Below are positions 1 through 64,000 of a stretch of 64,000 nucleotides of DNA, piece after piece; position 1 is the first letter of the stretch; the number at the start of each line of letters is the position of its first letter. The DNA is from Candidatus Pacearchaeota archaeon. GTDB taxonomy: Archaea > Nanobdellota > Nanobdellia > UBA10117 > JAFCGA01. The notes under the pieces were generated by a model that was not told where the DNA came from, made no database searches, and saw nothing but the letters and a program-made list of their open reading frames with translations. The stretch spans positions 97,766 through 161,765 of the forward strand of contig JAFCGA010000001.1 in the NCBI GenBank assembly GCA_017608345.1. The letters are read 5' to 3'. Both the position numbers and the translations under genes were made by a program.

Positions 1-1
1 A

Positions 2-391
2 ATTGGTGACTTTAAGAGGAATTTACTAAACGGGGGCGGAGCTATCCTCGGTGTAATGGGTGCTAGCTTCTCAGAAGGGATTGACTTGCCCGGAGACTTA
101 TTGAAGGCTGTCGCAGTAGTCGGTATTCCTCTTGCACCGCCAGACTTAACTCAAAAAGCGCTAATAAACTATTATGAAACGAATTTTGGTAAGGGCTGGG
201 ATTATGGCTACATCTTTCCAGCTATGAACCGAGCTTTGCAAGCTGCTGGCAGATGCATTCGAAGTGAGAAAGATAAGGGCGTGATAGCTTTCTTCGATAA
301 AAGGTTTAGCTGGCCTAAGTATTCGAAGATCATACCGCCAGATTGGAATGCTAGAGTAGTTAGCGATTTTTCTAAGGTTGAGTATTTCTAA
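2..391 (+). CDS. XPD/Rad3 (DinG-like) SF2 helicase, C-terminal fragment; the 5' part lies upstream of the window
   Basis: The frame is open from base 2 (IGDFKRNLLNGGGAILGVMGASFSEGIDLPGD...). GxFSEGIDxPG and AAGRCIRSxxDKGVIxFxDxRF match the conserved C-terminal helicase motifs of XPD/Rad3 proteins. Confidence 0.75.
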   Translation: MGDFKRNLLNGGGAILGVMGASFSEGIDLPGDLLKAVAVVGIPLAPPDLTQKALINYYETNFGKGWDYGYIFPAMNRALQAAGRCIRSEKDKGVIAFFDKRFSWPKYSKIIPPDWNARVVSDFSKVEYF

Positions 392-410
392 GCATATCTG
401 CCAGATAGTA

Positions 411-424
411 AGCTTTTTAATATT
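411..424 (+). promoter_or_regulatory. BRE/TATA-like box (AGCTTTTTAATATT) upstream of ORF 443
   Basis: It matches the recurrent AAAGCTTTTTAA(A/T) motif seen 22-30 nt upstream of many start codons in this window. The ATG at 443 is ~22 nt downstream. Confidence 0.45.
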
Positions 425-442
425 ACTCCTAGATTCGAGTAT

Positions 443-757
443 ATGGAAATACTAATGATTGATACGGCGTGTAAATATTATTTGCCTGGTGACGTAGAAC
501 TAACTTTTAGGCTCAATGAAGACGGAACTCAATCATTGGATACATTCTCAATAGAGAATATAGTTATTGATTCAAAACAAGAAGGAGTATCTACAGAACA
601 AATTAAAGCAAGCCCGAGAGAACAATTAGCATTTATGTCTGGAGTAGATACTATAAGATTCAGAAAAGATTGGTTATATCGGAAAAGATTAGATGAAGCG
701 GATTCTGAGACAGGGCTCCGTGTTATTAAGTACTCATCTCATAGCTTAAGGCTGTGA
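443..757 (+). CDS. hypothetical protein (104 aa)
   Basis: An ORF with a consensus promoter box at the right distance; no recognisable motif. Confidence 0.4.
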   Translation: MEILMIDTACKYYLPGDVELTFRLNEDGTQSLDTFSIENIVIDSKQEGVSTEQIKASPREQLAFMSGVDTIRFRKDWLYRKRLDEADSETGLRVIKYSSHSLRL

Positions 758-792
758 TTCTTCTACGCTAAACAATTTTTTTTAAATTATTT

Positions 793-1533
793 GTGTATTA
801 TTCTATTACTTCGGAGATTATATTGACAAAAAAAGCTGCGGAAGAGAATATAGGTATTGGTGCGTATTCAATAACCGATAGAGCAGCATCCAGTAAGGGC
901 AGATTTAGCATAAAAGCAGGACCCTACGTCTTGCGATTTGCAGCTTGGGACTCTATTAAAATCATACACGAGAATCCAATTTCTGACTTAAGAACGATGG
1001 TGGAGACTCGAGCTTTTTGGAGAGAAAATTATATTCCTCCAGATTGGGAAGCTGGGATGGATCCTCTCACGCTTGAAATAAATTATATGCAGTTTCAGCT
1101 TAATAATACCAAGCATATATTTCAAGTTCGGAATAGAATATATGAAAACGAACTTAGGGAAGCCGGTTATGTTTTCGGGACAATAGAGAAAAATAAAACA
1201 TACATTGCTCGCGGCAGATTACCTACCTCTAAACTGGATAATCAAGTACTATTCGTTAATTTAGATGGAATCAGCAGCGCTAGCTGTGAAAATGGGGGCA
1301 CTCTAATCAAACTTCTAACTAACGATAAGAAAGAGGTCCTTGCTCTTAATTCAAATAGTATGGAAGATGCTATCGCTGTTTTTCAAGAAGCAGCAGCTAT
1401 CGTTGCATATGACCATTGTATCGAAACTTGGGGGAGGATAAATCAAGTTTATAATGATATAAAAAACATATGCAGAACTGATGAGCAAGCTATTGAGCTA
1501 ATTACAATGTATCGCGAATCTAGAACAAAATAA
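793..1533 (+). CDS. hypothetical protein (246 aa from the GTG; an alternative in-frame TTG start lies at 823)
   Basis: A long ORF. Its 5' ~30 nt fall inside a segment homologous to the upstream region of the next gene, so the true start is uncertain. Confidence 0.5.
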   Translation: MYYSITSEIILTKKAAEENIGIGAYSITDRAASSKGRFSIKAGPYVLRFAAWDSIKIIHENPISDLRTMVETRAFWRENYIPPDWEAGMDPLTLEINYMQFQLNNTKHIFQVRNRIYENELREAGYVFGTIEKNKTYIARGRLPTSKLDNQVLFVNLDGISSASCENGGTLIKLLTNDKKEVLALNSNSMEDAIAVFQEAAAIVAYDHCIETWGRINQVYNDIKNICRTDEQAIELITMYRESRTK

Positions 1534-1626
1534 ATTCCTCTACGCACTACTTCGCTAAACAATTCTTTTTATACGAGTAGTTACAACTCTCATCACTTCG
1601 GAGGACTACATAAGCAAAGATTTACA

Positions 1627-2595
1627 ATGACAGAAAACACACCTGAACCGCCAGCGTTAGGAGACTTATTTAAGAAAGGTGCTGGGAAGGTCAAGGAAAG
1701 ATTCATGCTATTAAGACCGCTCTCTAAGAAAGAGCAGTGGAGCGTTGACTCACTTAAGGAGTATATTTCTGAAGATAGTGCTAAAAAAGCGCTAGCGGCA
1801 GTCAAACAAAATAAGGCTGAGCTCAAATATATCAAGAAAGGTTTTTCATTTCTAATCGCTAATAAAGATTTAATACCTCAGCTAGATTCCGGAGAATTTG
1901 AAGATCTAAACAAGCAGATCGAGAAGGAATTCTATGCTACTAGCTTCAAAAACTTCGCGGAGCGGGCTTGGGGTGCCCTTCCGCAATACATCGGACCAAA
2001 TACATTAGGGCAGACCGAGATAAAGCAAGCGATTACTTTGCAGCTTTTCTCGCCTGAGCCAATTAAACTGCTGATACTGGGCAAGATAAACGCTGAGATG
2101 CTGACTTTTGCTAGGAAATTAGCGCCACCGGAGTTTCAGATCATTACGAACTTCTCACCAGAGAAGGAGCTAGATTTTGAGAAACCAATAATCACTAAAA
2201 CAGATAGGCAGACAAAACACTCAGACAAATTCGACCTGTTGTTCTTTACGAAAACCGCAGTGCTAAAAGACTTCGAAGATATTGCTGAGAAGATCATTAC
2301 TGGTAGCAAGGCCAAAGTCAAAGATGCGGATCTAGAATTCTTAAAAGAGTATATTGAGCAGGCTCGAGAGATCGAGGTGGAAATACCTGCGCACTTAGTT
2401 GAGCAATTAAAGAAGTTCATAGTTAAGCTAAAAAAAGAAGAATCAGAACTCAACTATTCTGTAACAACTGACTTCGTAGCTGTGGTGGTTAGCTTATGCA
2501 AAGCTGCTGCTCGGATGGAAATGCGGTCTCAGATAGATTCTAAGGACTTGGTAAGAGTTTTTGATATTGTTGAGAAATCGATTAGGGCAGAGTAA
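1627..2595 (+). CDS. MCM-derived protein lacking the ATPase core (degenerate Walker A; no Walker B or arginine finger recognisable)
   Basis: These blocks align with MCM: IGPNTLGQTEIKQAITLQLF (MCM IxGxxxxKxAxxLxLFGG), KLLILGKINAEMLTFARKLAPP (MCM hhLhGDPGTAKSxhLxxhxxhAPR with GDPGTAKS lost), KFDLLFF (SRFDLIF), LKEYIEQAR, and SVTTDFVAVVVSLCKAAARMEMRSQIDSKDLVRVFDIV (the lid helix ITxRQLEALIRLSEAxAKMxL...). Confidence 0.55.
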   Translation: MTENTPEPPALGDLFKKGAGKVKERFMLLRPLSKKEQWSVDSLKEYISEDSAKKALAAVKQNKAELKYIKKGFSFLIANKDLIPQLDSGEFEDLNKQIEKEFYATSFKNFAERAWGALPQYIGPNTLGQTEIKQAITLQLFSPEPIKLLILGKINAEMLTFARKLAPPEFQIITNFSPEKELDFEKPIITKTDRQTKHSDKFDLLFFTKTAVLKDFEDIAEKIITGSKAKVKDADLEFLKEYIEQAREIEVEIPAHLVEQLKKFIVKLKKEESELNYSVTTDFVAVVVSLCKAAARMEMRSQIDSKDLVRVFDIVEKSIRAE

Positions 2596-2647
2596 GCTTT
2601 ACAGAAACTTTAAATGCTTTTCCAACGATTCTACTTCAGTGATATTT

Positions 2648-3022
2648 ATGGGTATAGAAGATAATATGGTTGGAGGGATTATTATTGCAGGTAATCCTCC
2701 GAATAGCGATAGTTATACAATTATAGCTAAAGTAAGAAAAGGGTACTGGGCAGATAGTCAAAAAAGAATGCTGGGTATGGATCCAATTAAACGGATAAGC
2801 GTACTCATAGATATTATGAATTATTCAGATAGAGTTCTTTTTCCTGAGAGAAATCTATTAACTACACCAGAAATAAAGCATACTTTTAATTCTGCGAATA
2901 TACGCTACGAGGACATCAAAGATAAGTATGGGGAGAGCACCGTTATTGTCAATAAGAGCTTAGTAGGTTTGATACTCCCGCTTTCTCGAGGGGAATCTCA
3001 ACAATCAGATCGAGACCAATAG
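2648..3022 (+). CDS. hypothetical protein (124 aa from the ATG at 2648)
   Basis: The ORF 2561-3022 overlaps the end of the upstream gene. The first ATG at 2648 lies ~35 nt downstream of AAACTTTAAATGC. Confidence 0.4.
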   Translation: MGIEDNMVGGIIIAGNPPNSDSYTIIAKVRKGYWADSQKRMLGMDPIKRISVLIDIMNYSDRVLFPERNLLTTPEIKHTFNSANIRYEDIKDKYGESTVIVNKSLVGLILPLSRGESQQSDRDQ

Positions 3023-3030
3023 AATATTTT

Positions 3031-3162
3031 CTAATTGACTATCGCCCGAGCAATCGGTTTTATCTGCGCTACTACAAATCCAATTAGCTCTTTAGTCTGC
3101 GGTGTGAAATAATAAAGACCAAGGATTACAATGAATAGAATTATTATTATGAACCATTTCAT
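3031..3162 (-). CDS. possible small membrane protein (43 aa, MKWFIIIILFIVILGLYYFTPQTKELIGFVVAQIKPIARAIVN)
   Basis: An unlisted short ORF read by hand, with one strongly hydrophobic helix. Support is only ORF integrity. Confidence 0.2.
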   Translation of the reverse strand: MKWFIIIILFIVILGLYYFTPQTKELIGFVVAQIKPIARAIVN

Positions 3163-3200
3163 ACTGGACAAATAGATAACTAAGATATAAAAAGGTTCTT

Positions 3201-3255
3201 AACCAGAAATTAAAAATTTCTGGAGTAAAACTTACTTACGTAAGTTTTATAAATC
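3201..3255 (+). promoter_or_regulatory. copy 1 of a ~55-bp promoter/hairpin module (CCAGAAAT-N5-ATTTCTGG, AAAACTTAC-TTAC-GTAAGTTTT, TTTATAAATC) upstream of hicB
   Basis: It is a direct repeat of 3758-3812. The TATA-like TTTATAAA ends ~22 nt before the hicB ATG at 3276. Confidence 0.6.
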
Positions 3256-3275
3256 TCTAAAACGCTTAGAATAAT

Positions 3276-3545
3276 ATGGCAAAGGCAAGATTTTCTAAGA
3301 ACGGAATTACATTTAACGCTGATGTATATCCCGATGAGGACGGCTTTTTTGTAGCTCGTTGTGTCCAGCTAGATATAGCTAGCCAAGGAAAAACAGTAGA
3401 CGAAGCTATTGAAAACCTAAAAGAAGCTACTGAACTATATTTAGATGCTTATCCGGAAAAAGCTGCGTTAGGAAATCGTTTCTTTGTAAGCGCTACATTT
3501 GAGGTTCTCCAGAATGCCAAAATTACCCCTCCTGTCAGGGCATAA
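3276..3545 (+). CDS. hicB: HicB-family antitoxin (UPF0150-like)
   Basis: FNADVYPDEDGFFVARCVQLDIASQGKTVDEAIENLKEATELYLD fits the HicB N-terminal fold signature. It overlaps the downstream hicA. Confidence 0.7.
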   Translation: MAKARFSKNGITFNADVYPDEDGFFVARCVQLDIASQGKTVDEAIENLKEATELYLDAYPEKAALGNRFFVSATFEVLQNAKITPPVRA

Positions 3546-3747
3546 ACTAGTAAAACTGCTCGTTAACACTGCTGGATTCAAGATAATTAGACATAAGAAA
3601 GGTAGCCATACGATTCTTGAGAAGCGCGAGGAGGGTAAAGTAATAAGTACGGTTGTGCCCTTGCATCCCACTCTCGGACGCGGTATTCTACGAGAGATAA
3701 TTAAACAATGCAAGATGACTCGAGAAGAGTTCTTCGAACTAATTTAA
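3514..3747 (+). CDS. hicA: HicA-family mRNA interferase toxin
   Basis: MPKLPLLSGHKLVKLL..GFKIIRHKKGSHTILEK...VVPLHPTLGRGILREIIKQCKMTREEFFELI carries the YcfA/HicA hallmarks (GSH, VPxH, G..r.Ilkq). The ATG at 3514 overlaps hicB by 32 nt. Confidence 0.75.
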   Translation: MPKLPLLSGHKLVKLLVNTAGFKIIRHKKGSHTILEKREEGKVISTVVPLHPTLGRGILREIIKQCKMTREEFFELI

Positions 3748-3757
3748 TAACTTTTAT

Positions 3758-3812
3758 AACCAGAAATCAAAGATTTCCGGAATAAAATTCGCTGTCGCAA
3801 GTTTTATAAATC
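3758..3812 (+). promoter_or_regulatory. copy 2 of the ~55-bp promoter/hairpin module, upstream of the SRP RNA
   Basis: AACCAGAAATCAAAGATTTCCGGAATAAAATTCGCTGTCGCAAGTTTTATAAATC aligns to 3201-3255. The TATA ends ~20 nt before the GGGCTAGG RNA start. Confidence 0.6.
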
Positions 3813-3831
3813 AAAATTCTATTGTTTCTAT

Positions 3832-4080
3832 GGGCTAGGCTGGCCGGTGCAGGTGCGCGGCTGTTACCTGAAATCGTCTTTACAGGGGCCGAAAAGCTGG
3901 GGGCGGCATTGCTATTATTTGCTGTCCTGATTGTTAGCGTCGAAGCATCGCCTTCAGGGGTGTTATGTTCATATGAATCTGGTCAGACCTTGACGGGAGC
4001 AGCCATAGTGTGCTCATGGTGTGCTCTGGAGATACGGTGTGGAGCTGGCTTTTGGGGTTAGCAGTAAGTGATGGTTTTTT
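3832..4080 (+). ncRNA. signal recognition particle RNA (archaeal 7S/SRP RNA), ends approximate
   Basis: A GC-rich island in an AT-rich genome with its own TATA box at about -25 and a terminal T6 run. It contains UGGUCAGACCUUGACGGGAGCAGCCAUAG, which matches the universally conserved helix-8 core (compare E. coli 4.5S AGGUCAGGUCCGGAAGGAAGCAGCCAAGG). The 5' GGGCUAGGCUGGCC can pair with the 3' GCUGGCUUUUGGGGUUAGC. Confidence 0.65.
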
Positions 4081-4101
4081 CAACCTCAGTGACGCCCACT
4101 T

Positions 4102-4527
4102 TTAATTAAGTTGTCCCAACATTCTCAGAATTATAAACGCGAAGATAATAATAACCGCAATCTTAAGTAAGTCTATCGGATTGATATTTCCCTTTTTTGG
4201 CTTAAGATTATCTCTTAATAATCTCATATTATCCTTAAAGAATTCTTTTATTATATTTAACCTTTCCTTTATTGCTACAATATCCTTTTCTATAGAAATT
4301 AGACGGTTGTTATAGCTCAATTGGCGTTCAATTTCATCAATTTTCTTTAATTTCGAGATTATCCAATCAAAAGAAAGAATTATGAGAACAATGATTACTA
4401 TTGCAGCGATAGCTCCATAAAGCTGGTACTCTGTAATCACTTTGGAAGTATATATTAATAAACTAGTGACTAGGCTAATTATACCAAATAGGATAGTTAA
4501 TGCTTTAGAAGACCATTCTTGTTTCAT
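4102..4527 (-). CDS. hypothetical membrane protein with a coiled-coil middle (141 aa)
   Basis: The ORF has hydrophobic segments at both ends (ALTILFGIISLVTSLLIY, AIAAIVIIVLIILSF, IAVIIIFAFIILRML). Confidence 0.5.
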   Translation of the reverse strand: MKQEWSSKALTILFGIISLVTSLLIYTSKVITEYQLYGAIAAIVIIVLIILSFDWIISKLKKIDEIERQLSYNNRLISIEKDIVAIKERLNIIKEFFKDNMRLLRDNLKPKKGNINPIDLLKIAVIIIFAFIILRMLGQLN

Positions 4528-4682
4528 GTAGTTCAGCAGATACTCCTGTTCTTAAATGATTTTGTATCTTGTAGTCTAATCTATATTAATGCGCAATATA
4601 TATATAAATTATTGGTTAATTTAATAATAAAGGGTTAATAAACATAAGTCTTTTATGTGTTTAGTTTACTATATTAATTATT

Positions 4683-5591
4683 ATGAAAAATATCCTAGCT
4701 ATTAGTATTATTATAACACTCTTTGCGAGTATTCTTCTAGCTAGTGGCTGTGTCGAGCAAGATGTTACTTGTAACAAACCATACATTTTAGTTGGAAAAG
4801 ATTGTTGTTTGGATGCGAATGATAATTCTATTTGTGATACAGATGAGACGGTTAAGCAAGAAGAACCGAAAGCTCCAGAAGTAGCTGATACGCCTATCGA
4901 GCCTGAGCGAGTAGAAGAGCCAGTCATAACTGGCGAAGCGGTTAATGTGCCCGAAGAAGAACCAGAAGAGCAAGAGCGCGTGAACGTTATTTGTGGAGAC
5001 GATGACTGTGATGATAGTGAAATCGGAAGATGTTTCCCAGACTGTCCTGCAAATATTTATGGTGGAGATGACCCTTATGCTGATTACGAAGCTCCTTCTT
5101 GCGGTGACGGAGAGTGTAGCGGTTTTGAAGCAACTACTCAAACATGCCCAGAGGATTGTGATAGCACTCCCGATGTAGAAGAAGGGTGCCATATAGCGCA
5201 TAGCAGTTCTTCCCAGCCAGACTTTGAAGTCTGGTTTGAAGAGGATGGTGCTAGAGTAACAAGCTATACTGACAAAATAGCCGGAGTTGATTACACGAAT
5301 TTTGATTTGATGGTTGAGACGTTAACTGCATCAAGCTTAATTTGTGACGTAACTGAGTATTATAATGATGAAATAAATGAAGAATTTGAATTGCAAACTT
5401 TCGTTGATACATCTCTTGGAATAAACCCCATGAATATTATAATTGAACCTAAAGCTACGGAAGGAACATTACAAGTAAAATACCGATTAACTTGCTATAA
5501 TTTTGTGGAATATTCCTATAAAGATACTTGCGATACTATTGAATCTCGTACTAAGACGGCTACGATTCCATTATACTTTATTGAATCTTAG
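4683..5591 (+). CDS. secreted or lipobox-like Cys-rich acidic protein (302 aa)
   Basis: An N-terminal signal ends in LLASGC, followed by the CNKPYILVGKDCCLDANDNSICDTDE motif, an acidic linker and a further Cys-rich region. Confidence 0.6.
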   Translation: MKNILAISIIITLFASILLASGCVEQDVTCNKPYILVGKDCCLDANDNSICDTDETVKQEEPKAPEVADTPIEPERVEEPVITGEAVNVPEEEPEEQERVNVICGDDDCDDSEIGRCFPDCPANIYGGDDPYADYEAPSCGDGECSGFEATTQTCPEDCDSTPDVEEGCHIAHSSSSQPDFEVWFEEDGARVTSYTDKIAGVDYTNFDLMVETLTASSLICDVTEYYNDEINEEFELQTFVDTSLGINPMNIIIEPKATEGTLQVKYRLTCYNFVEYSYKDTCDTIESRTKTATIPLYFIES

Positions 5592-5609
5592 TGAAGCCCA
5601 CTAATATTC

Positions 5610-6113
5610 TTAGAAGTTGCTTATAAAGTCCTCTGAAGCTTTCTTAGCAGTCTCAATCTCTGCGTATAATCTCCTAAAACGTTCTGCATTAGAATGTGGA
5701 ACTGCGAAGTACTCGATTGGAGAATGAATAAGTGGCTCGAGATTTCTTAATAAACCTACTCTCTCTGAAAATCCTTCAATACTCTTAATACGACCAAAAG
5801 TATAGCTGCTATTCGAATTTTGGTAGAGATCGGCCCGTATAAATGCTTTATCTTCAGCTGGATGAGCTATTCCTTTCATCTTAACCGAGCGGCCTTGGAG
5901 AAGATCGGTGAGTTTTCCTTCTTCGAGTATGCCAATAAACGTCTGGCGATCCGGTACGGGAGTATCACCATACTTGAACTGGAGAGTCTTCTGGTCGGGA
6001 TCCATCTTCGGGTCATTATTTGTGATTATATATTCCTGACCCTCCAGTTTTACAATATATATAATGCGATCTGTCCGAGCTCTAAAATCTACGATCTCTA
6101 TTTCAGGTGCCAT
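5610..6113 (-). CDS. hypothetical protein (167 aa)
   Basis: Last gene of a tightly packed four-gene minus-strand string (7584 down to 5610). Confidence 0.5.
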   Translation of the reverse strand: MAPEIEIVDFRARTDRIIYIVKLEGQEYIITNNDPKMDPDQKTLQFKYGDTPVPDRQTFIGILEEGKLTDLLQGRSVKMKGIAHPAEDKAFIRADLYQNSNSSYTFGRIKSIEGFSERVGLLRNLEPLIHSPIEYFAVPHSNAERFRRLYAEIETAKKASEDFISNF

Positions 6114-6118
6114 ATGAT

Positions 6119-6727
6119 CTAATCTCCGACCTGCTCTCCCAGTAGAAGTTCTAGACCATCTGCCGCTTTCTGGATCTCAATAATCTGATTATCCTTGTAG
6201 TTAACCACTCCCCTGAGTTCTTGCTTTAATTCGCCATGACTAGACTGCAGGATTGATCCGCTATAAACTGGCAAGGAGGTATTAATACTTAATTTAGGTA
6301 TCTTTCTTGTTGAGATGGATAATAATAATGTCTCTTCAGGATTAAGCCCTAGCTCATGCATCACACTAAGGTAAGTTATTTTCTTGTTAATTGCAGCTTC
6401 AGGAAGCGGCTTATTAGTTAGCATATATATGTGTATGTCATCATGCGGCTTGAATACATAGACATTGCCCCATTCTGTTACTGGCTCGGATGGCAGCTCA
6501 GAGATCGCTCCGGATTCCCACTGCTTAATTAGCCTTCTGTCGACTTCAGTCTGAACATCATCAGGTAAAGCATCATAATTATCTAGCATGCCTTCTCCCC
6601 AGCGTTCATCAAAGAGCTCCGAATTAATCTCTTTTCTCTCTGTTACACTTATTTTAGTTCTAGTCGTAGTCGTGACAGTGTACCAACCATCCTGTCGAGT
6701 TTCCGTTTTAACATCTGCATCGCTCAT
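6119..6727 (-). CDS. hypothetical protein (202 aa)
   Basis: A long ORF 5 nt upstream of the next gene in the same string. Confidence 0.5.
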   Translation of the reverse strand: MSDADVKTETRQDGWYTVTTTTRTKISVTERKEINSELFDERWGEGMLDNYDALPDDVQTEVDRRLIKQWESGAISELPSEPVTEWGNVYVFKPHDDIHIYMLTNKPLPEAAINKKITYLSVMHELGLNPEETLLLSISTRKIPKLSINTSLPVYSGSILQSSHGELKQELRGVVNYKDNQIIEIQKAADGLELLLGEQVGD

Positions 6728-6791
6728 TTTAGATCAGCTAAGTTTCAGAGATAATTTCTTTTAAATATTTATACGCTGGAAGAAATAGTAC

Positions 6792-7115
6792 TTAATCTAA
6801 TTTAGACATCAAAGTAGCACAAGAAACACATTCTATTGGATCGCTCTCTGGATCAGCAGGTCTAGCTCGCCAACCATATTTTGCAAAAACTTCTCCGATC
6901 TTTTTTGGAGCTTTTTTATCGGGCAAATAGCAGACTTCGCATAGATCGCTGCGAACTAATACAGAATACTTGCGTAGTCCTTTCTTGAAAGTCATTATAT
7001 GATCTGGATGTAATCCTGTCTCTGGGTCTATAGAAGTAGCCCGCATAGATCCTAATCTATAGCCCTTGCTCTTTAAGTCGTGCATAATTTGTTTTAGATC
7101 TTCTCGTTCACTCAT
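6792..7115 (-). CDS. hypothetical protein (107 aa from the ATG at 7115)
   Basis: The start MSEREDLK overlaps the upstream gene end (7108) by 8 nt. The sequence contains CEVC...CVSC cysteine pairs. Confidence 0.5.
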   Translation of the reverse strand: MSEREDLKQIMHDLKSKGYRLGSMRATSIDPETGLHPDHIMTFKKGLRKYSVLVRSDLCEVCYLPDKKAPKKIGEVFAKYGWRARPADPESDPIECVSCATLMSKLD

Positions 7116-7584
7116 TGTCTCGCACCAGCAAGTCAGCCGGAATATCCTCATACAATAAATAATTATTCAGCGATCGAAAGTCGTATAACGCTTTGCACGC
7201 TTCCTTCAGTAGAATATAACTGCTGTGCGGTATCCTTGAAGTAAATTGATCAAATCTCGGATCATCCTCTATCCGCTCGAATTCCATGAGATTAAAGTAA
7301 ATCTCTTCAACCGGGACGCGGTGAGATCTAACATCTCTTAACACGTATTCATTAACATCTTGGTGATACATCTGAGCAGATGCTGGTCGCATTGACCTGC
7401 TCGAAGCAATTAACCCATAAACTTGCTTAGACTCGCCAGTACCAATATACTCCAGTTGTTCAAGCGTCGAGCTAAGGAAAACACCTTCCCACTTCTCGTT
7501 ACGCGCAGTAAGTAAAAAGCAAGTGGTTATATCATTCGTTTTAGTTATATGAAAGTTATGTGCCTGAGAAACAAACTCGATCAT
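7108..7584 (-). CDS. hypothetical protein (158 aa)
   Basis: First ORF of the four-gene string, with an AT-rich TATA region (TATATATAAATATT) upstream. Confidence 0.5.
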   Translation of the reverse strand: MIEFVSQAHNFHITKTNDITTCFLLTARNEKWEGVFLSSTLEQLEYIGTGESKQVYGLIASSRSMRPASAQMYHQDVNEYVLRDVRSHRVPVEEIYFNLMEFERIEDDPRFDQFTSRIPHSSYILLKEACKALYDFRSLNNYLLYEDIPADLLVRDNE

Positions 7585-7675
7585 TCAGTTTTCTTATCTC
7601 TTGTATATATAAATATTATTATTTTTCAGGAGCTAAAACTCCACAGCTTGCAGTGGTTTCTCGGAAAAATAATTA

Positions 7676-7700
7676 CAGAAATTAGTCTCAGGAATTTCTG
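7676..7700. promoter_or_regulatory. inverted repeat CAGAAATT-N9-AATTTCTG, related to the hairpins at 3203-3223 and 3760-3780
   Basis: Perfect 8-bp arms between two minus-strand genes. It uses the same half-site as the hicB/SRP promoter modules. Confidence 0.35.
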
Positions 7701-7748
7701 TTTATTATCTTTGTAACAACCGAATATAATCTATCACTTTAAGAGCTA

Positions 7749-8456
7749 CTAGCCGCAGAAATTCTGAGCAATATATACTTTATGACTCTTTTTATCAATC
7801 ACTACACTGATTCCATGCTTCTCAAAGAATTCAGAAAAAAGATTCCCTCCCTTGTCCGGATCACTCATCCATCCGCGGACGATAATCTCTGCTAGCTCTT
7901 CTTGCGACAGGAAATCATAGAATAGCCCTTTCTTTACTCGCGTCGGCTCAACTAAGACGTTCTCGCCCTTAAACGTGCACCCCAAATCTTCGTTCAAGTA
8001 TCTCTGAGAAAGATCTCCTAGCGCAGTTGGTTGTGATATATTGCCGAGCGTAACTAACTCCTCGCTCCTCGCTTTTGCAATCCTCGCTAGACTATGGCTC
8101 CACTTAATCTCGTGTATTCCCTGCGCTCCTCGCTCGCGATTAATTGCTTGATGTATCAGGGTGGAAATTGCTTCCTCATTTAGTTCTTGCTCTGAGACTG
8201 CGGAACCGGACACTTTTTGAGGCGTGGATTCCTTAGCTACTCCAGAGAACGAAGCAATCGACGCTGCTGCAATTATAATAGCAATAATAATTACACCGAT
8301 TATGCGCCGTTTGTCTAATTTGTCTGTTTTATAGCTGCTAGAATTTCGTCGCCGTATGTTATATAAATGGTATTTACGTTTTAGCTCACGCACATTTCGC
8401 GAGAAGTTCCATTTTAAGTCTTGAATCTTCCGCTCTAATTTATAATTCCGACGCAT
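7749..8456 (-). CDS. membrane-anchored CAP/SCP/PR-1-like domain protein
   Basis: It has an N-terminal basic region plus a TM helix (IIGVIIIAIIIAAASIASF). The AINRERGAQGIHEIKWSHSLARIAKARSEELV and GWMSDPDKGGNL blocks resemble CAP (YkwD-like) domains. Confidence 0.55.
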   Translation of the reverse strand: MRRNYKLERKIQDLKWNFSRNVRELKRKYHLYNIRRRNSSSYKTDKLDKRRIIGVIIIAIIIAAASIASFSGVAKESTPQKVSGSAVSEQELNEEAISTLIHQAINRERGAQGIHEIKWSHSLARIAKARSEELVTLGNISQPTALGDLSQRYLNEDLGCTFKGENVLVEPTRVKKGLFYDFLSQEELAEIIVRGWMSDPDKGGNLFSEFFEKHGISVVIDKKSHKVYIAQNFCG

Positions 8457-8557
8457 ATGTTAACTATAAGCTATTAATATAAAAGATTATTTGCTCGGAA
8501 CTGAATTGATTTTTGCTTAAGAAAAGCTTTTTAATAGCGTAATACTGCCCGAAAGTA

Positions 8558-9148
8558 ATGGTTAGAAAATATAATAAGCGAGAACTATCCAAAGCTAAGC
8601 TCCAAATACAAGATAATTCTAGCTTGCTAGATAAGATAAAATATCGCACTAAAGATATACTTAGCAGGAAAGCTACTTGGATAGCTACTGGTTGCGCTGT
8701 TCTAGATAATCTTAATACTCGCATATATTTAAATTCGCCCTCAGATGAGATGAATCAAGTCGCCAGATCGTTGATTGAGCAGTATGGTGTTGATAACGGA
8801 CTAACAATTTCCGCAGCAGTAGTTATCCCTCCGATGCTTGCCGGAGTTTATTTTATTGGCGAAATGATCCAGAGAAAAGCTAGTGAAAAAGATAGTGAAC
8901 CGATACTTAAAAAAATATTTTGCGGAGATCTAAGTGAGTATCTTATGTATAATCTAGCTGCCGGTAGCAGTGTCGCCGCTGCCGGATGGACTCTAAAGGA
9001 ATTCGTAGGTGACGGACTTATCGGGCAAGCGATATACGGCTGCTTATCTTCATTCTTTTTCTTAGATATGATTCGCATTAGTCTTGCTGTGCGTAAGTTA
9101 GATAAAGAATCTCGAGAGCAAGGAAGTAGTCATTGTTCGATAGATTAA
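8558..9148 (+). CDS. hypothetical membrane protein (196 aa)
   Basis: A consensus promoter box AAAGCTTTTTAATA lies at 8523-8536, and the protein has several hydrophobic segments. Confidence 0.5.
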   Translation: MVRKYNKRELSKAKLQIQDNSSLLDKIKYRTKDILSRKATWIATGCAVLDNLNTRIYLNSPSDEMNQVARSLIEQYGVDNGLTISAAVVIPPMLAGVYFIGEMIQRKASEKDSEPILKKIFCGDLSEYLMYNLAAGSSVAAAGWTLKEFVGDGLIGQAIYGCLSSFFFLDMIRISLAVRKLDKESREQGSSHCSID

Positions 9149-9215
9149 ATAACATAGTGCCGGAAAGATGGCTCCCAATCGATAAAGTTTTAAATACTAC
9201 TAATAAGTAAAATCT

Positions 9216-11963
9216 ATGACTGAAGACTTTAACTATGATGATATTTTTGCTCAAGTAGATCGAGAAAATGAGCAAGAGTCGGGACTTCGCGGTGAATGCG
9301 ATGATAATGGTTGTACTCCCTTATTTAATAAGCAAGGAAAGTACGTTGGATATGAGGATTCCGCGGGCAAGGTTCATTATGATAGCTTACATAAACAGCG
9401 AGGACGGCGAAACGTAGCATATGATTACGGTGCTAGAAAGCGGCTCGAAGAGAGAGCGCGCCGCCAGAAAATACGCGCGAGTCTCAAACCAGTAATAAAG
9501 AAAGTTAAATTAGCAGATAGGGATACAATTGAAGCAGAGACGATTCATCTATCTGCAAAAAATAGTAATTCGGTAATTGTTAATGATGCTGAGACTCTCG
9601 CCAAATTAGAAGAGGAATTTGAAGGTGTATACGCAGGATTTAATGGTTTCGGCGTGTTTGATATATCTGACGGTCGCCTAGATGAATTTGAAGAATTCGC
9701 AAAAGAACACAAACTAAAAGTATATCCTTTCCCATTAGCTACTTATTATCTAACTGAATCAAATTTTCGTAGCAAGCTAGCTGCACCAGCAGGTAATCAC
9801 AAGTATTGCATAATTGAAGAGCTGGACTTAGAAGATATGATCTTCTTTGATAAGGTGGTAAATAGAGAACTAATTGAAACTAATCTGAAGGGAGGAATAG
9901 ATTTACTAATCTCCACATGCAAATATATCGGATTCGACGATAGTACTGTCGCAGATTTAATTAACCAATTCAATCCCGAGATAGATAATACTCTCTTAAA
10001 CTACATCTTAGAAGAAGAAATTGGTGAATTCTTGGAAAATCGCCTCGATCTTCGAGCTAAATTAGAAACTGCAAGGAGAAAATGCTCAAACAGAGATGTA
10101 GCTAAATTAATCACTATAACGAATGACTCCGACCTTATTCAAGTTAAAGAAGAAATAATTGCGGGATTGCACACTAACGAGGAAATTGTGAATCATTACA
10201 TCAAACTGCAAACAAAAGGAGATAAACGTAAAATAAATTATCAGAAATCAGTGGATTTTTGGGATAACCTTGATCACAGAATAAGGAGTATGTGCAAAAC
10301 CGGTATAGTCCGCGGCAAAATAAAAGAGCTAGATCTAATCTCTAGTAGTAATAAATATCAATTAGATAATTTCCTAAGCAATAATCCTGAGATAAAACAA
10401 CTCTTCGAAGACAAAGCCATGGATTATTATGATTATAAAGCTCAGATTCTACTCAACTTAGATAAAGTAGATCTTGATATAACAAAGTCTTATCAAAAAG
10501 TTCAAAATGCCCAGAAAAGATTGAAGACTGCTCGAACTACCTTCGAAACTAAATTAAAACATAGCAACGAAAATTATGTTCCATTAAAACGGAGATTAAA
10601 TAGTTTAAAGTATTACTCAAAAGATGAAAACGCATCAGAAATCAAAGAGATAGAGCAACAAATAAAAAAGATTCAACTTACTGAACCAGCCTTATTTAAA
10701 AAACACGAAGATGCTAAATTTAAGATCCATCAATTGAAGCGGAGTTATGAGAACCTATTAGCAGATTCTAATCAATTACATGCCGCCCGGTGGGGCGAAA
10801 ACGAGAATACTTATCTTATTACTGCACTATTCGAAAATCGCATCTTGCTAACAGAAGAGCTAGATCAATCTTTCTTCTCGGAACTTGAATCCAAGCACTC
10901 TGCTTCAGAACTAATTAGAATACTTCCAGAACTAATTAGAGATTATAAGCCTCTAACGCTGGAAGACCTCGCCACAGATTCAGTAGACTCTGCCAAGAAA
11001 CAAATAAGTCAGATTTCCAATAAAGTTAAAGAACTATATGATAGAAAGGAGCTTATATTCAATAACATGCAGTGGAAGCGAGTAAAGCCAATGGTTTCAG
11101 CAGGATTAAGAACATTGCAAGGCAGATTAGATCGACTAATTTCTTTTGAAGATCGCAATAAAGATCGTTTTAGTGAAGCAGAAAATCTAAAAGGATATTA
11201 CTATTCTGGAGAGAGCAATGATAACTTAATCGAACATCATGATGAAATAAGCTTCCGAATAAAACAAATAGTAGCTGAGATTAAGCAACCAACGCCAACT
11301 AAAAAGGACGATGAAGATAAAAAGATTAGCATCGACAGTCGAGTAAGACTCGGAGTATTATCCAAGCTATCTTATTTAGATAAATTAATACAAGATCAGT
11401 CAAAACTATTCCATCAAGGAAGCAATCTCGTTAGGAATATAAGCAAATCCTTGCATAATCGTGATTACCTAGAGCTTCACTGGGCACAGGGTAACAATAC
11501 CTTCTACGTCAGTAAGGGAAATAAATATGCTGAATTAGAAGAACGCGGAGATGCCTGCCCAATGGGTTTAAGCAAGAACTGGTATACACCTAAGATAAGA
11601 TTCTTATCTAGTGGAATAGAGTTCTCCCAGCATTATTTCAATAACTTAGAAAATAAAATAATAACTGGGGAAGAAAAACCCGCTAAGATTGAATTCAAGG
11701 ATTATGATAATAGTTTTATCTTGCATTTAAAAGATAATCGTTCGGTTAGCCTGTCATTAAAGCATGCAGATGAATTACTAACACATATAGAAACCTACGC
11801 AATTGATGCGCTCCAGATAAGCTCCGCGAATAAGCAGAGTACAGGAGCTACTCCGACGATAGAGTATGATAGTGAGTTTATTAAACTAAGTGGTGAAAGT
11901 GATGTGGAATATAATTTATTTCACACTTACTCACGACTAAAAGAAGCTGTTGCTAATTGTTAA
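9216..11963 (+). CDS. large hypothetical protein (915 aa), Lys/Glu-rich with a probable coiled-coil
   Basis: A 2.7-kb uninterrupted ORF with no recognisable catalytic motif. Confidence 0.6.
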   Translation: MTEDFNYDDIFAQVDRENEQESGLRGECDDNGCTPLFNKQGKYVGYEDSAGKVHYDSLHKQRGRRNVAYDYGARKRLEERARRQKIRASLKPVIKKVKLADRDTIEAETIHLSAKNSNSVIVNDAETLAKLEEEFEGVYAGFNGFGVFDISDGRLDEFEEFAKEHKLKVYPFPLATYYLTESNFRSKLAAPAGNHKYCIIEELDLEDMIFFDKVVNRELIETNLKGGIDLLISTCKYIGFDDSTVADLINQFNPEIDNTLLNYILEEEIGEFLENRLDLRAKLETARRKCSNRDVAKLITITNDSDLIQVKEEIIAGLHTNEEIVNHYIKLQTKGDKRKINYQKSVDFWDNLDHRIRSMCKTGIVRGKIKELDLISSSNKYQLDNFLSNNPEIKQLFEDKAMDYYDYKAQILLNLDKVDLDITKSYQKVQNAQKRLKTARTTFETKLKHSNENYVPLKRRLNSLKYYSKDENASEIKEIEQQIKKIQLTEPALFKKHEDAKFKIHQLKRSYENLLADSNQLHAARWGENENTYLITALFENRILLTEELDQSFFSELESKHSASELIRILPELIRDYKPLTLEDLATDSVDSAKKQISQISNKVKELYDRKELIFNNMQWKRVKPMVSAGLRTLQGRLDRLISFEDRNKDRFSEAENLKGYYYSGESNDNLIEHHDEISFRIKQIVAEIKQPTPTKKDDEDKKISIDSRVRLGVLSKLSYLDKLIQDQSKLFHQGSNLVRNISKSLHNRDYLELHWAQGNNTFYVSKGNKYAELEERGDACPMGLSKNWYTPKIRFLSSGIEFSQHYFNNLENKIITGEEKPAKIEFKDYDNSFILHLKDNRSVSLSLKHADELLTHIETYAIDALQISSANKQSTGATPTIEYDSEFIKLSGESDVEYNLFHTYSRLKEAVANC

Positions 11964-11970
11964 TTTTATA

Positions 11971-12135
11971 CGCCGGGAACGGGATTTACATCGAACAAGT
12001 TCGCTAAAACAAACTACGTTCATTTTGAACCCGTATACCCCGAAGAGTCTAGCTAGCTACTACTTAAATTAGCAGGCTAGTGCCATTTTCTGCTGCCTTC
12101 AAAAGAAAGACAGTACCAGATTAGGCGATCCCGGC
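11971..12135 (-). tRNA. tRNA-Ser(GCU) precursor with at least three introns (D-loop region, canonical 37/38, T-loop)
   Basis: Read on the minus strand. Acceptor stem GCCGGGA/UCCCGGC is perfect and the discriminator is G73. The D-loop has A14 and G18G19. Anticodon stem CUAGC/GCUAG carries the loop CUGCUAA (anticodon GCU). The long variable arm is ACUC-UUCG-GGGU. T-arm ACGGG-UUCAAA[39 nt]AU-CCCGU. Total length is 165 nt against ~86-90 nt mature. Confidence 0.6.
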
Positions 12136-12195
12136 ACGAGATATCCTACTATAAATTTACTTAAAAAGTTGCCGATAGTTCTAATTTTAATAAAC

Positions 12196-12210
12196 GAAAG
12201 CTTTTTAAAT
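12196..12210 (+). promoter_or_regulatory. BRE/TATA box GAAAGCTTTTTAAAT upstream of ORF 12234
   Basis: A consensus motif ending 24 nt upstream of the ATG. Confidence 0.45.
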
Positions 12211-12233
12211 CAAAATTAGGGCGTTATTGTACA

Positions 12234-12605
12234 ATGACAACTAATAAACCACTAAAAAAGTGGTCCAAGATGGGAGAAGTATCTCCTGAACAAAGATTAC
12301 CTAAAGGCCAGCAAAGCTGGTTAACTAGAACTTGCAATCGAACTGGGATTAAAAATGTTCCCGAATACCAACCGACTATAGCACCAATACCTCGAGTCGG
12401 CGGACAGATTCACGCAGTCTCAACTCCATACGGAACTCAAGCTGCAGCTGAACTAACTAGCCAGAGACCGCTAGACTCCAGAGCAAAAAGCGCATTCGAG
12501 CTAGATCTTATTCTACGCGACGGTTTTACAATACCACAGAACAACGAAGGCGAAGCTGTTACTCAATGGCCTTGTCGGATCGGTAGTTATATCTCAAAAA
12601 AGTAA
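12234..12605 (+). CDS. hypothetical protein (123 aa)
   Basis: An ORF with a consensus promoter; no recognisable motif. Confidence 0.4.
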   Translation: MTTNKPLKKWSKMGEVSPEQRLPKGQQSWLTRTCNRTGIKNVPEYQPTIAPIPRVGGQIHAVSTPYGTQAAAELTSQRPLDSRAKSAFELDLILRDGFTIPQNNEGEAVTQWPCRIGSYISKK

Positions 12606-12612
12606 GCTCTTG

Positions 12613-12628
12613 AAAAGACTTTTAAATC
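12613..12628 (+). promoter_or_regulatory. TATA box AAAAGACTTTTAAATC upstream of tRNA-Phe
   Basis: It ends 24 nt upstream of the first tRNA base (12652). Confidence 0.45.
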
Positions 12629-12666
12629 ACTCTTTTACTTTAGTTATTATTGGGGTCGTAGCTCAG

Positions 12667-12703
12667 AGTCTTTCTTTCTCCTTGGGCGAGAAAGGCGAGT
12701 AAC
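12667..12703 (+). other. D-loop intron of tRNA-Phe (boundaries +/- 2 nt)
   Basis: The insert AGUCUUUCUUUCUCCUUGGGCGAGAAAGGCGAGUAAC lies between GCUCAG and UCGGGAGAGC. It has an internal hairpin CUUUCUC/GAGAAAG. Confidence 0.6.
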
Positions 12704-12747
12704 TCGGGAGAGCACTAGACTGAAGATCTAGGTGTCATGGGTTCAAA

Positions 12748-12859
12748 CGCTGCCCCTTTCTTTTAGAAAAAGAAAGGTGTAAGGTAGCCCAAAGAAAAGG
12801 CATTTACTACGCGACTTCGTCGCTCCGAATATGCCTTCGGCAACTTTGCAGCTGGAAAA
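12748..12859 (+). repeat. T-loop intron of tRNA-Phe, a member (C1) of the dispersed C-type structured repeat family
   Basis: A 10-bp hairpin CCTTTCTTTT-AGA-AAAAGAAAGG, then CCCAAAGAAAAGG and CGACTTCGTCGCTCCGAAT blocks, align with 38573-38670 and with the reverse complement of 35449-35552. The intron ends GCUGC/GCAGC pair next to the T-stem. Confidence 0.6.
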
Positions 12860-12873
12860 TCCCATCGACCCCA

Positions 12874-13305
12874 CTAAATTTTATAAAATAATTTTATGCA
12901 AAAATCCTGATCGAGGATAAGCTGTTTCTCTAAGGCTTCTTCCGGAGAAGCCCATTCAAAAGTCTTATGCTCAGTAGAATTAATCAAAATGCTTGGCTTA
13001 TCAGCTAATTTGAGATGAAACATATAGTAGACAAAATCAAACTCGGGATATTTAACATAGAGCTTATCAAAATAAGCTAACTGAGACTCAGTTATAACTA
13101 TTCCCGTTTCTTCTTTTAATTCTCTCAGCAGTGCGTTAATTGGAGATTCGCCTTCATCAATCTTACCTGCGGGAACGCCCCAAGTATTACCCTGCGGTTT
13201 GCGATCCTGTCGGTGCAATAATAGGATCTTTCCATCAAACTCCACTAGGCAGCTAACTACTTCGAATTTCGGATTGAATTCCTCGGGGCTAGCTCTAAAA
13301 ATCAT
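12874..13305 (-). CDS. NUDIX hydrolase
   Basis: Nudix box GKIDEGESPINALLRELKEETGI (GX5EX7REUXEEXGU). Confidence 0.8.
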   Translation of the reverse strand: MIFRASPEEFNPKFEVVSCLVEFDGKILLLHRQDRKPQGNTWGVPAGKIDEGESPINALLRELKEETGIVITESQLAYFDKLYVKYPEFDFVYYMFHLKLADKPSILINSTEHKTFEWASPEEALEKQLILDQDFCIKLFYKI

Positions 13306-13347
13306 TATTTACGTAAAGGATATATAGTATTAATTAAATATTTTTAT

Positions 13348-16035
13348 ATGACTGATTGGCATTCTATTCCGCTAGATAGTTTATTCAAAGAGCTAAATAC
13401 TTCTAAGCATGGATTAACTCAGGAAACAGCGAGATCGAGGCTAGCAAAATATGGAGAAAACAAGCTCAAGCAGGCTAAAAAGATTTCTCCGATTACAATT
13501 TTTATAAATCAGTTCAAGAATTTCTTGGTTCTTTTATTAGTGCTAGCTATAGCGATATCTATTGCGATTGGGCATTTTATTGATGCTGCAGTCATAGGAG
13601 TAATAATTTTAGTAAATGCTATTCTGGGATTTATACAAGAATACAAAGCTGAGCGAGCTATGGAAGCGCTCAAGAAGCTCTCTGCGCCGAAAGCAAAGGT
13701 TACTCGAGATGGAGAGTTTCGTACGATTCCAGCTACACAACTAGTTCCGGGAGATATCATTCTACTCGAGCAAGGAGACAGAATCCCTGCAGATGCTAGG
13801 CTCATAGAAGCCATTAATCTCCGCATTGACGAAGCTTCACTAACCGGAGAGTCGATTCCAATAATGAAGGACATCGCAGTAATCAAAAAGGCTAAACTAG
13901 CTATTGGCGATAAAAAGAATTGCGTGTTTATGAACACAATCGTAACCTACGGTCGGGGAACGGCTATGGTTACGCAAACCGGTATGCAAAGCGAGGTTGG
14001 CCATATTGCTAAGCTCCTTCAGACAACTGAGACACAACCTACTCCGCTGCAAAACAAGCTAAAAGACGTTGCTAAGACGCTAGGTATAGCTATTCTCATA
14101 ATCTGCGGAGCTATGTTTGCAGTAGGACTTCTACGGGGAGTCGATATATTTGAGATGTTCATAACTGCGATAGCGCTAGCTGTAGCCGCTGTTCCCGAAG
14201 GCTTGCCCGCAGTTGTTACTATAACTCTAGCCATTGGGCTAAACCGTATGGCTAAATCAAAAGCGATAGTTCGGCGATTGCCAGTTGTTGAAACTCTTGG
14301 TGCCGCGACAGTTATCTGCTCAGATAAAACCGGAACACTGACTAAAAACGAGATGACTGTTAAGGAGATTTACACAAATAAGAAAACATATACTGTGCTT
14401 GGTTCAGGATATGAGCCAAAAGGAGAAATACTCGACGGCAAGAAAGAGGCAAAAATAGATAAGAATCTAGACATGCTACTCAAAGCTTCGATCTTGTGCA
14501 CAACAGCTAATCTTTATCAAGATAAAGGCTGGAAAATCTCCGGTGATCCGACTGAAGGCGCGCTAGTTGTAGCAGCTGCCAAAGCTAATCTAATAAAAAA
14601 CAAATTAGTGAAAGAGTATAAATCCCTTGCTGAACTGCCATTTGATTCTAAGCGTAAGCGAATGTCGATAGTGTATGCGACGCCGACAAACAAAAAAGTA
14701 GCTTATGTTAAAGGCGCTCCGGAGATAATCTTAGGCAAGTGTGTAAGTATCTTTGAAGATGGAAAAGTTAGGAAACTCAGCGAGCTAGACAAAAAGCGAA
14801 TTTTAACTAAGAATCAGAATATGGCTTCCCGTGCGCTGCGGATTTTAGCTATTGCATATCGAGTAATGCCTAATGTAAAGAAATACTCCATTGAAAATAC
14901 TGAAAAAGATCTTGTTTTTGTTGGTCTTGAGGGAATGATTGACCCGCCGCGGATGGAAGCTAAGAAAGCTATCTCGCTCTGTTCCAAAGCAGGAATTAAG
15001 GTGATAATGATCACTGGAGACCATGAGCTAACCGCGCGGGCGATTGGAAAAGAACTTGGCATTGTTGGAAAAGCCGTAGATGGAGCAGAACTAGACCGAT
15101 TAAAAGCTAAAGGTTTGCTGGGAATTGTCGAAAAAACAGCTATTTTTGCGCGAGTTTCTCCAGAACATAAAGTTATGATCGTCGAAGCGCTGAAGAACAA
15201 AGGTCATATTGTTGCTATGACTGGTGATGGAGTAAATGACGCTCCTGCGCTGAAGAAAGCGGACATAGGAGTAGCCATGGGTATCAAAGGTACTGATGTT
15301 GCTAAAGAAGCTTCAGACATGATCTTAGAAGATGACAATTTTGCAACGATTGTATCGGCTGTCCGCGAAGGGCGAGGAATTTTTGATGATATTCGCAAGT
15401 TTATACTTTATTTATTATCCTGCAATGTTGGCGAGATTATGGCAATCTTTGGGGCTTCCCTTATCGGCTTACCGATTCCGTTACTAGCTGTTCAAATATT
15501 ATGGATGAATTTGCTGACCGATGGTTTGCCAGCTCTTGCTCTCGGTGTTGAGCCGCCAGGAGATCATATCATGGAAAGACCGCCTCGCGATCCGAAAGAA
15601 CACACGATTAACAAGCAAATGTGGACAAATATAGGTCTTGTTGGGACGGTTATGTGTATTGGTGTGTTATCTCTATTCTTCCTAGCAGACCCATCTAAGA
15701 ACTTGCCTTACGCTAGAACAATGGCTTTTTCCTCTATAGTTATGTTCCAATTGTTTAATGTATTTAATACTCGCTCAGATGGCTCGGTATTTAAAACAAA
15801 CTTCTTTAGCAATAAATACTTGTTATTAGCAGTCATTAGCTCGCTTTTGTTGCAGTTCTTTGTAGTCTATGTGCCATTCATGCAGCCGCTATTTGGAACC
15901 GTTGGATTAGCGGCCATGGATTGGGTGAAGATTGTGGGGGTTAGCGCTTCGATTATATTAGTTGTTGAGGTTTGGAAACTCGTCTCTAAATTAAGAAATC
16001 CACAATCCGTGAACACTGCAATACATTCTAGCTGA
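13348..16035 (+). CDS. P-type cation-transporting ATPase (type II, Ca2+/SERCA-PMCA-like)
   Basis: It carries the DKTGTLT phosphorylation site, TGES, MITGDH and MTGDGVNDAPALKKADIGVAMG, with multiple TM segments over 895 aa. Confidence 0.9.
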   Translation: MTDWHSIPLDSLFKELNTSKHGLTQETARSRLAKYGENKLKQAKKISPITIFINQFKNFLVLLLVLAIAISIAIGHFIDAAVIGVIILVNAILGFIQEYKAERAMEALKKLSAPKAKVTRDGEFRTIPATQLVPGDIILLEQGDRIPADARLIEAINLRIDEASLTGESIPIMKDIAVIKKAKLAIGDKKNCVFMNTIVTYGRGTAMVTQTGMQSEVGHIAKLLQTTETQPTPLQNKLKDVAKTLGIAILIICGAMFAVGLLRGVDIFEMFITAIALAVAAVPEGLPAVVTITLAIGLNRMAKSKAIVRRLPVVETLGAATVICSDKTGTLTKNEMTVKEIYTNKKTYTVLGSGYEPKGEILDGKKEAKIDKNLDMLLKASILCTTANLYQDKGWKISGDPTEGALVVAAAKANLIKNKLVKEYKSLAELPFDSKRKRMSIVYATPTNKKVAYVKGAPEIILGKCVSIFEDGKVRKLSELDKKRILTKNQNMASRALRILAIAYRVMPNVKKYSIENTEKDLVFVGLEGMIDPPRMEAKKAISLCSKAGIKVIMITGDHELTARAIGKELGIVGKAVDGAELDRLKAKGLLGIVEKTAIFARVSPEHKVMIVEALKNKGHIVAMTGDGVNDAPALKKADIGVAMGIKGTDVAKEASDMILEDDNFATIVSAVREGRGIFDDIRKFILYLLSCNVGEIMAIFGASLIGLPIPLLAVQILWMNLLTDGLPALALGVEPPGDHIMERPPRDPKEHTINKQMWTNIGLVGTVMCIGVLSLFFLADPSKNLPYARTMAFSSIVMFQLFNVFNTRSDGSVFKTNFFSNKYLLLAVISSLLLQFFVVYVPFMQPLFGTVGLAAMDWVKIVGVSASIILVVEVWKLVSKLRNPQSVNTAIHSS

Positions 16036-16368
16036 CTTTATCTCGCTCTTGCTTGCTTGGAAGATAGATTCGGGTTTATTAGTTGGTGTTAAAAACTTCC
16101 TACAGTTTCCTTTCTCAGTTTCTATCTCAATCCATTCAATATAGTGGTCTTCTTGCATCGGATGCTCGACAGCGCCGACCTTAACTTTTGTTCCATCTTT
16201 AGTTTCTTCTAGCACTGGCGCATGTTTGGCAGCATACTCTCCAGTAGATTGCTCTTCGATTAGCTCCATAGGCGCTCCGCAGCAGACTAGCTCGCCCGAA
16301 CTAGTGTGGAGAACTTCAATTATGTTGCCACAGATATGGCATTTATAAATTTGTGATTGCTTTGTCAT
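15991..16368 (-). CDS. dfx: desulfoferrodoxin (2Fe superoxide reductase)
   Basis: An N-terminal desulforedoxin CHICGN...CCG is followed by the SOR core KHAPVLEE...HPMQEDHYIEWIEI...YCSVHGLW. Confidence 0.85.
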   Translation of the reverse strand: MTKQSQIYKCHICGNIIEVLHTSSGELVCCGAPMELIEEQSTGEYAAKHAPVLEETKDGTKVKVGAVEHPMQEDHYIEWIEIETEKGNCRKFLTPTNKPESIFQASKSEIKSARMYCSVHGLWIS

Positions 16369-16418
16369 GCTCAGCTAAAGTGCGTTAAATATTTAAGAAT
16401 TATGCACAATTAGTATAT

Positions 16419-16796
16419 ATGGGACATACGAGAGGAATAAGCTTCACTGTATCTTTCCCCACATTAGCTAGACTCACAGAGATACCGCAAGAACTCTCTC
16501 AAAGACATGGAGCTATTGATCTAATGAAAGTCATTGGTGAAGAAACACAGGAAATATATGCGTTAGAGAATATGATATTAAATGCTATTTATAGTCCAGT
16601 AGAGCAAGTAAGGACTGAAATCCATAATGCTATTGATCTCTGTCTTTTGGGCACAGTTGAAGATGTAATTATCCGAGATAGACGAATATTTCTAAGTCTA
16701 CAAGCAGAAGGTGCACCTAAGAAGCTAGCTTACTTATGTGATATTCCCAACGAATATATGGATAAAACACAGTATTCTTATGCATCGCAAGTATAG
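16419..16796 (+). CDS. hypothetical protein (125 aa)
   Basis: ORF only; its 3' end overlaps the convergent radical SAM gene by 19 nt. Confidence 0.35.
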   Translation: MGHTRGISFTVSFPTLARLTEIPQELSQRHGAIDLMKVIGEETQEIYALENMILNAIYSPVEQVRTEIHNAIDLCLLGTVEDVIIRDRRIFLSLQAEGAPKKLAYLCDIPNEYMDKTQYSYASQV

Positions 16797-17875
16797 CAGT
16801 GGTTCTTTAGCTTACACGTCGATACAGTTCCGGACATTATTCCCTCTAGATTTTCGATGAACCACTTAAATTCTCGGTCGTGAAAGTTAGTTAGCTCAGC
16901 TTTTACTTGCGAGTAAGGCTTAGTGAAAAGATTAGAAATAATTGAGTGGTTGCAATTTACTGCTTCGAATGAAGCGCACAAATTTAGATCTCCGTTCGGC
17001 TCGATAATAATTCCCGGCCATTTTACTAAATCCGGACAGACGTATTCACTCATGGCTGCTTCGAACTGCTGAGTATAAGCATCAAGTATTCCTTGATTAG
17101 ACAAATATTGCTCAAATCTTCCGAAGGGATAAACTCGCGTGTCAATTGGCGGAATTATTATTTCGATAGCTTTTGTTCCTAGACTGGTTGAATACTCCGT
17201 ACGGTCGTTGATAACATCAAGGTGAACTCCTTCGAATATGGTTCTCTGATTGCCCCAGAAGGTGTTCTCTACCTCTTCTGCTCGCGTAGGGTTCTGCTGA
17301 GAGTAAATGTCTCCTAACAAGGAGATTAATATTTTATCTGAGAACTCCATTGAATTTCTTATCGACTGATTGAATGCCTTTGCTAGCTTTCCAGTATCTA
17401 ACTTATCGTAGTAATGGTGGTACGTTAGCATAATTTCTATGCTGACTTCGCGTTCGATTGAGAATTGCGCTAGCTTATCGATTATCGATGTGTGCTTATT
17501 CTGAAGCCCGAAGGCTAATGTGAATTCATTGATTCCATTATCATACAGAAACTCAAGAATATCAACTATGTCGTGTCCTTCAGAATTATAGATTAAAGGA
17601 TTTCCTCGCCGCCCGAAGTCAACAACGGAGAATATTTTCAGAAACTCGGGGTCGATTGAAGTAAATGAGCTATAGCTCATAACTTCTCCAGCCATATTTG
17701 AATCTGCAACACAATGTAAGCAGGAATGCTCGCACTGATTGCTCGGGGAAATAATCAGTCGTGGGTTTTCAGCGAACAAATCAGATATTTCGGTTACTTC
17801 AGTTGTTAAGTCTGCTTGCGCTCTGAGAACTGTCTGATAGATGGTTTGTAGTTCTGCAGGCGATAAAGAACTCAT
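16778..17875 (-). CDS. radical SAM enzyme with a SPASM/twitch-like C-terminal cysteine domain (putative peptide maturase)
   Basis: It has CEHSCLHC (CX3CX2C) and a GGE-like GRRGNPL. The C-terminus has CPDLVKWPGIIIEPNGDLNLC (C-x14-G-x4-C), VNCNH and STCKLKNHCYTC (C-x5-C-x2-C). Confidence 0.8.
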   Translation of the reverse strand: MSSLSPAELQTIYQTVLRAQADLTTEVTEISDLFAENPRLIISPSNQCEHSCLHCVADSNMAGEVMSYSSFTSIDPEFLKIFSVVDFGRRGNPLIYNSEGHDIVDILEFLYDNGINEFTLAFGLQNKHTSIIDKLAQFSIEREVSIEIMLTYHHYYDKLDTGKLAKAFNQSIRNSMEFSDKILISLLGDIYSQQNPTRAEEVENTFWGNQRTIFEGVHLDVINDRTEYSTSLGTKAIEIIIPPIDTRVYPFGRFEQYLSNQGILDAYTQQFEAAMSEYVCPDLVKWPGIIIEPNGDLNLCASFEAVNCNHSIISNLFTKPYSQVKAELTNFHDREFKWFIENLEGIMSGTVSTCKLKNHCYTCDA

Positions 17876-17876
17876 T

Positions 17877-18242
17877 TTATAAATATCTACAAGGATTTAT
17901 CCCGCCACGACTCAAGCTCATTCTGTACATCCTACAGGGATTTATTCCTCCGCGCGGCGTCAAGTCTCGCATTAACACCTCTAATGATCGGTCCAATTCC
18001 AGCTCTATCCGAGTATCCATTAGGTTTAGCCCCTTCTTTGATATAGTGTTATCTTCTTCTAACACGCCCCTCTGATGCAAGTAATTGACAATTGTATCAT
18101 ATTGTTCCTCTGGGAAAGACTCTTTTGGGGGTAATGCTTCTTTTTGTTTCAGCAAATGGTAGAAATTACCGAATGTGCGTGAATCTATTTCGAGGCGCTT
18201 TAACTCATCCTCAATCGTTAACCTACGCTCTAGTCTCGGCAT
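17877..18242 (-). CDS. precursor-like protein B (121 aa) ending in 2x RGGINPCR
   Basis: The C-terminus is ...TPRGGINPCRMYRMSLSRGGINPCRYL*. The stop lies 1 nt from the rSAM ATG. It is a paralog of the upstream ORF. Confidence 0.55.
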   Translation of the reverse strand: MPRLERRLTIEDELKRLEIDSRTFGNFYHLLKQKEALPPKESFPEEQYDTIVNYLHQRGVLEEDNTISKKGLNLMDTRIELELDRSLEVLMRDLTPRGGINPCRMYRMSLSRGGINPCRYL

Positions 18243-18661
18243 GGTGCAAAACCCCCCGTACTTCCTAAGTATCTATCTTGGCAAGGCGCGAATCCGCCAG
18301 AGTTCCCGGAGAGTACTCTGCTTCTAGCTCTAAACCTATTTTGTTGTTCCATATTTATTTCTCGCTGTCTTTCCAATACCTCCTCCCAAAGCTTATCCTC
18401 TAAGTCATAACGAGCCTTAAATAATTTAGCTGCATCGGGAATTAAGTTTCCATTATCCGCAATTACGTTACTGCTTCTCAGGTAAGCTACAATTGCGTTG
18501 TATTCTCTCACAGACGTTAATTTCGAGATTATGGATTCACACGGAGGGAGCTTTTCTTTAGCTGCTAATTCAGTATAAAAAATCTCGAAGTGATCTACAT
18601 TTATTTCTAGCGCTGTTAGTTTATATAAAATCGTTTTTCTTGCTTCTTCGGGCAATATCAT
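18230..18661 (-). CDS. precursor-like protein A (143 aa) ending in 2x GGFAPC(Q/R)D
   Basis: The C-terminus is ...SGNSGGFAPCQDRYLGSTGGFAPCRD*. It overlaps the next ORF by 13 nt. The N-terminal ~100 aa are paralogous to ORF 17877-18242. Confidence 0.55.
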   Translation of the reverse strand: MILPEEARKTILYKLTALEINVDHFEIFYTELAAKEKLPPCESIISKLTSVREYNAIVAYLRSSNVIADNGNLIPDAAKLFKARYDLEDKLWEEVLERQREINMEQQNRFRARSRVLSGNSGGFAPCQDRYLGSTGGFAPCRD

Positions 18662-18687
18662 TCTACTGCAACCTCTTATTTTACTAT

Positions 18688-19536
18688 TTACATATCCGCC
18701 ATTACTGGCTTGTCTGCTATGAACTTACAAAGTAGATTAAGCTTTTTAAAGTATTTGCACATCTCCATGCATGCAAATTTCTCTGTTGAATAATGTGTTC
18801 CGCCGAGAATACTAATTCCTTCTTGCTTTGCAAAGTCATGAGCTTTCTGCGAGTACTTATTCTTTATTGATATCCCAGTTATATGTAAATTTACTCCTTC
18901 CTTCGCGACTTCCTTAAGCAAATCTATATCATTTCCGCCGCCAGGAATAACTGAAACCAAGCCGTCTTTTATTTCGCTAGCTCCATAATTATATAATTCA
19001 GTTCTGTGTCCGATCGCTTCCTCGAATTTCTTCTTTAATTCTTCAATAGTTTTGCACTTTGTTTCCCCGATCACTCCAGATAACGAACCAAAATAGTGTG
19101 CAAACGCCTTCTTAGGTTTAATTCCAAGCGCTTTTGCTAGACTTACTCCGGTTGAATATGGACCATAATTATCGAGCGGAACATGAAGGTTATATATTGA
19201 AATTCTGTTTTCTCTGAATTTTTCGAGCAGCTTTCTATCCATTTGATAAAAAGCTGGATCTTTCCTTACATCCCAGATAGATGGATGATGAACAAAAAGC
19301 ATAGCGTCCTGTGTACCTTTATCTAAAATCTCCTTCATTACTTTCTTCGAAGGAAAGACAGCTGTATAAACTCGATTTATCTCTTCTGCGAAGTCGCAGA
19401 CTAAACCCATTGATCGCTTCTTAAAATTCTCGCTAAGAAAATCTGCGACAGAATCCATATATTTTGCCCACTCATCACTTAGTCCCGGATTTATGAAATC
19501 CTTTTCTAGCTGCGCGTAGAGTTTAGTTGCTTTCAT
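18688..19536 (-). CDS. NIF3-family dinuclear metal centre protein (GTP cyclohydrolase I type 2 homolog)
   Basis: MKATKLYAQLEKDF..., VHHPSIW, LHVPLDN and GGTHYSTEK are typical NIF3/YbgI blocks. Confidence 0.8.
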   Translation of the reverse strand: MKATKLYAQLEKDFINPGLSDEWAKYMDSVADFLSENFKKRSMGLVCDFAEEINRVYTAVFPSKKVMKEILDKGTQDAMLFVHHPSIWDVRKDPAFYQMDRKLLEKFRENRISIYNLHVPLDNYGPYSTGVSLAKALGIKPKKAFAHYFGSLSGVIGETKCKTIEELKKKFEEAIGHRTELYNYGASEIKDGLVSVIPGGGNDIDLLKEVAKEGVNLHITGISIKNKYSQKAHDFAKQEGISILGGTHYSTEKFACMEMCKYFKKLNLLCKFIADKPVMADM

Positions 19537-19910
19537 GTACTGATGCTACCCTTTGCGTCCCTAATAAGAACCTCTAAGCGATTAGGATCATCAATGTTGC
19601 TTCCCCTTTCCATTAAGAGTACATCGAGTCCAAAATAGCTGTATTCTCTTATTGCTCTTGAGGCAGTGTCAGAGAGATACGAAAGCAGAGTATTTGTGCA
19701 CCTGAATATCTCTCCGTCATGAGGCGAATATTTCGGGATAAAAGTATCTCGATAAAAATCAATAAATATCTGACCGCTATGGATTAGTCTCTCCTCGCGT
19801 TTCTTTATTCTTCCCAGATCCGAAGACATTGGCTCGTGCCTTGGATGCAGTTCTAAATAACGCTTACTCAAATCTTCTAAATCAGATACTAATGCAGCTA
19901 ATTGATTCAC
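19533..19910 (-). CDS. hypothetical helical protein, tandem paralog B (126 aa from the GTG at 19910)
   Basis: The GTG start sits in the same GTGAATCAATTAGC context as paralog A. (M)[20 protein letters not shown]... aligns with paralog A along its whole length. Confidence 0.5.
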   Translation of the reverse strand: MNQLAALVSDLEDLSKRYLELHPRHEPMSSDLGRIKKREERLIHSGQIFIDFYRDTFIPKYSPHDGEIFRCTNTLLSYLSDTASRAIREYSYFGLDVLLMERGSNIDDPNRLEVLIRDAKGSIST

Positions 19911-20287
19911 TGTACCGTCACCCCCGCTTTTGCTCTTTCGATAAACTTTTCTAGAACAGTTGGCTCGCCAATAAAAGAACTTTTCGTACACATCAGAACA
20001 CCTAATGCAAAATAGTTAGAATTACTTGCTGCTTCTGCGGCCTTTTGAGAAAGACCTAAAAGTAAATCCTTCGCCTCGCGGAAAATTGGTCCCTTCTCGG
20101 GAGCGTATCTCTGTTTGAAAATACTTTGATAAAAATCAATGACTAACTCTCCACTTTCTATCAGCGGATCCTTAATTAGATGTAGCTGTCCGATCGAGGG
20201 AGCGGCATCCATTGCAGAATTCAGAAGACCCAAATAAGTCTTATTAAGTTCCTCCAAATCCTCGATAAGTTCAGCTAATTGATTCAC
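19907..20287 (-). CDS. hypothetical helical protein, tandem paralog A (126 aa)
   Basis: The GTG start overlaps the cyclophilin stop (GTGA). The sequence is [21 protein letters not shown]...[27 protein letters not shown]. Confidence 0.5.
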
Positions 20288-21000
20288 TCTACCGTCACCT
20301 TCTCCATCACAATCGGCTCTAGCGGTCGATCCATTGGGCCAACTTCAACACTTCCAATTGCCATTAGCACGTCCTCGCCTTCGATTACATGACCGAAAAC
20401 TGCGTGTTTGTTGTCTAGCCAGGATGTTGCGGCGAGAGTTACGAAAAATTGACTGCCACCAGTGTTAGGGCCAGAATTAGCCATTGATAAAATTCCGGCT
20501 TTGTCATGTCCTAAGTCAGGATGGAATTCATCCTCAATTGAGTAGCCTGGGCCGCCTGTGCCATCGCCGTTTGGATCTCCGCCCTGAATCATAAAGTCTT
20601 TGATAACTCGGTGGAATACCAAGCTGTCGTAGTATCCCTTCTGAGCTAGATCAATAAAATTCTGAGATGTTTTAGGCGCTTTTTCAGTTTCTAGCTGGAA
20701 CTTCATAGTTCCTTTGTTTGTTTCGATAGTTACTATTCCTTTCATGTTAGTTTCCTCAGTTTCCCCAATAGGTTCTTCTATTCTCGCGGGTACTATATCT
20801 TCTTCTGTCAGAGGCTCAGTATCAGGAGCTTCTGGTTCCGACGTGTCTGCCTGCTCTCCATCTTGATCTTCAGTTTTAGCTGAATCCGTTGACTCTATTG
20901 CTCCTTTATCTCCTGCGAATACAAAATAAACCACGCTGCTGATAAGAGCTATTGCAATAATAGCGATTATTATTTTAGTGAGCTTTTTCATGAGCATCAA
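20284..21000 (-). CDS. membrane-anchored cyclophilin-type peptidyl-prolyl cis-trans isomerase
   Basis: An N-terminal TM helix and acidic linker precede [15 protein letters not shown]...GGPGY...[17 protein letters not shown]...[11 protein letters not shown]. Confidence 0.85.
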
Positions 21001-21084
21001 TTAAAGTAATAAGTTAAATGGTTTTCGACTGATCTCCGAGCGAAGAATCGATAAATATATAGAAAAGGAAGCGATCTGATTATC

Positions 21085-21495
21085 ATGCAAATTAGAAATT
21101 ATCAGGATTCTGATTTTCCACAAGTAGAAGGATTATTGAAAACTTTAGGTCTATTTCACCCGCATTTAGATACTCAAGATATTTATTCTACAAAAATAAA
21201 ATCAGATGCAGAGTCAATAATCCTGGCGCTTCAAGACAATAAGCCCGTTGGTTGTATTTTCTTCGTTTATGATCCATGGATTTCAACAATATTCCATCTG
21301 GGAGTTCACCCAGAATACCGGAATAAAGGAATTGCATCACAATTACTCGAAGAGGCAGAAAGAAGAATTCAAAGCAGAGAAGCTAATTCTGTTGGGATAC
21401 ATGTGGAAAATCAAAACAAAGAAGCATTAGAATTCTATAGAAAAAGAGGATACAGTGATTTTGGTACATATTTATGCTTAGAGAAGAGCTTTTAG
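21085..21495 (+). CDS. GNAT-family N-acetyltransferase
   Basis: It has the acetyl-CoA motif LGVHPEYRNKGIASQLLEEAERR and the C-terminal FYRKRGY. Confidence 0.8.
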   Translation: MQIRNYQDSDFPQVEGLLKTLGLFHPHLDTQDIYSTKIKSDAESIILALQDNKPVGCIFFVYDPWISTIFHLGVHPEYRNKGIASQLLEEAERRIQSREANSVGIHVENQNKEALEFYRKRGYSDFGTYLCLEKSF

Positions 21496-21634
21496 TCAAT
21501 ATTTTTACCAATCACGATGCTAGTTACTAGCACAAGGAGCATATCTATGATCGATAGCTTGCCGAGTTTGGTTAGTTTTTTCATGAGAATGTAAATTAGC
21601 GAGAGTTTTTATAGCTTATGCAGTTATAATTATA

Positions 21635-24376
21635 ATGCTAACACCCCCGCTAGAAGAAATACTTTCGAACTCGGCAGTTAAACTAAGAGAACAATTACTG
21701 ATACCAGAGATAGAAGTATTTGATGAGATATATACGAAAGTTCTATCTGAATTTAGAGCAGATATTAAGCTTGCTCAAGCCGAGAATAAGCTAGCTAAAT
21801 CAAGTGCTTTGCAAATAAGACAGCTTAAGCTTAGTGATCTATCTGAGAGTAAGGAAGAAATCTTAGAAACAATCGTCGGAGAAGAAGTAAATTACACTTC
21901 GTTCGAATATTCAGATCCGCCCGAGGGAGAGAAACTCGTATCAGTATTCATGCCAGTAAAGAATGGACGCGGGAAAATACTAAGATCTCTCTTCGGACTC
22001 AAAAAAGAACTTGACGCGCTAGACAAAAACGGATTCGAATACATAATTAATATTTGCATCAATAACACGCAAGATGGAACGCTAGAACGCGTATTAAAGT
22101 TCAAGCAGTTGTTTCCTCAAGCACCGCTCAATATTTATGAACTAGATAAGGAAAGTTTGCGAGCAACTGGAAAGATATATTCCCTGAATCTTTTGTATAC
22201 GCTACTAAAAAATAATATCAGTTCTGGAGAAAATGTCTACATTCATGTTGCAGACGATGATATTGGTTATCCCAAACCAACAAGCGGGATACTGTCAAAC
22301 ATTCAGGAGTTGCAGAATAATGACTCGCTAAAAGCCATTTGTGGCACATATACTACTAGCAAATCCACTGAAGGATTTCATTTTCTAAATTCAATTAGGA
22401 AAGATCGCGGAATTCTCGCTAAGGTTGGTCCATTGCCACAAGTTTATGGTGGCGCATTAACTATTAATTTTCAAGACTTCCCTGCAGAAGGTCTACCGCC
22501 AGATACTTCTTTTGATTGCTTTATTACGCTATACTATCTCAAGGATAAAATAACTAATATTGGCGCTTTAATTGAAAATCCCGAGGACTTACCAATCAGA
22601 ACAAATCCTGAATTCCTAATCGAGCATCCCGAAGAGCCGGCTTTCGCAAAATTTGTATGGCGCTTTTTGAGAGATGTAGACTGGAGAAAAAAGAGTGCAG
22701 AACAGCTTGGCGGCGATAAACTCGAAACAGAATTTCTAAAATTAAGACGGACACTATACGACAAAATAACGCAGACAATAGAAGAATTACCAAATACAGA
22801 TCCGCGGAAAATAGGTCAGAAGTGGTTAAGATTAATTAGAGATGAAGTATATTCACAGCGAGATTCTGGAGAGTTAACTCGAGAGCTTGTTGTTCCGCTA
22901 CTCCAAGACGGAAGTTCTGCAGATGAGCAAGCATTCTGCCATAGTTTAATAAAAGATATTCCGCGGTTTAATAGCACGTTAGAGCTGCTTGCACAAAATA
23001 GCTACTTCGATACTAATTCCCTCACTGAACTGTCTAAGCCCGAGTTAACCGAGAAAGTCAAATTCAAACACATTGAACGAGCAATTAATAAAAATAAAGA
23101 TCATCTCAGGGAGAATAATTGGTTAGGAGATCCGACAATTTATTTATTAGACTCGATTATCGAAAGAACATTATCACAACGGGAGCTATTATGTAAAGAA
23201 ACTACCTTAAGAGCAATATTCGAAAGAGCAGATATTAATTTAGGAAAAGACATAAATATCGAAAGACATGAAGCGCTCGGAAATTGCAATTTCTCTTTTT
23301 TCATAGAATCAGATGGACAAAAATATTTCTTAAGATATCATGATCCGTTAGGATTCAGATGGTTTCAGCGGCATACTCCGCGTAAAACAACTTACTTCAG
23401 CGTTTTGTGCGAGGAGATTTTCGGAGAATTGCTCGGAAAGGAAGCTGTCATCGGGACAATCTTTCCTAGCCTTGAAACAGCTGCAGATAACTACTTCGGA
23501 CTCGAGGAAACAAATCCAATTGAGAAGATCGCCCAGAGAGTACTGATTCAGAAAGACATTCGTAAGGACTATACTGAACTTATAAATTACTGTGAACTTG
23601 GTCTTGATTTACATCAAGCTACAGAGATATATGCTAGCATTCTTGCAGAGTATCATGGAAAATCCTTGGGAATAACAAAATATTTCCGAAACTCAGAGCA
23701 TAGTGACAAGAAATTTATGAAACTATTAAACCTAGCGGGAGAAGATATAAGATTCTCAAATGCAGCTAGCTATCAAACTTGGTTATGTGGTCCGAACTGG
23801 GTCACTCGAATATTTAATTCCTTAGAAGATGAATTCCATCGAGATAATCAATTTTATCATTGCGTTAAATCAATGCTCAACGAAGCAGACGTGGACATAT
23901 CTAACAAATTCTCTGAGGTTTGCACCCGATCTGTTAAGAGATTTGAAGAAGGCTCACTCGGACATCTTGATTTTAAACTAAATAATCTGTTTGTTAATCA
24001 AAACAATACTCTGGATCGAAAAATATACGATTTTGACCATATAACTTTCTTAGATCCAATGTATGAAGCAGGACATAGTATATATTCGCTAGTTAAACAT
24101 GCACTGCTAGCAGAAAATGCAAATGCAAATGAGCTCCTCGAGCTAACTGAGACTTTTAACAACACATATTATTCTCAATTTCAGCATCAGCTAGAGATCG
24201 GAAACTTTGCGGGTAAAAAGCAAATAATTACTTCAGCGAATCTACTGGCAGACTCAAACTTCTTTGCTGGAATAACTCTCTTATCCGTATTTGCTTCAGA
24301 GTATAAGAATTATAATCTATCTCCAGGTCAGCTGGAATCAATCAAGCAAGTATGCTATGCGTTACTAAAACAATGA
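21635..24376 (+). CDS. fusion protein: N-terminal GT2-like glycosyltransferase plus C-terminal APH/choline-kinase-like phosphotransferase
   Basis: VSVFMPVKNGRG...ICINNTQDGTLE...HVADDDI resembles GT-A/GT2. HLDFKLNNLFV...IYDFDHITFLDPMYEAG matches the HxDxxxxN...DFD kinase catalytic and activation motifs of the APH/ChoK family. Confidence 0.55.
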   Translation: MLTPPLEEILSNSAVKLREQLLIPEIEVFDEIYTKVLSEFRADIKLAQAENKLAKSSALQIRQLKLSDLSESKEEILETIVGEEVNYTSFEYSDPPEGEKLVSVFMPVKNGRGKILRSLFGLKKELDALDKNGFEYIINICINNTQDGTLERVLKFKQLFPQAPLNIYELDKESLRATGKIYSLNLLYTLLKNNISSGENVYIHVADDDIGYPKPTSGILSNIQELQNNDSLKAICGTYTTSKSTEGFHFLNSIRKDRGILAKVGPLPQVYGGALTINFQDFPAEGLPPDTSFDCFITLYYLKDKITNIGALIENPEDLPIRTNPEFLIEHPEEPAFAKFVWRFLRDVDWRKKSAEQLGGDKLETEFLKLRRTLYDKITQTIEELPNTDPRKIGQKWLRLIRDEVYSQRDSGELTRELVVPLLQDGSSADEQAFCHSLIKDIPRFNSTLELLAQNSYFDTNSLTELSKPELTEKVKFKHIERAINKNKDHLRENNWLGDPTIYLLDSIIERTLSQRELLCKETTLRAIFERADINLGKDINIERHEALGNCNFSFFIESDGQKYFLRYHDPLGFRWFQRHTPRKTTYFSVLCEEIFGELLGKEAVIGTIFPSLETAADNYFGLEETNPIEKIAQRVLIQKDIRKDYTELINYCELGLDLHQATEIYASILAEYHGKSLGITKYFRNSEHSDKKFMKLLNLAGEDIRFSNAASYQTWLCGPNWVTRIFNSLEDEFHRDNQFYHCVKSMLNEADVDISNKFSEVCTRSVKRFEEGSLGHLDFKLNNLFVNQNNTLDRKIYDFDHITFLDPMYEAGHSIYSLVKHALLAENANANELLELTETFNNTYYSQFQHQLEIGNFAGKKQIITSANLLADSNFFAGITLLSVFASEYKNYNLSPGQLESIKQVCYALLKQ

Positions 24377-25206
24377 GAGCAGCAATATTAGCCAAATTAT
24401 CACCAATACACAATGGACTAGTTGAATTTATCAAACTCGTTTATGCGGAAGCTGAATCAGTGTTTTTTCTTGTTGGCGGTTCCTCGAAGCAATCAATCAA
24501 ATATCCATTTTCATATACCGAAAGAGTAACTATGCTAAAACGAACAATGACAGATTGCTTTAACAACAAAGATTACTCCTACGGTCCGGTTGAGGGCGTA
24601 AGAGGAAATGACCAGAAATGGCTCGAGCAGATTATTTCAGCGTACGGCGATAGATTTGATGTGCTATATTCCGGCAATCCACATGTCAGAAAAATCTTCA
24701 GTGATAACGACATCGCTGTCAAGTCACACAACTTGGATGAGCTAATCTCTGCGACTAGCATCAGAGAACGGATTATTAGCGGTGAGCCTTATCAGCACTT
24801 AGTCCCGAAAGCTGTATTTGATTATCTTCAAGAAATAGACGCACATACAAGGCTCTGCGCGTTTAATGAAGAACTGCCTAGATCTGCAGTTTATGATAAG
24901 TATGCTAATTCAAAGCAGCCATTTGTTCCTGCGCAAGGTCATAATCTTTCATCGATGGAAGAATTTTCTCAAATGATAATATCAATAAATGAATTTACCG
25001 AGTCTGAGCTAATCTACCAACTTGAATGGGATTCACAGAATACATTAAAACTAATAACTACCAAAGATAGTTTCAATCTTGCTCGCCTGAAAGGAGAGTA
25101 TTTGGAAATCTTACCGATCGATAAACTAGTCAGCATTATGGGCACTACTCACACAGACATAGCGCGGTATTTATTTAATGGGATTGAAGAGCTCCAAGTG
25201 CAATAG
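24373..25206 (+). CDS. archaeal NMN adenylyltransferase-like nucleotidyltransferase with a degenerate HxGH motif (HNGL) and a C-terminal extension
   Basis: AKLSPIHNGLVEFIK (versus GRxQPFHxGHLxVIK), VLYSGNPHVRKIFSDNDIAV and ISATSIRERI align with archaeal NMNAT. The ATG overlaps the upstream stop (ATGA). Confidence 0.55.
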   Translation: MRAAILAKLSPIHNGLVEFIKLVYAEAESVFFLVGGSSKQSIKYPFSYTERVTMLKRTMTDCFNNKDYSYGPVEGVRGNDQKWLEQIISAYGDRFDVLYSGNPHVRKIFSDNDIAVKSHNLDELISATSIRERIISGEPYQHLVPKAVFDYLQEIDAHTRLCAFNEELPRSAVYDKYANSKQPFVPAQGHNLSSMEEFSQMIISINEFTESELIYQLEWDSQNTLKLITTKDSFNLARLKGEYLEILPIDKLVSIMGTTHTDIARYLFNGIEELQVQ

Positions 25207-25316
25207 TAAACGCCTTACAGAGGATTACAATAAATTCAGTTTAACAAATATTTTAGTCCCCTTACAAATATAACTAAAACAGGAATATTTAAAAATAAGT
25301 AAGGGTAAGATTTTAC

Positions 25317-26159
25317 ATGCAAATCATCAAGAAAAATGGCTATTACTATCTAAAGCATTCTCTTCGGAGAAGCGGAAAAGTCATAACAAAAGAGAGATAT
25401 CTCGGAAAAGAGATTCCAGAGAATATTGAAGCGCTAAAACAAGAACTTAAGAAAGAAAGCCAGGAAGCCGTATATCAAAAGCTAGAAAAAATACGAGCTA
25501 GCTTTCAAAAGGAATGGAAGCGACTGCCCGAGAGCGCTAAGCAGCGGGAAAAGGAAGAGCTAGCGATAGCTTTTACTTATAATACAAACGCTATCGAAGG
25601 TTCGGCTATAACTCTTGCGGAAACTCGGGAGATAATTGTTGATAAAACTGCGCCAAATAAATCTCTAGCAGATATTCATGAGACAGAGGCGCACTCTAAA
25701 GTGTTCTTAGAATTGCTAGACAAACACGAAAAGCTATCTAAGGCCATTCTATTGAGATGGCACAAGGATATCTTCGGAGAAACTAAGTCTGATATCTCAG
25801 GCAGATATCGCGACTTTCGAGTGAGGGTTGGAACCTACATTGCTCCAGACTGGCAAGATGTTGAGAAACTAATGCTCAGTCTTATTAAGTTTTTGAAGAA
25901 TACAGAAATGAATCTAGTAGAACTGTCTGCACGAGCACACTATCAGTTTGAGAAGATTCATCCATTTGGAGATGGGAACGGCAGGATTGGTCGGCTGCTA
26001 ATGAACCACATCTTATGGTTTGCTGGCTACCCTATGCTAATTATTGAGTACAAGAAGAGAAAGTCTTATTACCGCGCCTTACAGCGAGAAGAAGACGGTT
26101 TTGTGAATTACTTCTTAAGGAGATATTTGACTGTGCATAAGCGACGGCTCATTAACTAA
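25317..26159 (+). CDS. Fic-domain protein (AMPylase family)
   Basis: Fic motif HPFGDGNGRIGRLLMNH. Confidence 0.85.
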   Translation: MQIIKKNGYYYLKHSLRRSGKVITKERYLGKEIPENIEALKQELKKESQEAVYQKLEKIRASFQKEWKRLPESAKQREKEELAIAFTYNTNAIEGSAITLAETREIIVDKTAPNKSLADIHETEAHSKVFLELLDKHEKLSKAILLRWHKDIFGETKSDISGRYRDFRVRVGTYIAPDWQDVEKLMLSLIKFLKNTEMNLVELSARAHYQFEKIHPFGDGNGRIGRLLMNHILWFAGYPMLIIEYKKRKSYYRALQREEDGFVNYFLRRYLTVHKRRLIN

Positions 26160-26274
26160 GAAGTTAAATGATTTTCGCCGGATTAATATTTTTTGTTAAA
26201 TAATCTTCTTCATTAATTCAGAAGTAGTACTAAATAGGTATCTTTTTAAAAGACTAGAAAATTCTATTGATGAA

Positions 26275-26853
26275 ATGGGACTTATAAATAAAATCCAATT
26301 ATACCTTACTAAGAGAAGAGCAGAGCCCGCAAAAAATATTCATAGAAAAGCGCTAGAGCCAAAATGGAAATTAAGGACATACAAATTGGACGAAAAAATT
26401 GACGAAGAGATCCTACAAGAAGTTGGACAACTTGAAATGACTCTTATGATGAATATCGCAAGAGGATTAGATAGTGAAGTAGACGGCGATATAGTCGTTA
26501 AAGTTGCAAGTATAAGAAATCATGATGAATATGTAAATGAAAAGCATCTTATTTGGGTCGCAGAAAGATATACGACCGAAGGACAAACTATCGATTTACT
26601 CTTAACGCAAATATCAAAAGATTCTCACGGCATAACAAGTTTCGACGCTACAAGCTGGTCTAGGAACTTTGACGCCGGTGCTTTAATGGAAAAAGGTAAG
26701 TTCTTGACAGCATATAAAGAAACTGATGCTATAAATGCAAGGAATAAGCAGATAAAAGCAAATCTAAACCTTAACTTCGGATATGGCAAAGGTTGCTTTC
26801 CGGCATGTCCATATCAAGATGTATCAAGAAGTGCTGTCTTAGGGCGGGCTTGA
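26275..26853 (+). CDS. hypothetical protein (192 aa)
   Basis: ORF only. Confidence 0.4.
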   Translation: MGLINKIQLYLTKRRAEPAKNIHRKALEPKWKLRTYKLDEKIDEEILQEVGQLEMTLMMNIARGLDSEVDGDIVVKVASIRNHDEYVNEKHLIWVAERYTTEGQTIDLLLTQISKDSHGITSFDATSWSRNFDAGALMEKGKFLTAYKETDAINARNKQIKANLNLNFGYGKGCFPACPYQDVSRSAVLGRA

Positions 26854-26868
26854 TTTGGGGATTTGAAT

Positions 26869-27234
26869 ATGACAATACTAACTGATTTACTAACGCGTTT
26901 TGCAGGGCAACAGCTAAATAGAATCAAAAAAGAGAGTAGAGTTCTTCAAAGAGCTCAGATAGATTATATTTTCAATGAGCTTATGGGAAATAGTAGTTGG
27001 GTATATGAAACAACAGATGCTCAAAGAAAACATGGAGATATGGACGATGGTTACTTATACATCCCAATATCTCAACGTCCCGGTCCAGGCGGATTTCAAC
27101 CATTAATCGGATATTCTCAATTGGAATCTGGTCTCATTGTTAAAGACTGGCTAGCTAAAGAATCCGGTCTAGAACATGAACCCTTCAAAGACAAAGCAAG
27201 CATTATTCTCAGAGAGCTTGCATATCGCGCTTAG
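26869..27234 (+). CDS. hypothetical protein (121 aa from the ATG at 26869)
   Basis: The ORF lies 15 nt downstream of the previous gene, on the same strand. Confidence 0.4.
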   Translation: MTILTDLLTRFAGQQLNRIKKESRVLQRAQIDYIFNELMGNSSWVYETTDAQRKHGDMDDGYLYIPISQRPGPGGFQPLIGYSQLESGLIVKDWLAKESGLEHEPFKDKASIILRELAYRA

Positions 27235-27304
27235 TAGCTCTCTGAGAGAAGTATTTTCTATTAATCTTAGCAAACTATTTAGTCTAAAAATTCTTAACTA
27301 GCTT

Positions 27305-28111
27305 ATGGCTAGATATCAAGATCCATGGACAAGACCTGACTTAATTGACGAGGCACAGAGAAGGACAAAACAGTTCGTCAGGAAAGTACATACACTTATT
27401 CAAAAGACTAATTTTGATATAATCATCGCTGCTGGAAATTCCGGGCTCATGATGACCAAGCTAACTAAGCTAACTTACAAGCAGCTTAATCTGAAGATGC
27501 CTCTGGTTGTTAAGATTCCAATTTATCTTAGAGATAAGAGGGGAGTAAGAAATAGATTTGATAATTCTGTTCTAATTCCTGCGGTTAAAAAACAGCTCAG
27601 TGCGGTTGATAAAATTGAAAATATTTTGTTCGTTGATGATGAATTAAGTGAAAAAGATCCGAAAACATTCAGAGAAAGTATAAAGCTAATCAAAACTGCT
27701 GGAAAAGATAAAGTATCTACGCAGTTGAAAGTTTTTGTAGTAGCGGAGGGTGGCGAGCTAGGAGAATTAAGGAGAACTAAAGTCCTAAAGTGCGAAATAA
27801 AATATATACCTTTTGCTAAGCAGACAAAAGAATGGAAAGGAGTAACTAATTTTGTTGCTTATGAAATTCCTTGGAGTATTAAGAAGCAAGTATTAGAAGT
27901 TTATTCAGATGATGAACTATCTGCAGCGGAGTTATTCTGTACTCTGATTGGCGAGCCAATAAGAATAAAAGGCGAGCTAAGAAATGGAAAGCCTTTCTTT
28001 TCAAATAAATTTGAGATTCTGCTGAAGCGGGATGTGAAAAACTTTGAGGGGTTGCAGGCAGAATTTGAAGAACATTTAGTGCGGTTGGTTAACGGAGCAA
28101 TAAGGAACTAA
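27305..28111 (+). CDS. hypothetical protein, weakly phosphoribosyltransferase-fold-like
   Basis: FDIIIAAGNSGLMM and ILFVDDELSE resemble the PRTase core strands, but the TGxT part of the PRPP loop is absent. Confidence 0.35.
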   Translation: MARYQDPWTRPDLIDEAQRRTKQFVRKVHTLIQKTNFDIIIAAGNSGLMMTKLTKLTYKQLNLKMPLVVKIPIYLRDKRGVRNRFDNSVLIPAVKKQLSAVDKIENILFVDDELSEKDPKTFRESIKLIKTAGKDKVSTQLKVFVVAEGGELGELRRTKVLKCEIKYIPFAKQTKEWKGVTNFVAYEIPWSIKKQVLEVYSDDELSAAELFCTLIGEPIRIKGELRNGKPFFSNKFEILLKRDVKNFEGLQAEFEEHLVRLVNGAIRN

Positions 28112-28195
28112 TTGATTTTCTCACCGAAATTATATTGTGCAGCTATTTAGTGTAATAATGACAAGATTTATAAGTTTTCACCTCAGTATATAATT

Positions 28196-29062
28196 ATGAT
28201 TAAAAGCAATTCCTATACTGGAGCTTTTGAAGAGCTCGCAAAATATGACTTGCAGGAAATATCTGACTACACAGTTAGGCGACTTGGTGGACGGTCATCA
28301 GAATCGCCGCTCGAGGATAGCAGAGATTCAGTACCGTCTACGGCATTCTTAGAATGGGTAATTTCAGCTGCCGTACAAGCGAATCAGGAACATGTATATC
28401 GAGGAATCAAAGAAGGAGCACTAAAATGTCTTGAAAATGCTTTAGACACTGACGGAACGGGAATTATTTCTGATATTTGCACGACGCTTAATACGTTACT
28501 TGAGGATCTTAATGATAAAACCCGAGACGAAATTCGCACAGACTTAAGAGCTTATTTCATTCCCGAAAAAGATTCAAGAGTATCAGAGCTTCCGCCCACT
28601 GATTTACTTAACTTAATTTATACATTTAGTAAGTCAACTACACCTGCTGCGAAAAATGATCCGGAATTAGTAGCTTATTGGAGAGAAATGCAGGAAGATC
28701 CGAATCCGTTGAAGGGGCTCTTCTCAGATACTCATGTCCTTGCTAGCAGTGCAATCGCACTCATGGGAGATGTATCTGAAAGTTGGTGGACTTCATTAAA
28801 TGAACACATCATTTTGCCTAGATTCAATGAGTACATGAAAAAACGATCAGAAGCACCCGAAGAAGGACCAAATAGCAGAATACGCGAGTACTCTCCAGAG
28901 GATCTTTACATACATAGCGCTAAATGGTCAATTATAGGACTACAAAAACGTGGAATTCTAAAGGATAGTCATATGGATGAAAGAATAGCGTTTCTGAAAA
29001 CTTCTTCTTCAGAACTTGCTAATTATGAACAGAGATTATTACAGGAATTAAGAGCTAGTTAA
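28196..29062 (+). CDS. hypothetical protein (288 aa)
   Basis: ORF only. Confidence 0.4.
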   Translation: MIKSNSYTGAFEELAKYDLQEISDYTVRRLGGRSSESPLEDSRDSVPSTAFLEWVISAAVQANQEHVYRGIKEGALKCLENALDTDGTGIISDICTTLNTLLEDLNDKTRDEIRTDLRAYFIPEKDSRVSELPPTDLLNLIYTFSKSTTPAAKNDPELVAYWREMQEDPNPLKGLFSDTHVLASSAIALMGDVSESWWTSLNEHIILPRFNEYMKKRSEAPEEGPNSRIREYSPEDLYIHSAKWSIIGLQKRGILKDSHMDERIAFLKTSSSELANYEQRLLQELRAS

Positions 29063-29087
29063 TAACTACGAAGATTTTTGTAAGAGA

Positions 29088-29258
29088 TTATTTCTCTTTT
29101 AATCTATCCATTAAGGTCCTAACGTCTGTAGGATCAGGAATTCCACCCAGATCACTCACTATTTCATGAGGTAATTCCTCAGCAATACATTGAGATTCTA
29201 GTAGATATAATCCAGTTGTGATTAACTCTAATTCTCTCTGGTTTAGTTGATATTTCAT
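29088..29258 (-). CDS. small hypothetical protein (56 aa, MKYQLNQRELELITTGLYLLESQCIAEELPHEIVSDLGGIPDPTDVRTLMDRLKEK)
   Basis: An unlisted ORF read by hand. Its ATG overlaps the stop of ORF 29255-29545 (ATGA), which suggests translational coupling. Confidence 0.35.
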   Translation of the reverse strand: MKYQLNQRELELITTGLYLLESQCIAEELPHEIVSDLGGIPDPTDVRTLMDRLKEK

Positions 29259-29545
29259 TTTTGCGCTGTTTGAAATAACTCACTCCCGTCAGCTAAAGAA
29301 TAATAAAATATGTTATTTCCGGTCTCGAGAACTGCAACACCCTCAATATGTTCTGATTGAAGCTTTTCCGGGAGAGAAGCAGTCTCAGTCTGTATATATA
29401 ATCTACGCACGAAGCTAGTGGGTCTATCTTCTATCTGGATTCCATCATTATATTCCCGCATAAAAGTTATTAGTTCTAAGGGCAATTGTTTGCTCGCAAG
29501 ATCTAAAGTTCCTAACTTACTCGACAAATCTACTATTTCTACCAT
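29255..29545 (-). CDS. hypothetical protein (96 aa)
   Basis: An ORF in a minus-strand gene string downstream of rubrerythrin. Confidence 0.4.
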   Translation of the reverse strand: MVEIVDLSSKLGTLDLASKQLPLELITFMREYNDGIQIEDRPTSFVRRLYIQTETASLPEKLQSEHIEGVAVLETGNNIFYYSLADGSELFQTAQK

Positions 29546-29595
29546 ACTTTCACTACTTTCTAGTGTTTTATAAGCTTACCGATTGCGCTATTAGC

Positions 29596-30039
29596 TCAGA
29601 ACATAGCAATTTTTCTCTCTTGATTAGGGGGTATTGAAAAGGCATTTCGCCAGTAAGTACTCATTGCTGTCCATTTCAAGCGATTAGCTCCTAGCCAACG
29701 AACTTCGCCAATAGGATTATAAGCATAAGCACACCCACTAGCGAGACATTCAGATACGCCGTCACGTATAATAATTGTTCCACTCAGCTTAAGATCCAGC
29801 GCATTGATCCGTGCTACTAGATCGCTACGGTCGCTGAATTTCTGACCTTCTAGCACCTGATACATCTCAGAGGTATTAATTAATTTAAAGGTATGTCTCC
29901 CTGTCCGTTTACTCCGTCTCAAGGGAGCTCTGTCATCACTGCTCCGATAGCTTTCCCGACTATTCTTAAAGCTCTCTCGGCTATCCTTAAAAATCTCTCG
30001 ACTACCTCGATAGCGATGCATGAAATAAGTTATTCGCAA
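29596..30039 (-). CDS. hypothetical protein (147 aa) with an N-terminal SRE(I/S)(F/Y)(K/R)x heptad repeats
   Basis: The ORF contains three tandem 7-aa units, GSREIFKDSRESFKNSRESYRS. Confidence 0.4.
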   Translation of the reverse strand: MRITYFMHRYRGSREIFKDSRESFKNSRESYRSSDDRAPLRRSKRTGRHTFKLINTSEMYQVLEGQKFSDRSDLVARINALDLKLSGTIIIRDGVSECLASGCAYAYNPIGEVRWLGANRLKWTAMSTYWRNAFSIPPNQERKIAMF

Positions 30040-30091
30040 GTTTATTTAATCCTTTTGGCAGCAGAGGAGATTAGTACTCTTCACACTTCAG

Positions 30092-30349
30092 CTAATCAAT
30101 CTTCACGCTTCCGCCAGGGTATTGATACTTACCTTTTGGAAGCTTCTCTCCAGGCGTTAGATTATGAAGCGTTTCACCAGAATAAGGCGGACGTTCATCA
30201 ATCTCCCCTACTTTACGCACATAATTAACATCTGGGGCGTCGGCAATAGCCTGCTCAACTCGTTCATCAATTGCTTCTCCTCGACTCTCAGATGCAGCAA
30301 TAATTATGTCTAGTTCGACCAGAAGCTCTTCTCGTGTCTTTTTTCCCAT
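30092..30349 (-). CDS. hypothetical protein (85 aa)
   Basis: The ATG shares one base with the rubrerythrin stop (TAATG). Confidence 0.45.
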   Translation of the reverse strand: MGKKTREELLVELDIIIAASESRGEAIDERVEQAIADAPDVNYVRKVGEIDERPPYSGETLHNLTPGEKLPKGKYQYPGGSVKID

Positions 30350-30921
30350 TAGTATTCCTCGCTCTTCAGCTGATAATAGCTCTGTGGATGATCACAGCTA
30401 GGACACTTCTTCGGAGCTTCTTCACCATAATGCACATATCCACACTCTCGACAAACCCACGAGACTTTCTTGGACTTCTTAAAGACTGTGCCAGCTTCGA
30501 CTTCCTTTAACAGCTGCTTATAGCGCTCTTCGTGGTGCTTTTCAGCAACTGCTATTGATCGAAGGCGCTTAGCAATCTCTTTATAGCCTTCTTTCTCGGC
30601 AACATCAGCGAATTCAGGATACATCTCTGTATGTTCATAGTGCTCGCCGGCAATTGCAGCCTTCAAATTGTCTTTTGTCTTACTATAGACTAGCGGCGCC
30701 GCAGCAGCCACTTCTAGCTCATCAGTCTTGCCTTTAAGCGACTGTATGTGTTCGAAAAGTCTCTTAGCGTGCTCTTTCTCCTGCTCAGCAGTTTCAAGAA
30801 ATATCCCTGCTATTTGCTCATAGCCTTCTTTTTTAGCAACTTTTGCGTAGAATGAGTAGCGGTTTCTAGCTTGGCTCTCGCCAATAAAAGCTTTGGTTAG
30901 ATTCATAATAGTTTGTTTCAT
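30349..30921 (-). CDS. rbr: rubrerythrin
   Basis: Ferritin-like diiron motifs ([36 protein letters not shown]) are followed by a C-terminal rubredoxin-like CRECGY...CPSCDHP. Confidence 0.9.
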
Positions 30922-30983
30922 AAAAATTCACCTACTCTCTAAAACAGTTAAAAGTTTTTAAGTTTGTCCATACCAAAATATGC

Positions 30984-31367
30984 ATGCAAAAGGTGTATTT
31001 AGCACATTCAACTCACTTTGATTATAAAACGCTCTATGATTCAATAAGAAGTAGTTTGCTAGATAGCAAATACGATTTCATTCTCCCGCATGAGAACAGC
31101 GATGAACAATTTAACTCTAAAGAACTTTTTCAGCGAGAGAGACCGATTATTGTACTAGAAGCCTCGTTCTGGAGTCCAGGTCCATTTATTGAATTCGGCG
31201 GCGGAGTATGGATGCTCGGACTTTCTGGCATTACGATGTATAACAAAGAATCTAGATTCTCACAGTCTCTTGACGAAATCAGTCAGCGAATATTCATTTA
31301 CAAAGATTATCCAGATATGATTTCGAAGTTAGGTTCTGCGCTTGAAAAAGTTGCAGCCGAGCTCTGA
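30984..31367 (+). CDS. hypothetical protein (127 aa)
   Basis: ORF only. Confidence 0.4.
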   Translation: MQKVYLAHSTHFDYKTLYDSIRSSLLDSKYDFILPHENSDEQFNSKELFQRERPIIVLEASFWSPGPFIEFGGGVWMLGLSGITMYNKESRFSQSLDEISQRIFIYKDYPDMISKLGSALEKVAAEL

Positions 31368-31504
31368 GTTTAAGCTATCCTTGTCTATTTAATCATTTTT
31401 ATGAACATATTGCAAGGAAGTACTTAGCAGAAGAAGAAATAATAGTACTGTGACGGATCAGAAGTTATGCAAATCCTTAAATATCTCTATAACCTTATAC
31501 GAAT

Positions 31505-32002
31505 ATGAATTTAGATCCAGAATTTCTGGAAGTTGCACAGCTCAGCACACTCTACGGATTAGCTAGTTTTGCTATTGGAGTGTTTTGCTGGACAGTATAT
31601 GATTTCTTTGATAAATGTAATTTTAACAAACAAATAAAAGCTCATCCAGAGATTCGACCGCTATGTGAAGAAATAAATAGCTTACACTTTGCATATAGCG
31701 TATTGCGGAGGGATAGCCCGAAACAGCGCGGAGCGTTAAAGCAAGCTTATCAGCAGCACTATTCTGGATTACTTGAATCAGCTCCAGAAGGTCTCGAGAG
31801 AATAGCTAAGCAAGCTCGCTACAGAACTCCGGGCGAAAGGGTTTTATCTGTTCTTCCTGCATCCACGCTTCGAGATTTTGCACCGCAGATTGAAACTCTG
31901 CTAGTAGATACTGGTCGAACTATTGAGGACATCAAAGATCCAAATCTCTATAGAAAAATAACTGCAATTAAAGCTGGCGAACCGCTTTACCTCGTTCAAT
32001 AA
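31505..32002 (+). CDS. hypothetical protein (165 aa) with an N-terminal hydrophobic segment
   Basis: ORF only. Confidence 0.4.
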   Translation: MNLDPEFLEVAQLSTLYGLASFAIGVFCWTVYDFFDKCNFNKQIKAHPEIRPLCEEINSLHFAYSVLRRDSPKQRGALKQAYQQHYSGLLESAPEGLERIAKQARYRTPGERVLSVLPASTLRDFAPQIETLLVDTGRTIEDIKDPNLYRKITAIKAGEPLYLVQ

Positions 32003-32026
32003 ATAATAAGAAATAGTAGGTCTAGC

Positions 32027-33052
32027 CTACTCGTTCTTTTTGTCTTTATTTTTATTTCCTTTATCTTCGCTATCGTCTTCAGAATCTACAGCATTGCCAG
32101 TTACTTCAGTATCTGCGTCTTCTGAATCTTCGGAATCTGCATCATCAGCAGTTTCATCTGCATCCTCTGCATCATCAGAGCCTTTGTCTTTCTTATTTCC
32201 TTTGTCCTTAGCTTCGTCTTCTGTTTCAGTATCCTCTGCTACTTCCTCTAGCTCTTCAGGTTCTTCTGTCTCTGCCTCATCAGCTGTATCTGCTTGGTCC
32301 TTAAGCTTCTGCTTCTCCTGTAGCTTTATTTTAATCTGCTCTTTCTTGTTCTGAATCTTTACTTTTAACTCTTCAGCGCTTCCTTCCAAGTCAGAGAACT
32401 TTGCCATCAATTTGGTTTTTGTTGCTTCAGGGATATTTACATTAGCAGATATCTTTGCCTTGACTTTCTCGAGAGCAGCTAGATGATTAGCCATTCCATT
32501 CTCGATCCCAGTCATTTTCTCTTCGGCGATGTCTTCGATCTTTCCGATATCTTCTTTTATTTTACCTAGTGCCAATCCATGCTCTTTTTCTGCTTTCTCC
32601 ATAGCTTTGTCCTTGCCTTTCTCAGCCATGGCTTTTACTTCTAGCAGTCTCTCTTGAGCAATCTCTAATCCTTTCCTAGCTTTCTTCTCAGGATCCATTG
32701 TTAGAGCATAGCTAATCTTATCAAGAGCTACATCTATTCCCCAGAACGGACTATCTGGCGTTACTCCAGCATCTCCCTCAAGATCATCATCAGTCGTTTC
32801 AGGTATTTCAACCACATCTGTTTGCTCAATTTCGGGTTCAGTTTCAACCGGTTCAGTTGTTTCTGGCGTTTCTTCATCTATAGTTTCAGCATCTGTTGTT
32901 TCTGGAATCACTTCCACATCAGCGTCATCAGTTATTTCAGAATCAGTGCCGTCATCCATAATTGTAAGTGGTGTATCTTCAGCTGCGGCGCTAGCTGGGA
33001 ATATAAACATCACAACTATTGCCAAAGCAATTAATATTTTTTTCATTTCCAT
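32027..33052 (-). CDS. secreted, highly acidic protein with low-complexity Asp/Glu/Thr tails
   Basis: A signal peptide MEMKKILIALAIVVMFIFPASAAA precedes a central helical block PDSPFWGIDVALDKISYALTMDPEKKARKGLEIAQERLLEV. Confidence 0.55.
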   Translation of the reverse strand: MEMKKILIALAIVVMFIFPASAAAEDTPLTIMDDGTDSEITDDADVEVIPETTDAETIDEETPETTEPVETEPEIEQTDVVEIPETTDDDLEGDAGVTPDSPFWGIDVALDKISYALTMDPEKKARKGLEIAQERLLEVKAMAEKGKDKAMEKAEKEHGLALGKIKEDIGKIEDIAEEKMTGIENGMANHLAALEKVKAKISANVNIPEATKTKLMAKFSDLEGSAEELKVKIQNKKEQIKIKLQEKQKLKDQADTADEAETEEPEELEEVAEDTETEDEAKDKGNKKDKGSDDAEDADETADDADSEDSEDADTEVTGNAVDSEDDSEDKGNKNKDKKNE

Positions 33053-33150
33053 TTTAACTCCAAGGTTAAATCCTTATTTTAACATAGAACTACCTATATA
33101 TTATATCTTTGTGAAACAAGATGAAACAATATATCTAACTTATTGAAACA

Positions 33151-34011
33151 TTACCTAAGCTCAATATAATTAGTTGTTCCATGCGGGATTCGCTTAATAA
33201 CACCGCGCTCTTCGAGATGTCTGAGAACCCTACTTAGTTTAGCTTTTGAGAAGTCGACTTGCTTTTCAATTTGCTTCTGTCTTATTGGCTCCTTATACTG
33301 CTTAATTATATCTACAACTCGCGCTTCATCACCGAGCAGTCTGACTTTTGGTTTAGACTTGCGTCTCAATTTCTTTCGGTAAAATATGTATGTGGGTGGG
33401 ATAAGCAATAGCAAAAGCAGAATATACCAATAATTTACTTGCTGGGCTTGCTCATAAATAGCAGAAACTTCGAAATCTCTACTCAGATTTTCCCGCTCAA
33501 AAAGGAGAATTATTCTGCGACCATCTGAGTAAACGCTCGTAGGCTCGGGAGTTACATATTTATTTATATCTTCAGAGATTATAACATATCCTTCAGGCAA
33601 TTTTAAGCGGAATCTAAGTTCTTCTGTTTCGAAGTTGAATCTAATAGTCTGTTTGAATATTCTCTTATTGTGCAACGGTACAACCGGGTACTCCGTCTTA
33701 AAACTCGCTGTTATAAAGTAGTCTGAGTCTATTCCTGCTAGCGGACAGGTGATTTTAGTAGCGCCCCTGATGAGTTCCTGCTCGCAAGATGTGGCTCGGT
33801 CGTTGATTTTTAGGTCTAGCTCCTCAATGTCTGGCGGCAAGAAAAGAATTATCTTTCTCCCGCTATCATATTTAACAAATATTTCTAGCTGCTCGCTAGC
33901 AATACCTTTATCTAGAACTGCCTCTAAGTCATAAGAATAAAATTCTAAAGCCGAGGCAGCAGGTATCAATACCAACATCAGGAAAAATATAGCTAAGCGC
34001 CGAATGAACAT
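33151..34011 (-). CDS. membrane-spanning protein with an extracellular N-domain and a cytoplasmic C-terminal winged-helix DNA-binding domain
   Basis: It has a signal or TM segment at the N-terminus, a TM helix WYILLLLLLIPPTYIFY, then VVDIIKQYKEPIRQKQIEKQVDFSKAKLSRVLRHLEERGVIKRIPHGTTNYIEL (MarR/TrmB-like wHTH). Confidence 0.55.
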   Translation of the reverse strand: MFIRRLAIFFLMLVLIPAASALEFYSYDLEAVLDKGIASEQLEIFVKYDSGRKIILFLPPDIEELDLKINDRATSCEQELIRGATKITCPLAGIDSDYFITASFKTEYPVVPLHNKRIFKQTIRFNFETEELRFRLKLPEGYVIISEDINKYVTPEPTSVYSDGRRIILLFERENLSRDFEVSAIYEQAQQVNYWYILLLLLLIPPTYIFYRKKLRRKSKPKVRLLGDEARVVDIIKQYKEPIRQKQIEKQVDFSKAKLSRVLRHLEERGVIKRIPHGTTNYIELR

Positions 34012-34073
34012 GTAGTAATATTAAGTAATATTCTTTTAAATTTACGCTTTTGCACTGAAATAACTAACAAATA

Positions 34074-34085
34074 CCTTTTTAAATT
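34074..34085 (+). promoter_or_regulatory. TATA box CCTTTTTAAATT positioned for the orphan ATG at 34105, not for the intact aIF2-gamma ATG
   Basis: It ends 20 nt upstream of 34105. No comparable box precedes 34231. Confidence 0.45.
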
Positions 34086-34104
34086 CCCTTCTTTACTTTT
34101 CTAC

Positions 34105-34158
34105 ATGACAAAAGAATGCCTCCCCGAAATGAATATTGGTCTCATCGGCCATGTTGAG
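34105..34158 (+). pseudogene. orphan duplicate of the first 18 codons of aIF2-gamma
   Basis: ATGACAAAAGAATGCCTCCCCGAAATGAATATTGGTCTCATCGGCCATGTTGAG encodes MTKECLPEMNIGLIGHVE. The gene start encodes MVKECLPEMNIGLIGHVD. Most differences are synonymous. Confidence 0.7.
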
Positions 34159-34230
34159 GTCACTCACTTTTCCTCGTGGGTTTACAACCCGACTCGCAAA
34201 ACCGAGGCCAAAAACCAAAGAGAATAACAA
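34159..34230 (+). repeat. I-type structured insert (72 nt) between the orphan and the intact aIF2-gamma 5' ends
   Basis: GTCACTCACTTTTCC...GCAAAAC...CCAAAAACCAAAGAGAATAACAA shares its terminal blocks with the reverse complement of 61274-61362. It has nested hairpins CCTCG/CGAGG and GGGTT-TAC-AACCC. Confidence 0.6.
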
Positions 34231-35448
34231 ATGGTAAAAGAATGCTTACCCGAAATGAACATTGGCTTAATCGGCCATGTTGATCATGGAAAAACAACCC
34301 TAACTGCGGCGCTCTCTGGCAAGTGGACAGATATTCATTCTGAAGAACTTAAGCGAGGTATCACTATAAAGTTAGGATACGCAGATGTAGACATACGAAA
34401 GTGTCCCAAATGCAAAGCACAGGAAGCTTACACTACTAAAGAAAAATGTCCGAAATGCAAATCAAAGACTAAACTCCTCAGAAAAGTCTCGCTAATCGAC
34501 GCTCCTGGCCACGAAACGCTTATAGCAATCATGATCTCCGGAGCTGCAATTATGGATGGCGCGCTATTAATGATCGCTGCTAACGAGCCTTGTCCTCAGC
34601 CGCAAACCCGCGAGCATTTAGCTGCATTAAAAATTCTAGGAATCAAAAATCTAGTAATTATTCAAAATAAAGTTGATCTAGTAACTAAAGAAGAAGCTAA
34701 GAAAAATCACAAAGCTATAAACAAGTTCGTAACGGAAGCTCTCGGTTTCGAGGTTCCAATCATACCAATCTCTGCTCAGAAACAAGCAAACGTAGACTTT
34801 GTAGTCGAAGCAATTGAAGAACTTTTGAAAGCTCCAGGCAAATGCAGTGGAAATCCAGAAATGGTAATTGCACGTAGCTTCGACATTAACAAACCTGGAA
34901 CTAAAATTCCCGAACTCTGTGGCGGTGTTCTTGGCGGAGCAATTATTTCCGGCGAGTTCAAAGTCGGAGATAAACTAGAGATCAGACCTGGTCCAAAGAA
35001 CGAGAAAGGACAATGGGAACCTATAATAACGAAGCTGAACTCAATAGCTTGCGGTTGTGTATGCGTTAAATCAAAGTGCTCTGGCGGTTCTATAGCCTTT
35101 GCAACCGCTCTAGATCCTTCGATGACAAAAAGCGACTCCCTTGTAGGTAATCTAGTTGGAATTGCTGGCAAAATGCCTCCGGTTTTTCATAACCTCGAAT
35201 TAGAAACAAAGCTCTTCGGTAAAGTTATGGGCGTTAAAGAAGACACACTTATCGCACCAATAAAAGGTAACGAGCCACTTATGATTTCTGTAAGCACCTG
35301 TACAACGCTCGGAATAGTAGCTCAAGCAGGCAAAAAGATCAGATTAAATCTAAAACGCCCAGTATGCGCACATAAAGGAGATAAGGTAGCAATTTCTCGC
35401 CAGATTAGAAATCGCTGGCATTTGATTGGCTTTGGGATTATTAAATAA
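34231..35448 (+). CDS. eif2g: translation initiation factor aIF2 gamma subunit
   Basis: G-domain NIGLIGHVDHGKTTL, DAPGHE, NKVD; zinc ribbon CPKC...CPKC; 405 aa. Confidence 0.95.
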   Translation: MVKECLPEMNIGLIGHVDHGKTTLTAALSGKWTDIHSEELKRGITIKLGYADVDIRKCPKCKAQEAYTTKEKCPKCKSKTKLLRKVSLIDAPGHETLIAIMISGAAIMDGALLMIAANEPCPQPQTREHLAALKILGIKNLVIIQNKVDLVTKEEAKKNHKAINKFVTEALGFEVPIIPISAQKQANVDFVVEAIEELLKAPGKCSGNPEMVIARSFDINKPGTKIPELCGGVLGGAIISGEFKVGDKLEIRPGPKNEKGQWEPIITKLNSIACGCVCVKSKCSGGSIAFATALDPSMTKSDSLVGNLVGIAGKMPPVFHNLELETKLFGKVMGVKEDTLIAPIKGNEPLMISVSTCTTLGIVAQAGKKIRLNLKRPVCAHKGDKVAISRQIRNRWHLIGFGIIK

Positions 35449-35552
35449 AGCGAGCTGATGAGTGAGCGATTATTCCCGAGCGCAGCGAGCAATCTGCTTC
35501 TTTCTTTTTGGACGCCTAGTTTTTCTTTCTTGCAAGAAAGAAAAAATGGCTT
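35449..35552 (-). repeat. C-type structured repeat (C2, inverted orientation) inserted between the two copies of the aIF2-gamma 3' end
   Basis: Its reverse complement aligns with 38573-38670 and 12748-12859. Shared parts are the polypyrimidine/polypurine hairpin (TTTTTCTTTCTTGCAAGAAAGAAAAA), CCAAAAAGAAAG, and GCTCGCTGCGCTCGGGAATAATCGCTCACTCATCAG. Confidence 0.6.
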
Positions 35553-35594
35553 AGAAATCGCTGGCATTTAATCGGATTCGGAATAATTAAGTAA
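35553..35594 (+). pseudogene. orphan duplicate of the last 13 codons plus stop of aIF2-gamma
   Basis: AGAAATCGCTGGCATTTAATCGGATTCGGAATAATTAAGTAA encodes RNRWHLIGFGIIK*, as does 35407-35448. There are 7 differences and all are synonymous third positions. Confidence 0.7.
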
Positions 35595-35602
35595 ACTGGA
35601 TA

Positions 35603-37288
35603 CTATAATCTCTGTGCTGTTCCAGCGCGTAGTTTAAGCGTAACAGGTATTGTTTCTATATATATATAGTTATAATCTATATCTGCAAGCGCAGTGAGCG
35701 TTTGATAGGGCGCACCGCCGAGGTATTCATCATCTACATAAAAATTCAGATAAACTACTTCACTCTTCCCTACTTCGAGTGGTCGCAAATATTCTCGAAG
35801 ATAGCTCTCAGATAATTCATAGTGCTGCAACTTAGGGTACTGATTTCCGGCTACATAAGTCTGTCCAGTTTTTCTAAATTGGCTTCCCGTGCTAACTGCA
35901 GTCACATGTTTTGCAGGCAATACTAAAGTAAGGCTATTAATCGACAACTGATTACTAAAATCCCCAGATTTAAACGCAATCCCTAAATCTTGTCGGTATG
36001 TTGAAGTTGGCTCGTTTTCAACTGCAGGCAAGAAACTATCTGAAGGGTTCCCGCTGGAAAATACACTAGTAAGAAAATCCTTTTTCGAAACTCTTGCCAA
36101 ACCCATTGACAAGTCAATTGTTTTTCCATCGCTAGCTACGTGCGCTTTAGTCTGATCCGCAGTTATTTTAAAGCGATCTGCTGGATTGCCAATATACGAA
36201 GCAGTATCTGTAACAAATAGATTCTTAGAAACTTTCGCACGCGTATTGTGAATCAGTTTGAAAGTTACTTCGAAAGTTCGTAATGGCATCTTGAGAAGAT
36301 CAGACGTCCCAAGTGGGGGATGAGTACATGTAAATCGAGTATCACTTATACTGGTAACGGTGAATGAGTTTTCTCCTTCGAAACCAAAAAGCTCGCAAGT
36401 CCAATCATGTGCTAACTCTGGTGCTGTCGCTAACGGATCTGGATCAATTCCTAATGTCAACATTACGTTCTCATCTGCAAAAGTGCTAATCGCATCTAAC
36501 GTACCGCTAATGCGAATAGGATCGCCAGTAAAAAAATCCACTGGTGCGCCCAAATCATGAATTACCACACCTGCACCGTCATTAACTACTAATTCCGAAG
36601 AGATTTCTCCTGAATCCCATTGCTGACCGGGTCCAACAGTAATTGTCTGCCACATGTTACTTAAATGCCCTTTAGCTGGTCGGAATGCGTTCATCAATCC
36701 AACTTTGGTTTCTACTCCTTCACTACCTATTACTCCCCCAATATAAGTTCCTTCAACAGAAGGCGCAATAAAGAAGATATATACTAAATAAAGTATTCCC
36801 AGAACTATCAAAATAAGTAATAAATGTCTAAAGAAATACCCCGTTTTATGTCCTGCTTCAGCAATTTTCGCTCTATGCTCTTCGCCTGCTTGCTTCCATC
36901 CTGAAGCAAGAGATGACTCTCTCATTAACGCCTTTTCCTTAAATTTAGCTAATCTGGTTTGCTCTTTTTCTTCTTTTTCTTTAACTGGAATCTCCCGAAC
37001 TTGCTCTTCTTCTATTACTTCTTCCTCGGGGTCTTCTCTCGGTTTCCCACCAATCCATGCAAGAGCTTTTGTCCTGGCTTTTTCTTTAAATTCACCTGCG
37101 CCAGCTTTTGCTTTTTCTTTAAATTGGCTTGTACTTGCTCTTACTCGTGTCGGTGCATATTTAGCTCTAGCACCGAATGATCTAAATCTTGCTGTAAATT
37201 TAAGTGCGCCATTACACCATACACAATAATTCTGACCCGCTGGTGTTTCTTTTCCACAATGAGGACAAATCTCAGATTTTTCAATCAT
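35603..37288 (-). CDS. zinc-ribbon / single-pass membrane protein with a large extracellular domain (561 aa)
   Basis: An N-terminal CPHCGKETPAGQNYCVWC is followed by a Lys/Glu-rich linker, the TM helix FFRHLLLILIVLGILYLVYIFFI, and ~380 aa beyond it. Confidence 0.55.
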   Translation of the reverse strand: MIEKSEICPHCGKETPAGQNYCVWCNGALKFTARFRSFGARAKYAPTRVRASTSQFKEKAKAGAGEFKEKARTKALAWIGGKPREDPEEEVIEEEQVREIPVKEKEEKEQTRLAKFKEKALMRESSLASGWKQAGEEHRAKIAEAGHKTGYFFRHLLLILIVLGILYLVYIFFIAPSVEGTYIGGVIGSEGVETKVGLMNAFRPAKGHLSNMWQTITVGPGQQWDSGEISSELVVNDGAGVVIHDLGAPVDFFTGDPIRISGTLDAISTFADENVMLTLGIDPDPLATAPELAHDWTCELFGFEGENSFTVTSISDTRFTCTHPPLGTSDLLKMPLRTFEVTFKLIHNTRAKVSKNLFVTDTASYIGNPADRFKITADQTKAHVASDGKTIDLSMGLARVSKKDFLTSVFSSGNPSDSFLPAVENEPTSTYRQDLGIAFKSGDFSNQLSINSLTLVLPAKHVTAVSTGSQFRKTGQTYVAGNQYPKLQHYELSESYLREYLRPLEVGKSEVVYLNFYVDDEYLGGAPYQTLTALADIDYNYIYIETIPVTLKLRAGTAQRL

Positions 37289-37362
37289 CTTAATACACTA
37301 TTGATAAGTATTAATCAACCCACACTAATCTAATTTAACCATTTGGCTCTTCTAAGAAGTAG

Positions 37363-38526
37363 TTACTCGTTCTTAATCGTAATCTTAAGCTTGCTTATCT
37401 CAGCATCGTCTTCAGCTGACAAAGTTATCTTATTAGTTCCTTCGTGTATCTTCTCGCAAATATCATCCCTTACTTCGCCGCCTTCGAAAGAATATATCTT
37501 AGCATTGGAATTTATGGTAACAGTAATTTTATCTGCGCCGTGATCTTTTAGCAAGTATAGTTCGCAGTCGTACTTCTTTGGTTGGTTAGCGAAGTACATG
37601 TCATCCTTGCTAACTGAAAAATAGTACCGCTCCGCACCTTCTTCGACTGCTAACTCATTAACAGTTACTTCGGCGTATTTCGTGCTATACTTGCCTCCGC
37701 GGTCTGTAGACCAAGTGATTGTATTTGAGCCGTAATTTAATAAATGAGATGGAAGCGCTACAGTAAGATCAGCATCGGGTATTGCGTTAAAGATTTGCTC
37801 GTCATTCAAAGCAATCTCTAGATTAACTCTGCTTCCGAGGGTTTTAATGAGTGCTGTGAGTTTAGCGGTTTCCATGCTTTTAGCAGAATTCTGTGTCAGC
37901 GAGAAATGCTGAGTTGATTCAGTATCGGGATAGTTATCTATCTCAAGGCGGACGTCAGTTAGCCCGTAGGATTTAGTCCGCCATACATCGCTACCGAGGA
38001 TCGATATCCGGATATTATTGACTTCTTCATGCAAGTACATCCTTGGGAAAGCAATATCTAGAGTCTCACCAACACCTGCCGCTCTTGAAAATACAGTATG
38101 CTGGTTAAGGCGTACAGTTAATATTCCATTTCCAACTTTTTCAGATACAGCAAAATGTAGCCTTGCTGAAGAGAACATGTCTGTGTTGATCGAGAAGTCA
38201 TAATCGTTATGCACAGACTTTATTAGACTCTTCGTGATGGTTAGCTGATCGCTAATATACCTGCTCTCGGGCGCCGGAGAATTATCGATGATGGCCCCAG
38301 ATAGCTTAATCATTTTAATACTCGATCGCTCGCTAGCAGGTCTTATTAATCCCGGAGTAGCATCTAGAATTACATTATTATACTCCGCAGTGGGTAAGTC
38401 CGGCAGCTGTCCCTCTCGCCAAGGAGCTGGCACAATCGCGAAATAGCCAACAATTCCTCCCAGCATAATAAGGATAATCGTCATAGCAGCAGTATTTCCC
38501 TTTAGCTGAGCTCGCTTAGACTTCAT
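37363..38526 (-). CDS. membrane-anchored extracellular protein (387 aa)
   Basis: N-terminal anchor AAMTIILIMLGGIVGYFAIV; no recognisable motif. Confidence 0.5.
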   Translation of the reverse strand: MKSKRAQLKGNTAAMTIILIMLGGIVGYFAIVPAPWREGQLPDLPTAEYNNVILDATPGLIRPASERSSIKMIKLSGAIIDNSPAPESRYISDQLTITKSLIKSVHNDYDFSINTDMFSSARLHFAVSEKVGNGILTVRLNQHTVFSRAAGVGETLDIAFPRMYLHEEVNNIRISILGSDVWRTKSYGLTDVRLEIDNYPDTESTQHFSLTQNSAKSMETAKLTALIKTLGSRVNLEIALNDEQIFNAIPDADLTVALPSHLLNYGSNTITWSTDRGGKYSTKYAEVTVNELAVEEGAERYYFSVSKDDMYFANQPKKYDCELYLLKDHGADKITVTINSNAKIYSFEGGEVRDDICEKIHEGTNKITLSAEDDAEISKLKITIKNE

Positions 38527-38572
38527 AATTTAACTTAAGGTGGTTCCAAATAAATACTTTTCCCCTGTCAAT

Positions 38573-38670
38573 CCCTTTTCTTTGCGAAAGAAAAGGTCTA
38601 GACGTTACCCCAAAAGAAAGCAGTTAACTCCGCTTCGCTCCGAATTAAACGCTCACTCATCAGTTCGCTC
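38573..38670 (+). repeat. C-type structured repeat (C3) in the divergent intergenic region upstream of the primase
   Basis: A perfect 10-bp hairpin CCTTTTCTTT-GCG-AAAGAAAAGG (38574-38596) is followed by CCCCAAAAGAAAG, CTCCGCTTCGCTCCGAATTAAACGCTCACTCATCAG. Confidence 0.6.
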
Positions 38671-38712
38671 TAAACTACCATATTCTTATTAAACTTTCTT
38701 ACTACTAGCAGT

Positions 38713-40068
38713 ATGATGGTTCGCCAATCGGAAGTTATTAAGCATTATTCCAATCCGGCGGTTGCTGCTGAGCTAATTAGAGTATCACAAGATCGAGAGG
38801 TTAGTGTTCAACTGCGGAGTAAGGGTTACGGTAAAAGACCCTCAGTGTTGCAGTTTCCAGCTGAAGTCAAGGATCTGGTTAGATCTGGAGCTACTTCGTT
38901 TCATATGTCAGAAGAAAGATGGTCGGATCCTATGCAATTGCGGACAGATATGAATAAACGGGAGCTGAACGATCTTCGTATTGGCTGGGATTTCATAATC
39001 GATATTGATTGTCCTTGGTTTGAATACTCGACTATTGCCGCTTCGGTGTTGCTCGACGCGATTAAACAACATGGAGTGAAAGCTGCCCTTAAATTCTCAG
39101 GTAATCGTGGCTGGCATATTGGAATTCCGTTTGAAGCTTTTCCCGCAGAGATTGGTCGGCGTAAAACTGAATCTCTTTTTCCAGCAATTACTGCTACGAT
39201 TATAACTTACTTAAAGCAGTATACTGAAAGCTCGATGAGCGACAGAATAATTGAATTTGAGGGCAGTGATGTGAAAAATATTCTAAAACGTACGGGTAGG
39301 AAAAAAGAAGATTTTATGGTATCGGGCAAATTAGACATATTCACGCTTATCGAACTAGACCTTGCCCTCAGCTCCTCACGGCACTTGATAAGAGCACCGT
39401 ATTCAATACACGAGAAGACTGGTCTTATTTCGATTGTTATTGATCCGGATAAGCTGAACTACTTTAAGCGAGAGCATGCTAAACCTGAAAATATAGCGGA
39501 AATTAATGACTCTTTTCTAAATCCTTCAAAGATTGCGGCTGGTTCTGCTTCGCAATTATTGACGCAGGCTCTTGATTTTGAAGCACAAGAGAAAAGTAAA
39601 GCTAATTCTGAAAAAGTTACTGTGGAGTTCGAGCCGTTCGAAGGCAAGGTGCCCAAAGAGAAATTTCCTCCGTGCGTAAAGAATATACTAGCAGGACTAG
39701 AAGACGGTCGTAAAAGATCATTATTTGTTTTGATGAATTTCTTAAAGTCGGTCGGCTGGCCTTGGCCAGATATTGAAAATGAGGTCAGAGAATGGAACTT
39801 AAAGAACAAGCCGCCGATGAAAGACGGCTATCTTAATAGCCAGCTAAAATGGTCCAAGCAACAGAGTTCGGTGTTTCCTCCACCTAATTGCGCAGATGTT
39901 GGCCACTACAAAGATACTGGAATCTGCAAGCCAGACAAGTTCTGCGAGAAAATCAAGAATCCGCTGACGTATGTGAAAAGACAGCTAAGATTTAGTGCTA
40001 CTCAACCTAAACGTAGAAAAAAGAAGAAGTCAGAAGCTCCAGTAAAATCAGCACCAATAAAAACGTGA
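38713..40068 (+). CDS. archaeo-eukaryotic DNA primase, fused PriS-like catalytic domain plus PriL-CTD-like domain
   Basis: WDFIIDIDC and FSGNRGWHIGIPF are PriS catalytic blocks. The C-terminal FPPCVKNILAGLEDGRKRSLFVLMNFLKSVGW resembles the PriL Fe-S domain PPC(M/I) helix region. The tail is basic. Confidence 0.7.
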   Translation: MMVRQSEVIKHYSNPAVAAELIRVSQDREVSVQLRSKGYGKRPSVLQFPAEVKDLVRSGATSFHMSEERWSDPMQLRTDMNKRELNDLRIGWDFIIDIDCPWFEYSTIAASVLLDAIKQHGVKAALKFSGNRGWHIGIPFEAFPAEIGRRKTESLFPAITATIITYLKQYTESSMSDRIIEFEGSDVKNILKRTGRKKEDFMVSGKLDIFTLIELDLALSSSRHLIRAPYSIHEKTGLISIVIDPDKLNYFKREHAKPENIAEINDSFLNPSKIAAGSASQLLTQALDFEAQEKSKANSEKVTVEFEPFEGKVPKEKFPPCVKNILAGLEDGRKRSLFVLMNFLKSVGWPWPDIENEVREWNLKNKPPMKDGYLNSQLKWSKQQSSVFPPPNCADVGHYKDTGICKPDKFCEKIKNPLTYVKRQLRFSATQPKRRKKKKSEAPVKSAPIKT

Positions 40069-40123
40069 TTCTCGTTCACTCAGCCATAAAAATCTACTTA
40101 AGCTTTCTCTCGTAAGTTAATTC

Positions 40124-40900
40124 ATGGTGGACGCGTATAGCTACGAAGATCTTTATGAACTTCTCAGGATAGAAAGAGCGTCAGCTGACCTTGAAAAGCT
40201 AGAACTTAAGGATTTAGAGAAGATCGCCGCATATCTTAAAGCCAAGGAAGAGCTGCTCAAAAAACAGGAAATATCGACAACTTTTTTTAGCACTAAAGGA
40301 CGAGTTAAAATCCAGCTAGAAATAGATAATGCGCTTCAGCTGCTGAAAGATCTATTTGAAAAGCGCGAAGGGAAAGTTGTTAATCGAGCGATGTTTAGCA
40401 TCCGCGCTGATTCCAAGCTAAAAGACACAACTAACATGCTCGAGCATGAAGAGGAGCTATATAATGCGCTTCTCGAGCTACTGCAGAAGAATAAAGAATC
40501 CTTTTTTACAATTATTGAGACGCAGAAAGCGCTAGCTCAATCAACAATTCCTAGCGAACTAGAGATTAAGAGCGCTGCGGAATTAGTTCCGAAGCCAGAG
40601 ATTAGACAAGAAGAATCAAAGACCGAGCTGACAAGTAACGGCTCTGAAAAGCTAGAACCTGCCACTGAAATAAAAAAGCCCGAGCCGGAGATAACGTCAG
40701 ATCCTACTCCAGAAATAGCAGAAGCTCCTTCTAAGCTAACACACGAAACTAAATTAATGGAGTTTCTAGCAGACACGCCCGAGTTCGTAGATGAGACCCT
40801 AACTCCTTGCGGGCCATTTAAACAGGGCGATCAGGCCAAATTATCTTACACAATTTGTAATATTTTACTAAAACAAGGGAAAGCGAAAGAGGTTAATTAA
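40124..40900 (+). CDS. hypothetical protein, possibly GINS-like (N-terminal helical domain) with an acidic low-complexity middle
   Basis: YSYEDLYELLRIERASADLEKLELKDLEKIAAYLKAKEE resembles the archaeal GINS A-domain N-terminus. Primase-adjacent GINS genes are known in other archaea. The call is weak. Confidence 0.35.
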   Translation: MVDAYSYEDLYELLRIERASADLEKLELKDLEKIAAYLKAKEELLKKQEISTTFFSTKGRVKIQLEIDNALQLLKDLFEKREGKVVNRAMFSIRADSKLKDTTNMLEHEEELYNALLELLQKNKESFFTIIETQKALAQSTIPSELEIKSAAELVPKPEIRQEESKTELTSNGSEKLEPATEIKKPEPEITSDPTPEIAEAPSKLTHETKLMEFLADTPEFVDETLTPCGPFKQGDQAKLSYTICNILLKQGKAKEVN

Positions 40901-41124
40901 TGAAACTACAAACATTTAGTATATCCGAATCAGAACTAACAGCTAAAATTAAGGAGCTAGAAGCAGAGTACGATATCCAATTTAGGCCAGAATCAACAGC
41001 TAACACCCACAAAAGGTACAAAACAGCCGAGCCATATGTAAAAGATGGCTATGAATTCGAACTAATTGCGGAATTCTGGAACGGCCAGCTGACAATATAT
41101 CCAACCAGATTAAATACTAATTAA
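40900..41124 (+). CDS. hypothetical protein (74 aa)
   Basis: The ATG shares one base with the upstream stop (TAATG). Confidence 0.35.
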   Translation: MKLQTFSISESELTAKIKELEAEYDIQFRPESTANTHKRYKTAEPYVKDGYEFELIAEFWNGQLTIYPTRLNTN

Positions 41125-41168
41125 CGCTTAAACGAAACTGTTTAAAGGCTTTGCTGAGAGGATATTTT

Positions 41169-43580
41169 ATGAAAAAGATAGCCATATTCTTAATGTTAAC
41201 TATCGCTCTAGCTAGTTTAGTTACTTTTGCAGATGCTAGCACAACTGAGCCACTTATAATTGAGGAATGGATTGACTTCGGTTGTCCATTTTCTGCGAGA
41301 GTGCAAGACGCTCTAGTCGGGATCCAAAACGAGTTTGGAGATCGTGTGCAGATAGAGCTTAAACATCACCCTTGGGAGATTCACGAAGGCGCATACGAAG
41401 CGGCACTAGCTTATGAATGTGCTAAGGATCAAGGCAAAGCAACAGAATATGCTGCTAAACTATTTTCGTACTACCCTGAATCCCTTAATGAGTTTGCTGA
41501 AGGAGAATTTATTAGGTATGCTAACGAGCTAAATCTCGATGAGACGCGGTTCGAAACCTGCCTGTCTTCGAGAGAATTTGAGCGAGTTATTGAATCAGAT
41601 ATGCAGGAAGCAAGGTCTAAGGGAGTAACTGGCACACCTACGTTACTTATCGGATCACAGACTATAACTGGTGCTCATCCTTATGAGAAAATCCGAGATG
41701 CAGTATTATCCGAGCTAGGAGATACTTGCATAGATTATATTTGCGAGAACGGAGAAACAGCTGAGTGCCATTTTGAAGGAGATACTTGCGTCTGCGAGGC
41801 TTGCGCAGATGAAGACGTACTAGAATGGGATGAACCAATTATTACATTTGATGATGGACAGGCTCCGCAGATTGGAAGTTGTTGGGTTCGAATGGACAAT
41901 GAATGGGTTCAGTTCAAATTCGATAATATTGATAAAACCAAAATTGATAGCTATGTGCTAGTTGAGCTTAATCTCGGAGTGACTAACCGAATGAGCGGCT
42001 CGGGGGGATTAGACGGCCTTCTTGACGTTGTGATCAATCCAGACAGTTCAGATTCTAAGACTTACCGAGAAGTATTATTCAATAACGTAGACACTAATAA
42101 TATAGTAAAAGAGTTCTATACTTCCGGATCATATGATACTAAAGCCTATGTCGCTATTCCAAAGGAATACATAAGCGATGACGGCGAATTAATAATTAAA
42201 GTAATTAGGCACAGAGATAATTCTCGTGCTCCTCAGGCTCCAACAGGACATCGAGTCCCGATACGAGCATACGGCGGAGAAAGGTATCTAGCAAACGTCT
42301 ATGAAAATAGCGATCCGCACACAGTTCACCTCGGAGTCAGCTCTCCTAGTTGCGAAGATGGAGCTAGAATAACTGCTGGAGAAGTAGTTGTAAAATCAGA
42401 CAGGATCGTTGAATTTACTTGTACAGATTCCGACGGCGGAGAGAACTACTACCTTCCCGGAGCTGCTTTACGGATCGAACAAGGCGAGTATTATAGCTAT
42501 ACGGATCGATGTATAATGCCAAATGGACAATCTAATGGCGGATACGTTACAGACGGAACAATATGGTACGATGATATCTATAGTTGTGATGGCGATGCTT
42601 GTCGGCTAGCAGAAGCCTTCTGTACTGACGCGTCAGACCCATTTATCGTTTATGACTGCCAGTACGGCTGCTCAAACGGAGCTTGTATTGAAGAAAGTAA
42701 TCAAGGAATAATCGTCGACGGGAGTCCATCAGATTGGGATGAAAGCGATGTTGTCTATACGTATTTAGGCGACGACAAGAATGAAGTGAGCCATACGATT
42801 CGGAAAGACGGTACCCCGAATTGGGTTAAAAGACTGTCCATTACTGATGATGGTGAGAAAATATACTTCTTAATGGAAATGAGAAATCCTATTTTATTCA
42901 ATTATAACGAACAAGAATACATAAAGCTAGATTTAGATGCTAATGAAAATACTGGCTGTGCAGGTAGTGAAATAAGTTTCACAATAACCGACCAGTACAA
43001 GTATCTGGGCGACGTAAGAGACTGCAGTGCAGGACCAAATTCAGACTTCAATACTGAAGAAATAGCAGTTTATGGGCAATATATTGAAGTATCTGCACCG
43101 CTATCCACCTTAGCACGTATCTATGGTCACGTAAGTAAAATCGGCATTTCTACTCAGCCAGGTGTATCACAACCACTATTCTATTATGTTGGAGATGAGG
43201 TTGCAGAAGAAGTAACTGAAGAAGTTATTGGAGATAGCTGCCCAATAGGTTGCATTTGTACTGAGGACTCAATAACTTGCGAAGGAAGCAGTAGTTCTGG
43301 TGGCGGAGCAGGTCAGCTAGCATGCATTTCCGGATGTAAGCTTAACGATAAGTGCTTAGCACACGGAATAAGAATAATGTTAGATGGTAAAAACTCCTTT
43401 TGCGATCTAAATAGCGAGTGGGAACTCCAGAAAGACACAGGAAAGAACTGTCAGAACAGCTATGAATGCGAGACTAACTTCTGCTCGAAAGGTGCTTGCG
43501 TAGATATTGCTGGGCAGATGGAAGAAAACAGAAGCTTGATGGAGAAGATATTAGCTTTCTTTAGAGGCTTGTTTGGGTAA
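41169..43580 (+). CDS. secreted DsbA-like thioredoxin-fold domain (CPFS instead of CxxC) fused to a ~600-aa Cys-rich extracellular region
   Basis: The ATG at 41169 follows a GAGAGG SD-like site. A signal peptide precedes EEWIDFGCPFSARV...KGVTGTPTLLIGSQTITGAHPYEKI (DsbA/FrnE family blocks), followed by many Cys pairs. Confidence 0.65.
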   Translation: MKKIAIFLMLTIALASLVTFADASTTEPLIIEEWIDFGCPFSARVQDALVGIQNEFGDRVQIELKHHPWEIHEGAYEAALAYECAKDQGKATEYAAKLFSYYPESLNEFAEGEFIRYANELNLDETRFETCLSSREFERVIESDMQEARSKGVTGTPTLLIGSQTITGAHPYEKIRDAVLSELGDTCIDYICENGETAECHFEGDTCVCEACADEDVLEWDEPIITFDDGQAPQIGSCWVRMDNEWVQFKFDNIDKTKIDSYVLVELNLGVTNRMSGSGGLDGLLDVVINPDSSDSKTYREVLFNNVDTNNIVKEFYTSGSYDTKAYVAIPKEYISDDGELIIKVIRHRDNSRAPQAPTGHRVPIRAYGGERYLANVYENSDPHTVHLGVSSPSCEDGARITAGEVVVKSDRIVEFTCTDSDGGENYYLPGAALRIEQGEYYSYTDRCIMPNGQSNGGYVTDGTIWYDDIYSCDGDACRLAEAFCTDASDPFIVYDCQYGCSNGACIEESNQGIIVDGSPSDWDESDVVYTYLGDDKNEVSHTIRKDGTPNWVKRLSITDDGEKIYFLMEMRNPILFNYNEQEYIKLDLDANENTGCAGSEISFTITDQYKYLGDVRDCSAGPNSDFNTEEIAVYGQYIEVSAPLSTLARIYGHVSKIGISTQPGVSQPLFYYVGDEVAEEVTEEVIGDSCPIGCICTEDSITCEGSSSSGGGAGQLACISGCKLNDKCLAHGIRIMLDGKNSFCDLNSEWELQKDTGKNCQNSYECETNFCSKGACVDIAGQMEENRSLMEKILAFFRGLFG

Positions 43581-43582
43581 AC

Positions 43583-43598
43583 GCAAGCTTTTTAATAC
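43583..43598 (+). promoter_or_regulatory. BRE/TATA box GCAAGCTTTTTAATAC upstream of the L44e-S27e genes
   Basis: A consensus motif ending 22 nt before the ATG at 43620. Confidence 0.5.
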
Positions 43599-43619
43599 CT
43601 AATTTGAATCCGTAAGCTA

Positions 43620-43910
43620 ATGAAAGTAGTTAAGCAAGCAAAAAAGTACTGCCCTAAGTGCAAAAAGCATACTGCTCATAAGATTAAGCAGCAGAAAGTT
43701 AAGCCCCGACCGAAAACTAAGAAACATGGCTTGAAGTGGGGAGTAAGACATCAGGCTAAAATCGAAGCAGGCTACGGCAGCTTCCCAAAGCCAAAAGCTG
43801 CTAAATCAGAAAAGACTAGCAAGCACCCAACGTTTGTTTGTACTTGCTCAGTTTGTAATAAATCTCAGATAAAAGTTTATAGGAGAACTAAGAAAGTTAG
43901 TCAAGTATAG
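43620..43910 (+). CDS. rpl44e: ribosomal protein L44e (eL42)
   Basis: YCPKCKKHTAHK...AGYGSFPKPK...CSVCNKS is the zinc-ribbon pattern of L44e. Confidence 0.85.
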   Translation: MKVVKQAKKYCPKCKKHTAHKIKQQKVKPRPKTKKHGLKWGVRHQAKIEAGYGSFPKPKAAKSEKTSKHPTFVCTCSVCNKSQIKVYRRTKKVSQV

Positions 43911-43916
43911 TTTAAG

Positions 43917-44099
43917 ATGAAAGATAAAGGTCCAAAATCAAGATTTGTAAGAGTAAGATGCGCTAAATGTAAAAACGAGCAGACTATATTCGGCCATGCT
44001 TCTCGTGTGGTTAAGTGCTTAGTTTGTAGCGAAGTTCTAGCTGAGCCGCGAGGCGGAAAAGCTAATATTAAAGCTAATGTTCTAGAAGTTTTGAGCTAA
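43917..44099 (+). CDS. rps27e: ribosomal protein S27e (eS27)
   Basis: [41 protein letters not shown]. Confidence 0.9.
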
Positions 44100-44135
44100 G
44101 AAAGGCTTTTTAAGGTTTTATTTAGCGATTATCGC

Positions 44136-44426
44136 ATGATAAGTGCTCATGCTCACATAATTACTAAAAATAATAATAATCGAGTAGATCTGTATTATAT
44201 TCTAGAATCCTCTAAATATTCAGCTCTCGGTTCAAGGCGAAGACGAAAGAAAAACAAGGGTCTTGAAGTCATAATTACTGAAATTCAAATTCCTTTCGGA
44301 GAAATAGACCTAATTCTGAAATTAGAATCCAAAGAAAGAGGATTAATTGAGAAATTCGCTGAGAAATATTTAAGGAAGTTAGAAGAAGTTGAAAAAGTGG
44401 AGATAACAACTGAGCCGAAACTCTAA
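44136..44426 (+). CDS. small Lrp/AsnC ligand-binding (RAM)-domain-like protein with an insertion after strand 1
   Basis: VIITEIQIPFGEIDLILKLESKERGLIEKFAEKYLRKLEEVEKVEI has the pattern of stand-alone RAM domains. It uses the same promoter box as the next gene. Confidence 0.35.
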   Translation: MISAHAHIITKNNNNRVDLYYILESSKYSALGSRRRRKKNKGLEVIITEIQIPFGEIDLILKLESKERGLIEKFAEKYLRKLEEVEKVEITTEPKL

Positions 44427-44461
44427 GAAAGGCTTTTAAGTTTTTATCTAGAGAGCAGAAT

Positions 44462-44932
44462 ATGGTAATTGGATTTGTATTAATAAGCGCCGATTCAGGA
44501 AGAGAGCATGATGTATATCATGGACTTACTGAAAAGTATATGAAAAAAAGCGAATCTGCTAAACAAACAGTGGACTTTACAATATCAAATATACCTTGTA
44601 GTAAGCAATATGATTTAGAAGTACAGATCCAGATCACAGATAAAGCCAGCAATGAACTAATTGCTGAGAGCAAGACTGACCTCGGAGAATTAGTGCTGAA
44701 TGCAAACGAGGAATATAACTTAAAGACGAGCATTTACATCGGATTACCAACAGAAGATATGAAAAACGCACCTGGTGAAATTCTAGAAATAAAACCGCTG
44801 TTCGGAGAGTATGATATGATCGCGAAAATATATGCTAAGGGATTTAACGAAATTGGAGAGTTTGTAGTAGATTGTATTCGAGCAGAACCCGGAGTAACAG
44901 GCACAAAAACTCTAACGGGAATCACGTTCTAA
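44462..44932 (+). CDS. Lrp/AsnC ligand-binding (RAM)-domain-like protein interrupted by a ~75-aa insertion
   Basis: MVIGFVLISADSGREHDVYHGL...[insertion]...ILEIKPLFGEYDMIAKIYAKGFNEIGEFVVDCIRAEPGVTGTKTLTGI. Confidence 0.45.
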   Translation: MVIGFVLISADSGREHDVYHGLTEKYMKKSESAKQTVDFTISNIPCSKQYDLEVQIQITDKASNELIAESKTDLGELVLNANEEYNLKTSIYIGLPTEDMKNAPGEILEIKPLFGEYDMIAKIYAKGFNEIGEFVVDCIRAEPGVTGTKTLTGITF

Positions 44933-44971
44933 ATAACTAATTTTATAAAGCCTCTTTCTTAGTATTCTTCT

Positions 44972-45751
44972 ATGTTTAAGAAGCCAGGCTTCCCTGAAAA
45001 GGGAGATTTCGTCATATGTACCGTAAATGAAGTTAGGCAGTATGCTATCCGCATGGATCTAGATGAATATGATCATAAGCAAGGCATGCTTTATACTTCG
45101 GAAATAACGCGGCGGCTGGTCAGAACGCTCAAGATTTTCTTTAAGGTCGGTAGGAAAGTGATTTGCAAGGTTATGGATGTCGACCCGGAAAAGGGCCATA
45201 TAAATCTCTCACATCGTCGAGTCGGCGCTGGACAAGAGCGGAACAAGCAGAAGGACTGGAAAAAGGAGAAGCGAGCAGATGACTTGCTCAAGCAATTAGC
45301 TAAGCTAAACAAGCTAGACATAAAGAAGCTCCATAAAGAAATCGCTCTAAAACTAATTAATAAATACGGTGCGGTGTTTCCTGTTTTTCTTGAGGTCGCT
45401 CGCGGCGATGAATCTTATTTGAGCATTATTGATAAGAAAATAGCTACTAAGCTAATCGCTCTGATCAAGCAGAGAATTCTTATTCCTAAAGCTGTGATTC
45501 GAGGCACGCTAGTTATGAGTTCTGAAGCTTCGGACGGCGTTGATGTTGTAAAGAAAGCAGTGGATAAGGCATACGATGTTTCTAAGAAAGCCAAGTGCGA
45601 GCTAGAGATTAAATATATTGGCGCTCCCAAGTATAAGTTAATGCTAAGCTGTACTGAGTTTAAGGAAGCTCAGAAAGCTCTGGACTCAGTAGTTGCTGCT
45701 GTTGAGAAAGTTATTGGGAAAGCGGGCAAGGTTGAGTTTAAGAAAGCTTAG
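44972..45751 (+). CDS. eif2a: translation initiation factor aIF2 alpha subunit
   Basis: N-terminal S1 fold FPEKGDFVICTVNEVRQYAIRMDLDEYDHKQGMLYTSEI, then helical and alpha-beta domains; 259 aa. The TATA TTTTATAAAG lies at 44941-44950. Confidence 0.85.
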   Translation: MFKKPGFPEKGDFVICTVNEVRQYAIRMDLDEYDHKQGMLYTSEITRRLVRTLKIFFKVGRKVICKVMDVDPEKGHINLSHRRVGAGQERNKQKDWKKEKRADDLLKQLAKLNKLDIKKLHKEIALKLINKYGAVFPVFLEVARGDESYLSIIDKKIATKLIALIKQRILIPKAVIRGTLVMSSEASDGVDVVKKAVDKAYDVSKKAKCELEIKYIGAPKYKLMLSCTEFKEAQKALDSVVAAVEKVIGKAGKVEFKKA

Positions 45752-45785
45752 AAAACTTTAAAACGTTCACTGAATAACTACTGAT

Positions 45786-46169
45786 ATGGAACTAAAAAAA
45801 GCTCTCGTTATCAGCATAGACGGTCTTTGCGAACCAATTACAACCTCTCTCATTCACGCAGGAGTTCTTCCATATATACACCAAAACCTTGGAATTATTC
45901 ATACAGGAAGCGCTCCCTCAGAAGAAGAAATCGCAAATTATGTCTATGAACACCCTTCAGAATATGACGCTATACTCATCCATGAAATATATGATAATGT
46001 AGGCACCATACTTCGAGAAAAAGGAAACATTAATGGAAAACTAGTAAGAGTAACATCAGTAAGTTCTGAAAGTAATCCACCGCCATATGCTCCTGACTTT
46101 CAAGTCTCCTCTAGACAGATTTGCGATTTTGAAAAAACACCGACTCTCCTGAATCAAATGGGATTATAA
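45786..46169 (+). CDS. hypothetical protein (127 aa)
   Basis: An ORF with an upstream GAAAACTTTAAAACG box. Confidence 0.4.
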   Translation: MELKKALVISIDGLCEPITTSLIHAGVLPYIHQNLGIIHTGSAPSEEEIANYVYEHPSEYDAILIHEIYDNVGTILREKGNINGKLVRVTSVSSESNPPPYAPDFQVSSRQICDFEKTPTLLNQMGL

Positions 46170-46203
46170 CAACCCTTTTATTCTTTTATTCCCTTTTTAA
46201 CTT

Positions 46204-47079
46204 ATGCTAACTCGCAAACCAGCAGTAGCAGGCTCATTCTATGCAGCTGATCCAAATAAGCTAGCTAATCAACTCCAACAAGCTTTCAAAGCCTGTGGCG
46301 AGCCCGAGAAGCCTACCGATCGGAAGATAATCGCGGGGATTGTTCCGCATGCAGGCTACACCTATTCCGGATCCACAGCCACCTACGCTTACAAAGCTAT
46401 GGCAGAATCAAAACGCCCAGATACAATTATTCTTTTAGGACCAGACCACCGGGGCTTGGGAACGTCAGCTTCTATCTGGCAAGGCTCTGCGTGGGAAACG
46501 CCACTCGGACAGCTAGAAATAGATTACGAGCTCGGTAGAATTATTCTCCAAGAGGATCACATCTTTAACAAAGAGCTAGATCCGCATCAGGAAGAGCACT
46601 CGCTAGAAGTTCAGCTGCCTTTCATACAAGCAATTTACAAAGACCCGCCAAAGATCATTCCGGTCTCTATCTCTACGCAGTTGGACATAGCAATGGCTCG
46701 CAGGATGGGCGAAGCGATTTATCGCGCGACTAAGGGAAGAAACATAATATTCCTAGCTTCCTCAGATTTTACTCATTACGGCGTAAATTATGGCTATTTT
46801 CCCTTCTTTGGCTCATCAGCAGAGGTTGAAAAGCAAGTCCACGAGCTAGACATGACTGCTATCAAAGCAATCGAGGCGATAAAGCCAGATGAGTTTCTCG
46901 ACCACATTCAGCGAACAAAAGCCACGATTTGCGGAGCAATGCCCATAGCGATCCTACTAAATACACTAAAATCAATGAAAATAGAAAAAGGCAAGCTGCT
47001 AAAATATGCAACTTCAGCCGATGTTACTGGCGACCGTGAGAATTTTGTAGCTTACGCGAGTATTATTTTCGAGAAGTAA
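46204..47079 (+). CDS. MEMO1-family protein (AmmeMemoRadiSam system protein B)
   Basis: RKPAVAGSFY..., GIVPHAGYTYSG, LGPDH, EHSLEVQLPF and SSDFTHYG are the conserved Memo blocks. Confidence 0.8.
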   Translation: MLTRKPAVAGSFYAADPNKLANQLQQAFKACGEPEKPTDRKIIAGIVPHAGYTYSGSTATYAYKAMAESKRPDTIILLGPDHRGLGTSASIWQGSAWETPLGQLEIDYELGRIILQEDHIFNKELDPHQEEHSLEVQLPFIQAIYKDPPKIIPVSISTQLDIAMARRMGEAIYRATKGRNIIFLASSDFTHYGVNYGYFPFFGSSAEVEKQVHELDMTAIKAIEAIKPDEFLDHIQRTKATICGAMPIAILLNTLKSMKIEKGKLLKYATSADVTGDRENFVAYASIIFEK

Positions 47080-47125
47080 TCTTTTTAAATACTGGGCTAT
47101 ACTATCTAGCAGAGGTTATTTTGAT

Positions 47126-49363
47126 ATGAAAAAGCTAATTTTCCTAATAATAGCAGCTATGCTTTGCTTTAGCGTTGCTACTGCTGATGAAATTATAGAT
47201 GCAGATGGCGATGGCATTCCTAACGAAATTGATAATTGTGTAAGCATCCCAAACGAAGATCAGGCAGACGCCGATGGAGATGGCGTTGGTGATGTCTGTG
47301 ATACTTGTCCGGGATCAGATGATAGAAATGATAAGGATAATGATAATATCCCCGATGGATGTGATGCAGAGGCTTGCGGAGCAAATGCGGAATTAAAAAC
47401 TGTCGAAGGAGATATTTGGTGTGAATGCATCGACGACTACGAAGACGCTAATGGGGATCAATATGATGGCTGTGAAGTAGATACTCAAACTGATTATATT
47501 GTCGTAGATAATAATTGGATAGAAGCAGATTATAACGAAGGCGATAAAATAGTCATCGGAAATTCAGAATACTTCTTTGATTATAATGCTTTTACATCTA
47601 TCGAAGACGCAATTGATGCGGCAAACGAAGAAGAATTTGCACTTGATGCTCAAGTAGAACCCGTACCTGGAGACGGAGATTTCACGAGAAGTACTATCTA
47701 TGTTTATGAAGGTACTTATGAAGGATATAGCATAGGCATTGGAAAGAGTGTAGAAATAATTGGAGAAAATAAAGACACAACTATAATTAATGATCCTGAC
47801 TGCGGTAATGTTTTCGACATATTCCCAGATGGAGAGGTTCCAATCGCAGTAGCTCTTAGTGGCTTCACTCTTTCGGGCAATAACTGGATGGGTACAGAGG
47901 AGGACGAGACATATGCTATCTATGTAGATTCTGTAAGCAATATTGAATTGAATAATCTGATATTCACCAATGCGCAGAGGTATTACAACATATACATCAC
48001 GGATACGCTAGCAGGAACTATCGAAAATAGTGAAATAAGCAACGCATGTAGTGGAATCTATATCGAACAATCAAGCAATATAATTGTTCAAGATAATACT
48101 ATTGATTCAAACGGAGATGGAGAAATGTGCGGTGGAGACACTGGAGTAGACATCATAACTTCTAGCAATGTAAATTTACTTAGAAACACAATAATTGACA
48201 ACAACGGTGGAGTTAAAGTTGATGAGATTCAAGTCCCAGACGGCGGTGACGTTTTTAATCAGATGATCGAATGCAGTATTGACATCACACTTCTAGATAA
48301 TATAATTACTGGGAATTCAGGATACGGAGTTGCTTCTACCTGTGGTCAAACAGACGCAAGATTAAACTACTGGGGATCAGTAGATGGACCGAGCAGAGAT
48401 GGGACAGAAACCGATGGAGATTCAATAATTGGGGATGTACTATACTCCCCATGGTTTACTTCTGAAGACCTTAATTCAATCTTAGCTGAATCTGACTTAA
48501 ACGGAGAAACTAACATGCGAAGCATAACCGTTCCGGAATTAGAATTCTCAATTGGTGAAAATATATTAGTGGAGATACAAGACGGAACCACTATAAGTGG
48601 AGATACAGATCTATGGGATGGAACATTCAACTCGCCGGAGCTAGCAGAGAGCGCAGCAACAGCTCCTCCGACAACTGCAGGGTATACTAACTCGGTTGAT
48701 AATATAATTGAGATTGGTTTCCCAACTGCTAAACTTCTATTGAACAAAGCTGCAAAAATAACTCTTAGCGGAGTAACTGGAAGATTAATCGGATACACCC
48801 GAGCTGGAGAAGACTTCACTAAGATAACAACTCTATGTAAGGCTATCGATGACTCAAGCAATATAGATGGAAATGGAGATTGCTATTTCGACGATGGAAC
48901 TAACACAGTTATTTGGACTAAGCACTTCACTCAGTTTGTAACTTACACGCAGAGCGCTCTTCCAGCAGATCCAGCACCGACAATCACCAGTGGAAGATCT
49001 AGCAGCGGTTGTAGTCCGCTCTGGACTTGCGGAACTTGGTCAGATTGTACTAATGGAATCAAAACAAGACACTGTGATATCGTAAGAACCTGCGGCACAG
49101 CAGGACCAGAAACAACAAAAACTTGTGATATTCCGTTGATAGCTACATCTAGCGAGCCAGTTCAAGAAAAAGAACTAGAGCAAGTCAAATCTGACTTAAA
49201 CAATACTAAAAGCAATCGATTAGAAACCGGAAGCTTAGGAGTCGGACAAGCGACTAGCTTCATGGACGGACTCAGAGAAAGATGGTGGGCAATATTAGTA
49301 TTCCTTGGAATATTTGGATTACTAGCAGGTTTTGGGTTCAAGACTAAGAAGCAGAAGAAGTAA
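47126..49363 (+). CDS. surface protein: TSP type-3-like Ca-binding repeats, parallel beta-helix region, six-Cys module and C-terminal TM anchor
   Basis: A signal peptide precedes DADGDGIPNEIDNCVSIPNEDQADADGDGVGDVCDTC. Then come repetitive NosD/pectate-lyase-like I-x-N/G turns, CSPLWTCGTWSDCTNGIKTRHCDIVRTCGTAGPETTKTC, and ...LRERWWAILVFLGIFGLLAGFGFKTKKQKK. A GAGGT SD site lies 10 nt upstream. Confidence 0.7.
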   Translation: MKKLIFLIIAAMLCFSVATADEIIDADGDGIPNEIDNCVSIPNEDQADADGDGVGDVCDTCPGSDDRNDKDNDNIPDGCDAEACGANAELKTVEGDIWCECIDDYEDANGDQYDGCEVDTQTDYIVVDNNWIEADYNEGDKIVIGNSEYFFDYNAFTSIEDAIDAANEEEFALDAQVEPVPGDGDFTRSTIYVYEGTYEGYSIGIGKSVEIIGENKDTTIINDPDCGNVFDIFPDGEVPIAVALSGFTLSGNNWMGTEEDETYAIYVDSVSNIELNNLIFTNAQRYYNIYITDTLAGTIENSEISNACSGIYIEQSSNIIVQDNTIDSNGDGEMCGGDTGVDIITSSNVNLLRNTIIDNNGGVKVDEIQVPDGGDVFNQMIECSIDITLLDNIITGNSGYGVASTCGQTDARLNYWGSVDGPSRDGTETDGDSIIGDVLYSPWFTSEDLNSILAESDLNGETNMRSITVPELEFSIGENILVEIQDGTTISGDTDLWDGTFNSPELAESAATAPPTTAGYTNSVDNIIEIGFPTAKLLLNKAAKITLSGVTGRLIGYTRAGEDFTKITTLCKAIDDSSNIDGNGDCYFDDGTNTVIWTKHFTQFVTYTQSALPADPAPTITSGRSSSGCSPLWTCGTWSDCTNGIKTRHCDIVRTCGTAGPETTKTCDIPLIATSSEPVQEKELEQVKSDLNNTKSNRLETGSLGVGQATSFMDGLRERWWAILVFLGIFGLLAGFGFKTKKQKK

Positions 49364-49400
49364 TTCTTCTTTTCTTTTCTGATTTTTTTATTTTATTAAT
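49364..49400 (+). terminator. T-rich tract (TTCTTCTTTTCTTTTCTGATTTTTTTATTTTATT), a probable archaeal oligo-T terminator
   Basis: Multiple T4-T7 runs directly after the stop codon. Confidence 0.4.
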
Positions 49401-49546
49401 CTGCTGATTGATTTATTCGAAAGATTAATGCGAAGTTTTTATCTGATTAACCGAGATTTTCTTGTTTTAATTTTTACTACTATTCTCGATAACATAAAAT
49501 AATATAAAGGTTCTACCAATAATTAATCCATAGCAGAGGTTTTAGG

Positions 49547-52500
49547 ATGAAAAAGGCAATTAAGAAAGTAATATCTATAATTATTATAGCTGCAGTGTTT
49601 ATTTTAGTAGTACCAATCATAACTGCAGGTGCAACTGAGGCAAGTATTGTTGTAAGTGAAGTTCAAACAGATAGTACTGTTGGTGCAGGAGGCACAGCAG
49701 ATGATTGGGTCGAACTGTATAACCCAACAGATTCTGCGGTGATTTTAGATGGCTGGTCAATCCAAGAAGGATTAAGTGATGGATCTTCTTTTTATCGGAA
49801 AGAACTAATTGGAACAATCCCCGCACAGGGTTATTTCTTAATCGTTAGAAGTGATGCAGATTCTTCACTAACAGACCTAGCGGATGTAATTGCAGCAACT
49901 AGTTTTTCGCTAACAGACGATAATGTTATTTATTTAGTTAATAATAATGAAGATATTACTGGTGCAGATGATCCAGATATTGTTGATTTAGTTGGATTTG
50001 GAGATTCTACCATTTTTGAAGGCACTGGCACTGCAGCTAATCCTGCTGAAAGTGGAAGCATAGAAAGAAAATCTGGAGAGATTCATTCCGAAGGAAAGGG
50101 AAATGGATGGGATAGTAATGATAATTCTGCTGACTTCTTTGTCTCAACTCCAAATCCACAGAATACGGCGAGCACTTCTGAAGCGCCGCCGCTAGACGTC
50201 TGTAAGACAGGATGTGTTTATTCAACAATCCAATCTGCAATAGACGCTGCAACAGAAGGAGACACAATTAATGTTGCTGCTGGGACTTATACTGAAGACC
50301 TAACAATTGATATAGGAATTACTATGTCTGGTTCAGACGCGTCGGAAGTAACTGTAAATGGTGAACATACAATATCTTCAGACGATGTAACTTTGGAAGA
50401 AGTTACTTTTAATATAGCTGCAGATACTGCAGGAATATTAATTGATTCATCTTCTTCTACAATAAATAATATTATAATTACAGATTCTGTTTTTGATTTT
50501 CCAAGTAATCCGGGAACCGGAGTTGTAGGAATTATACTTGGTGGATATTCTTCACCAAATAAGGTATCAAATATATATATCAACAATAACGTATTCAATG
50601 GACCGGATAACAAAAACTGCAATCCTTGGAAAATCGGTGGAGGATTCGGTAGCCCGGTCTCTTGCGAAGTTCAAGACGTAGACTTTGAAAATAACGCTGT
50701 TGATAGATGTTCAACGCCAATAAATTTACAGGATAGTAATATTGATGACCTTTTAATAAATAATAATGTATATACAAACACAGACGGAGTTCTATATGTA
50801 TGGGCTCAAGATGGATCAGCACCATCCGGAGCTTTGTCTAACTTTGTATTTACAAACAACGATGTTGATTCTACGAATTCTTATGGTGTAGCTTTCTTCG
50901 ATAATGATCTAAATGGAGATACTTTTACCGATACGAACTTCGGAACAGGCAATAGGATCAATAATAATGAATTCGTCGGAATTACTGAAACATATGGATT
51001 AAAATCTCTTAGCATGCTAGCAGATCTAACTACTTATGAATTAGATGCAGAAAACAACTGGTGGGGCTGCAATGAAGGTCCTGGAGAAGCTGGCTGTGAT
51101 GCGGTAAGTGGAACTGTTGATTACACTCCATGGACAGTTCAAGCTGAAGACACTATCTCAACTACTAATGGAATAGCAGAAACAGTTGATACAGCTGGAA
51201 CAGCCGCGGGACTCACTATAACTACCATCGGAGATCAATCAGGAACAGTAACTATCCAGCAATCTAGCGAAGAATATCATGGCGGATTCGGAGCTACAGC
51301 ACTCGGAAAGTTCATCAATATTGAATCAACAATAGCTAATGAAGATATCTCCGAAGTTGAGATAAGAATTAGTTATACTGATGATGAGCTTACTGCAATC
51401 GGACTAGATGAAACTTCTCTGAAGCTATACTGGTGGAATTCTGCTAGCGAAGCATGGGAACTTCTAGGAAGTACGGGTGTTAATACAACTGGAAATTATG
51501 TGTGGGCCATCACAAACCACTTCAGCGATTTTGGAGTTGGGGGTGACCCAGATACTGACGCGCCAGTTATAACTGATGTTTACACTTCACCAAAATACGC
51601 TAGTCTAGCTGATAAGCTAGTGACAATATTTGCTACAATTGCAGATGGTGGAAGCGGAGTGAAACATTCTTTCTTATATTATCAAATCGGAGACGAAGAT
51701 TTACAAAATATTACTTTCAGTGGTCCACTAACTGGCGGAAGCGCGGGAATATTCCATGGAAATCCTCAAGATGGAATTGTAGTAAATTACCATATTAATT
51801 CTACAGATAATGTAGATAACAGCGCAAGATATCCTGGCTCGGGCTGGCTAAGCTATACTTATGATGGCACAGATCCAGTCACAACCTTGACAATCGACGA
51901 TCCGAAATACGGCTCGACATTCATTAGCTCTTCAACAAGTATCGAGCTAAGCTGCACTGATGCGACTAGCGGCTGCAACAAAACATACTATCGCATTAAT
52001 GAAGGTAGCGTTACTGAATATACTACTCCTTTCACCGTCGCTAATGAAGATGGAGATCATACAATACATTATTACAGCGTAGATAATGCAACAAATGAGG
52101 AAAACTCAACACCGGAAGTAATAACTCTAGATAATAGCGCCCCAATCACCACAGATAATGCAGCAAGTGATTGGCAAGGCGCCGACCTAGTCGTAGGTCT
52201 TACACCAACAGATGGCTCAGGAAGCGGTGTAAACATTACTAAATATTGTGTTGACACAACCGGAGCGTGTACTCCAGCTACGCAAGGTATTTCTGCATCA
52301 GTTACCTGCGCTGCAGATAGCGTTTGTGAAAGTCAATATGTAAATTATCAATCGCAAGACAATCTTGGACAATGGGAAACTGCGCATATGTCAAGTATAA
52401 TTAAAATAGACAAAGAAAAGCCAGATACAACCGACGATGCTTCGAGTGATTGGCAAAATACGAATGCAACTGTCTCTCTTACCTGCGAGGATCATGAAGC

Positions 52501-55500
52501 TAGCGGGTGCCAAGTAACATATTATACAACTGACGGGAGCGACCCAACAACTGGATCTGCTCAAGGTACTGAGATTCTAGTAACAGCAGACGGAACAAGT
52601 ACGGTAAAGTACTTTTCAGTTGATAATGTCGGCAATTCAGAAGCAGTGCAAACTGCAGCAAATACCGTTAAGATCGATAGAACTGTTCCTACCATTACAG
52701 AGGATTATGCGAATGATGGAGTATGGGTAAATGAAGCTCAGGATGTCACTTTAGATCCAACCGATACCGGTGGTTCTGGAATTGGAGATGTAGAATATTG
52801 CGAAGGTGAGGGATGTGCTCCTAATATCGTGCTTGCTGCACCATACTTACTGTCTTACCTGGCAGACAAAAACACAATAGTAAGATACAAAGTAACAGAC
52901 AGGGCTACAAATCCAAGCGAAATTGATGAGTTTAACCTCAAGCTTGATATGACTATACCAACAATCACGGATAACTACGAACATGACGGTACATGGGTAT
53001 CAGAAAACCAAACTGTCACTCTTTCTCCAGCAGATGCTCTTAGTGGGATAAACGTTGTTAAATACTGCACCGGAGCAGCATGTACACCCGACATTACAAC
53101 AACAGACTACGCTATTGAGTTTAACGGAGATCAGGACACCATCTTAAGATACCAAACTTGGGACAACGCAAGTAATCCTAGCGAAATCGGAGAAGTTAAT
53201 ATTAAAATAGACACAACTGGACCAACAATTATCGATGACTATGCAAATGATGCTGTATGGGTAAACACAGATCAGACGATTACTCTAACTCCCAGTGATT
53301 CAGGTGGCTCAGGAATAAAAGAAGTAAAATATTGTAGCGGAGCTGAGTGCACACCTACAAATGTTCTAGCAGCACCTTATCAATTAGCTTACACTACTAA
53401 TCAAGATACAATTGTTAGGTATATTGTTGTAGATAATGCTAACCGAGAATCTGGGATCGGAGAATTTAATGTTAAGATTGACAAGACTATACCAACAGTT
53501 ACTGAGGATTACGGGAATGATGGTGTATGGGTAACTACCGATCAGACAGTTAATCTAACTCCTGCTGACGAAGGTGGCTCAGACATCGACGTCGTTGAAA
53601 TATGTTACAGTGCTGGGTGCACTCCATCTGACGAACTAGAGGAATACGCAATTTCCTTCACCGAAGATATAAACATGATGGTGAGATATCAAGCATGGGA
53701 TAATGCAGACAATCCATCGTTGATTGGCGAATTCAAGATCATGCTAGATAAGCATGCGCCAACATTCATAACAAATGAAGGAACAGACGGAGAAGCTGTA
53801 ACTAGCGATATAATCAATGTGAACGTTGATGATACTTACTTAGATGAAAGTTCATTAAATTATGGATTTAGCGCAGATATTAATTGCGAGGAAGAAGTTG
53901 CATGGGAAGAGGGATTTACAAATAACGTTGATTTCACAATCACTGGAGATCATACAGATTATTTATGCGTAAAAGCAGCGGATCTTGCAGGAAATATTGG
54001 CTATCATCTAGTTGGACAGTTGAATGTGGATAATTCAAATCCAACTTTGACAAGTGTATCTATTATGTCCAGTAATACGAACAATGCATATGCGCAAGTT
54101 GAAGATACAGTTACAATTGCATTTACTGCAAGTGAAGATCTTAAAGCGACTCCTGACGTCACAATTGATGGCAATACTGCAACAATAACGCAGCAAGAAA
54201 CTGCTAGCACTTGGATAGCAACTCGAACAATGCAAACTGGAGATACAGCTGGAGTTGTAACTTTCGCTATTGACTTCAGTGATCTTGCAGGTAATGATGG
54301 CACTCAAGTAACTGATGTTACTGACGAGAGCTCAGTCACGTTCGACGAAACTAATCCTGTTGGAGACCTCGCAGACATTCCGGTGGAATGGCAGAATACT
54401 GACGCTACGCTAACGCTATCTTGCACTGATTCAGAAGGAAGCGGATGCAATTCTAATGAATTCTACCTGACAGTTGTGCCGATTGGGGATTTTGGGGTGG
54501 ACATGGCTATAAGCAACGGTGGATGTACTCCTATCGACCAGTATACTGAACCAGTATTCGTATCTGAGCATTCAACAGTTTGTTGGAGAGTAACAGATAA
54601 CGCAGGGAATGTCCATTCGGGTTCAGCAGAAATCACTGTTGATGAAATTGATCCAGATCTAGAAGATGATTATGGCGAGAATAATGGAATGTGGGTAAAC
54701 AGCGACCAGACGATCACTTTATTCCATTCAGATAGCGGGAATTCAGATATAGATGACGTTCTAATCTGCTACGGATCTGAATGTGATCCGGATATTGACG
54801 GTACTGAACTAAATGAACCATATACAATCGACTTTAACAACGATACTGATACGGTTTTGAGATATCAAGCGTGGGATAATGCGGGTAATCCTTCAGGGGT
54901 TGGTGAAATAGACATTATGATAGACAAAACTATTCCTACAACAAATGATGATTATGCCTACGATGCGGTTTGGATAAATACAGACCAAACCATTACGCTA
55001 ATTCCTTATGACGAACTAAGCGGGGTGGATGAAGTGCTATACTGTATCGGAAGTGAATGCGAACCAGATCTGCTGATTAACGAACCTTATGATGTACCTT
55101 TCTCGGGAGACACTGTAGCAACTTTAAGATATCTAACAATTGATGCTGCAGGCAATTCTGGCGAAACAGAAGAAGTTATTGTAAAGATTGACGAGACCAT
55201 ACCAACGATTGCGGATGATTACCTCTTCGACGACATTTGGGTTAATACAAATCAATTAGTAACTCACACACCTACAGACGGTCTAAGTGATATAAAAGAA
55301 GTCAGATACTGCAATTCTGGTCCTGATTGCGAGCCAGACACACTATTAACTGGGCTCTATCAGATAACTTATGTAACTGACCAGGAAACTACGGTGAGAT
55401 ATCGAGCATGGGATAATGCAGACAATCCGTCTGTAGTTGGTGAATACATCGTCAAAATTGATACTGTATCTCCAGATGTAACTAATTCCGGACCTAGTGG

Positions 55501-56050
55501 AGAACTTGATTACAGCACGCCTACGCTAACCGTAACAACTGATAAGGAAACAATCTGCAAATATGACACTAATCTGAAGTCCTTTGATAATATGGCTAAT
55601 TACTTAGGTTCATCAGAGACGCTGGGGCTAGCACATACAGCTAACTTGAACCTATATGATGGTAGCTATACCTACTATATCCGATGCAGAGACAAAGCAA
55701 ACAATGAAATATCAACTACTGTAACCTTCACGATTGATACCGCAGCTAACTATGGATTTACTGAAAATTTAGTACCTACTTGGGATACTTTCACTCTCCC
55801 TAAATTCGTGCTAGAAGATCTCGGCTACACAACTCCTGAACTAAGAAGCCCTGAAAGTATATTAGCCTCCATCGCAAGCAATTATGAGATAATCTGGTAT
55901 TATGACGGAGTTAATTGGGTATCTTACAAACCAGATACACCTGAATGGACTAATGACTTAATTGAATTTAATGACATGCAGAGCAATCCTTATTGGATAA
56001 CAATGATCAATGAAGATAGACTTGAGATAGCCGATTTAAATGAAATATAG
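49547..56050 (+). CDS. giant surface/adhesin-like protein (2167 aa): N-terminal anchor, lamin-tail-domain-like module, beta-helix region, and arrays of ~90-aa Ig-like repeats
   Basis: The N-terminal TM or signal is followed by VVSEVQTDS...DDWVELYNPTDSAVILDGWSI (LTD signature) and NNN-rich beta-helix turns. There are at least 7 well-conserved plus at least 3 diverged repeats of the type (K/M)IDxTxPTxxDDYxxDxVWVNxDQTxTLxPxDxxSGIxxVxYCxGxxCxP...xRYxAWDNAxNPS. Confidence 0.8.
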   Translation: MKKAIKKVISIIIIAAVFILVVPIITAGATEASIVVSEVQTDSTVGAGGTADDWVELYNPTDSAVILDGWSIQEGLSDGSSFYRKELIGTIPAQGYFLIVRSDADSSLTDLADVIAATSFSLTDDNVIYLVNNNEDITGADDPDIVDLVGFGDSTIFEGTGTAANPAESGSIERKSGEIHSEGKGNGWDSNDNSADFFVSTPNPQNTASTSEAPPLDVCKTGCVYSTIQSAIDAATEGDTINVAAGTYTEDLTIDIGITMSGSDASEVTVNGEHTISSDDVTLEEVTFNIAADTAGILIDSSSSTINNIIITDSVFDFPSNPGTGVVGIILGGYSSPNKVSNIYINNNVFNGPDNKNCNPWKIGGGFGSPVSCEVQDVDFENNAVDRCSTPINLQDSNIDDLLINNNVYTNTDGVLYVWAQDGSAPSGALSNFVFTNNDVDSTNSYGVAFFDNDLNGDTFTDTNFGTGNRINNNEFVGITETYGLKSLSMLADLTTYELDAENNWWGCNEGPGEAGCDAVSGTVDYTPWTVQAEDTISTTNGIAETVDTAGTAAGLTITTIGDQSGTVTIQQSSEEYHGGFGATALGKFINIESTIANEDISEVEIRISYTDDELTAIGLDETSLKLYWWNSASEAWELLGSTGVNTTGNYVWAITNHFSDFGVGGDPDTDAPVITDVYTSPKYASLADKLVTIFATIADGGSGVKHSFLYYQIGDEDLQNITFSGPLTGGSAGIFHGNPQDGIVVNYHINSTDNVDNSARYPGSGWLSYTYDGTDPVTTLTIDDPKYGSTFISSSTSIELSCTDATSGCNKTYYRINEGSVTEYTTPFTVANEDGDHTIHYYSVDNATNEENSTPEVITLDNSAPITTDNAASDWQGADLVVGLTPTDGSGSGVNITKYCVDTTGACTPATQGISASVTCAADSVCESQYVNYQSQDNLGQWETAHMSSIIKIDKEKPDTTDDASSDWQNTNATVSLTCEDHEASGCQVTYYTTDGSDPTTGSAQGTEILVTADGTSTVKYFSVDNVGNSEAVQTAANTVKIDRTVPTITEDYANDGVWVNEAQDVTLDPTDTGGSGIGDVEYCEGEGCAPNIVLAAPYLLSYLADKNTIVRYKVTDRATNPSEIDEFNLKLDMTIPTITDNYEHDGTWVSENQTVTLSPADALSGINVVKYCTGAACTPDITTTDYAIEFNGDQDTILRYQTWDNASNPSEIGEVNIKIDTTGPTIIDDYANDAVWVNTDQTITLTPSDSGGSGIKEVKYCSGAECTPTNVLAAPYQLAYTTNQDTIVRYIVVDNANRESGIGEFNVKIDKTIPTVTEDYGNDGVWVTTDQTVNLTPADEGGSDIDVVEICYSAGCTPSDELEEYAISFTEDINMMVRYQAWDNADNPSLIGEFKIMLDKHAPTFITNEGTDGEAVTSDIINVNVDDTYLDESSLNYGFSADINCEEEVAWEEGFTNNVDFTITGDHTDYLCVKAADLAGNIGYHLVGQLNVDNSNPTLTSVSIMSSNTNNAYAQVEDTVTIAFTASEDLKATPDVTIDGNTATITQQETASTWIATRTMQTGDTAGVVTFAIDFSDLAGNDGTQVTDVTDESSVTFDETNPVGDLADIPVEWQNTDATLTLSCTDSEGSGCNSNEFYLTVVPIGDFGVDMAISNGGCTPIDQYTEPVFVSEHSTVCWRVTDNAGNVHSGSAEITVDEIDPDLEDDYGENNGMWVNSDQTITLFHSDSGNSDIDDVLICYGSECDPDIDGTELNEPYTIDFNNDTDTVLRYQAWDNAGNPSGVGEIDIMIDKTIPTTNDDYAYDAVWINTDQTITLIPYDELSGVDEVLYCIGSECEPDLLINEPYDVPFSGDTVATLRYLTIDAAGNSGETEEVIVKIDETIPTIADDYLFDDIWVNTNQLVTHTPTDGLSDIKEVRYCNSGPDCEPDTLLTGLYQITYVTDQETTVRYRAWDNADNPSVVGEYIVKIDTVSPDVTNSGPSGELDYSTPTLTVTTDKETICKYDTNLKSFDNMANYLGSSETLGLAHTANLNLYDGSYTYYIRCRDKANNEISTTVTFTIDTAANYGFTENLVPTWDTFTLPKFVLEDLGYTTPELRSPESILASIASNYEIIWYYDGVNWVSYKPDTPEWTNDLIEFNDMQSNPYWITMINEDRLEIADLNEI
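52670..53749 (+). repeat. four tandem 264-270-nt coding repeats (repeat block A) inside the giant protein gene
   Basis: Unit starts at 52670, 52940, 53204 and 53474 (KID-T-PT...). Each unit contains one Cys pair (for example KYCSGAECTP). Confidence 0.75.
54641..55462 (+). repeat. three further tandem ~265-280-nt coding repeats (repeat block B) of the same family
   Basis: Units start near 54641, 54920 and 55184, separated from block A by ~900 nt of non-repeat sequence. Confidence 0.7.
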
Positions 56051-56110
56051 GTCAATACTTCGGGATTAAGAAAAAACTATATAAGTGATTAAGATATTAC
56101 ATAACCTAAA

Positions 56111-57412
56111 ATGAAAAAGATAAACCTAATTTGGCTAACTGTATTACTTGCTCTTGTGTCTGTTAGTATGGCGCTAGCCCTTGGCGATCAAGCAGACGAA
56201 GAAATTCCTTGCGAGTTTTATGGTACAATTACTGTCAACGGAGATGATAACACCTTTGATACCACTACAGTCACAGCTTATTTAACTATGAGTGGAGAAA
56301 ATGCGAACTACCTATATGGTATAAATACAACTCCTCCTGCAGGTAATTACTTTATTCGAATAAGCAATATTGGTTCAGAGATAGGATTTAAGATAAGTGG
56401 CGTGAATGCAGATCAAGAACCAGTTATATGCGAATCAGGAATTAGAACCGAGCTAGATCTAACAGCTACGCTTCAGAGCATTATTGGTTCAGAAGAAGAT
56501 ATGCTAACAAATCTTGAAAACCTAGACGTAGTTGTTGGAGGATCAACTGACCTAACACAAACCTATTTTGGCGAGCAAACAGTACAATTCAAAGAGGGAG
56601 AGGATGTTCTGGTAGAATTTACTTTTGATTTTACTGGAAATCAGCTGAACTTAACTGCAATAACAATAAACAAACAAGATAACACTTCTGAGACTGGCGG
56701 AATAGAAATCAGCGGCATTGACCTACTGGAAGGTCAAACAAAAACAGCTTACATTGATATAATAAATAATAAAAGCTACGTATGTATTAAAGACGAAGAG
56801 AACGCTGCGATCTCAGAAATGGCTAATGATTGCGCCGGGGACTTCTCGGTTGCATGCGATGGAATAGAAACTGCTGAAGGATATGCTTGCACCGAAGAAG
56901 GCAGCAAATTAAAAATAACTGGTCTAAAGCACTCGGCTGTTACGGAATATACGCCAGCTGAAGAAGAAGCAGAAGAAGAAACAAGTACTGATGATACTAC
57001 GGACACTACTACAACTTCTACGGGCGGAGGCGGTGGCTGTTCACCTTATTGGACTTGCGAAGCATGGTCAGAATGTAGTGCAGATGGAACCCAAACTAGA
57101 GAATGTATAATATTAAGAACTTGTGGCGGTCCAGGCCCCGAGCTAGTTAAAGAATGTACTCCCACAATAGCACCCCTTGCAACAACTGCCGCAGAAGAAC
57201 AGCCAGAAGAAGTTGAAGCACAACCTGAAGAAACTACAATCAGCACGGAATCTGCAGCTGAGACCGGAAGTGTCGGAGTCGGAATGGCAACAGGAATTTT
57301 CGGGACACTAAAAGAGAGATGGTATGTAATTCCAATATTTATGACGATACTTGGGTTATTATCTGTGTTTGGATTCAGAGCTAGATCTGTAAAAAGAAAG
57401 CGCAAGCGCTAA
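56111..57412 (+). CDS. surface protein with the six-Cys module and a C-terminal TM anchor (433 aa)
   Basis: It has a signal peptide, CSPYWTCEAWSECSADGTQTRECIILRTCGGPGPELVKEC, and ...LKERWYVIPIFMTILGLLSVFGFRARSVKRKRKR. Confidence 0.65.
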   Translation: MKKINLIWLTVLLALVSVSMALALGDQADEEIPCEFYGTITVNGDDNTFDTTTVTAYLTMSGENANYLYGINTTPPAGNYFIRISNIGSEIGFKISGVNADQEPVICESGIRTELDLTATLQSIIGSEEDMLTNLENLDVVVGGSTDLTQTYFGEQTVQFKEGEDVLVEFTFDFTGNQLNLTAITINKQDNTSETGGIEISGIDLLEGQTKTAYIDIINNKSYVCIKDEENAAISEMANDCAGDFSVACDGIETAEGYACTEEGSKLKITGLKHSAVTEYTPAEEEAEEETSTDDTTDTTTTSTGGGGGCSPYWTCEAWSECSADGTQTRECIILRTCGGPGPELVKECTPTIAPLATTAAEEQPEEVEAQPEETTISTESAAETGSVGVGMATGIFGTLKERWYVIPIFMTILGLLSVFGFRARSVKRKRKR

Positions 57413-57450
57413 TTTTCTTTTTTATTCTTATTTTTTATTATATTCCTAAT
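57413..57450 (+). terminator. T-rich tract after the stop, a probable oligo-T terminator
   Basis: TTTTCTTTTTTATTCTTATTTTTTATTAT. Confidence 0.4.
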
Positions 57451-57494
57451 TTCAATCCGTAAGATTTATAATCAACCCGTGTTTGATATCGAAT

Positions 57495-57944
57495 ATGAAA
57501 AAAATAGTACTTCTTCCACTCCTCCTTATCTTTATGCTCGCACCAGTATTAGCTGAGTGCATACCGAACTTCTCATGTACTGACTGGTCAGAATGTAATG
57601 ACGCGGGTATACAAACTCGAACCTGCGCAGTAGTCAACATGTGTGGAGAGCCTAGCCCAGAGATAGCAAAGAGTTGTCTGCCACCAAATATGTCTCCCGA
57701 GGAACCCGAGATAGAAATAGAACAAGAAGAAACCGCCGAAGAAATCATCGAGCCAAAAGTAATTGATGGCGCGGGAATAACTGGAGCAGCGACAGTAGAT
57801 GGTTCACAAGTTACTGGCTTCACAGTCGGCGGAGTTAATTTATCAATCGACACTCTTGCAATTGCAGCTGCGCTATTCATTGGCGTAGGGATGATGGCTT
57901 TCGTTGGACGAAGACCAGCTCGCAAGAAGAAACGTAAGCGCTAA
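57495..57944 (+). CDS. small surface protein: signal peptide, six-Cys module, acidic linker, TM anchor and basic tail (149 aa from the ATG at 57495)
   Basis: MKKIVLLPLLLIFMLAPVLAECIPNFSCTDWSECNDAGIQTRTCAVVNMCGEPSPEIAKSC...AALFIGVGMMAFVGRRPARKKKRKR. Confidence 0.6.
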   Translation: MKKIVLLPLLLIFMLAPVLAECIPNFSCTDWSECNDAGIQTRTCAVVNMCGEPSPEIAKSCLPPNMSPEEPEIEIEQEETAEEIIEPKVIDGAGITGAATVDGSQVTGFTVGGVNLSIDTLAIAAALFIGVGMMAFVGRRPARKKKRKR

Positions 57945-58318
57945 GCACTCTTTTCCTTAAATTCTATTTGATAATCTTGGTTAGCTGCTATATTTGAAAC
58001 TAAAGTATAAAAAGTACCTAATATTTTATAGAAATTAGTATCACGGCTCTTCCTTGGAAAATCCACATCCGCAAAGTAGAATGTTCCAATAATCTTATCA
58101 ATAGTAGTATGATTACCATTAACATCTGGTCCGATTGCTAGTACTTGATCCTGAAAAGTATATTCTTCGCGGGTTAGCTTTGCATCTCCCTGCCCACTTA
58201 ACTTTGCGAATTCAGTTAACAATGCATCGATACAGTCTTCTGGCTGTGGAACCAAGATAATTTGACAGTGTTCATTATCAATCTGATACGTTATTAACCC
58301 TTGTTTACTTCTTTTCAT
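57941..58318 (-). CDS. hypothetical protein (125 aa)
   Basis: An ORF whose start codon lies 2 nt from the structured element at 58321-58440. Confidence 0.45.
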   Translation of the reverse strand: MKRSKQGLITYQIDNEHCQIILVPQPEDCIDALLTEFAKLSGQGDAKLTREEYTFQDQVLAIGPDVNGNHTTIDKIIGTFYFADVDFPRKSRDTNFYKILGTFYTLVSNIAANQDYQIEFKEKSA

Positions 58319-58320
58319 AT

Positions 58321-58440
58321 GTCGGGAATACCACCAGTCTACTGACTGGTGGTCCAGTGAGTGTATTCCCGAGCATGCTCAAGGATGGACCAACTGGAAC
58401 ATGCCACCGGTCTATTGACCGGTGGTCCTTGACATATTGC
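58321..58440. other. densely structured element: two paralogous 9-bp hairpins plus nested inverted repeats (candidate small RNA or structured 5' leader of the minus-strand gene)
   Basis: Hairpins CCACCAGTC-TACT-GACTGGTGG (58331-58352) and CCACCGGTC-TATT-GACCGGTGG (58404-58425); outer stem CGGGAATA/TATTCCCG (58323-30 / 58364-71); palindrome GAGCATGCTC (58371-80). A minus-strand TATA (GTAAGTTTTATAA) lies at ~58453-58465. Confidence 0.45.
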
Positions 58441-58510
58441 TACTTAACCGTTACCTTATAAAACTTACGCAAGGAGAAACCTTTATCTACTTCTGCACTA
58501 TTAATTCTCT

Positions 58511-59185
58511 GTGAAATCCGTAATTAAGCTAACTGATGTTTATAAAACATATATGATGGGTAGCGTAGAGGTGCAAGCAGTTAGGGGAATCAATCTAGAG
58601 ATACATTCTGGCGATTTCATTATATTAATGGGACCTTCTGGCAGCGGCAAATCAACAGCTATGAATTTAATCGGCTGCTTAGATACACCATCTCAAGGAA
58701 GCATCTTTCTAGATGGACAGGATATATCACAGTTAGACGAGAGTAAGCTAGCTCAGATTCGCGGCAAGAAGATTGGATTTGTATTTCAGAAGTTTAACTT
58801 ATTACCTGCACTAACTGCTAAAGAGAACGTAACAATCCCGATGATTTTTCAAGGGATTCCGGAGTCAGAAGCTAATCAACGAGCATTAGAACTTCTAAGA
58901 TTAGTTGAATTGCAAGATAGATCACATCACAAACCAAACGAACTGTCTGGTGGCGAACAGCAGCGAGTGGCTATCGCGCGAGCCCTAGCTAATGATCCCG
59001 AAATAATACTTGCTGACGAGCCAACAGGTAATTTAGATACGAATACGGGAAATACAATTATGGAACTTCTAGTCAGTCTAAACAAAAAAGGTAAGACGCT
59101 AATAGTAGTTACTCACGATCCAGATGTGAGAAAATTTGCTAAGAATGAGAAAGTCTTTAATATACGTGATGGTAAACTTATTTAA
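58511..59185 (+). CDS. ABC transporter ATP-binding protein (MacB/LolD-type)
   Basis: Walker [11 protein letters not shown]-loop, signature [15 protein letters not shown] and Walker [12 protein letters not shown]; GTG start. Confidence 0.9.
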
Positions 59186-59186
59186 T

Positions 59187-60086
59187 ATGAAAAAAATAAT
59201 CTTTGTTTTAGCGCTACTTGCATTTATACCGCTAGCTAGCGCGGCATTGAATACTGCAGAGCTAGGCAATGTTCTTGTCGAAGAGACAAAATATGATCCT
59301 TATCCTGCTGAGCCAGGTAAATATATAACGGTTTGGATTAGCGTAGACAATCAAGGATCAACAACGATGGATAATATGTTCTTCAAGTTTGATCCAGATT
59401 ATCCTTTTCAGCTAAATCCTGGACAAAGCGGAATAGTAAGCACTGGGAAGCTGCCTCCAGGTCAAGATAAGCTAGTTGAGTATACGCTAAGAGTTGACGA
59501 AGAGGCCATGGAAGGCAGTTATGAGCTTGATTTAAAACTATGTTATGGTAGCGATTGTTCTAGCTGGGCGAGAACTTATAGCCTTCAGATATCTGTCCGT
59601 ACCGGCGGAGAGCCAAAAGTCGAGCTAGGATTAGAAGAAACCGACGTATTCAATGCAGGTAAATTAGGTGAATTCACACTTAATATTGTAAATCGAGGTC
59701 AATTAGATACTAAATTCCTAAGAGTTGCAGTTCAGGAGTCAGATAACTATGAGATTATCGGGCCTGCGGAGAAATATATTGGAGAGCTAGAATCAGACGA
59801 CTTCGAGACTGCTCAATATCAAATATTCATTGAGAATAATATCGGAAGCGAAGAAAGTGAAATGTTAGAAGTTCCGATTAAAGTAGAATACAGCGATGAG
59901 AATAATAAAGACTATTCAGATTTCCAGACAATATATCTAAAGTCATATTCTACAGAAGATTTAGAAAAGATGCATCTCGCGGCTAGCAGTCTCACTTGGA
60001 TTTGGGTTCCAATTGTAATTATTATAGGTATTAGTTATTTCATCTATATACGGGTTAAAAAGAAGAAACAGCAGAAAAAGGCATAA
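59187..60086 (+). CDS. secreted protein with a C-terminal TM anchor, encoded between the ABC ATPase and permease (299 aa)
   Basis: The ATG at 59187 lies just after the ATPase stop. It has a signal peptide MKKIIFVLALLAFIPLASA and the C-terminal WIWVPIVIIIGISYFIYIRVKKKKQQKKA. Confidence 0.6.
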   Translation: MKKIIFVLALLAFIPLASAALNTAELGNVLVEETKYDPYPAEPGKYITVWISVDNQGSTTMDNMFFKFDPDYPFQLNPGQSGIVSTGKLPPGQDKLVEYTLRVDEEAMEGSYELDLKLCYGSDCSSWARTYSLQISVRTGGEPKVELGLEETDVFNAGKLGEFTLNIVNRGQLDTKFLRVAVQESDNYEIIGPAEKYIGELESDDFETAQYQIFIENNIGSEESEMLEVPIKVEYSDENNKDYSDFQTIYLKSYSTEDLEKMHLAASSLTWIWVPIVIIIGISYFIYIRVKKKKQQKKA

Positions 60087-61273
60087 TGATCGAGTATCTA
60101 AAGATAGCCGTAAGGAATATTTCTCAGCGGAAACTTAGAAGCTGGCTAACTATTATTGGTGTAATTATCGGTATTGGCGCGATTATTTCTCTTATTTCCA
60201 TTTCAAACGGAATGGAGCATGCTATTACAGAACAGTTTGAATCATTTGATACCGATCTTATAACTATTACTCCTTCTAATTTTAGAGGTCCGGGAAGTTC
60301 CTCAGGGGAATTCACAGATAAAGAAGTTGATGCGATTCGTAAAATCTCTGGACTAAAACATGTAACTCCGATGATTATGAGTAGTGCAAAAATCAGTTTT
60401 CATAACCAAGATAAATATTTATCTGTCATGGCGTACGAGGCCACTTCGGAGTCAGAAGATATGTGGGAGGATTTTGGGTTCGAGATAAATAAAGGCCGCT
60501 TTCCGCGAGAAGGTCAAGGTAAAGTAGTTGGGTTGGGCGCAAGGGCTGCAACTGATTTATTTGATGATGAACTTCACGTTAGAAATAATATCTACATTGA
60601 TGATATTAAATTTAAGGTTACGGGAATAGCCGATGAAATAGGCAATGCTCAAGATGACAATGCTATATTCATGCCCCTTGATACTGCTAAAGAGTTATTC
60701 AATAAAACAAATTATGGATTTATTATTGCTGTCGTAAACGAAGGCGTTGATGTAGATAAAATGGCTGATAGAGTTGAGAAAAAGATGAGTCGGCTTCGCG
60801 ATGAAGAAGAATTTCAAGTCATGACTGCTACTGAGATGCTAGCAACAGTCGGTACGATCCTCGGAATATTACAGCTCGTATTAGTGGGAATCGCAGGGAT
60901 TAGCTTGTTGGTCGGAGCAGTTGGTATTATGAATACGATGTACACATCAGTTATGGAACGAACGCGAGAGATTGGCGTGATGAAAGCCATCGGAGCTACA
61001 AACAGATCGATTATGACTATATTCTTATTTGAAGCCGGCATTATTGGGATAATTGGTGGAACAGCTGGTGCAGCGATAGGTACAGGGATTGCTCAGGTAG
61101 TCGGATTCGTAGCTTCAAATATGGCTTTACCGCTACCATTAAAAGTAATTATCGAATGGAAACTAATCGGCTACTGTATTGCATTTGCTTTCGGATTGGG
61201 CGCCTTAAGCGGATTCTTGCCTGCTAGGTCAGCTGCTAAAATGAAGCCTGCGGATAGTCTTAGGTATGAATAA
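60086..61273 (+). CDS. ABC transporter permease, MacB/FtsX family
   Basis: It has an N-terminal TM helix, a large extracytoplasmic domain, and a C-terminal FtsX-type three-TM bundle (GAVGIMNTMYTSVMERTREIGVMKAIGA). The ATG shares one base with the upstream stop. Confidence 0.85.
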   Translation: MIEYLKIAVRNISQRKLRSWLTIIGVIIGIGAIISLISISNGMEHAITEQFESFDTDLITITPSNFRGPGSSSGEFTDKEVDAIRKISGLKHVTPMIMSSAKISFHNQDKYLSVMAYEATSESEDMWEDFGFEINKGRFPREGQGKVVGLGARAATDLFDDELHVRNNIYIDDIKFKVTGIADEIGNAQDDNAIFMPLDTAKELFNKTNYGFIIAVVNEGVDVDKMADRVEKKMSRLRDEEEFQVMTATEMLATVGTILGILQLVLVGIAGISLLVGAVGIMNTMYTSVMERTREIGVMKAIGATNRSIMTIFLFEAGIIGIIGGTAGAAIGTGIAQVVGFVASNMALPLPLKVIIEWKLIGYCIAFAFGLGALSGFLPARSAAKMKPADSLRYE

Positions 61274-61362
61274 AGCTAGAGCTAGCCATTATGGCTCTTT
61301 GATTTTTTGATCTCACTTTTGCCGACCGAAGTATGAAGAGGGAAAAGTGAGTGATGAATCTA
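61274..61362 (-). repeat. I-type structured insert (89 nt, inverted orientation) between the two copies of the permease 3' end
   Basis: The reverse complement reads ...TCATCACTCACTTTTCC...GGCAAAAG...TCAAAAAATCAAAGAGCCATAA..., sharing its terminal blocks with 34159-34230. It contains a 9-bp hairpin CTCACTTTT/AAAAGTGAG. Confidence 0.6.
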
Positions 61363-61386
61363 GCGGATAGTCTTAGGTATGAGTAA
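61363..61386 (+). repeat. second copy of the permease 3' end (GCGGATAGTCTTAGGTATGAGTAA), overlapping the stop of the convergent gene
   Basis: 23 of 24 nt are identical to 61250-61273, and the single change GAA>GAG is synonymous. The last codons and stop of minus-strand ORF 61373-61969 lie inside it. Confidence 0.7.
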
Positions 61387-61969
61387 TCAAGGACTCCATA
61401 ACTATTGGTTTAATTTTCTCCCGCATTATAGCATAAACGACTTCAAATAATTGATTCTCAGTTAGAATTACTCTTGTAGCGCGTTTAGGCTTAGGAAGCA
61501 CTTTATAGATACATTCGCGTAATGATTCCGTCCGCCAGTATCTCCTATCTCCCTCGACCTTGTGCACAATTACATACCTACCTTTCTTATCTGTCGAATC
61601 TGCTTCTAACATAAGCACTACAGGGATACTTCCAGGATCAAATAGTTTATTTATCTCCCTAAGCGTCGGGAATTCTCCTGCTTGATATTGCTTATCCCAA
61701 GCACCACATAAAATATATTCCTCGGGATAAAGGCTAGCAAAATTATCTGGTGCAACAGAAGTTATGAAATTCCCATAATAAGGTCCAGTTAAGGCGTATT
61801 TTCGGTCTAATTTAGCCAAAACAATCTTGCCCGCAAGATCATCCCGACCGCCGCAAACAACTTTTATGTCTCGTTTGGGCGTTCCAAGCCAGACTCCGAT
61901 TCCATGCTTATCCACTATCTCTTGTATATACGCTCGTCCAAGCGTGCCAGGAATATCTTTTCTAATCAT
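61373..61969 (-). CDS. hypothetical protein (198 aa)
   Basis: ORF only. Confidence 0.5.
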   Translation of the reverse strand: MIRKDIPGTLGRAYIQEIVDKHGIGVWLGTPKRDIKVVCGGRDDLAGKIVLAKLDRKYALTGPYYGNFITSVAPDNFASLYPEEYILCGAWDKQYQAGEFPTLREINKLFDPGSIPVVLMLEADSTDKKGRYVIVHKVEGDRRYWRTESLRECIYKVLPKPKRATRVILTENQLFEVVYAIMREKIKPIVMESLITHT

Positions 61970-62002
61970 TCTCGAGTTAACTAAAGTAAGCTTTTTATTC
62001 TT

Positions 62003-62434
62003 TTATCTTTCCGAAGAACTGTGGTTATTCGTTATCCATTCCTCAAACGCTTCTTTACTAGTAAAAATCTTAGTAGAATGATAAACTAGCCAAGAGTGAT
62101 CTTCTTTTCCACTTGTGACAATAGAATAGATTGGCTTATTCCAGAGATAAGCATAAACCATCTCTTGGTAGGTTCCAATAGAAGATGAGCCGTCGATGAT
62201 CGCGACCAAGCCCTCAGTACGTTCAATCAGAGCCAAGTCGTCGGGAACAACTTCTTCTGGAGGTTTTATTCTCGGATTAGGAACTCCAGCGTCTAAGTCT
62301 TCTATATCTGGTCGATAAACATCATAAAACGGGTTAAGTAATTGAATACTCGTTCGCTTTTCAATGCCTTGCTCCCATTTTCGCACCGCGTGGCGAGATA
62401 CGAGCGGATGCGCAAGATATAGCTCAGAAGTCAT
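62003..62434 (-). CDS. nucleoside 2-deoxyribosyltransferase-like protein (weak call)
   Basis: The N-terminal LYLAHP, GLVAIIDGSSSIGTYQEMVYA and KPIYSIV resemble the YLAGP / G(T)xxExGxA / P(V/I) pattern of the NDT-like Rossmann family. Confidence 0.4.
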   Translation of the reverse strand: MTSELYLAHPLVSRHAVRKWEQGIEKRTSIQLLNPFYDVYRPDIEDLDAGVPNPRIKPPEEVVPDDLALIERTEGLVAIIDGSSSIGTYQEMVYAYLWNKPIYSIVTSGKEDHSWLVYHSTKIFTSKEAFEEWITNNHSSSER

Positions 62435-62484
62435 GCTAATTCAAAATAAGTAACATTTATATCTTTTTAGGATATCCACACTAT

Positions 62485-62769
62485 ATGAAAATCCAAAACT
62501 CTGGCGAGAAATTAGATGATGATCAAAAGGCTATTCTTAGCAATGTAATCGCAGGCTTTCACTTTCAAAACCACACTGAGCTGCTAGAAATAAATCTAAA
62601 AACATACGACAAAGAAGGCAACCGAGCTAAGTGGGTCTCGAATATACGGGCTTCAACTGATTGGGGCTTATTCACCGCAGAAGCTGATGATTGGAAGCTG
62701 AATCTCTCGGCTAAGCAAGCTCTTCGAAAGCTAGAAGAACAACTCGAGAAAGCAAAAACTAAACGATAA
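62485..62769 (+). CDS. small protein with a ribosome hibernation factor (HPF/YfiA/RaiA)-like pattern (weak call)
   Basis: Its 94-aa length, beta-alpha-beta-beta-beta-alpha-like pattern and the C-terminal AKQALRKLEEQLEKAKTKR resemble Ai..a.dKLeRQL.K.K.K of HPF. Confidence 0.3.
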   Translation: MKIQNSGEKLDDDQKAILSNVIAGFHFQNHTELLEINLKTYDKEGNRAKWVSNIRASTDWGLFTAEADDWKLNLSAKQALRKLEEQLEKAKTKR

Positions 62770-62802
62770 CAGCGCAGTATAGCGATATCCCCTTCATATA
62801 AA

Positions 62803-62820
62803 GAGAAAGCTTTTTAAATC
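62803..62820 (+). promoter_or_regulatory. BRE/TATA box GAGAAAGCTTTTTAAATC upstream of ORF 62846
   Basis: A consensus motif ending 26 nt upstream of the ATG. Confidence 0.45.
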
Positions 62821-62845
62821 AATTTTAAGTTCACTTATTAGTTAA

Positions 62846-63763
62846 ATGGTAGATCGCTCACAAATAATAGCTAGCTTAGAGGAATATAGACTAATTAAGG
62901 ATCAGCTTGAATACGAACGTGCTGTATCGCAATTAGGTCATGAATTTACAGCAGGGCAACTCGAACAAATTCTATTTAATCTCGGCGGAAAACCTGCTCA
63001 GATTGCAAAACCAGTAAATAAGTATACTGATCAATCTCTAAACTCATTACAGCACTATTGGCGAGTATTCAATCTTGATGCAAAGCAACGAATGCAAGTA
63101 TTTGAAGCTGCTGCGGATAAAGGAAAAGCACTAGAAACTCCGGAAAATATAAGACTACGACTCGAGCCTTCTGAGGAAGCCGCAGTGGGATTCGATGGAG
63201 ATTTTGAGAAATACGCATTCCCTACGACGATGCATCGATATGATAAATTATGTTCTCAGATTTCGGCTAGAATGCCAGATGCGTCATTAAAAGAAATACA
63301 CGAATCTGCTGCAAATAAACTAATTGATATTAATTATAGCAGATCATACCTTGGCGGAAGCCCTGGTCGATGGACTGCGAAAATACTCGAAGAACTTAGC
63401 GAGCCGCTACAGCAATCCTTTCTTATAATCAACAACGATGATCTTCTTGCTACAGATGGCCTCGTGGGAGCTTTCCAGAGCAGATTTATATTATACCAAG
63501 CGCTAACTAAGAAAATGGATCCAGGATTCTTAGCATCTATCCAAGGTTTCAAGACAATGAATGATATGATTTCGAGATACAGCAATGCCGGAAATTTAAC
63601 CGTCAATATAACTGACTGTATAATTCAAGGAAGCAATCTCAATTTCGGTACATATTCTAATGGAAAAGTCGATATAGATAACTCAGTTATCCAACGCTCA
63701 GAAATTGATGCTAGCAAAGGAAAAATCTCCGATACAGTTATTCAGCGTTCAAGGATAGAATAA
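62846..63763 (+). CDS. hypothetical protein (305 aa) with C-terminal short repeats (VIQRSxI)
   Basis: An ORF with a consensus promoter. It converges on uvrA with a 1-nt gap. Confidence 0.45.
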   Translation: MVDRSQIIASLEEYRLIKDQLEYERAVSQLGHEFTAGQLEQILFNLGGKPAQIAKPVNKYTDQSLNSLQHYWRVFNLDAKQRMQVFEAAADKGKALETPENIRLRLEPSEEAAVGFDGDFEKYAFPTTMHRYDKLCSQISARMPDASLKEIHESAANKLIDINYSRSYLGGSPGRWTAKILEELSEPLQQSFLIINNDDLLATDGLVGAFQSRFILYQALTKKMDPGFLASIQGFKTMNDMISRYSNAGNLTVNITDCIIQGSNLNFGTYSNGKVDIDNSVIQRSEIDASKGKISDTVIQRSRIE

Positions 63764-63764
63764 A

Positions 63765-64000
63765 TCATACGATTTTACGTAGATATTGTCCAGTATAGCT
63801 TTTCTTAATCTTACTAACTTCTAAAGGAGTTCCTGAAGCAATCACTTCCCCACCTTTAGCTCCGCCTTCTGGCCCGAGGTCAATGATCCAGTCAGCGTTC
63901 TTGATAACATCTAAGTTATGCTCAATGACTACTACTGTGTTGCCATTCTCCACCAACTTATTGAGCAGCTTTAACAACTTCTCAATATCTGCCATATGCA
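63765..64000 (-). CDS. uvrA: excinuclease ABC subunit UvrA, C-terminal fragment (the gene continues beyond the window end)
   Basis: ...(H)[60 protein letters not shown] matches the end of the second UvrA ABC domain. The frame is open to base 64000. Confidence 0.85.

Follow-up and report, generated by a model that had tools for sequence, protein, structure and literature searches.

A predicted radical SAM enzyme paired with a recurrent GG-Φ-x-P-C motif in DPANN archaea

A three-gene locus in an archaeal genome suggests a system for modifying proteins or peptides that has not been described before, in which a predicted, highly divergent radical SAM enzyme is encoded beside small proteins that end in short cysteine motifs. 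The explanation that we favour, and that we judge somewhat probable from sequence comparison and structure models, is that the enzyme is a maturase dedicated to modifying a portable GG-Φ-x-P-C tag (Φ, hydrophobic residue), with the small proteins as its proposed substrates. The core of the original prediction, an undescribed system in which a radical SAM enzyme acts on adjacent Cys-motif ORFs, came through both tests set to refute it, those of gene pairing and of enzyme family; several of its details are corrected here.

The locus and its predicted enzyme

Within the window (the whole 64,000-nucleotide stretch of DNA that was analysed), all three ORFs were found on the minus strand at their predicted coordinates. 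They encode a divergent radical SAM enzyme of 365 aa whose C-terminal domain is of the single-cluster (twitch-like) kind (16778..17875), a 121-aa putative substrate protein (17877..18242) and a 143-aa paralogous putative substrate with the same architecture (18230..18661). The packing is as tight as had been described: the 121-aa ORF stops 1 nt ahead of the enzyme ATG (17873–17875) and itself overlaps the 143-aa ORF by 13 nt, the codons of the second motif copy in the 143-aa ORF running over the start of the 121-aa ORF. The two small proteins are indeed paralogues, at 36–38% identity, and a tandem pair of this kind was also seen at a second locus (L020). The three genes may constitute a self-contained enzyme–substrate cassette in which the substrate gene has been duplicated.

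The evidence for the enzyme class comes from motifs and from the fold. The predicted Cys triad, CEHSCLHC (C48-x3-C52-x2-C55; 17711..17734, minus strand, read from the translation), which presumably supplies the ligands of the radical SAM [4Fe–4S] cluster, has its three cysteines conserved in all 57 full-length homologues; H54 shows no substitution in an alignment of 25 sequences (A1). The proposed GGE-like SAM-binding motif also holds: GRRGNP (residues 88–93; 17597..17614, minus strand, from the translation) lies inside DFGRxG(N/D)P, and D86, F87, G88, R89, G91 and P93 are invariant in A1. The stretch G88-R-R-G91-N-P93-L resembles GGEPL, a likeness at the level of the motif alone. A further invariant motif in A1, TYHHY (residues 151–155; 17411..17425, minus strand), is specific to the family, falls at the end of core strand E145–152 in the model and worked as a search pattern.

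An AlphaFold2 (AF2) model of the enzyme, built from a five-sequence alignment, has a β/α core (pLDDT 85.5, pTM 0.86) with six alternating strand/helix units, as in a partial (β/α)6 TIM barrel. The top 15 Foldseek matches in the PDB are all radical SAM proteins (EpeE, DesII, viperin, MiaB and MoaA), the first 11 with probability 1.00. The best of them, EpeE, aligns over the full length (E 9e-7, TM 0.46–0.52, 13–14% identity), a likeness that on the model is adequate for the fold class and too weak for orthology. By sequence, the 365-aa protein has no match to Pfam Radical_SAM (PF04055) at E≤1 and reaches no curated NCBIfam model, and the family profile found no PDB chain. Among the 53 aligned family members and distant (profile-linked) relatives, 25 match Pfam Radical_SAM (best E 4.8e-18) and 2 match SPASM.

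These missing matches would suit a degenerate or non-catalytic radical-SAM-like protein, whose adjacency to the motif ORFs would then have no catalytic meaning. We regard this as very improbable. The fold is present in the model, and the 57 homologues, at 35–59% identity, retain the cluster cysteines, the GGE-like motif and the auxiliary-cluster cysteines; invariance of the residues of the catalytic features over this range argues for strong purifying selection. We predict that it is a highly divergent, SAM-cleaving member of the radical SAM superfamily.

The C-terminal region was originally read as a SPASM or twitch domain, and the second of these assignments stands. The twitch-like region (residues 280–360; 16796..17038, minus strand) comprises C280-x14-G295-x4-C300 on a β-hairpin, C308, a helix, C354 and C360; the hairpin (E286–291/E296–298) and helix (321–341) are taken from the AF2 model. 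C280 and C300 occur in 57 of 57 full-length homologues, C354 in 56, C308 in 46 and C360 in 45, and the fourth Cys is supplied by either C308 or C360 in 55 of 57. The CX9-15GX4C hairpin element common to SPASM and twitch domains is therefore present and invariant, whereas the C-x5-C-x2-C pattern that had also been cited is peculiar to the window protein, C363 being unconserved across the same 57 homologues. SPASM reportedly denotes a seven-Cys pattern that includes CX2CX5CX3C. A full SPASM domain was rejected because the conserved C-terminal cysteines are too few: there are at most five, CX2CX5CX3C is absent and PF13186 is not matched. A twitch domain is described as a truncated C-terminal extension with three or four cysteines and a single Fe–S cluster (PMC10114670, PMC13012085), and the region here fits one predicted auxiliary cluster of this type.

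The enzyme family has 85 representatives among 1.84 billion sequences, unnamed and mostly labelled Woesearchaeota; all 58 homologues of the 365-aa enzyme are unnamed or 'hypothetical'. Grouping with a housekeeping family had been set as a refutation of the original prediction, and the enzyme groups with no housekeeping or named family. The host genome is archaeal. A role in anti-phage defence was rejected (no PADLOC hit), as was a viral origin (no relative on IMG/VR contigs), and a literature search on radical SAM enzymes or RiPPs of Woesearchaeota and DPANN archaea, and on the motif strings, found no description of the system. No source of new peptide chemistry has been more productive than the radical SAM maturases. 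To our knowledge, those characterised are almost all bacterial and were found through Pfam/TIGRFAM Radical_SAM and SPASM models; the present family escapes these models and will probably be overlooked by standard mining pipelines. It is mainly confined to DPANN archaea, whose small genomes keep few accessory pathways.

Gene pairing, motif and carriers

Conserved pairing of the two genes had been set as the other test. In 32 of the 33 loci that could be assessed, a same-strand ORF with the motif adjoins the enzyme gene. Because many loci are near-duplicates from related metagenomes, the number of independent lineages behind this ratio is smaller (about 26 different small proteins). The two ORFs are typically 2–10 nt apart or overlap, and the pairing extends to divergent relatives of the enzyme, in which the same motif is found on unrelated carriers. 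Four of the most divergent relatives lack a motif ORF in their surroundings, and one divergent relative without a motif ORF is flanked by TGT and QueA-like genes.

Nothing else in the neighbourhood is shared. Of the other genes that had been linked to the pair, a cyclophilin, NIF3 and two unknown paralogues, none is conserved with it within ±6 kb across 34 loci, which leaves the suggested link between the cyclophilin and the motif prolines unsupported. Homologues of the remaining neighbours in the window were likewise absent from this range. Over the same range and loci no other gene family recurs, whether protease, exporter or transporter, immunity or further tailoring gene. A Cys-motif ORF beside the enzyme matches the arrangement of sactipeptide and ranthipeptide systems. 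With neither a protease nor a transporter conserved, the locus does not establish that a RiPP natural product is released.

Both small ORFs finish with a pair of GG-Φ-x-P-C motifs, all read from translations of the minus strand. The 121-aa protein has GGINPC at residues 98–103 (17934..17951) and 113–118 (17889..17906), and the 143-aa protein has GGFAPC at residues 122–127 (18281..18298) and 136–141 (18239..18256). The string GG..PC occurs 4 times in the 31,166 residues of six-frame ORFs of the window, and all 4 occurrences are in these two proteins; as about 3e-4 would be expected per 121-aa protein, the motif is far beyond chance. Across loci the unit is [S/T]-G-G-Φ-x-P-C-[R], with a conserved Ser or Thr before it and a conserved Arg after it, in one to three copies per protein. 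The Gly-Gly pair is near-invariant, and both the hydrophobic residue at position 3 (I, L, V, M or F) and, in the core set, the Cys occur in 60 of 60 motifs. The Pro before the Cys had been called invariant; Ser, Thr or Leu may stand in for it.

The Cys is replaced by Asp in homologous or positionally equivalent ORFs at two loci: L005 (GGWDPD and DGFDPV), where the partner enzyme is intact, and L052 (GGLAPD). These variants argue against a universal need for the Cys sulfur. An enzyme partnered with a Cys→Asp substrate (P0034) departs from the near-invariant positions at a single residue, P287S, a difference that gives no guide to the residues in contact with the Cys.

The two copies in one protein share 1.39 of 2 variable residues, against a comparison value of 0.51. 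Gene conversion was rejected as the source of the identical copies, in that different codons are used at 94 of the 178 identical positions, which is over half. Because the copies share variable residues and yet differ in codons, selection on the repeats at the protein level is indicated, as would be expected if both had to fit one enzyme pocket.

Homologues of the 121-aa protein, 117–146 aa in length, precede the enzyme gene at related loci and are conserved in sequence within the core clade. Searches with a single sequence and with a profile word-index recovered 1 and 4 proteins, and the family was instead assembled from DNA flanking the enzyme. The N-terminal part had been taken for a leader; in the AF2 model it folds with confidence into a winged-helix-like domain of some 90 aa (residues 10–94, pLDDT ~90), followed by a disordered tail (95–121, pLDDT <50) that holds both motifs. 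In such a tail the motifs would be accessible to an enzyme. Matches to the domain are weak: MarR-type proteins in Foldseek (E 0.37–1) and HTH_67, with nothing meaningful from the small-protein profile against the PDB. The weak MarR-type matches from Foldseek support neither a PqqD-type RRE nor a confident DNA-binding assignment; the order of helices and wing is that of a canonical wHTH, unlike the RRE arrangement.

In other lineages, unrelated carriers or a short peptide take the place of this domain. Beside divergent enzymes, we found a 240-aa protein with three N-terminal copies (L037), a 205-aa protein with two N-terminal copies (L045), a 172-aa protein with two C-terminal copies (L050) and a 71-aa peptide with three copies after an N-terminal stretch of about 25 aa (L046). 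In all, the motif is present on at least five unrelated scaffolds and the one 71-aa peptide, and no known domains were found in the alternative carriers. The winged-helix-like domain would therefore be only one of several interchangeable carriers of the tag. Some relatives are long-form enzymes with an N-terminal extension of about 65–100 aa, and their substrates are without the winged-helix-like domain; homology between extension and domain, which would amount to a domain swap, was rejected (hhalign probability 0.5%).

The winged-helix-like fold and its weak MarR-type and HTH_67 matches would also suit small proteins that are accessory partners, for example with Cys tails that bind iron, an Fe–S cluster or a different metal and supply the enzyme with electrons or clusters; alternatively they could be regulators of the operon, the substrate of the enzyme then being unlinked. 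Enzymes of the radical SAM type can receive electrons from small proteins with cysteines (for example, Dph3/Kti11), Cys→Asp swaps are typical of metal or cluster ligands, and the relative between the TGT and QueA-like genes has no motif ORF. We nevertheless consider this alternative quite unlikely: the motif is kept where the carrier is not, which fits a substrate tag better, one to three copies are inconsistent with a fixed metal-site stoichiometry, and the motifs lie in a disordered tail.

Possible chemistry and fate of the product

If the enzyme is a maturase of the tag, its substrates would be the units [S/T]-G-G-Φ-x-P-C-[R] that occur in tandem in the disordered tail of each small protein. 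A SAM-cleaving [4Fe–4S] cluster on C48, C52 and C55 would yield a 5′-deoxyadenosyl radical by reductive cleavage, and this radical would take a hydrogen from a backbone Cα in the unit, of either Gly or the hydrophobic residue. The resulting Cα radical could be caught by the motif Cys thiolate, closing a small thioether ring within the motif; the auxiliary Fe–S cluster (C280, C300, C354 and C308 or C360) would bind the thiolate or accept an electron. Small, unnested thioether rings from Cys to the Cα of Gly or Ser are made by a radical SAM enzyme in streptosactin biosynthesis (PMC8172795). By this analogy we tentatively favour the thioether over other chemistries.

Epimerisation is a live rival to the thioether, although an unlikely one. 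In the manner of EpeE (YydG), the Cα hydrogen of the hydrophobic residue would be abstracted and a hydrogen returned to the opposite face to give a D-amino acid, the Cys or Asp serving as an anchor or as a relay of hydrogen or protons. EpeE is the best full-length structural match, and it is described as having one auxiliary cluster, an extended twitch domain and Val and Ile as the residues it epimerises (PMC13012085). A hydrophobic residue in every motif agrees with this, and the Cys→Asp variants pose less of a difficulty if no bond is made to the sulfur. However, the match is distant (TM ~0.5, 13–14% identity), no spare conserved Cys corresponds to EpeE C223 once C280, C300, C354 and C308 or C360 are assigned as ligands, and epimerisation of the hydrophobic residue alone leaves the near-invariant Cys and Gly-Gly unexplained.

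A classical RiPP or peptide-cofactor pathway shares the enzyme–substrate step with the explanation that we favour and differs in the fate of the product. The carriers would be long leaders, and units of 6–8 residues would be excised by unlinked housekeeping proteases to give a diffusible peptide or, as with PQQ or mycofactocin, a redox cofactor. Several identical core units per precursor and interchangeable carriers are consistent with such a pathway; the 71-aa ORF resembles a multi-core RiPP precursor, and the flanking Ser/Thr and Arg could be processing sites. We hold it to be doubtful, given the lack of conserved protease, exporter, immunity and tailoring genes, the folded and core-clade-conserved carriers, which are unusual for a disposable leader, and the small proteins themselves, none of which begins, by inspection, with a hydrophobic stretch like that of a signal peptide.

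For a modified tag that is retained, it is possible, at the same tentative level as the thioether, that this divergent radical SAM lineage introduces an undescribed crosslink or residue conversion and that the product stays on its carrier and acts inside the cell, for example as a redox or metal cofactor or a winged-helix switch. Comparison delimits the proposed substrate unusually well, as a unit of 6–7 residues that moves among unrelated carriers, and with so well-defined a tag the system is directly testable by co-expression and mass spectrometry. New chemistry would add a class of RiPP or post-translational modification and a compact enzyme–tag pair of possible use in protein engineering; a modified winged-helix regulator or cofactor carrier would be an unrecognised piece of DPANN physiology.

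Relation to characterised systems

In the twitch-type systems SkfB/SkfA and GggB/GggA (streptosactin), as here, the gene for a Cys-bearing substrate neighbours that for a radical SAM enzyme whose C-terminal domain is of the auxiliary-cluster type; the twitch domain of SkfB has a single cluster, and streptosactin rings are small and unnested, from Cys to the Cα of Ser or Gly (PMC8172795; PMC8326336). No sequence relationship between sactipeptide or ranthipeptide synthases and the enzyme was detected. Sactipeptide systems have an RRE at the N terminus of the enzyme, whereas in our model a single helix (residues 6–23) precedes the barrel and no RRE is present. Their leaders are 8–29 aa (PMC8326336), compared with substrates of 117–146 aa with a folded domain; unlike in sactipeptide and streptosactin systems, the motif Cys lies C-terminal to Gly-Gly; and classical sactipeptide clusters carry a protease and exporter, neither of which is conserved at these archaeal loci.

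EpeE combines the radical SAM cluster with one auxiliary [4Fe–4S] cluster in an extended twitch ('T-SPASM') domain and acts on hydrophobic residues in a peptide of ribosomal origin (PMC13012085). Epipeptides are described from Bacillota alone, in epeXEPAB operons that include a protease and an ABC transporter (PMC13012085, PMC12871923), whereas our pair is archaeal with neither gene beside it. No counterpart of the hydrogen-donor residue Cys223 was found in the enzyme, and the EpeE substrate motif is unrelated.

The motif recognized by anSME, the anaerobic sulfatase-maturating enzyme, is C/S-x-P-x-R. This radical SAM enzyme offers a parallel in that it modifies a Cys in a short, Pro- and Arg-containing protein motif, with no protease, exporter or leader–core peptide (PMC8172795). 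It differs in having a full SPASM domain with two auxiliary clusters, against a single-cluster twitch-like domain here, and in motif order, C-x-P-x-R against GG-Φ-x followed by P-C-R; the locus has no sulfatase, and no sequence similarity between the enzymes was found.

The products of the PQQ and mycofactocin pathways are used inside the cell, and in both a winged-helix protein helps to present the substrate. An auxiliary-cluster radical SAM enzyme modifies C-terminal residues of a ribosomal peptide in each (PqqE/PqqA/PqqD and MftC/MftA/MftB; PMC8326336). None of the further genes of these pathways is present here, and PqqE and MftC have SPASM domains where the present enzyme is twitch-like. 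Their winged-helix RRE is separate or fused to the enzyme, whereas here the winged-helix-like domain is on the putative substrate.

A radical SAM enzyme encoded beside two small proteins

The cassette comprises three minus-strand open reading frames (ORFs) of 143 (18230-18661), 121 (17877-18242) and 365 (16778-17875) amino acids. The two small ORFs overlap by 13 nt and their products are 36-38% identical; a gap of 1 nt separates the stop of the 121-aa ORF from the start of the 365-aa ORF, the putative enzyme. Translation confirmed this string and the cysteine, GGE-like and GG..PC motifs of the original prediction: the enzyme contains CEHSCLHC (17711-17734) and GRRGNP (17597-17614), and GGINPC and GGFAPC each occur twice, in the 121-aa (17934-17951 and 17889-17906) and 143-aa (18281-18298 and 18239-18256) ORFs, respectively, all on the minus strand. 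Six-frame translation of the window gives 31,166 residues of ORFs, and the only four GG..PC occurrences among them fall within the two small ORFs, against an expectation from amino-acid composition of about 3e-4 per 121-aa protein; the cassette is real and the pattern is beyond chance. The window is archaeal: among its genes are those for eIF2-gamma and for the archaeal/eukaryotic primase small subunit. It has a G+C content of 39% and many large ORFs that lack a Pfam match.

The enzyme has no Radical_SAM or SPASM match in Pfam at E≤1, and its family profile found no chain in the PDB by sequence. Among curated profiles, two radical SAM maturase models matched faintly at the N terminus (E about 0.02) and DUF3641/ArsS, also faintly, at the C terminus. 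Only 85 relatives at E≤1e-3 emerged when 1.84 billion representative proteins were searched exhaustively by profile. Across 57 full-length homologues C48-x3-C52-x2-C55 is invariant, as are the GGE-like D86-F-G-R-x-G-x-P93 and T-Y-H-H-Y151-155 in an alignment of 25 sequences. Modelled confidently with AlphaFold2 from 25 homologues (pLDDT 85.5, pTM 0.86), the enzyme shows six alternating β/α units followed by a β-hairpin and a long helix. All 15 best Foldseek matches of this model in the PDB are radical SAM enzymes, led by EpeE, a peptide epimerase (E 9e-7 to 4e-6, TM 0.46-0.52), and then DesII, viperin, MiaB and MoaA. Pfam matches among 53 aligned relatives of the 85 were to Radical_SAM (25), Fer4_12 (8) and SPASM (2). 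We place the enzyme in the radical SAM superfamily on these four lines: its motifs, the predicted structure, the fold matches and the Pfam-matching distant relatives.

An auxiliary-cluster (SPASM/twitch) domain had been proposed for the C terminus, and its hairpin element holds: C280-x14-G295-x4-C300 maps to the predicted hairpin and is the element that SPASM and twitch domains have in common. The cluster number of a SPASM domain does not hold, because too few cysteines are conserved. Past the hairpin, C354 is the sole invariant cysteine among the 57 homologues, bar one partial sequence; C308 and C360 each occur in about 80% of members, with at least one of them in 55 of 57. C363 of the window enzyme is an extra, non-conserved cysteine, and the terminal C-x5-C-x2-C of the original prediction is specific to this protein. 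This census (C280, C300 and C354, plus C308 or C360) points to a single auxiliary cluster, for which the conserved cysteines would suffice, rather than the two of a SPASM domain.

A conserved gene pair and a portable motif

Pattern-plus-tblastn scans recovered 34 loci with enzyme relatives, of which metagenomes gave 27 and GTDB species representatives 7. In most, the record title or source name reads 'Candidatus Woesearchaeota archaeon'; a few metagenome-assembled genomes are labelled as methanogens or 'uncultured archaeon'. In 32 of the 33 loci with assessable flanks the enzyme gene adjoins a same-strand ORF that carries between one and three GG-x-x-[P/S/T/L]-C units, which bears out the predicted co-occurrence. 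Near-duplicates are numerous among the 34 loci, and the statistics rest on about 26 distinct small proteins. The motif ORF lies upstream of the enzyme gene in 31 loci, usually 2-10 nt apart or overlapping, and downstream in one (L002); another (L020) has two tandem small-protein paralogues, as in the window. No gene family besides the pair recurs nearby in the 34 loci. Cyclophilin, NIF3 and the two unknown paralogues, which had been noted in the same minus-strand string, have no homologue in any of them, and neither does desulfoferrodoxin.

Residues 10-94 of the 121-aa protein are confidently folded in an AlphaFold2 model from a shallow alignment of five sequences (pLDDT about 90), with three helices, a short β-hairpin 'wing' and a long helix, whereas the tail (95-121), which holds both motifs, is disordered (pLDDT below 50). 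Fold matches are weak, to MarR-type winged helices (E≥0.37), and Pfam gave only a sub-threshold match to HTH_67; the N-terminal domain is predicted to be winged-helix-like. The N-terminal part had been read as a possible leader, and this folded domain speaks against that reading.

The consensus of 60 units is [S/N]-[S/T]-G-G-[I/L/V/M/F]-[A/N/M/L]-P-C-R, with the proline replaceable by serine, threonine or leucine, and successive units are spaced 12-17 residues from cysteine to cysteine. The most informative loci are those of divergent enzyme relatives, in which unrelated carrier proteins bear the GG-Φ-x-P-C unit (Φ, hydrophobic residue). Two copies lie at the N terminus of a 205-aa protein in L045 (enzyme P0068, E 4.5e-78), three TGG(V/I)xPCY copies in a 71-aa peptide in L046 (P0066, E 9.5e-87), two SGGLTSC copies at the C terminus of a 172-aa protein in L050 (P0065, E 3e-100), one copy at the C terminus of a 228-aa protein in L004, and three SNGGI(M/I)PC(R/H) copies at the N terminus of a 240-aa protein in L037 (P0076, E 5e-45). 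None of these alternative carriers has a recognisable domain. P0076 (L037:3001-4269) has the cluster-motif spacing C-x9-C-x2-C (CDKFANPEKRCSHC) rather than CX3CX2C, and still adjoins its protein with three GGI(M/I)PC units.

The gene pair is conserved, and the motif is conserved, disordered and portable. Across these sequences it is the motif rather than the carrier that is co-inherited with the enzyme, as is characteristic of a substrate tag. A role for the small proteins as metal, cluster or electron-donating partners of the enzyme, or as regulators, is less likely. At the two variable positions, copies agree at 1.39 of 2 within a protein compared with 0.51 between proteins, and 94 of 178 identical residues in motif copies use different codons. 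Because residues agree while codons differ, the agreement is maintained by protein-level selection, as would be expected if all copies fit one co-evolving active site.

Exceptions occur among more distant relatives. In one distant clade of enzymes (E about 1e-32 to 1e-34), upstream ORFs carry an apparently inverted C-G-Φ-Φ-G-G unit: CGLIGG and CGFVGG in L048 (2375-2854) and CGLVGG in L043 (2568-3029). A reversal of motif order, seen in two loci, is tentative. Four of the most distant relatives have no motif ORF within 3 kb. One of these four, P0071 (E 4e-65; L035, 1451-5264, and also L036), is flanked in L035 by tRNA-guanine transglycosylase (TGT) and QueA-like (Queuosine_synth) genes; members of the wider family may have another substrate, possibly related to tRNA modification.

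Proposed chemistry and known systems

We hypothesize that the enzyme cleaves SAM and that the resulting 5'-deoxyadenosyl radical would abstract a hydrogen within the unit, so that the motif cysteine could join a Cα of the Gly-Gly-Φ segment in a small thioether ring. This product is favoured because cysteine, Gly-Gly and Φ are the constant elements of the unit, because their spacing is kept even in the apparently inverted unit, and because a facultative fourth ligand may leave the auxiliary cluster open to a substrate thiolate. Such an open site has been proposed to bind the substrate thiolate in sactisynthases, whereas SuiB and PqqE have fully ligated auxiliary clusters (PMC8326336). Streptosactin, with its small Cys-to-Gly Cα rings, provides a precedent (PMC8172795).

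The main rival is an EpeE-like epimerisation of the hydrophobic residue of the unit. It draws support from EpeE as the best structural match and from variants in which aspartate replaces the motif cysteine: GGWDPD and DGFDPV in L005 (5563-5943), where P287S is the sole deviation of the partner enzyme from near-invariant positions, and a terminal GGLAPD in L052 (47-373). These replacements in two independent loci suggest that donating sulfur may not be the only function of the position, which could also be that of a ligand or anchor. Two observations favour a product that stays on its protein inside the cell over an excised one (a true RiPP or peptide-derived cofactor): no protease or exporter is conserved, and the folded carrier is.

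The cassette would work like a twitch-type radical SAM maturase and its precursor, as in SkfB/SkfA, EpeE/EpeX and GggB/GggA. In EpeE, an extended twitch domain holds a single auxiliary [4Fe-4S] cluster (PMC13012085), the number predicted here from the cysteines. Unlike these systems, the cassette has an enzyme with no detectable sequence relationship to the SkfB, EpeE or GggB families and no RRE, small proteins without a short leader, no accessory genes and a host from another domain of life. Neither the motif nor the enzyme nor the small protein is covered by any model in Pfam, NCBIfam or PADLOC, or described in the literature searched. A radical SAM maturase beside a cysteine-motif substrate follows a familiar logic. 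What is new is the lineage of the enzyme, the motif with its ability to move between carriers, and the occurrence in DPANN archaea; the chemistry of the modification could also prove to be so.

Other features of the window

Neither a tRNA gene nor an Rfam family at the gathering threshold was found in the window. Two ORFs, each some 915 aa long (9216-11963 and 21635-24376), lack any Pfam match. Paralogous minus-strand ORFs of 152 (19533-19991) and 126 aa (19907-20287) match nothing in Pfam, NCBIfam or PADLOC, and other genomes do not keep them near the cassette; because they overlap by 85 nt as called, the downstream one probably starts later. A 125-aa plus-strand ORF (16419-16796) is convergent with the enzyme gene and shares 19 nt with the 3' end of that gene. 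It lacks both a family match and a homologue among the 34 loci, and so may not be genuine. A Fic/DOC-domain protein (25317-26159, plus strand) and a 286-aa protein (33151-34011, minus strand) whose C-terminal part has DUF7343 and MarR winged-helix domains are without link to the cassette. A 322-aa ORF with only an MCM AAA-lid domain (1627-2595) is preceded on the same plus strand by a 246-aa ORF (793-1533), and MCM may be split or interrupted here. Giant surface proteins are probably encoded on the plus strand at 47126-49363 (745 aa, β-helix/NosD-like) and, next to it, at 49547-56050 (2167 aa, with domains of the lamin-tail and CHB_HEX_C types). A desulfoferrodoxin gene (15991-16368, minus strand; TIGR00320, E 1.4e-46), which converges on a P-type ATPase-like 895-aa ORF (13348-16035, plus strand) with an end overlap of 45 nt, suggests an anaerobic or oxygen-sensitive lifestyle.

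Follow-up and report, generated by a model that had tools for sequence, protein, structure and literature searches.

In the sacti- and ranthipeptide systems, represented by CteB/CteA (SCIFF), SkfB, ThnB, and PapB/PapA, a small ORF lies immediately 5' of a radical-SAM-type gene, the Cys-containing modification sites are placed in the C-terminal core, and the enzyme carries a CX3CX2C motif together with an auxiliary-cluster element of the form CX9-15GX4C. In PapA, the Cys motifs are short and repeated. The CX9-15GX4C pattern is the first element of the SPASM/twitch motif (PMC6231123), and in CteB the open site of the Aux I cluster is ligated by a cysteine of the substrate (PMC8172795). The gene arrangement, the C-terminal location of the Cys-containing sites, their repetition, and both enzyme motifs are shared by a locus of Candidatus Pacearchaeota archaeon (GCA_017608345.1, contig JAFCGA010000001.1, positions 97,766 to 161,765 of the forward strand; this whole stretch of 64,000 nt is called the window below). 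The locus probably encodes a new RiPP-like cassette: the repeated units would be the core motifs of two paralogous substrate proteins and would be modified by a divergent radical SAM enzyme.

Three genes, all on the minus strand, follow each other as a minimal operon in the order precursor B, precursor A, and enzyme. ORF-B (18230..18661, 143 aa), delineated from the ORF list, BLASTP, and the ortholog alignment, consists of a helical N-terminal domain, a variable linker, and two GGFAPC units in the C-terminal part: B1 (GGFAPCQD, residues 122–129, 18275..18298) and B2 (GGFAPCRD, residues 136–143, 18233..18256), the latter at the very C terminus. ORF-A (17877..18242, 121 aa), delineated from the ORF list, the alignment, and an AF2 model, carries two RGGINPCR units, A1 (residues 97–104, 17931..17954) and A2 (residues 112–119, 17886..17909). 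The two proteins are paralogs (33% identity, BLASTP E 5e-14), and their genes overlap by 13 nt, with the Cys codon of unit B2 overlapping the ATG of ORF-A. The gene of the 365-aa enzyme (16778..17875), a divergent radical-SAM-type protein whose C-terminal domain resembles twitch/SPASM domains, begins 1 nt past the stop codon of ORF-A. Rfam and tRNA searches of the window yielded no hits, and neither the enzyme nor the precursors had any Pfam or NCBIfam match at threshold; the PADLOC models of anti-phage defence likewise gave none for the enzyme, ORF-A, or ORF-B.

The enzyme has 58 homologs, none of them annotated. The cassette is present in about 30 related archaeal contigs, mostly of Woesearchaeota. 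In the 34 related archaeal loci retrieved with enzyme homologs, an ORF of the precursor family (112–146 aa) is adjacent to the enzyme gene, on the same strand, at every locus whose sequence extends upstream. In 24 cases this small ORF ends with two (once three) units conforming to the consensus [ST]GG[ILMVF]xPC[R]. Tandem precursors like those in the window are found in two other loci, and in one locus the precursor is located downstream of the enzyme. RiPP cassettes are recognized by a short precursor gene that consistently neighbors the gene of a modifying enzyme, and this arrangement is thus present. All-against-all clustering of the neighboring ORFs showed that only these two families are conserved, with no third gene and no leader protease, exporter, or RRE-type partner. 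Since a profile search for further precursors in a set of 5.8 billion proteins returned only four proteins, the family was gathered from the DNA flanking the enzyme homologs. A viral origin was considered and rejected, as IMG/VR contained no relative.

The pairing of enzyme and precursor extends to a divergent clade in which the enzyme is longer (~425 aa) and the precursors (L035, L036, and L007) are devoid of the N-terminal domain and still have two to four units; it is therefore the units, rather than the N-terminal domain, that track the enzyme. The ~60-aa N-terminal extension of the enzymes of this clade is not a fused precursor domain, as judged by an hhalign probability of 1.9%. In one locus (L005), an apparently intact enzyme adjoins a precursor in which the units have no Cys (GGWDPD, DGFDPV). 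A common substrate for more distant enzyme relatives was also rejected, since the neighbors of one of them (P0080, profile E 1.8e-37) contain no GGxxPC unit, which confines the substrate motif to the core family.

The earlier note, made from the letters of the window, proposed that orthologous loci be aligned and that the constraint on the C-terminal units be compared with that on the N-terminal domains. The 24 orthologous precursors from other loci, which are not assembly duplicates of one sequence (28–45% identity), stay in frame and retain the motif; G-G has no exceptions among them, and P-C is conserved to at least 90%. Among 61 sequence-diverse units, positions 3 and 4 vary, whereas G, G, P, and C are kept. 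The expectation that the number of motifs would vary while their sequence is conserved was also borne out, with one, two, three, or four units per protein. In most members, the last unit ends one or two residues before the C terminus. Region by region, the ortholog comparison gives pN values of 0.19 and 0.17 for the units, compared with 0.44 for the N-terminal domain, 0.60 for the spacer, and 0.67 for the linker; pS is 0.62–0.71 in every region, and silent sites are saturated along the whole protein. No other portion of the precursor is as constrained between orthologs as the units, in agreement with the proposal that the peptide units themselves are selected. The downstream radical-SAM-type gene, which co-occurs with such ORFs throughout the family, provides a context that would explain this selection.

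The overall pattern of the precursor is that of a conserved N-terminal domain, a neutral linker, and constrained units, with the domain missing from one clade. In the AF2 model of ORF-A, pLDDT is about 90 for residues 10–90 and below 50 for residues 95–121. The segment 10–94 is predicted to be helical and winged-helix-like (helix-helix-helix-hairpin-helix), whereas the tail 95–121, which carries both RGGINPCR units, is predicted to be disordered, as expected for a core region. No homology of the N-terminal domain to any Pfam or NCBIfam family was detectable, and the precursors had no matches to the curated NCBIfam models of rSAM peptides (SCIFF, CbpB, YydG, SkfB, FlmE/OhkG, and others). Assignment to a known HTH family was attempted and rejected: a Pfam search gave a weak match to HTH_67 (E 0.004), and the best Foldseek neighbor was a MarR-type wHTH protein, with E 0.4 and TM 0.43. 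As the latter match is not significant, the domain is called winged-helix-like only. This folded domain of ~85 residues may act as a leader or docking module.

The same features could be read differently, with the small proteins as winged-helix regulators or partners of the enzyme, their Cys tails sensing redox state or metal or binding metal or Fe-S, and the enzyme acting on some other target. Such a role would accommodate the fold of the N-terminal domain with its MarR-type neighbors, the HTH_67 match, and the lack of a conserved protease or exporter; paired Cys residues in a flexible tail could also chelate metal. We nevertheless regard it as unlikely, since the similarity to wHTH proteins is below significance, the units are more constrained than the supposed regulatory domain, their number varies from one to four, and precursors that lack the domain altogether keep two to four of them beside the enzyme. 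Moreover, a single Cys surrounded by invariant Gly-Gly and Pro is not known as a metal-site signature.

The enzyme itself is best read as a very divergent radical SAM protein, predicted to have its cluster site on a partial β/α barrel and a twitch-like C-terminal domain. The segment CEHSCLHC (residues 48–55, 17711..17734) conforms to the radical SAM motif CX3CX2C, with Cys48, Cys52, and Cys55 as presumed ligands of the SAM-binding [4Fe-4S] cluster. These three residues, as well as His54, are invariant in 24 diverse homologs (set A1, CX3CXHC), and the CX3CX2C cysteines are at least 90% conserved in a second set that includes fragments (A3). Further downstream, the segment CPDLVKWPGIIIEPNGDLNLC (16976..17038) corresponds to C280-X14-G295-X4-C300 and fits the CX9-15GX4C element; Cys280, Gly295, and Cys300 are invariant in both sets. 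In the AF2 model (pLDDT 91, six β/α units), strands 286–291 and 296–298 form a β-hairpin between Cys280 and Cys300, positioned after the barrel as in the SPASM/twitch element. The last cysteines are found in CKLKNHC (C354-X5-C360, 16796..16816), where Cys354 is shared by all A1 members and reaches at least 90% conservation in A3, and Cys360 is absent from several homologs. The full seven-Cys SPASM motif (CX2CX5CX3C ... C, with two auxiliary clusters) is missing. With only C354-X5-C360 following Cys300, and with Cys360 lost in several homologs, the domain can be no more than twitch-like, with a single cluster. As judged from the conserved residues, Cys280, Cys300, and Cys354 would suffice to hold one such auxiliary Fe-S cluster, its fourth ligand being free or variable.

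Foldseek placed DesII (E 1.6e-5), viperin, and HydG, all radical SAM enzymes, at the top of the structural matches of the model, with probability 0.96–1.00 and weak TM values of ~0.3–0.42; these small-molecule enzymes ranked above any peptide maturase. At the level of sequence, the enzyme in the window does not match Pfam Radical_SAM (PF04055), five of the 53 family members do so below threshold (E at least 0.037), and distant relatives reach E 1e-5 to 1e-3, yet with less than 29.5 bits. Pfam SPASM (PF13186) gave sub-threshold matches for six of the 53 members (best E 0.016), DUF3641 for 18, and the C-terminal region of ArsS (TIGR04167) for 40. The curated NCBIfam models of rSAM peptide systems matched three members of the family at most, with E no better than 4.8e-4, a PDB sequence search with the enzyme was empty, and PDB sequence profiles gave only noise.

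The presence of a twitch-like auxiliary-cluster domain would also fit a reading in which the precursor is a carrier or donor, for example of sulfur or persulfide, or a precursor of a cofactor like mycofactocin or PQQ, with its tail consumed or turned into a small redox-active product. In mycofactocin, the modification site is C-terminal, and here the last unit in most members is one or two residues from the C terminus; the small size of the cassette (two genes), the reduced archaeal genomes that carry it, and the lack of export functions also speak for it. However, two to four identical sites per protein would be unusual among cofactor precursors, no peptidase or further tailoring gene is conserved, and no similarity to the MftA/B/C or PqqA/D/E models was found, making this explanation quite improbable. 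We assign a very low probability to the proposal that Gly-Gly marks a double-glycine leader cleavage site, as in bacteriocin-like peptides, at which a C39-type peptidase/transporter would cut to free short xxPCR peptides, with the enzyme being incidental. Although GG is invariant immediately before each short unit, it recurs within the supposed product, none of the neighborhoods has a conserved C39 peptidase or ABC exporter, and the sole conserved partner is the enzyme gene.

The earlier note had reported that the repeats within each ORF differ almost exclusively at synonymous third positions, and every codon it listed, as well as the interval 17886..18298 as the exact span of all four units, could be reproduced. 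The units of ORF-A, CGC GGA GGA ATA AAT CCC TGT AGG and CGT GGC GGG ATA AAT CCT TGT AGA, differ at five of 24 nucleotides, all in third positions and all synonymous. Those of ORF-B differ at seven of 24, comprising six synonymous third positions and CAA/CGA, which exchanges Q for R. When an equal number of random substitutions was introduced into unit 1, the peptide stayed unchanged in 0.05% of the trials for ORF-A, and at most one amino acid was changed in 0.02% of the trials for ORF-B. Across 24 family members, comparison of the core GGxxPC pairs inside each protein gives pS of 0.53 and pN of 0.08 (dN/dS ~0.09). At the codons for the invariant G, G, P, and C, third positions diverge by 0.43–0.46 between units of one protein, close to the baseline of 0.51 for units from different proteins. 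Divergence this near to the baseline excludes a recent duplication or a constraint at the level of DNA or RNA, as had been claimed from the window alone. It is thus extremely improbable that the repeats arose by recent duplication of the DNA, that they belong to a DNA or RNA element which is read in some other frame, or that they are present in the ORFs by chance: although the unit DNA is nearly identical in four members (L016 and L025, 0 of 18 differences; L018 and L022, 1 of 18), which indicates occasional homogenization, silent divergence between units is close to the between-protein baseline, dN/dS is low, frame and motif persist in the orthologs, Rfam has no match, and random substitution so rarely yields the observed pattern (in no more than 0.05% of the trials).

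The two variable residues of the unit usually match across both units of the same protein. Recent gene conversion was rejected as the sole cause of this identity, since silent divergence is no lower in proteins with identical units than in those with non-identical ones (0.43 vs 0.455, Fisher P 0.84). Why the units must match, when their silent sites are randomized, is a separate evolutionary question. We can speculate, rather tentatively, that the locus represents an undescribed class of archaeal peptide or protein modification, in which a radical SAM clade that escapes current family models acts on paired GG-hydrophobic-x-P-C-R units, and selection keeps the two units of a pair identical because they function jointly. 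The units might then be cross-linked to each other or might together build a single symmetric site, for instance a metal centre or a protein-derived cofactor, and the cassette would yield a modified small protein that serves within these DPANN archaea with their reduced genomes rather than a secreted antibiotic.

For the cassette as proposed, in which the enzyme modifies each unit, a course of events can be outlined by analogy with described enzymes. The precursor would present a leader or docking domain, a freely evolving linker, and a disordered tail with two copies of [ST]-G-G-[ILMVF]-x-P-C-R. The thiolate of the invariant Cys would bind the open site of the auxiliary cluster, as in sacti- and ranthipeptide synthases such as CteB, and the 5'-deoxyadenosyl radical would then take a hydrogen from one of the carbons of that unit. 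As acceptor, the Gly-Gly pair that precedes the Cys by four to five residues, itself invariant, would be most attractive, and closure of a thioether ring would take place once per unit. In this reading, the invariant Cys would be the modified residue, most plausibly as a thioether cross-link, and other Cys-directed or Gly-directed radical reactions fit the sequence data equally well. As no protease, exporter, or RRE-type partner is found nearby, a released and secreted natural product is not indicated, and what the cassette makes may instead be a small protein in modified form.

Should the units indeed be modified by the enzyme, the cassette would constitute a new family of radical-SAM peptide modification in DPANN archaea, and the 61 units would provide natural specificity data, with positions 3 and 4 tolerant and G, G, P, and C required. 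In the literature searched, motif or unit strings of the GG-hydrophobic-x-P-C-R type were found in no paper in a relevant context, no paper tied Woesearchaeota or DPANN to such a system, and no archaeal radical-SAM-modified peptide was found. Mining pipelines keyed to Pfam/InterPro models of radical SAM or SPASM, to RRE domains, or to known precursors would probably miss the cassette, because its enzyme and precursors reach no Pfam or NCBIfam threshold.

Comparison with the described systems shows where the resemblance ends. Unlike in the sacti- and ranthipeptide systems, the enzyme matches neither their sequence models nor PDB sequences, its closest structural neighbors are DesII, viperin, and HydG rather than peptide maturases, and it has no recognizable RRE. 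In turn, the precursor has a folded leader domain of ~85 residues, and the cassette contains no protease or exporter. With only three to four C-terminal Cys residues, the enzyme also differs from SPASM enzymes with their seven-Cys motif. The only named families touched by many members are ArsS (TIGR04167, rSAM_SeCys) and DUF3641, which forms the C-terminal domain in a subfamily of radical SAM proteins. These matches run through the region around Cys280–Cys300 and fall far short of the thresholds (best E 1e-4 or 7.9e-5, 10–15 bits against cut-offs of 300 and 24.9). The likeness is limited to the auxiliary-cluster hairpin, and ArsS functions in arsenosugar biosynthesis, not on peptides. The anaerobic sulfatase-maturating enzymes (anSME), which generate formylglycine, are similar in being radical SAM proteins with auxiliary clusters that act on a Cys in a short Pro/Arg motif, inside a protein rather than in a released peptide. 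Their substrate motif, C/S-x-P/A-x-R, is however not present in the units, where Pro precedes Cys (P-C-R as opposed to C-x-P-x-R) and neither Pro/Ala at +2 nor Arg at +4 is conserved; the precursors have no sulfatase domain, and there is no sequence match. The NHLP/Nif11 proteusins, which have long, domain-like leaders, resemble the precursors in that their extended N-terminal region is conserved, with a hypervariable segment next to it and then a core of small size, and in that several paralogous precursors serve one enzyme. In contrast to proteusins, the N-terminal domain of the precursors described here has no Pfam or NCBIfam homology and is dispensable in one clade, and the cores are tandem repeats of a single unit.

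Three genes are tightly packed on the minus strand of the window, namely ORF-B (18230..18661, 143 aa) and ORF-A (17877..18242, 121 aa), which encode small putative precursors, and the ORF of a 365-aa radical-SAM-type protein (16778..17875), the enzyme. ORF-B and ORF-A overlap by 13 nt (18230..18242), with the ATG of ORF-A placed on the codon for the final Cys of ORF-B (ATGC), and 1 nt lies between the stop codon of ORF-A and the ATG of the enzyme gene (17875..17877); this layout of starts and stops suggests that the three genes are translationally coupled. ORF-A is a paralog of ORF-B (33% identity, E 5e-14). On the plus strand, a putative 125-aa ORF with no family match (16419..16796) converges on the 3' end of the enzyme gene, overlapping it by 19 nt.

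The presence of an archaeal-type primase small subunit (38713..40068) and of many ORFs without a family match is consistent with a DPANN host. Among the large ORFs, those at 9216..11963 (915 aa), 35603..37288, and 37363..38526 lack a Pfam match at E ≤ 1e-5, and one of 913 aa (21635..24376) has no NCBIfam match; a further ORF of 2167 aa is located at 49547..56050. Another tandem of small paralogous ORFs on the minus strand (19533..19991 and 19907..20287, 38% identity over 125 aa, E 2e-28), without a Pfam or NCBIfam match, lies upstream of a NIF3-family gene (18688..19536) and downstream of a 238-aa ORF (20284..21000). Since the GTG start listed for the second of them overlaps the first, its true start is probably further in.

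All 58 close homologs of the enzyme are unannotated, the few named ones belong to Candidatus Woesearchaeota MAGs, and the closest is only 57–59% identical. Loci were fetched from GTDB genomes (seven, labeled as Woesearchaeota in three cases, "uncultured Methanosarcinales" in two, and "Methanobacteriaceae" and "uncultured archaeon" in one each) and from metagenomes (27). At every locus that includes DNA 5' of the enzyme gene, the adjoining ORF on the same strand, 112–146 aa long, aligns with ORF-A and ORF-B, and 24 such ORFs carry at their C-terminal end two units of the form [ST]GG[ILMVF]xPC[R] (three in L003). A tandem pair of precursors, as in the window, is found in L020, the same kind of precursor is present in L039, fetched separately via the homolog P0040, and the precursor of L031 has a single unit with Leu replacing Pro (GGFALC). 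In L002, the precursor (1267-1635, GGLMPCN / GGLMPCR) is located downstream, not upstream, of the enzyme gene, although only 97 nt of upstream DNA are covered and a second copy there is possible. The precursor of L005 (5563-5943) has lost both Cys (tail GGWDPD ... DGFDPV) beside an apparently intact enzyme, P0034; this cassette may be decaying or re-purposed. Clustering of all ORFs up to 4.5 kb away left the enzyme and the precursor as the only conserved families; together they form a conserved two-gene unit. An enzyme relative even more distant than the divergent clade described below, P0080, has no unit-bearing neighbour, and no relative was found in IMG/VR.

In a tally of 61 units from 29 proteins, where G, G, and C were preset by the collecting search pattern, I, L, M, V, or F occupies position 3 and position 4 varies; 55 units have P at position 5, and 47 have R directly after the Cys. 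In an alignment independent of that pattern, three of the four Gly positions are invariant, and the fourth, as well as both P-C pairs, are at least 90% conserved. The units of a pair are spaced 11–19 residues apart, and the last Cys is 1–2 residues from the C terminus in most precursors. The tails are substrate-like, with one invariant Cys per unit.

The enzyme itself is below threshold for every Pfam and NCBIfam family and has no match among PDB sequences, even in a profile search. Its segment CEHSCLHC (aa 48–55) is a CX3CX2C motif, C280-X14-G295-X4-C300 agrees with CX9-15GX4C, which opens the SPASM/twitch motif (PMC6231123), and C354-X5-C360 follows. Conservation among 24–53 homologs is complete or at least 90% for C48, C52, H54, C55, C280, G295, C300, and C354; C360 is not conserved. 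A confident AF2 model built from 53 sequences (pLDDT 91, pTM 0.89) consists of six β/α units followed by a β-hairpin between C280 and C300. Radical SAM enzymes head its Foldseek ranking against the PDB (DesII with E 1.6e-5, then viperin and HydG), with low TM-scores of about 0.3–0.42, and no peptide maturase is near the top. Sub-threshold matches within the family are to DUF3641 (18 of 53 members), SPASM (6/53), Radical_SAM (5/53), and ArsS (TIGR04167; 40/53, always via the C280–C300 region), and several distant relatives come near the Radical_SAM model (E 1e-5 to 1e-3). On the basis of these motifs, the predicted structure, and the sub-threshold signals, the enzyme is read as radical-SAM-like, with space for a single auxiliary cluster held by its three invariant Cys. 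When 1.84 billion representative proteins were searched exhaustively with a profile, only 83 clusters reached E ≤ 1e-3, 32 of them E ≤ 1e-30. We conclude that the family is a small and highly divergent clade of radical SAM enzymes, whose twitch-like domain would take up one auxiliary cluster.

That the precursors are substrates of this enzyme is, in our judgment, fairly probable; thioether chemistry specifically, proposed by analogy, is about half as probable and remains tentative. In CteB, the open site of the auxiliary cluster Aux I is ligated by a substrate cysteine (PMC8172795). By analogy, the unit Cys would bind the auxiliary cluster, the 5'-deoxyadenosyl radical would abstract a hydrogen within the unit, most plausibly at the invariant Gly-Gly, and closure of a thioether might follow. 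The Cys-less precursor beside an intact enzyme in L005 is not accounted for by the enzyme–substrate reading.

Among the alternatives, the precursors might be regulators or have metal-binding tails, or they might be carriers or cofactor precursors. In an AF2 model based on an alignment of only five sequences, residues 10–94 form three helices, a hairpin, and a long helix (pLDDT about 90), and the tail (95–121) is predicted to be disordered; this N-domain has no family match, and its nearest structures, MarR-type winged-helix proteins, are not significant matches. A divergent enzyme clade has members of about 425 aa that carry an N-terminal extension of roughly 60 aa; its precursors are without the helical N-domain and retain the units, four in L035 (3538-3975), as two adjacent pairs, two in L036 (2089-2349), and three in L007 (3198-3560). 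Homology of that extension to the N-domain was rejected (hhalign probability 1.9%). A double-glycine bacteriocin would share the Gly-Gly pair, and no conserved protease, exporter, or RRE protein was found among the ORFs clustered within 4.5 kb.

The weakest alternative, that the repeats are a DNA-level artefact, had been dismissed in the earlier note together with any nucleic-acid element, and this exclusion is upheld; no Rfam family or tRNA was found in the whole 64-kb window. The unit codons given there were reproduced exactly: the two RGGINPCR copies of ORF-A (aa 97–104 and 112–119) differ at 5 of 24 nt, all silent third positions, and GGFAPCQD (aa 122–129) and GGFAPCRD (aa 136–143) of ORF-B at 7 of 24, six silent plus the Q/R exchange. 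With equal numbers of randomly placed substitutions, the ORF-A peptide stayed intact in 0.05% of trials, and ORF-B had at most one amino-acid change in 0.02%. For core unit pairs within the 24 precursors, the proportions of silent (pS) and nonsynonymous (pN) differences are 0.53 and 0.08 (dN/dS 0.09). Between orthologs, pooled over all pairs, pN is 0.19 in unit 1 and 0.17 in unit 2, as against 0.44 in the N-domain, 0.60 in the spacer, and 0.67 in the linker, with pS saturated in every region (0.62–0.71). The precursor gene is thus most constrained in its units and close to neutral in the stretch that separates them, in exact agreement with the prediction of selection on the peptide units.

Both variable residues (GG-x-x-PC) are identical between the units in 13 of 24 proteins, whereas shuffling expects 2.6 (P < 1e-5), and in 10 of 20, versus 1.6 expected, after removal of close relatives; from one protein to another the residues differ. 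Such matching is seen in the window (17886..18298) and in L006, L008, L009, L011, L020, L022, L023, L025, and L035. Proteins sharing one enzyme have different residues (IN in ORF-A, FA in ORF-B), as do the two adjacent unit pairs of the L035 precursor (3538-3975; LL/LL and IS/IS), so enzyme specificity alone is insufficient to explain matching within a protein. Silent divergence at invariant codons is no smaller in proteins with identical units (0.43) than in those with non-identical ones (0.455), both values lying close to the between-protein baseline of 0.51, and the variable codons of identical units have also diverged silently (TTC GCG vs TTT GCA, for example). With silent sites nearly randomised, recent gene conversion is not by itself a sufficient explanation of the matching, although the units of L016 and L025 look recently homogenised. 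In our reading, homogenisation took place occasionally and purifying selection then acted for a long time, or else the sameness of the two units is itself selected.

In the papers searched, the unit strings do not occur in any relevant context, and no such system is described for Woesearchaeota or DPANN. The logic of a precursor paired with a radical SAM enzyme is the same as in sacti- and ranthipeptide systems. Apparently new are the family of precursors with its folded leader and unit motif, the clade of enzymes, and the lack of genes for processing and export.

Follow-up and report, generated by a model that had tools for sequence, protein, structure and literature searches.

Duplicated ends of an aIF2-gamma gene around two small inserts in an archaeal genome suggest a scar of recombination or integration between diverged alleles

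The window, that is, the whole 64,000-nucleotide stretch of the Candidatus Pacearchaeota contig analyzed here, carries an intact, intron-less aIF2-gamma gene (hereafter B) at positions 34231-35448 of the plus strand. Its 405-residue product contains PF00009 and PF09173 and matches PDB aIF2-gamma 1S0U over residues 7-404 (E = 1e-142), which identifies it as a complete aIF2-gamma. The 5' end of this gene is present twice: 34105-34157 is 85% identical to 34231-34283 at a spacing of 126 nt, and the pair is recovered by blastn within the window (E = 2e-9), with the similarity beginning exactly at the ATG. The upstream, orphan copy (A5', 34105-34158, plus strand) covers codons 1-18, apparently of a diverged aIF2-gamma allele, and the two peptides are MTKECLPEMNIGLIGHVE and MVKECLPEMNIGLIGHVD. 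A reading of this DNA made earlier from the letters alone (the sequence-only reading) had described this duplication, and all of its sequence statements are confirmed: between 34105-34158 and 34231-34284 there are nine nucleotide differences, six of them silent (CTC/TTA twice, AAT/AAC and GGT/GGC), and the non-silent sites are ACA/GTA at codon 2 and GAG/GAT at the junction codon. When the junction codon is left aside, eight differences produce a single amino-acid change, at codon 2. The last 14 nt of A5' (ATCGGCCATGTTGA) are identical in the functional copy.

The two copies are separated by a 72-nt insert (copy c1, 34159-34230, plus strand) with the conserved ends TCACTCACTTTTCC and CAAAAA.CAAAGAG. 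The orphan copy and 22 codons from the insert together form an upstream ORF (uORF) of 40 codons (34105-34227, plus strand). Its TAA occupies 34225-34227, and a single CAA triplet separates it from the real ATG at 34231, which is in the same frame, as the sequence-only reading had claimed. A TATA-like promoter, CCTTTTTAAATT (34074-34085, plus strand), is located 28 nt before the orphan ATG, within a 93-nt divergent intergenic region common to the minus-strand gene at 33151-34011. In a census of 64 ORF starts of the window, a TATA-like hexamer begins 27-32 nt before the ATG in 24, and the orphan ATG is among these with its hexamer at -28; no such hexamer occurs in the 55 nt before ATG 34231. The earlier view that the promoter is positioned for the orphan ATG thus stands. 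Gene B has neither a promoter motif of its own nor a well-placed Shine-Dalgarno sequence.

The 3' end of aIF2-gamma is also duplicated, a feature absent from the sequence-only reading, which saw only the 5' half. The functional end (B3', 35405-35449) and the orphan copy (A3', 35551-35595), both on the plus strand and each comprising the same last 14 codons plus TAA, are 84% identical at a spacing of 146 nt. All seven differences are silent and fall in seven of the last eight codons against none of the first six (p = 0.0023), the first 19 nt of A3' being identical to B3'. The similarity ends exactly at stop codon +1, and the A3' stop is 7 nt away from the stop of the convergent gene 35603-37288. 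Between the copies lies a 101-nt insert (copy d1, 35449-35550, plus strand) containing CTGATGAGTGAGCG. When every gene end of the window was compared with its own 400-nt flank, three outliers were obtained (scores 30, 23, and 21; all others ≤13), namely the 5' end of aIF2-gamma, its 3' end and the 3' end of a permease gene.

This third outlier is a second instance of the insert pattern (61241-61386). Here a 33-nt stretch in which the ends of the permease gene (60086-61273, plus strand) and of a 198-aa orphan gene (61373-61969, minus strand) overlap is present twice, once on either side of copy c2 of the 72-nt family (61274-61353, minus strand). A search with TCACTCACTTTTCC, which the sequence-only reading had proposed, leads to the same place: the sequence recurs on the minus strand at 61341-61354, likewise beside a gene-end duplication. 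The repeats (61241-61273 and 61354-61386) are 88% identical with an identical 20-nt core. The permease-side duplicate carries amino-acid-changing differences and therefore fits a simple target duplication followed by decay. The 72-nt family has two copies in the 64-kb window, with nhmmer E-values of 3e-17 and 3e-20 for c1 and c2, the two copies that built the profile. The description of the 72-nt insert as hairpin-rich is not borne out statistically (fold z-scores -1.5 and -1.0). A search for homologues of the 198-aa gene, which could reveal an empty site at 61.3 kb, returned none, and a metagenome scan with the 14-mer TCACTCACTTTTCC gave chance matches only. For both insert families, the scans of viral contigs were empty, and Rfam gave nothing relevant, either in a gathering-threshold scan of the window or in an E-value scan of 34000-35700. 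Neither the 72-nt nor the 101-nt insert contains an integrase, homing endonuclease or transposase gene.

Three copies of the 101-nt family are present in the 64-kb window. A perfect 13-bp palindrome in copy d1 (35520-35545), accompanied by T-runs on both strands, resembles a bidirectional terminator. Copy d2 (38569-38675, minus strand) lies between divergent genes, and no flanking duplication is visible there; the alignment of d2 with d1 scores 71, reached by 0 of 1000 shuffles. Copy d3, in antisense, is a 111-nt T-loop intron (12748-12858, plus strand) within the tRNA-Phe(GAA) gene at 12652-12873; its profile E-value is 0.018 and the d2-d3 score of 43 is again reached by 0 of 1000 shuffles. 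ARAGORN called no tRNA in the window as it stands; the tRNA-Phe gene was first spotted by eye and was called by ARAGORN after removal of inserts of 35 and 111 nt. The T-loop intron has a fold z-score of -4.15, and its closing stem is absent from d1.

Five related loci (L009, L011, L132, L133, and L135) have neither of the inserts and neither of the duplications, and so represent empty sites. In L009, aIF2-gamma and the convergent gene overlap by 8 nt with no insert, and L009 and L011 contain the same TATA-like motif as the window promoter, 22-23 nt before an ATG. All five are interrupted in the P-loop His codon of aIF2-gamma by a mini-intron of 30-33 nt of the bulge-helix-bulge (BHB) type. These insertions fold into a helix, a 3-nt bulge, a 4-bp helix and a second 3-nt bulge, and cuts between the second and third bulge residues, the cleavage rule given in PMC2738675, restore the frame. 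BHB introns are already known in archaeal protein genes, in another gene and another lineage than here, where the nearest named hits point to a Woesearchaeota-like DPANN lineage. The intron position is GGAC|A..|ATGT, and the boundary between orphan and insert, that is, the inner edge of A5', lies 7 nt further downstream. The sequence ATTGGTCTC of A5' equals the outer BHB helix strand of all five intron-bearing relatives and of none of the intron-less alleles, and is absent from B; ATGTTGAGG matches the exon of gene B and also the 5' end of the L009 intron. In contrast to the relatives' introns, the 72-nt insert forms no such motif with a usable 3' exon.

Immediately upstream of aIF2-gamma, four of the five relatives read carry a LAGLIDADG-like ORF, as do 4/4 loci of that family examined. 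The ORF ends in exon 1 in at least 12 of 20 family members; its Pfam LAGLIDADG_3 match is only at cutoff. The mini-intron, the LAGLIDADG-like ORF and the multi-copy nature of both inserts are absent from the sequence-only reading. A tblastn search of the window with the 20 family members for a remnant of this ORF matched only the exon-1 tail of aIF2-gamma, and none was found within the 72-nt insert. A decayed orphan 5' copy upstream of the LAGLIDADG-like ORF of L009 was also considered; the local alignment is equaled by 132 of 2000 shuffles and is not significant.

The substitution pattern bears on the origin of the orphan copies. With half of the substitutions random, amino-acid changes as few as these would have a probability of 0.028 in the 5' pair and 0.007 in the 3' pair; with all of them random, the probability would be ≤5e-5. 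In both pairs the differences are concentrated in the outer parts. These near-silent, outer-clustered differences support the conclusion that the orphans are the remains of a diverged, once-functional allele rather than of in-place decay, in agreement with the earlier suggestion of a functional homologous allele as opposed to a dead, decaying copy. Similarity edges at the ATG and the stop are expected if only selected coding sequence is alignable, or if an element carries the gene end alone. The codon usage and GC3 of gene B are typical of the window, so its composition gives no sign of foreign origin. Neither a full-length A-type allele nor a sister genome is present in the databases searched, where the next-best aIF2-gamma has 77% identity and the nearest relatives in a GTDB genome scan only 55%. 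An exact look-up of the window's aIF2-gamma gave no record, and the genome is a singleton in a cluster look-up.

We favor, with somewhat better than even confidence, the explanation that the locus is the scar of a recombination or integration between two diverged aIF2-gamma alleles. The resident allele A would retain its promoter, its first 18 and last 14 codons and its native place beside its neighbors, and the A copies do stand in a native context, with the promoter at canonical leaderless spacing and the A3' stop close to the convergent one. Two sub-models can be formulated, which correspond to the sources already suggested by the sequence-only reading (recombination with another lineage, or an element-borne target copy) and are still the best two. 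In one, the interior would have been replaced or displaced by the 72-nt element, the complete intron-less gene B and the 101-nt element, a single event swapping codons 19-391 of the resident gene for a whole-gene cassette; two illegitimate junctions are needed in this case. In the other, only the two currently attached gene ends would have arrived, each borne by a small element, through two att-like integrations of miniature elements with replacement gene ends, with a third at 61.3 kb; this demands two independent hits on one gene by DNA units of just 113-146 bp. Under either sub-model the orphan and attached ends would derive from different functional alleles and would therefore differ almost solely at silent sites, and the identical inner blocks of 14 and 19 nt are likely crossover segments. 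A likely cause is selfish-element traffic at aIF2-gamma, given the BHB mini-intron and LAGLIDADG-like ORF of the relatives. The direction of the event, the crossover blocks and any homing-endonuclease involvement are what we infer from these comparisons.

Several other origins were rejected. A retrogene made from the gene's own spliced mRNA would account for the edges at ATG and stop and for the missing intron; the copies would then start identical, and the orphans show no random decay. A diversity-generating retroelement does not fit differences of the types C/T, C/A, T/C, A/G, and G/T, which are not adenine-specific. Simple tandem duplication does not fit inserts of 72 and 101 nt that each occur once at the locus; a true tandem gene duplication at 19.5-20.3 kb has a different appearance.

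The locus shares features with several known systems. Integrative elements that enter the end of a tRNA or protein gene bring with them a substitute for the end that they displace; examples are those with archaeal integrases of the SSV and pNOB8 types and the bacterial islands in tRNA/tmRNA genes. Their att sites resemble the present case in direct repeats of 30-60 nt that extend to a gene end, an identical core and an orphaned host end, and the empty sites in relatives are a further likeness. Here, direct repeats of 54, 45, and 33 nt flank the inserts, with identical cores of 14, 19, and 20 nt and arms reaching the ATG or stop (silent arms in the aIF2-gamma pairs). Unlike such elements, the interior is only 72-101 nt long without an integrase, both ends of one protein gene are hit, the 5' case parts an essential gene from its promoter, and one insert family is also a tRNA intron. 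With homology-facilitated illegitimate recombination or allelic replacement the locus shares a diverged allele inside a resident locus and short identical blocks near the junctions; ordinary replacement leaves no duplicated ends behind, whereas here both ends are duplicated and both junctions adjoin members of repeat families. In 'collaborative homing' by free-standing homing endonucleases, an intron interrupts the target of the enzyme (cyanophage psbA, T4-like phages), and LAGLIDADG ORFs occur in archaeal rRNA introns; the likeness is the relatives' LAGLIDADG-like ORF upstream of a gene whose most conserved P-loop codons are split by the mini-intron. The differences are that both the ORF and the intron are missing from the window, that the relatives' intron is of the BHB type with 30-33 nt and not group I, and that the endonuclease role is putative. 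More speculatively, and at a rather low probability, the 72-nt and 101-nt inserts may be miniature elements of an undescribed class in DPANN archaea, mobile as DNA and related to introns, which would integrate into conserved gene ends with a recoded target end and also live as tRNA BHB introns.

The favored scar of recombination or integration has to be weighed against four other accounts. Two or three independent MITE-like or intron-like insertions with long target-site duplications (54, 45, and 33 nt), all in the same lineage and followed by divergence in place, would explain why each insert type recurs as a family whose ends are conserved, why three insert-plus-duplication cases occur within 64 kb, why the permease case has amino-acid changes in its non-functional part, as decay predicts, and why the inner blocks are identical, as true duplication predicts. 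We nevertheless regard this account as improbable: with a third-position divergence of ~0.4, an estimated ~16 first- and second-position changes would be expected in a neutral orphan, and only two nucleotides, both in codon 2, are observed. In all three cases the edges coincide with an ATG or a stop, a pattern not expected of random staggered cuts, and to our knowledge no transposase makes target duplications of variable length between 33 and 54 nt. MITEs and insertion sequences are recognized by terminal inverted repeats and a short target duplication of fixed length (2-15 bp); the inserts share their multi-copy nature, but terminal inverted repeats are at best weak and the duplications are neither short nor fixed. 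An assembly chimera of two co-occurring strains also deserves mention as the contig is metagenomic, the locus is unique in the databases searched and the difference between the alleles is at a level typical of related species. It appears scarcely credible, since the junctions of A5' with the 72-nt insert and of the 101-nt insert with A3' fall outside the sequence shared by the alleles, and the shared 14- and 19-nt blocks would have joined A to B in register rather than to the flanks of B; in addition, an arrangement of the same kind, built around a paralogous insert, is present at 61.3 kb, and further copies of the insert families stand in ordinary contexts.

As a special case of the favored explanation, a homing endonuclease may have broken the resident P-loop codons, with loss of the gene body and rescue by a resistant intron-less allele with short flanks ('cleave and rescue'). 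The orphan ends 7 nt from the mini-intron site of five loci, a site at which the LAGLIDADG-like ORFs of at least 12 relatives also terminate. About eight silent changes separate B from the intron-less homing site reconstructed for the relatives, and the outer part of A matches that homing site. This special case seems unlikely overall, as the window has no endonuclease gene or remnant, the enzyme is putative with its Pfam LAGLIDADG_3 match only at cutoff, the permease case is left unexplained, and the match in position would by itself arise by chance with a probability of about 1-2%. The orphans could instead be real exons, with a splicing endonuclease excising the 72 nt plus the 5' end of B (126 nt) and B3' plus the 101 nt (146 nt), so that both copies would be under coding selection. 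BHB mini-introns do occur in the aIF2-gamma of relatives, non-canonical tRNA introns are spliced in this genome (one member of the 101-nt family being such an intron), and removal of either unit in register would restore the ORF, yet nothing defines such cuts. Cuts 126 or 146 nt apart would require a self-complementary central 4-mer, and the candidates GGCC, CATG, and TTAA lack flanking helices, GGCC and CATG being the only ones read at the 5' pair. No BHB motif has cuts 126 or 146 nt apart, and the earlier idea of RNA processing that joins copy A to copy B fails with it. The sole canonical BHB inside the 72-nt insert (34168-34214) is at background rate (13 and 19 hits per strand vs 11-23 in shuffles), and excising its 32-nt internal unit gives TCG-TAA, a stop codon. 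As gene B is complete without splicing, nothing would hold both sets of ends under selection, and the closing stem of the tRNA intron is lost in d1; this reading of the orphans is very improbable.

Returning to the favored scar, its consequences for expression can be outlined. Transcription would begin leaderless at the orphan ATG 34105, ribosomes would read the 40-codon uORF and halt at the TAA at 34225, and reinitiation would take place 3 nt downstream of this stop codon at ATG 34231; the palindrome and T-runs of the 101-nt element would end both convergent transcripts. Expression of the real aIF2-gamma thus most likely depends on reinitiation after the uORF, one of the two routes that the sequence-only reading had suggested. 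Termination-reinitiation, or translational coupling, after upstream ORFs is known for leaderless archaeal mRNAs, and the present locus is alike in its uORF from a 5'-terminal ATG, its stop 3 nt before the main ATG and the lack of a Shine-Dalgarno sequence. It differs from uORF reinitiation systems in that the uORF would have arisen by accident, as a duplicate of the N-terminus of the gene itself, and would not be an evolved regulator.

If the favored reading is true, the silent-only pattern would record that, in a DPANN-type genome, a core informational gene was recently replaced, in whole or in part, by that of a diverged lineage. In the relatives, a mini-intron in the P-loop codons, usually beside a LAGLIDADG-like ORF, accounts for truncated aIF2-gamma calls in public data. 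That small elements marking the junctions also serve as a tRNA intron ties intron families to rearrangement at the DNA level. Should the more speculative reading of miniature elements be true, a host gene end would be orphaned anew with each integration; selfish elements of a gene-replacement kind ('cleave, replace and rescue') would find a natural arena in aIF2-gamma, and this would be a route by which introns enter archaeal protein-coding genes. For the organism itself, an essential, universal translation factor would be driven by the promoter of a dead copy of its own first 18 codons, and the locus may offer a natural setting in which to examine reinitiation on leaderless archaeal mRNAs.

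The 5′ end of the aIF2-gamma gene is duplicated, as the sequence-only reading had claimed: a repeat search of the window pairs 34105-34157 with 34231-34283 (85% identity, 126-nt spacing), and blastn within the window returns the pair at E = 2e-9. The peptides of the leftover copy (the orphan) and of the gene read MTKECLPEMNIGLIGHVE and MVKECLPEMNIGLIGHVD, and our recount agrees with the nine nucleotide differences, six of them silent, reported before. The orphan frame described there is likewise confirmed in the sequence, with 40 codons from 34105 to a TAA at 34225-34227, followed by CAA and then by the real ATG at 34231 in the same frame. The gene downstream of this frame (gene B) is a complete aIF2-gamma with Pfam PF00009 and PF09173, and its residues 7-404 align to solved aIF2-gamma structures such as 1S0U (E = 1e-142). 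A second duplication, missed in the earlier reading, involves the 3′ end (35405-35449 and 35551-35595, 84% identity, 146-nt spacing) and contains the last 14 codons plus TAA (IRNRWHLIGFGIIK and the stop). The locus is ordered as promoter, orphan 5′ copy (54 nt), 72-nt insert (34159-34230), complete gene (34231-35448), 101-nt insert (35449-35550) and orphan 3′ copy (45 nt). When each gene end in the window was compared with its own 400-nt flank, exactly three cases rose above background (scores of 30, 23 and 21, against at most 13), two of them the ends of aIF2-gamma itself and the third, at 61.2 kb, the 3′ end of a permease gene.

None of the seven differences in the 3′ pair alters an amino acid, and the eight found in the 5′ pair outside the junction codon cause a single amino-acid change, at the variable codon 2. 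The probability of so few changes is at most 5e-5 for each pair if all substitutions are random, and 0.028 (5′ pair) and 0.007 (3′ pair) if half of them are, the case of a neutral orphan beside a selected gene. Third-position divergence between the copies is about 0.4; junction codons aside, first and second positions change only at codon 2 (ACA/GTA, positions 1 and 2) and at two silent leucine codons (CTC/TTA). The differences in the 3′ pair are clustered, affecting seven of the last eight codons and none of the first six (p = 0.0023). Its inner block, the first 19 nt (TTAGAAATCGCTGGCATTT), is identical in both copies, and so is that of the 5′ pair, the last 14 nt (ATCGGCCATGTTGA). Alignable similarity stops exactly at the ATG in the 5′ pair and one base past the stop codon in the 3′ pair. 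The orphans thus have a chimeric look: the inner block of each is identical to that of the gene in use, and its outer part appears to come from a well-diverged allele. The near-silent-only differences in both pairs speak for the earlier suggestion that the orphans derive from another functional allele, not from a decaying copy.

The exact 14-mer TCACTCACTTTTCC occurs twice in the window, at 34160 (plus strand) and at 61341-61354 (minus strand), and the second copy of the 72-nt family (61274-61353) has both ends in common with the first. This search for the insert sequence, a check proposed earlier and run here within the window, led again to a gene-end duplication: the second copy is flanked by 33 nt at 61241-61273 and 61354-61386 (88% identity, identical 20-nt core), which is where the convergent permease gene and a 198-aa gene overlap at their ends. 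The duplication (61241-61386) uncouples these two genes; a homologue search for the 198-aa gene found none. The first insert had been described as hairpin-rich, but the insert region folds no better than shuffled sequences (z = -1.5, -1.0).

A paralogue of the 101-nt insert lies at 38569-38675 (minus strand; common sequence CTGATGAGTGAGCG), with a local alignment score of 71 that none of 1000 shuffles equalled. A third, weaker relative was matched by a two-copy profile (E = 0.018), and its alignment with the 38569-38675 copy scores 43, also equalled by 0 of 1000 shuffles. This third copy is the antisense of the T-loop insert in an uncalled tRNA-Phe(GAA) gene at 12652-12873 (+), which has two non-canonical introns, of 35 nt in the D-loop (12669-12703) and of 111 nt in the T-loop (12748-12858). 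ARAGORN calls no tRNA anywhere in the unedited 64 kb and a perfect tRNA-Phe(GAA) once both inserts are taken out; the T-loop intron is strongly structured (fold z = -4.15). Neither insert family has a match in Rfam or was found in viral-contig scans, and a metagenome scan with one 14-mer gave chance matches only. A perfect 13-bp palindrome at 35520-35545, accompanied by T-runs on each strand, lies in the 101-nt insert; its location between two convergent genes leads us to infer a two-way terminator. The family-conserved 14-mers are partly complementary (TCACTCA at 34160-34166, TGAGTGA at 35459-35465) and bracket gene B.

Elsewhere in the window, repeated intergenic modules with hairpins and a TATA-like motif (3178-3255 and 3737-3812) lie 5′ of the gene at 3276 and of an archaeal SRP RNA (3828-4101, +), which is missed at the default threshold with 95 bits against an Rfam gathering score of 96.5. 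A AAGAAAGGCTTTTTAAG promoter module is repeated (44096-44128 and 44423-44454) ahead of two adjacent genes. A small gene at 19533-20299 (-) is duplicated in tandem in the ordinary way, giving 126-aa paralogues; because the repeat unit also takes in the final 16 nt of the cyclophilin gene preceding them, the C-terminus of cyclophilin is copied at the end of the first paralogue (VTVQ versus VTVE before the stop). Internal repeats at 52667-55448 (50-130 nt, 70-86% identity) in the gene for a 2167-aa protein (49547-56050) are probably repeated protein domains.

A TATA-like hexamer starts 27-32 nt before the ATG at 24 of 64 ORF starts in the window, a leaderless arrangement. Such a hexamer lies at -28 from the orphan ATG, within the divergent promoter region common with gene 33151-34011, and none lies in the 55 nt before the real ATG at 34231, so the promoter is indeed spaced for the orphan. 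The nearest GAGG is 27 nt from ATG 34231, too distant to serve as a Shine-Dalgarno for gene B. The same motif and spacing are seen at two related loci, L009 and L011. Most likely, a leaderless transcript would begin at the orphan ATG (34105), and ribosomes would translate the 40-codon frame and reinitiate 3 nt past its stop. RNA processing that joins the orphan to the gene, the other route proposed earlier, found no support: no bulge-helix-bulge (BHB) motif has cuts 126 nt apart, and the single canonical BHB inside the 72-nt insert reflects the chance rate (13 and 19 per strand in the window, 11-23 in shuffles).

The window's aIF2-gamma has no exact match on record; the nearest proteins are 77%, 73% and 69% identical, and two of these three are called without their N-terminus, owing to inserts of 33 nt (L009) and 31 nt (L011) within the His codon of the P-loop GHVDHGKT. 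Three further loci, found via the neighbouring ORF family, have inserts of 32, 30 and 30 nt at the same site. In all five, the fold has an outer helix and a central TTGG/CCAA helix, with bulges of 3 nt and an inner hairpin that varies, and the predicted BHB mini-intron regions are L009 2539-2606, L011 5000-5065, L132 4839-4905, L133 4779-4843 and L135 4752-4816. Predicted cuts between the second and third bulge residues, the BHB cleavage rule (PMC2738675), restore IG(L/F)IGHVDHGK at all five. The 31- and 32-nt inserts break the frame and must therefore be removed, and the mini-intron explains why public aIF2-gamma calls at these loci are truncated or missing.

In each of the four loci examined, aIF2-gamma is immediately preceded by an ORF that we call LAGLIDADG-like from a Pfam LAGLIDADG_3 match at cutoff (L009 1192-2562; L132 3501-4892; L133 3501-4799; L135 3501-4772). 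Members of this family (about 430 aa, 20 found) often have a leaderless start at the promoter; at least 12 of the 20 run in frame into aIF2-gamma exon 1 and end at the mini-intron, and a Shine-Dalgarno sequence inside the ORF, GGAGG(TGA), stands ahead of the likely start of aIF2-gamma. The comparison with related genomes, also advised earlier, showed the window's inserts and duplications at none of the related loci checked; a candidate decayed orphan in L009 was rejected, its alignment being non-significant. The inner edge of the orphan 5′ copy lies 7 nt from the relatives' mini-intron site, and its outer part carries ATTGGTCTC, an outer-helix strand in all five intron-bearing alleles and in no intron-less one, gene B included.

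The orphans still have their native promoter and lie at native distances from both neighbour genes, the gene-attached ends appear to come from a different functional allele, and the insert junctions adjoin repeat-family members; on these grounds we take the locus for the scar of a recent recombination or integration. A cassette of the 72-nt insert, gene B and the 101-nt insert may have taken the place of codons 19-391 in a resident allele, itself probably intron-bearing at one time; a single event then explains both gene ends. Alternatively, there may have been two att-like integrations of miniature elements, each with a replacement gene end, in which the identical 14-nt and 19-nt blocks would be crossover cores and the 61.3 kb case a third integration; this version accounts for the exact end of similarity at the ATG and stop, and for the recurrence of such structures. 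No recombinase is in sight for either version, and the codon usage of gene B is uninformative. A homing-endonuclease double-strand break in the P-loop codons would be an attractive trigger, given the positional coincidence with the mini-intron site.

The silent-only differences, with third positions so divergent and first and second positions nearly untouched, contradict a duplication of the target in place with later decay. Use of the orphans as exons would call for a splice motif, and none was found; moreover, gene B is already complete. A metagenome assembly chimera is unlikely, judging from junctions that fall outside the sequence common to both alleles and from the same architecture, with a paralogous insert, elsewhere in the window. 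Among known patterns, the scar itself comes closest to the att duplication of integrative elements bringing along a replacement end for the gene. In contrast to those, the interiors here are miniature and contain no recombinase, a single essential protein gene is hit at both its ends, and that gene is severed from its own promoter. The relatives seem to form a Woesearchaeota-like clade, a label taken from the names of the nearest database matches, and the P-loop BHB mini-intron with its upstream LAGLIDADG-like ORF across this clade is perhaps of equal interest to the scar.
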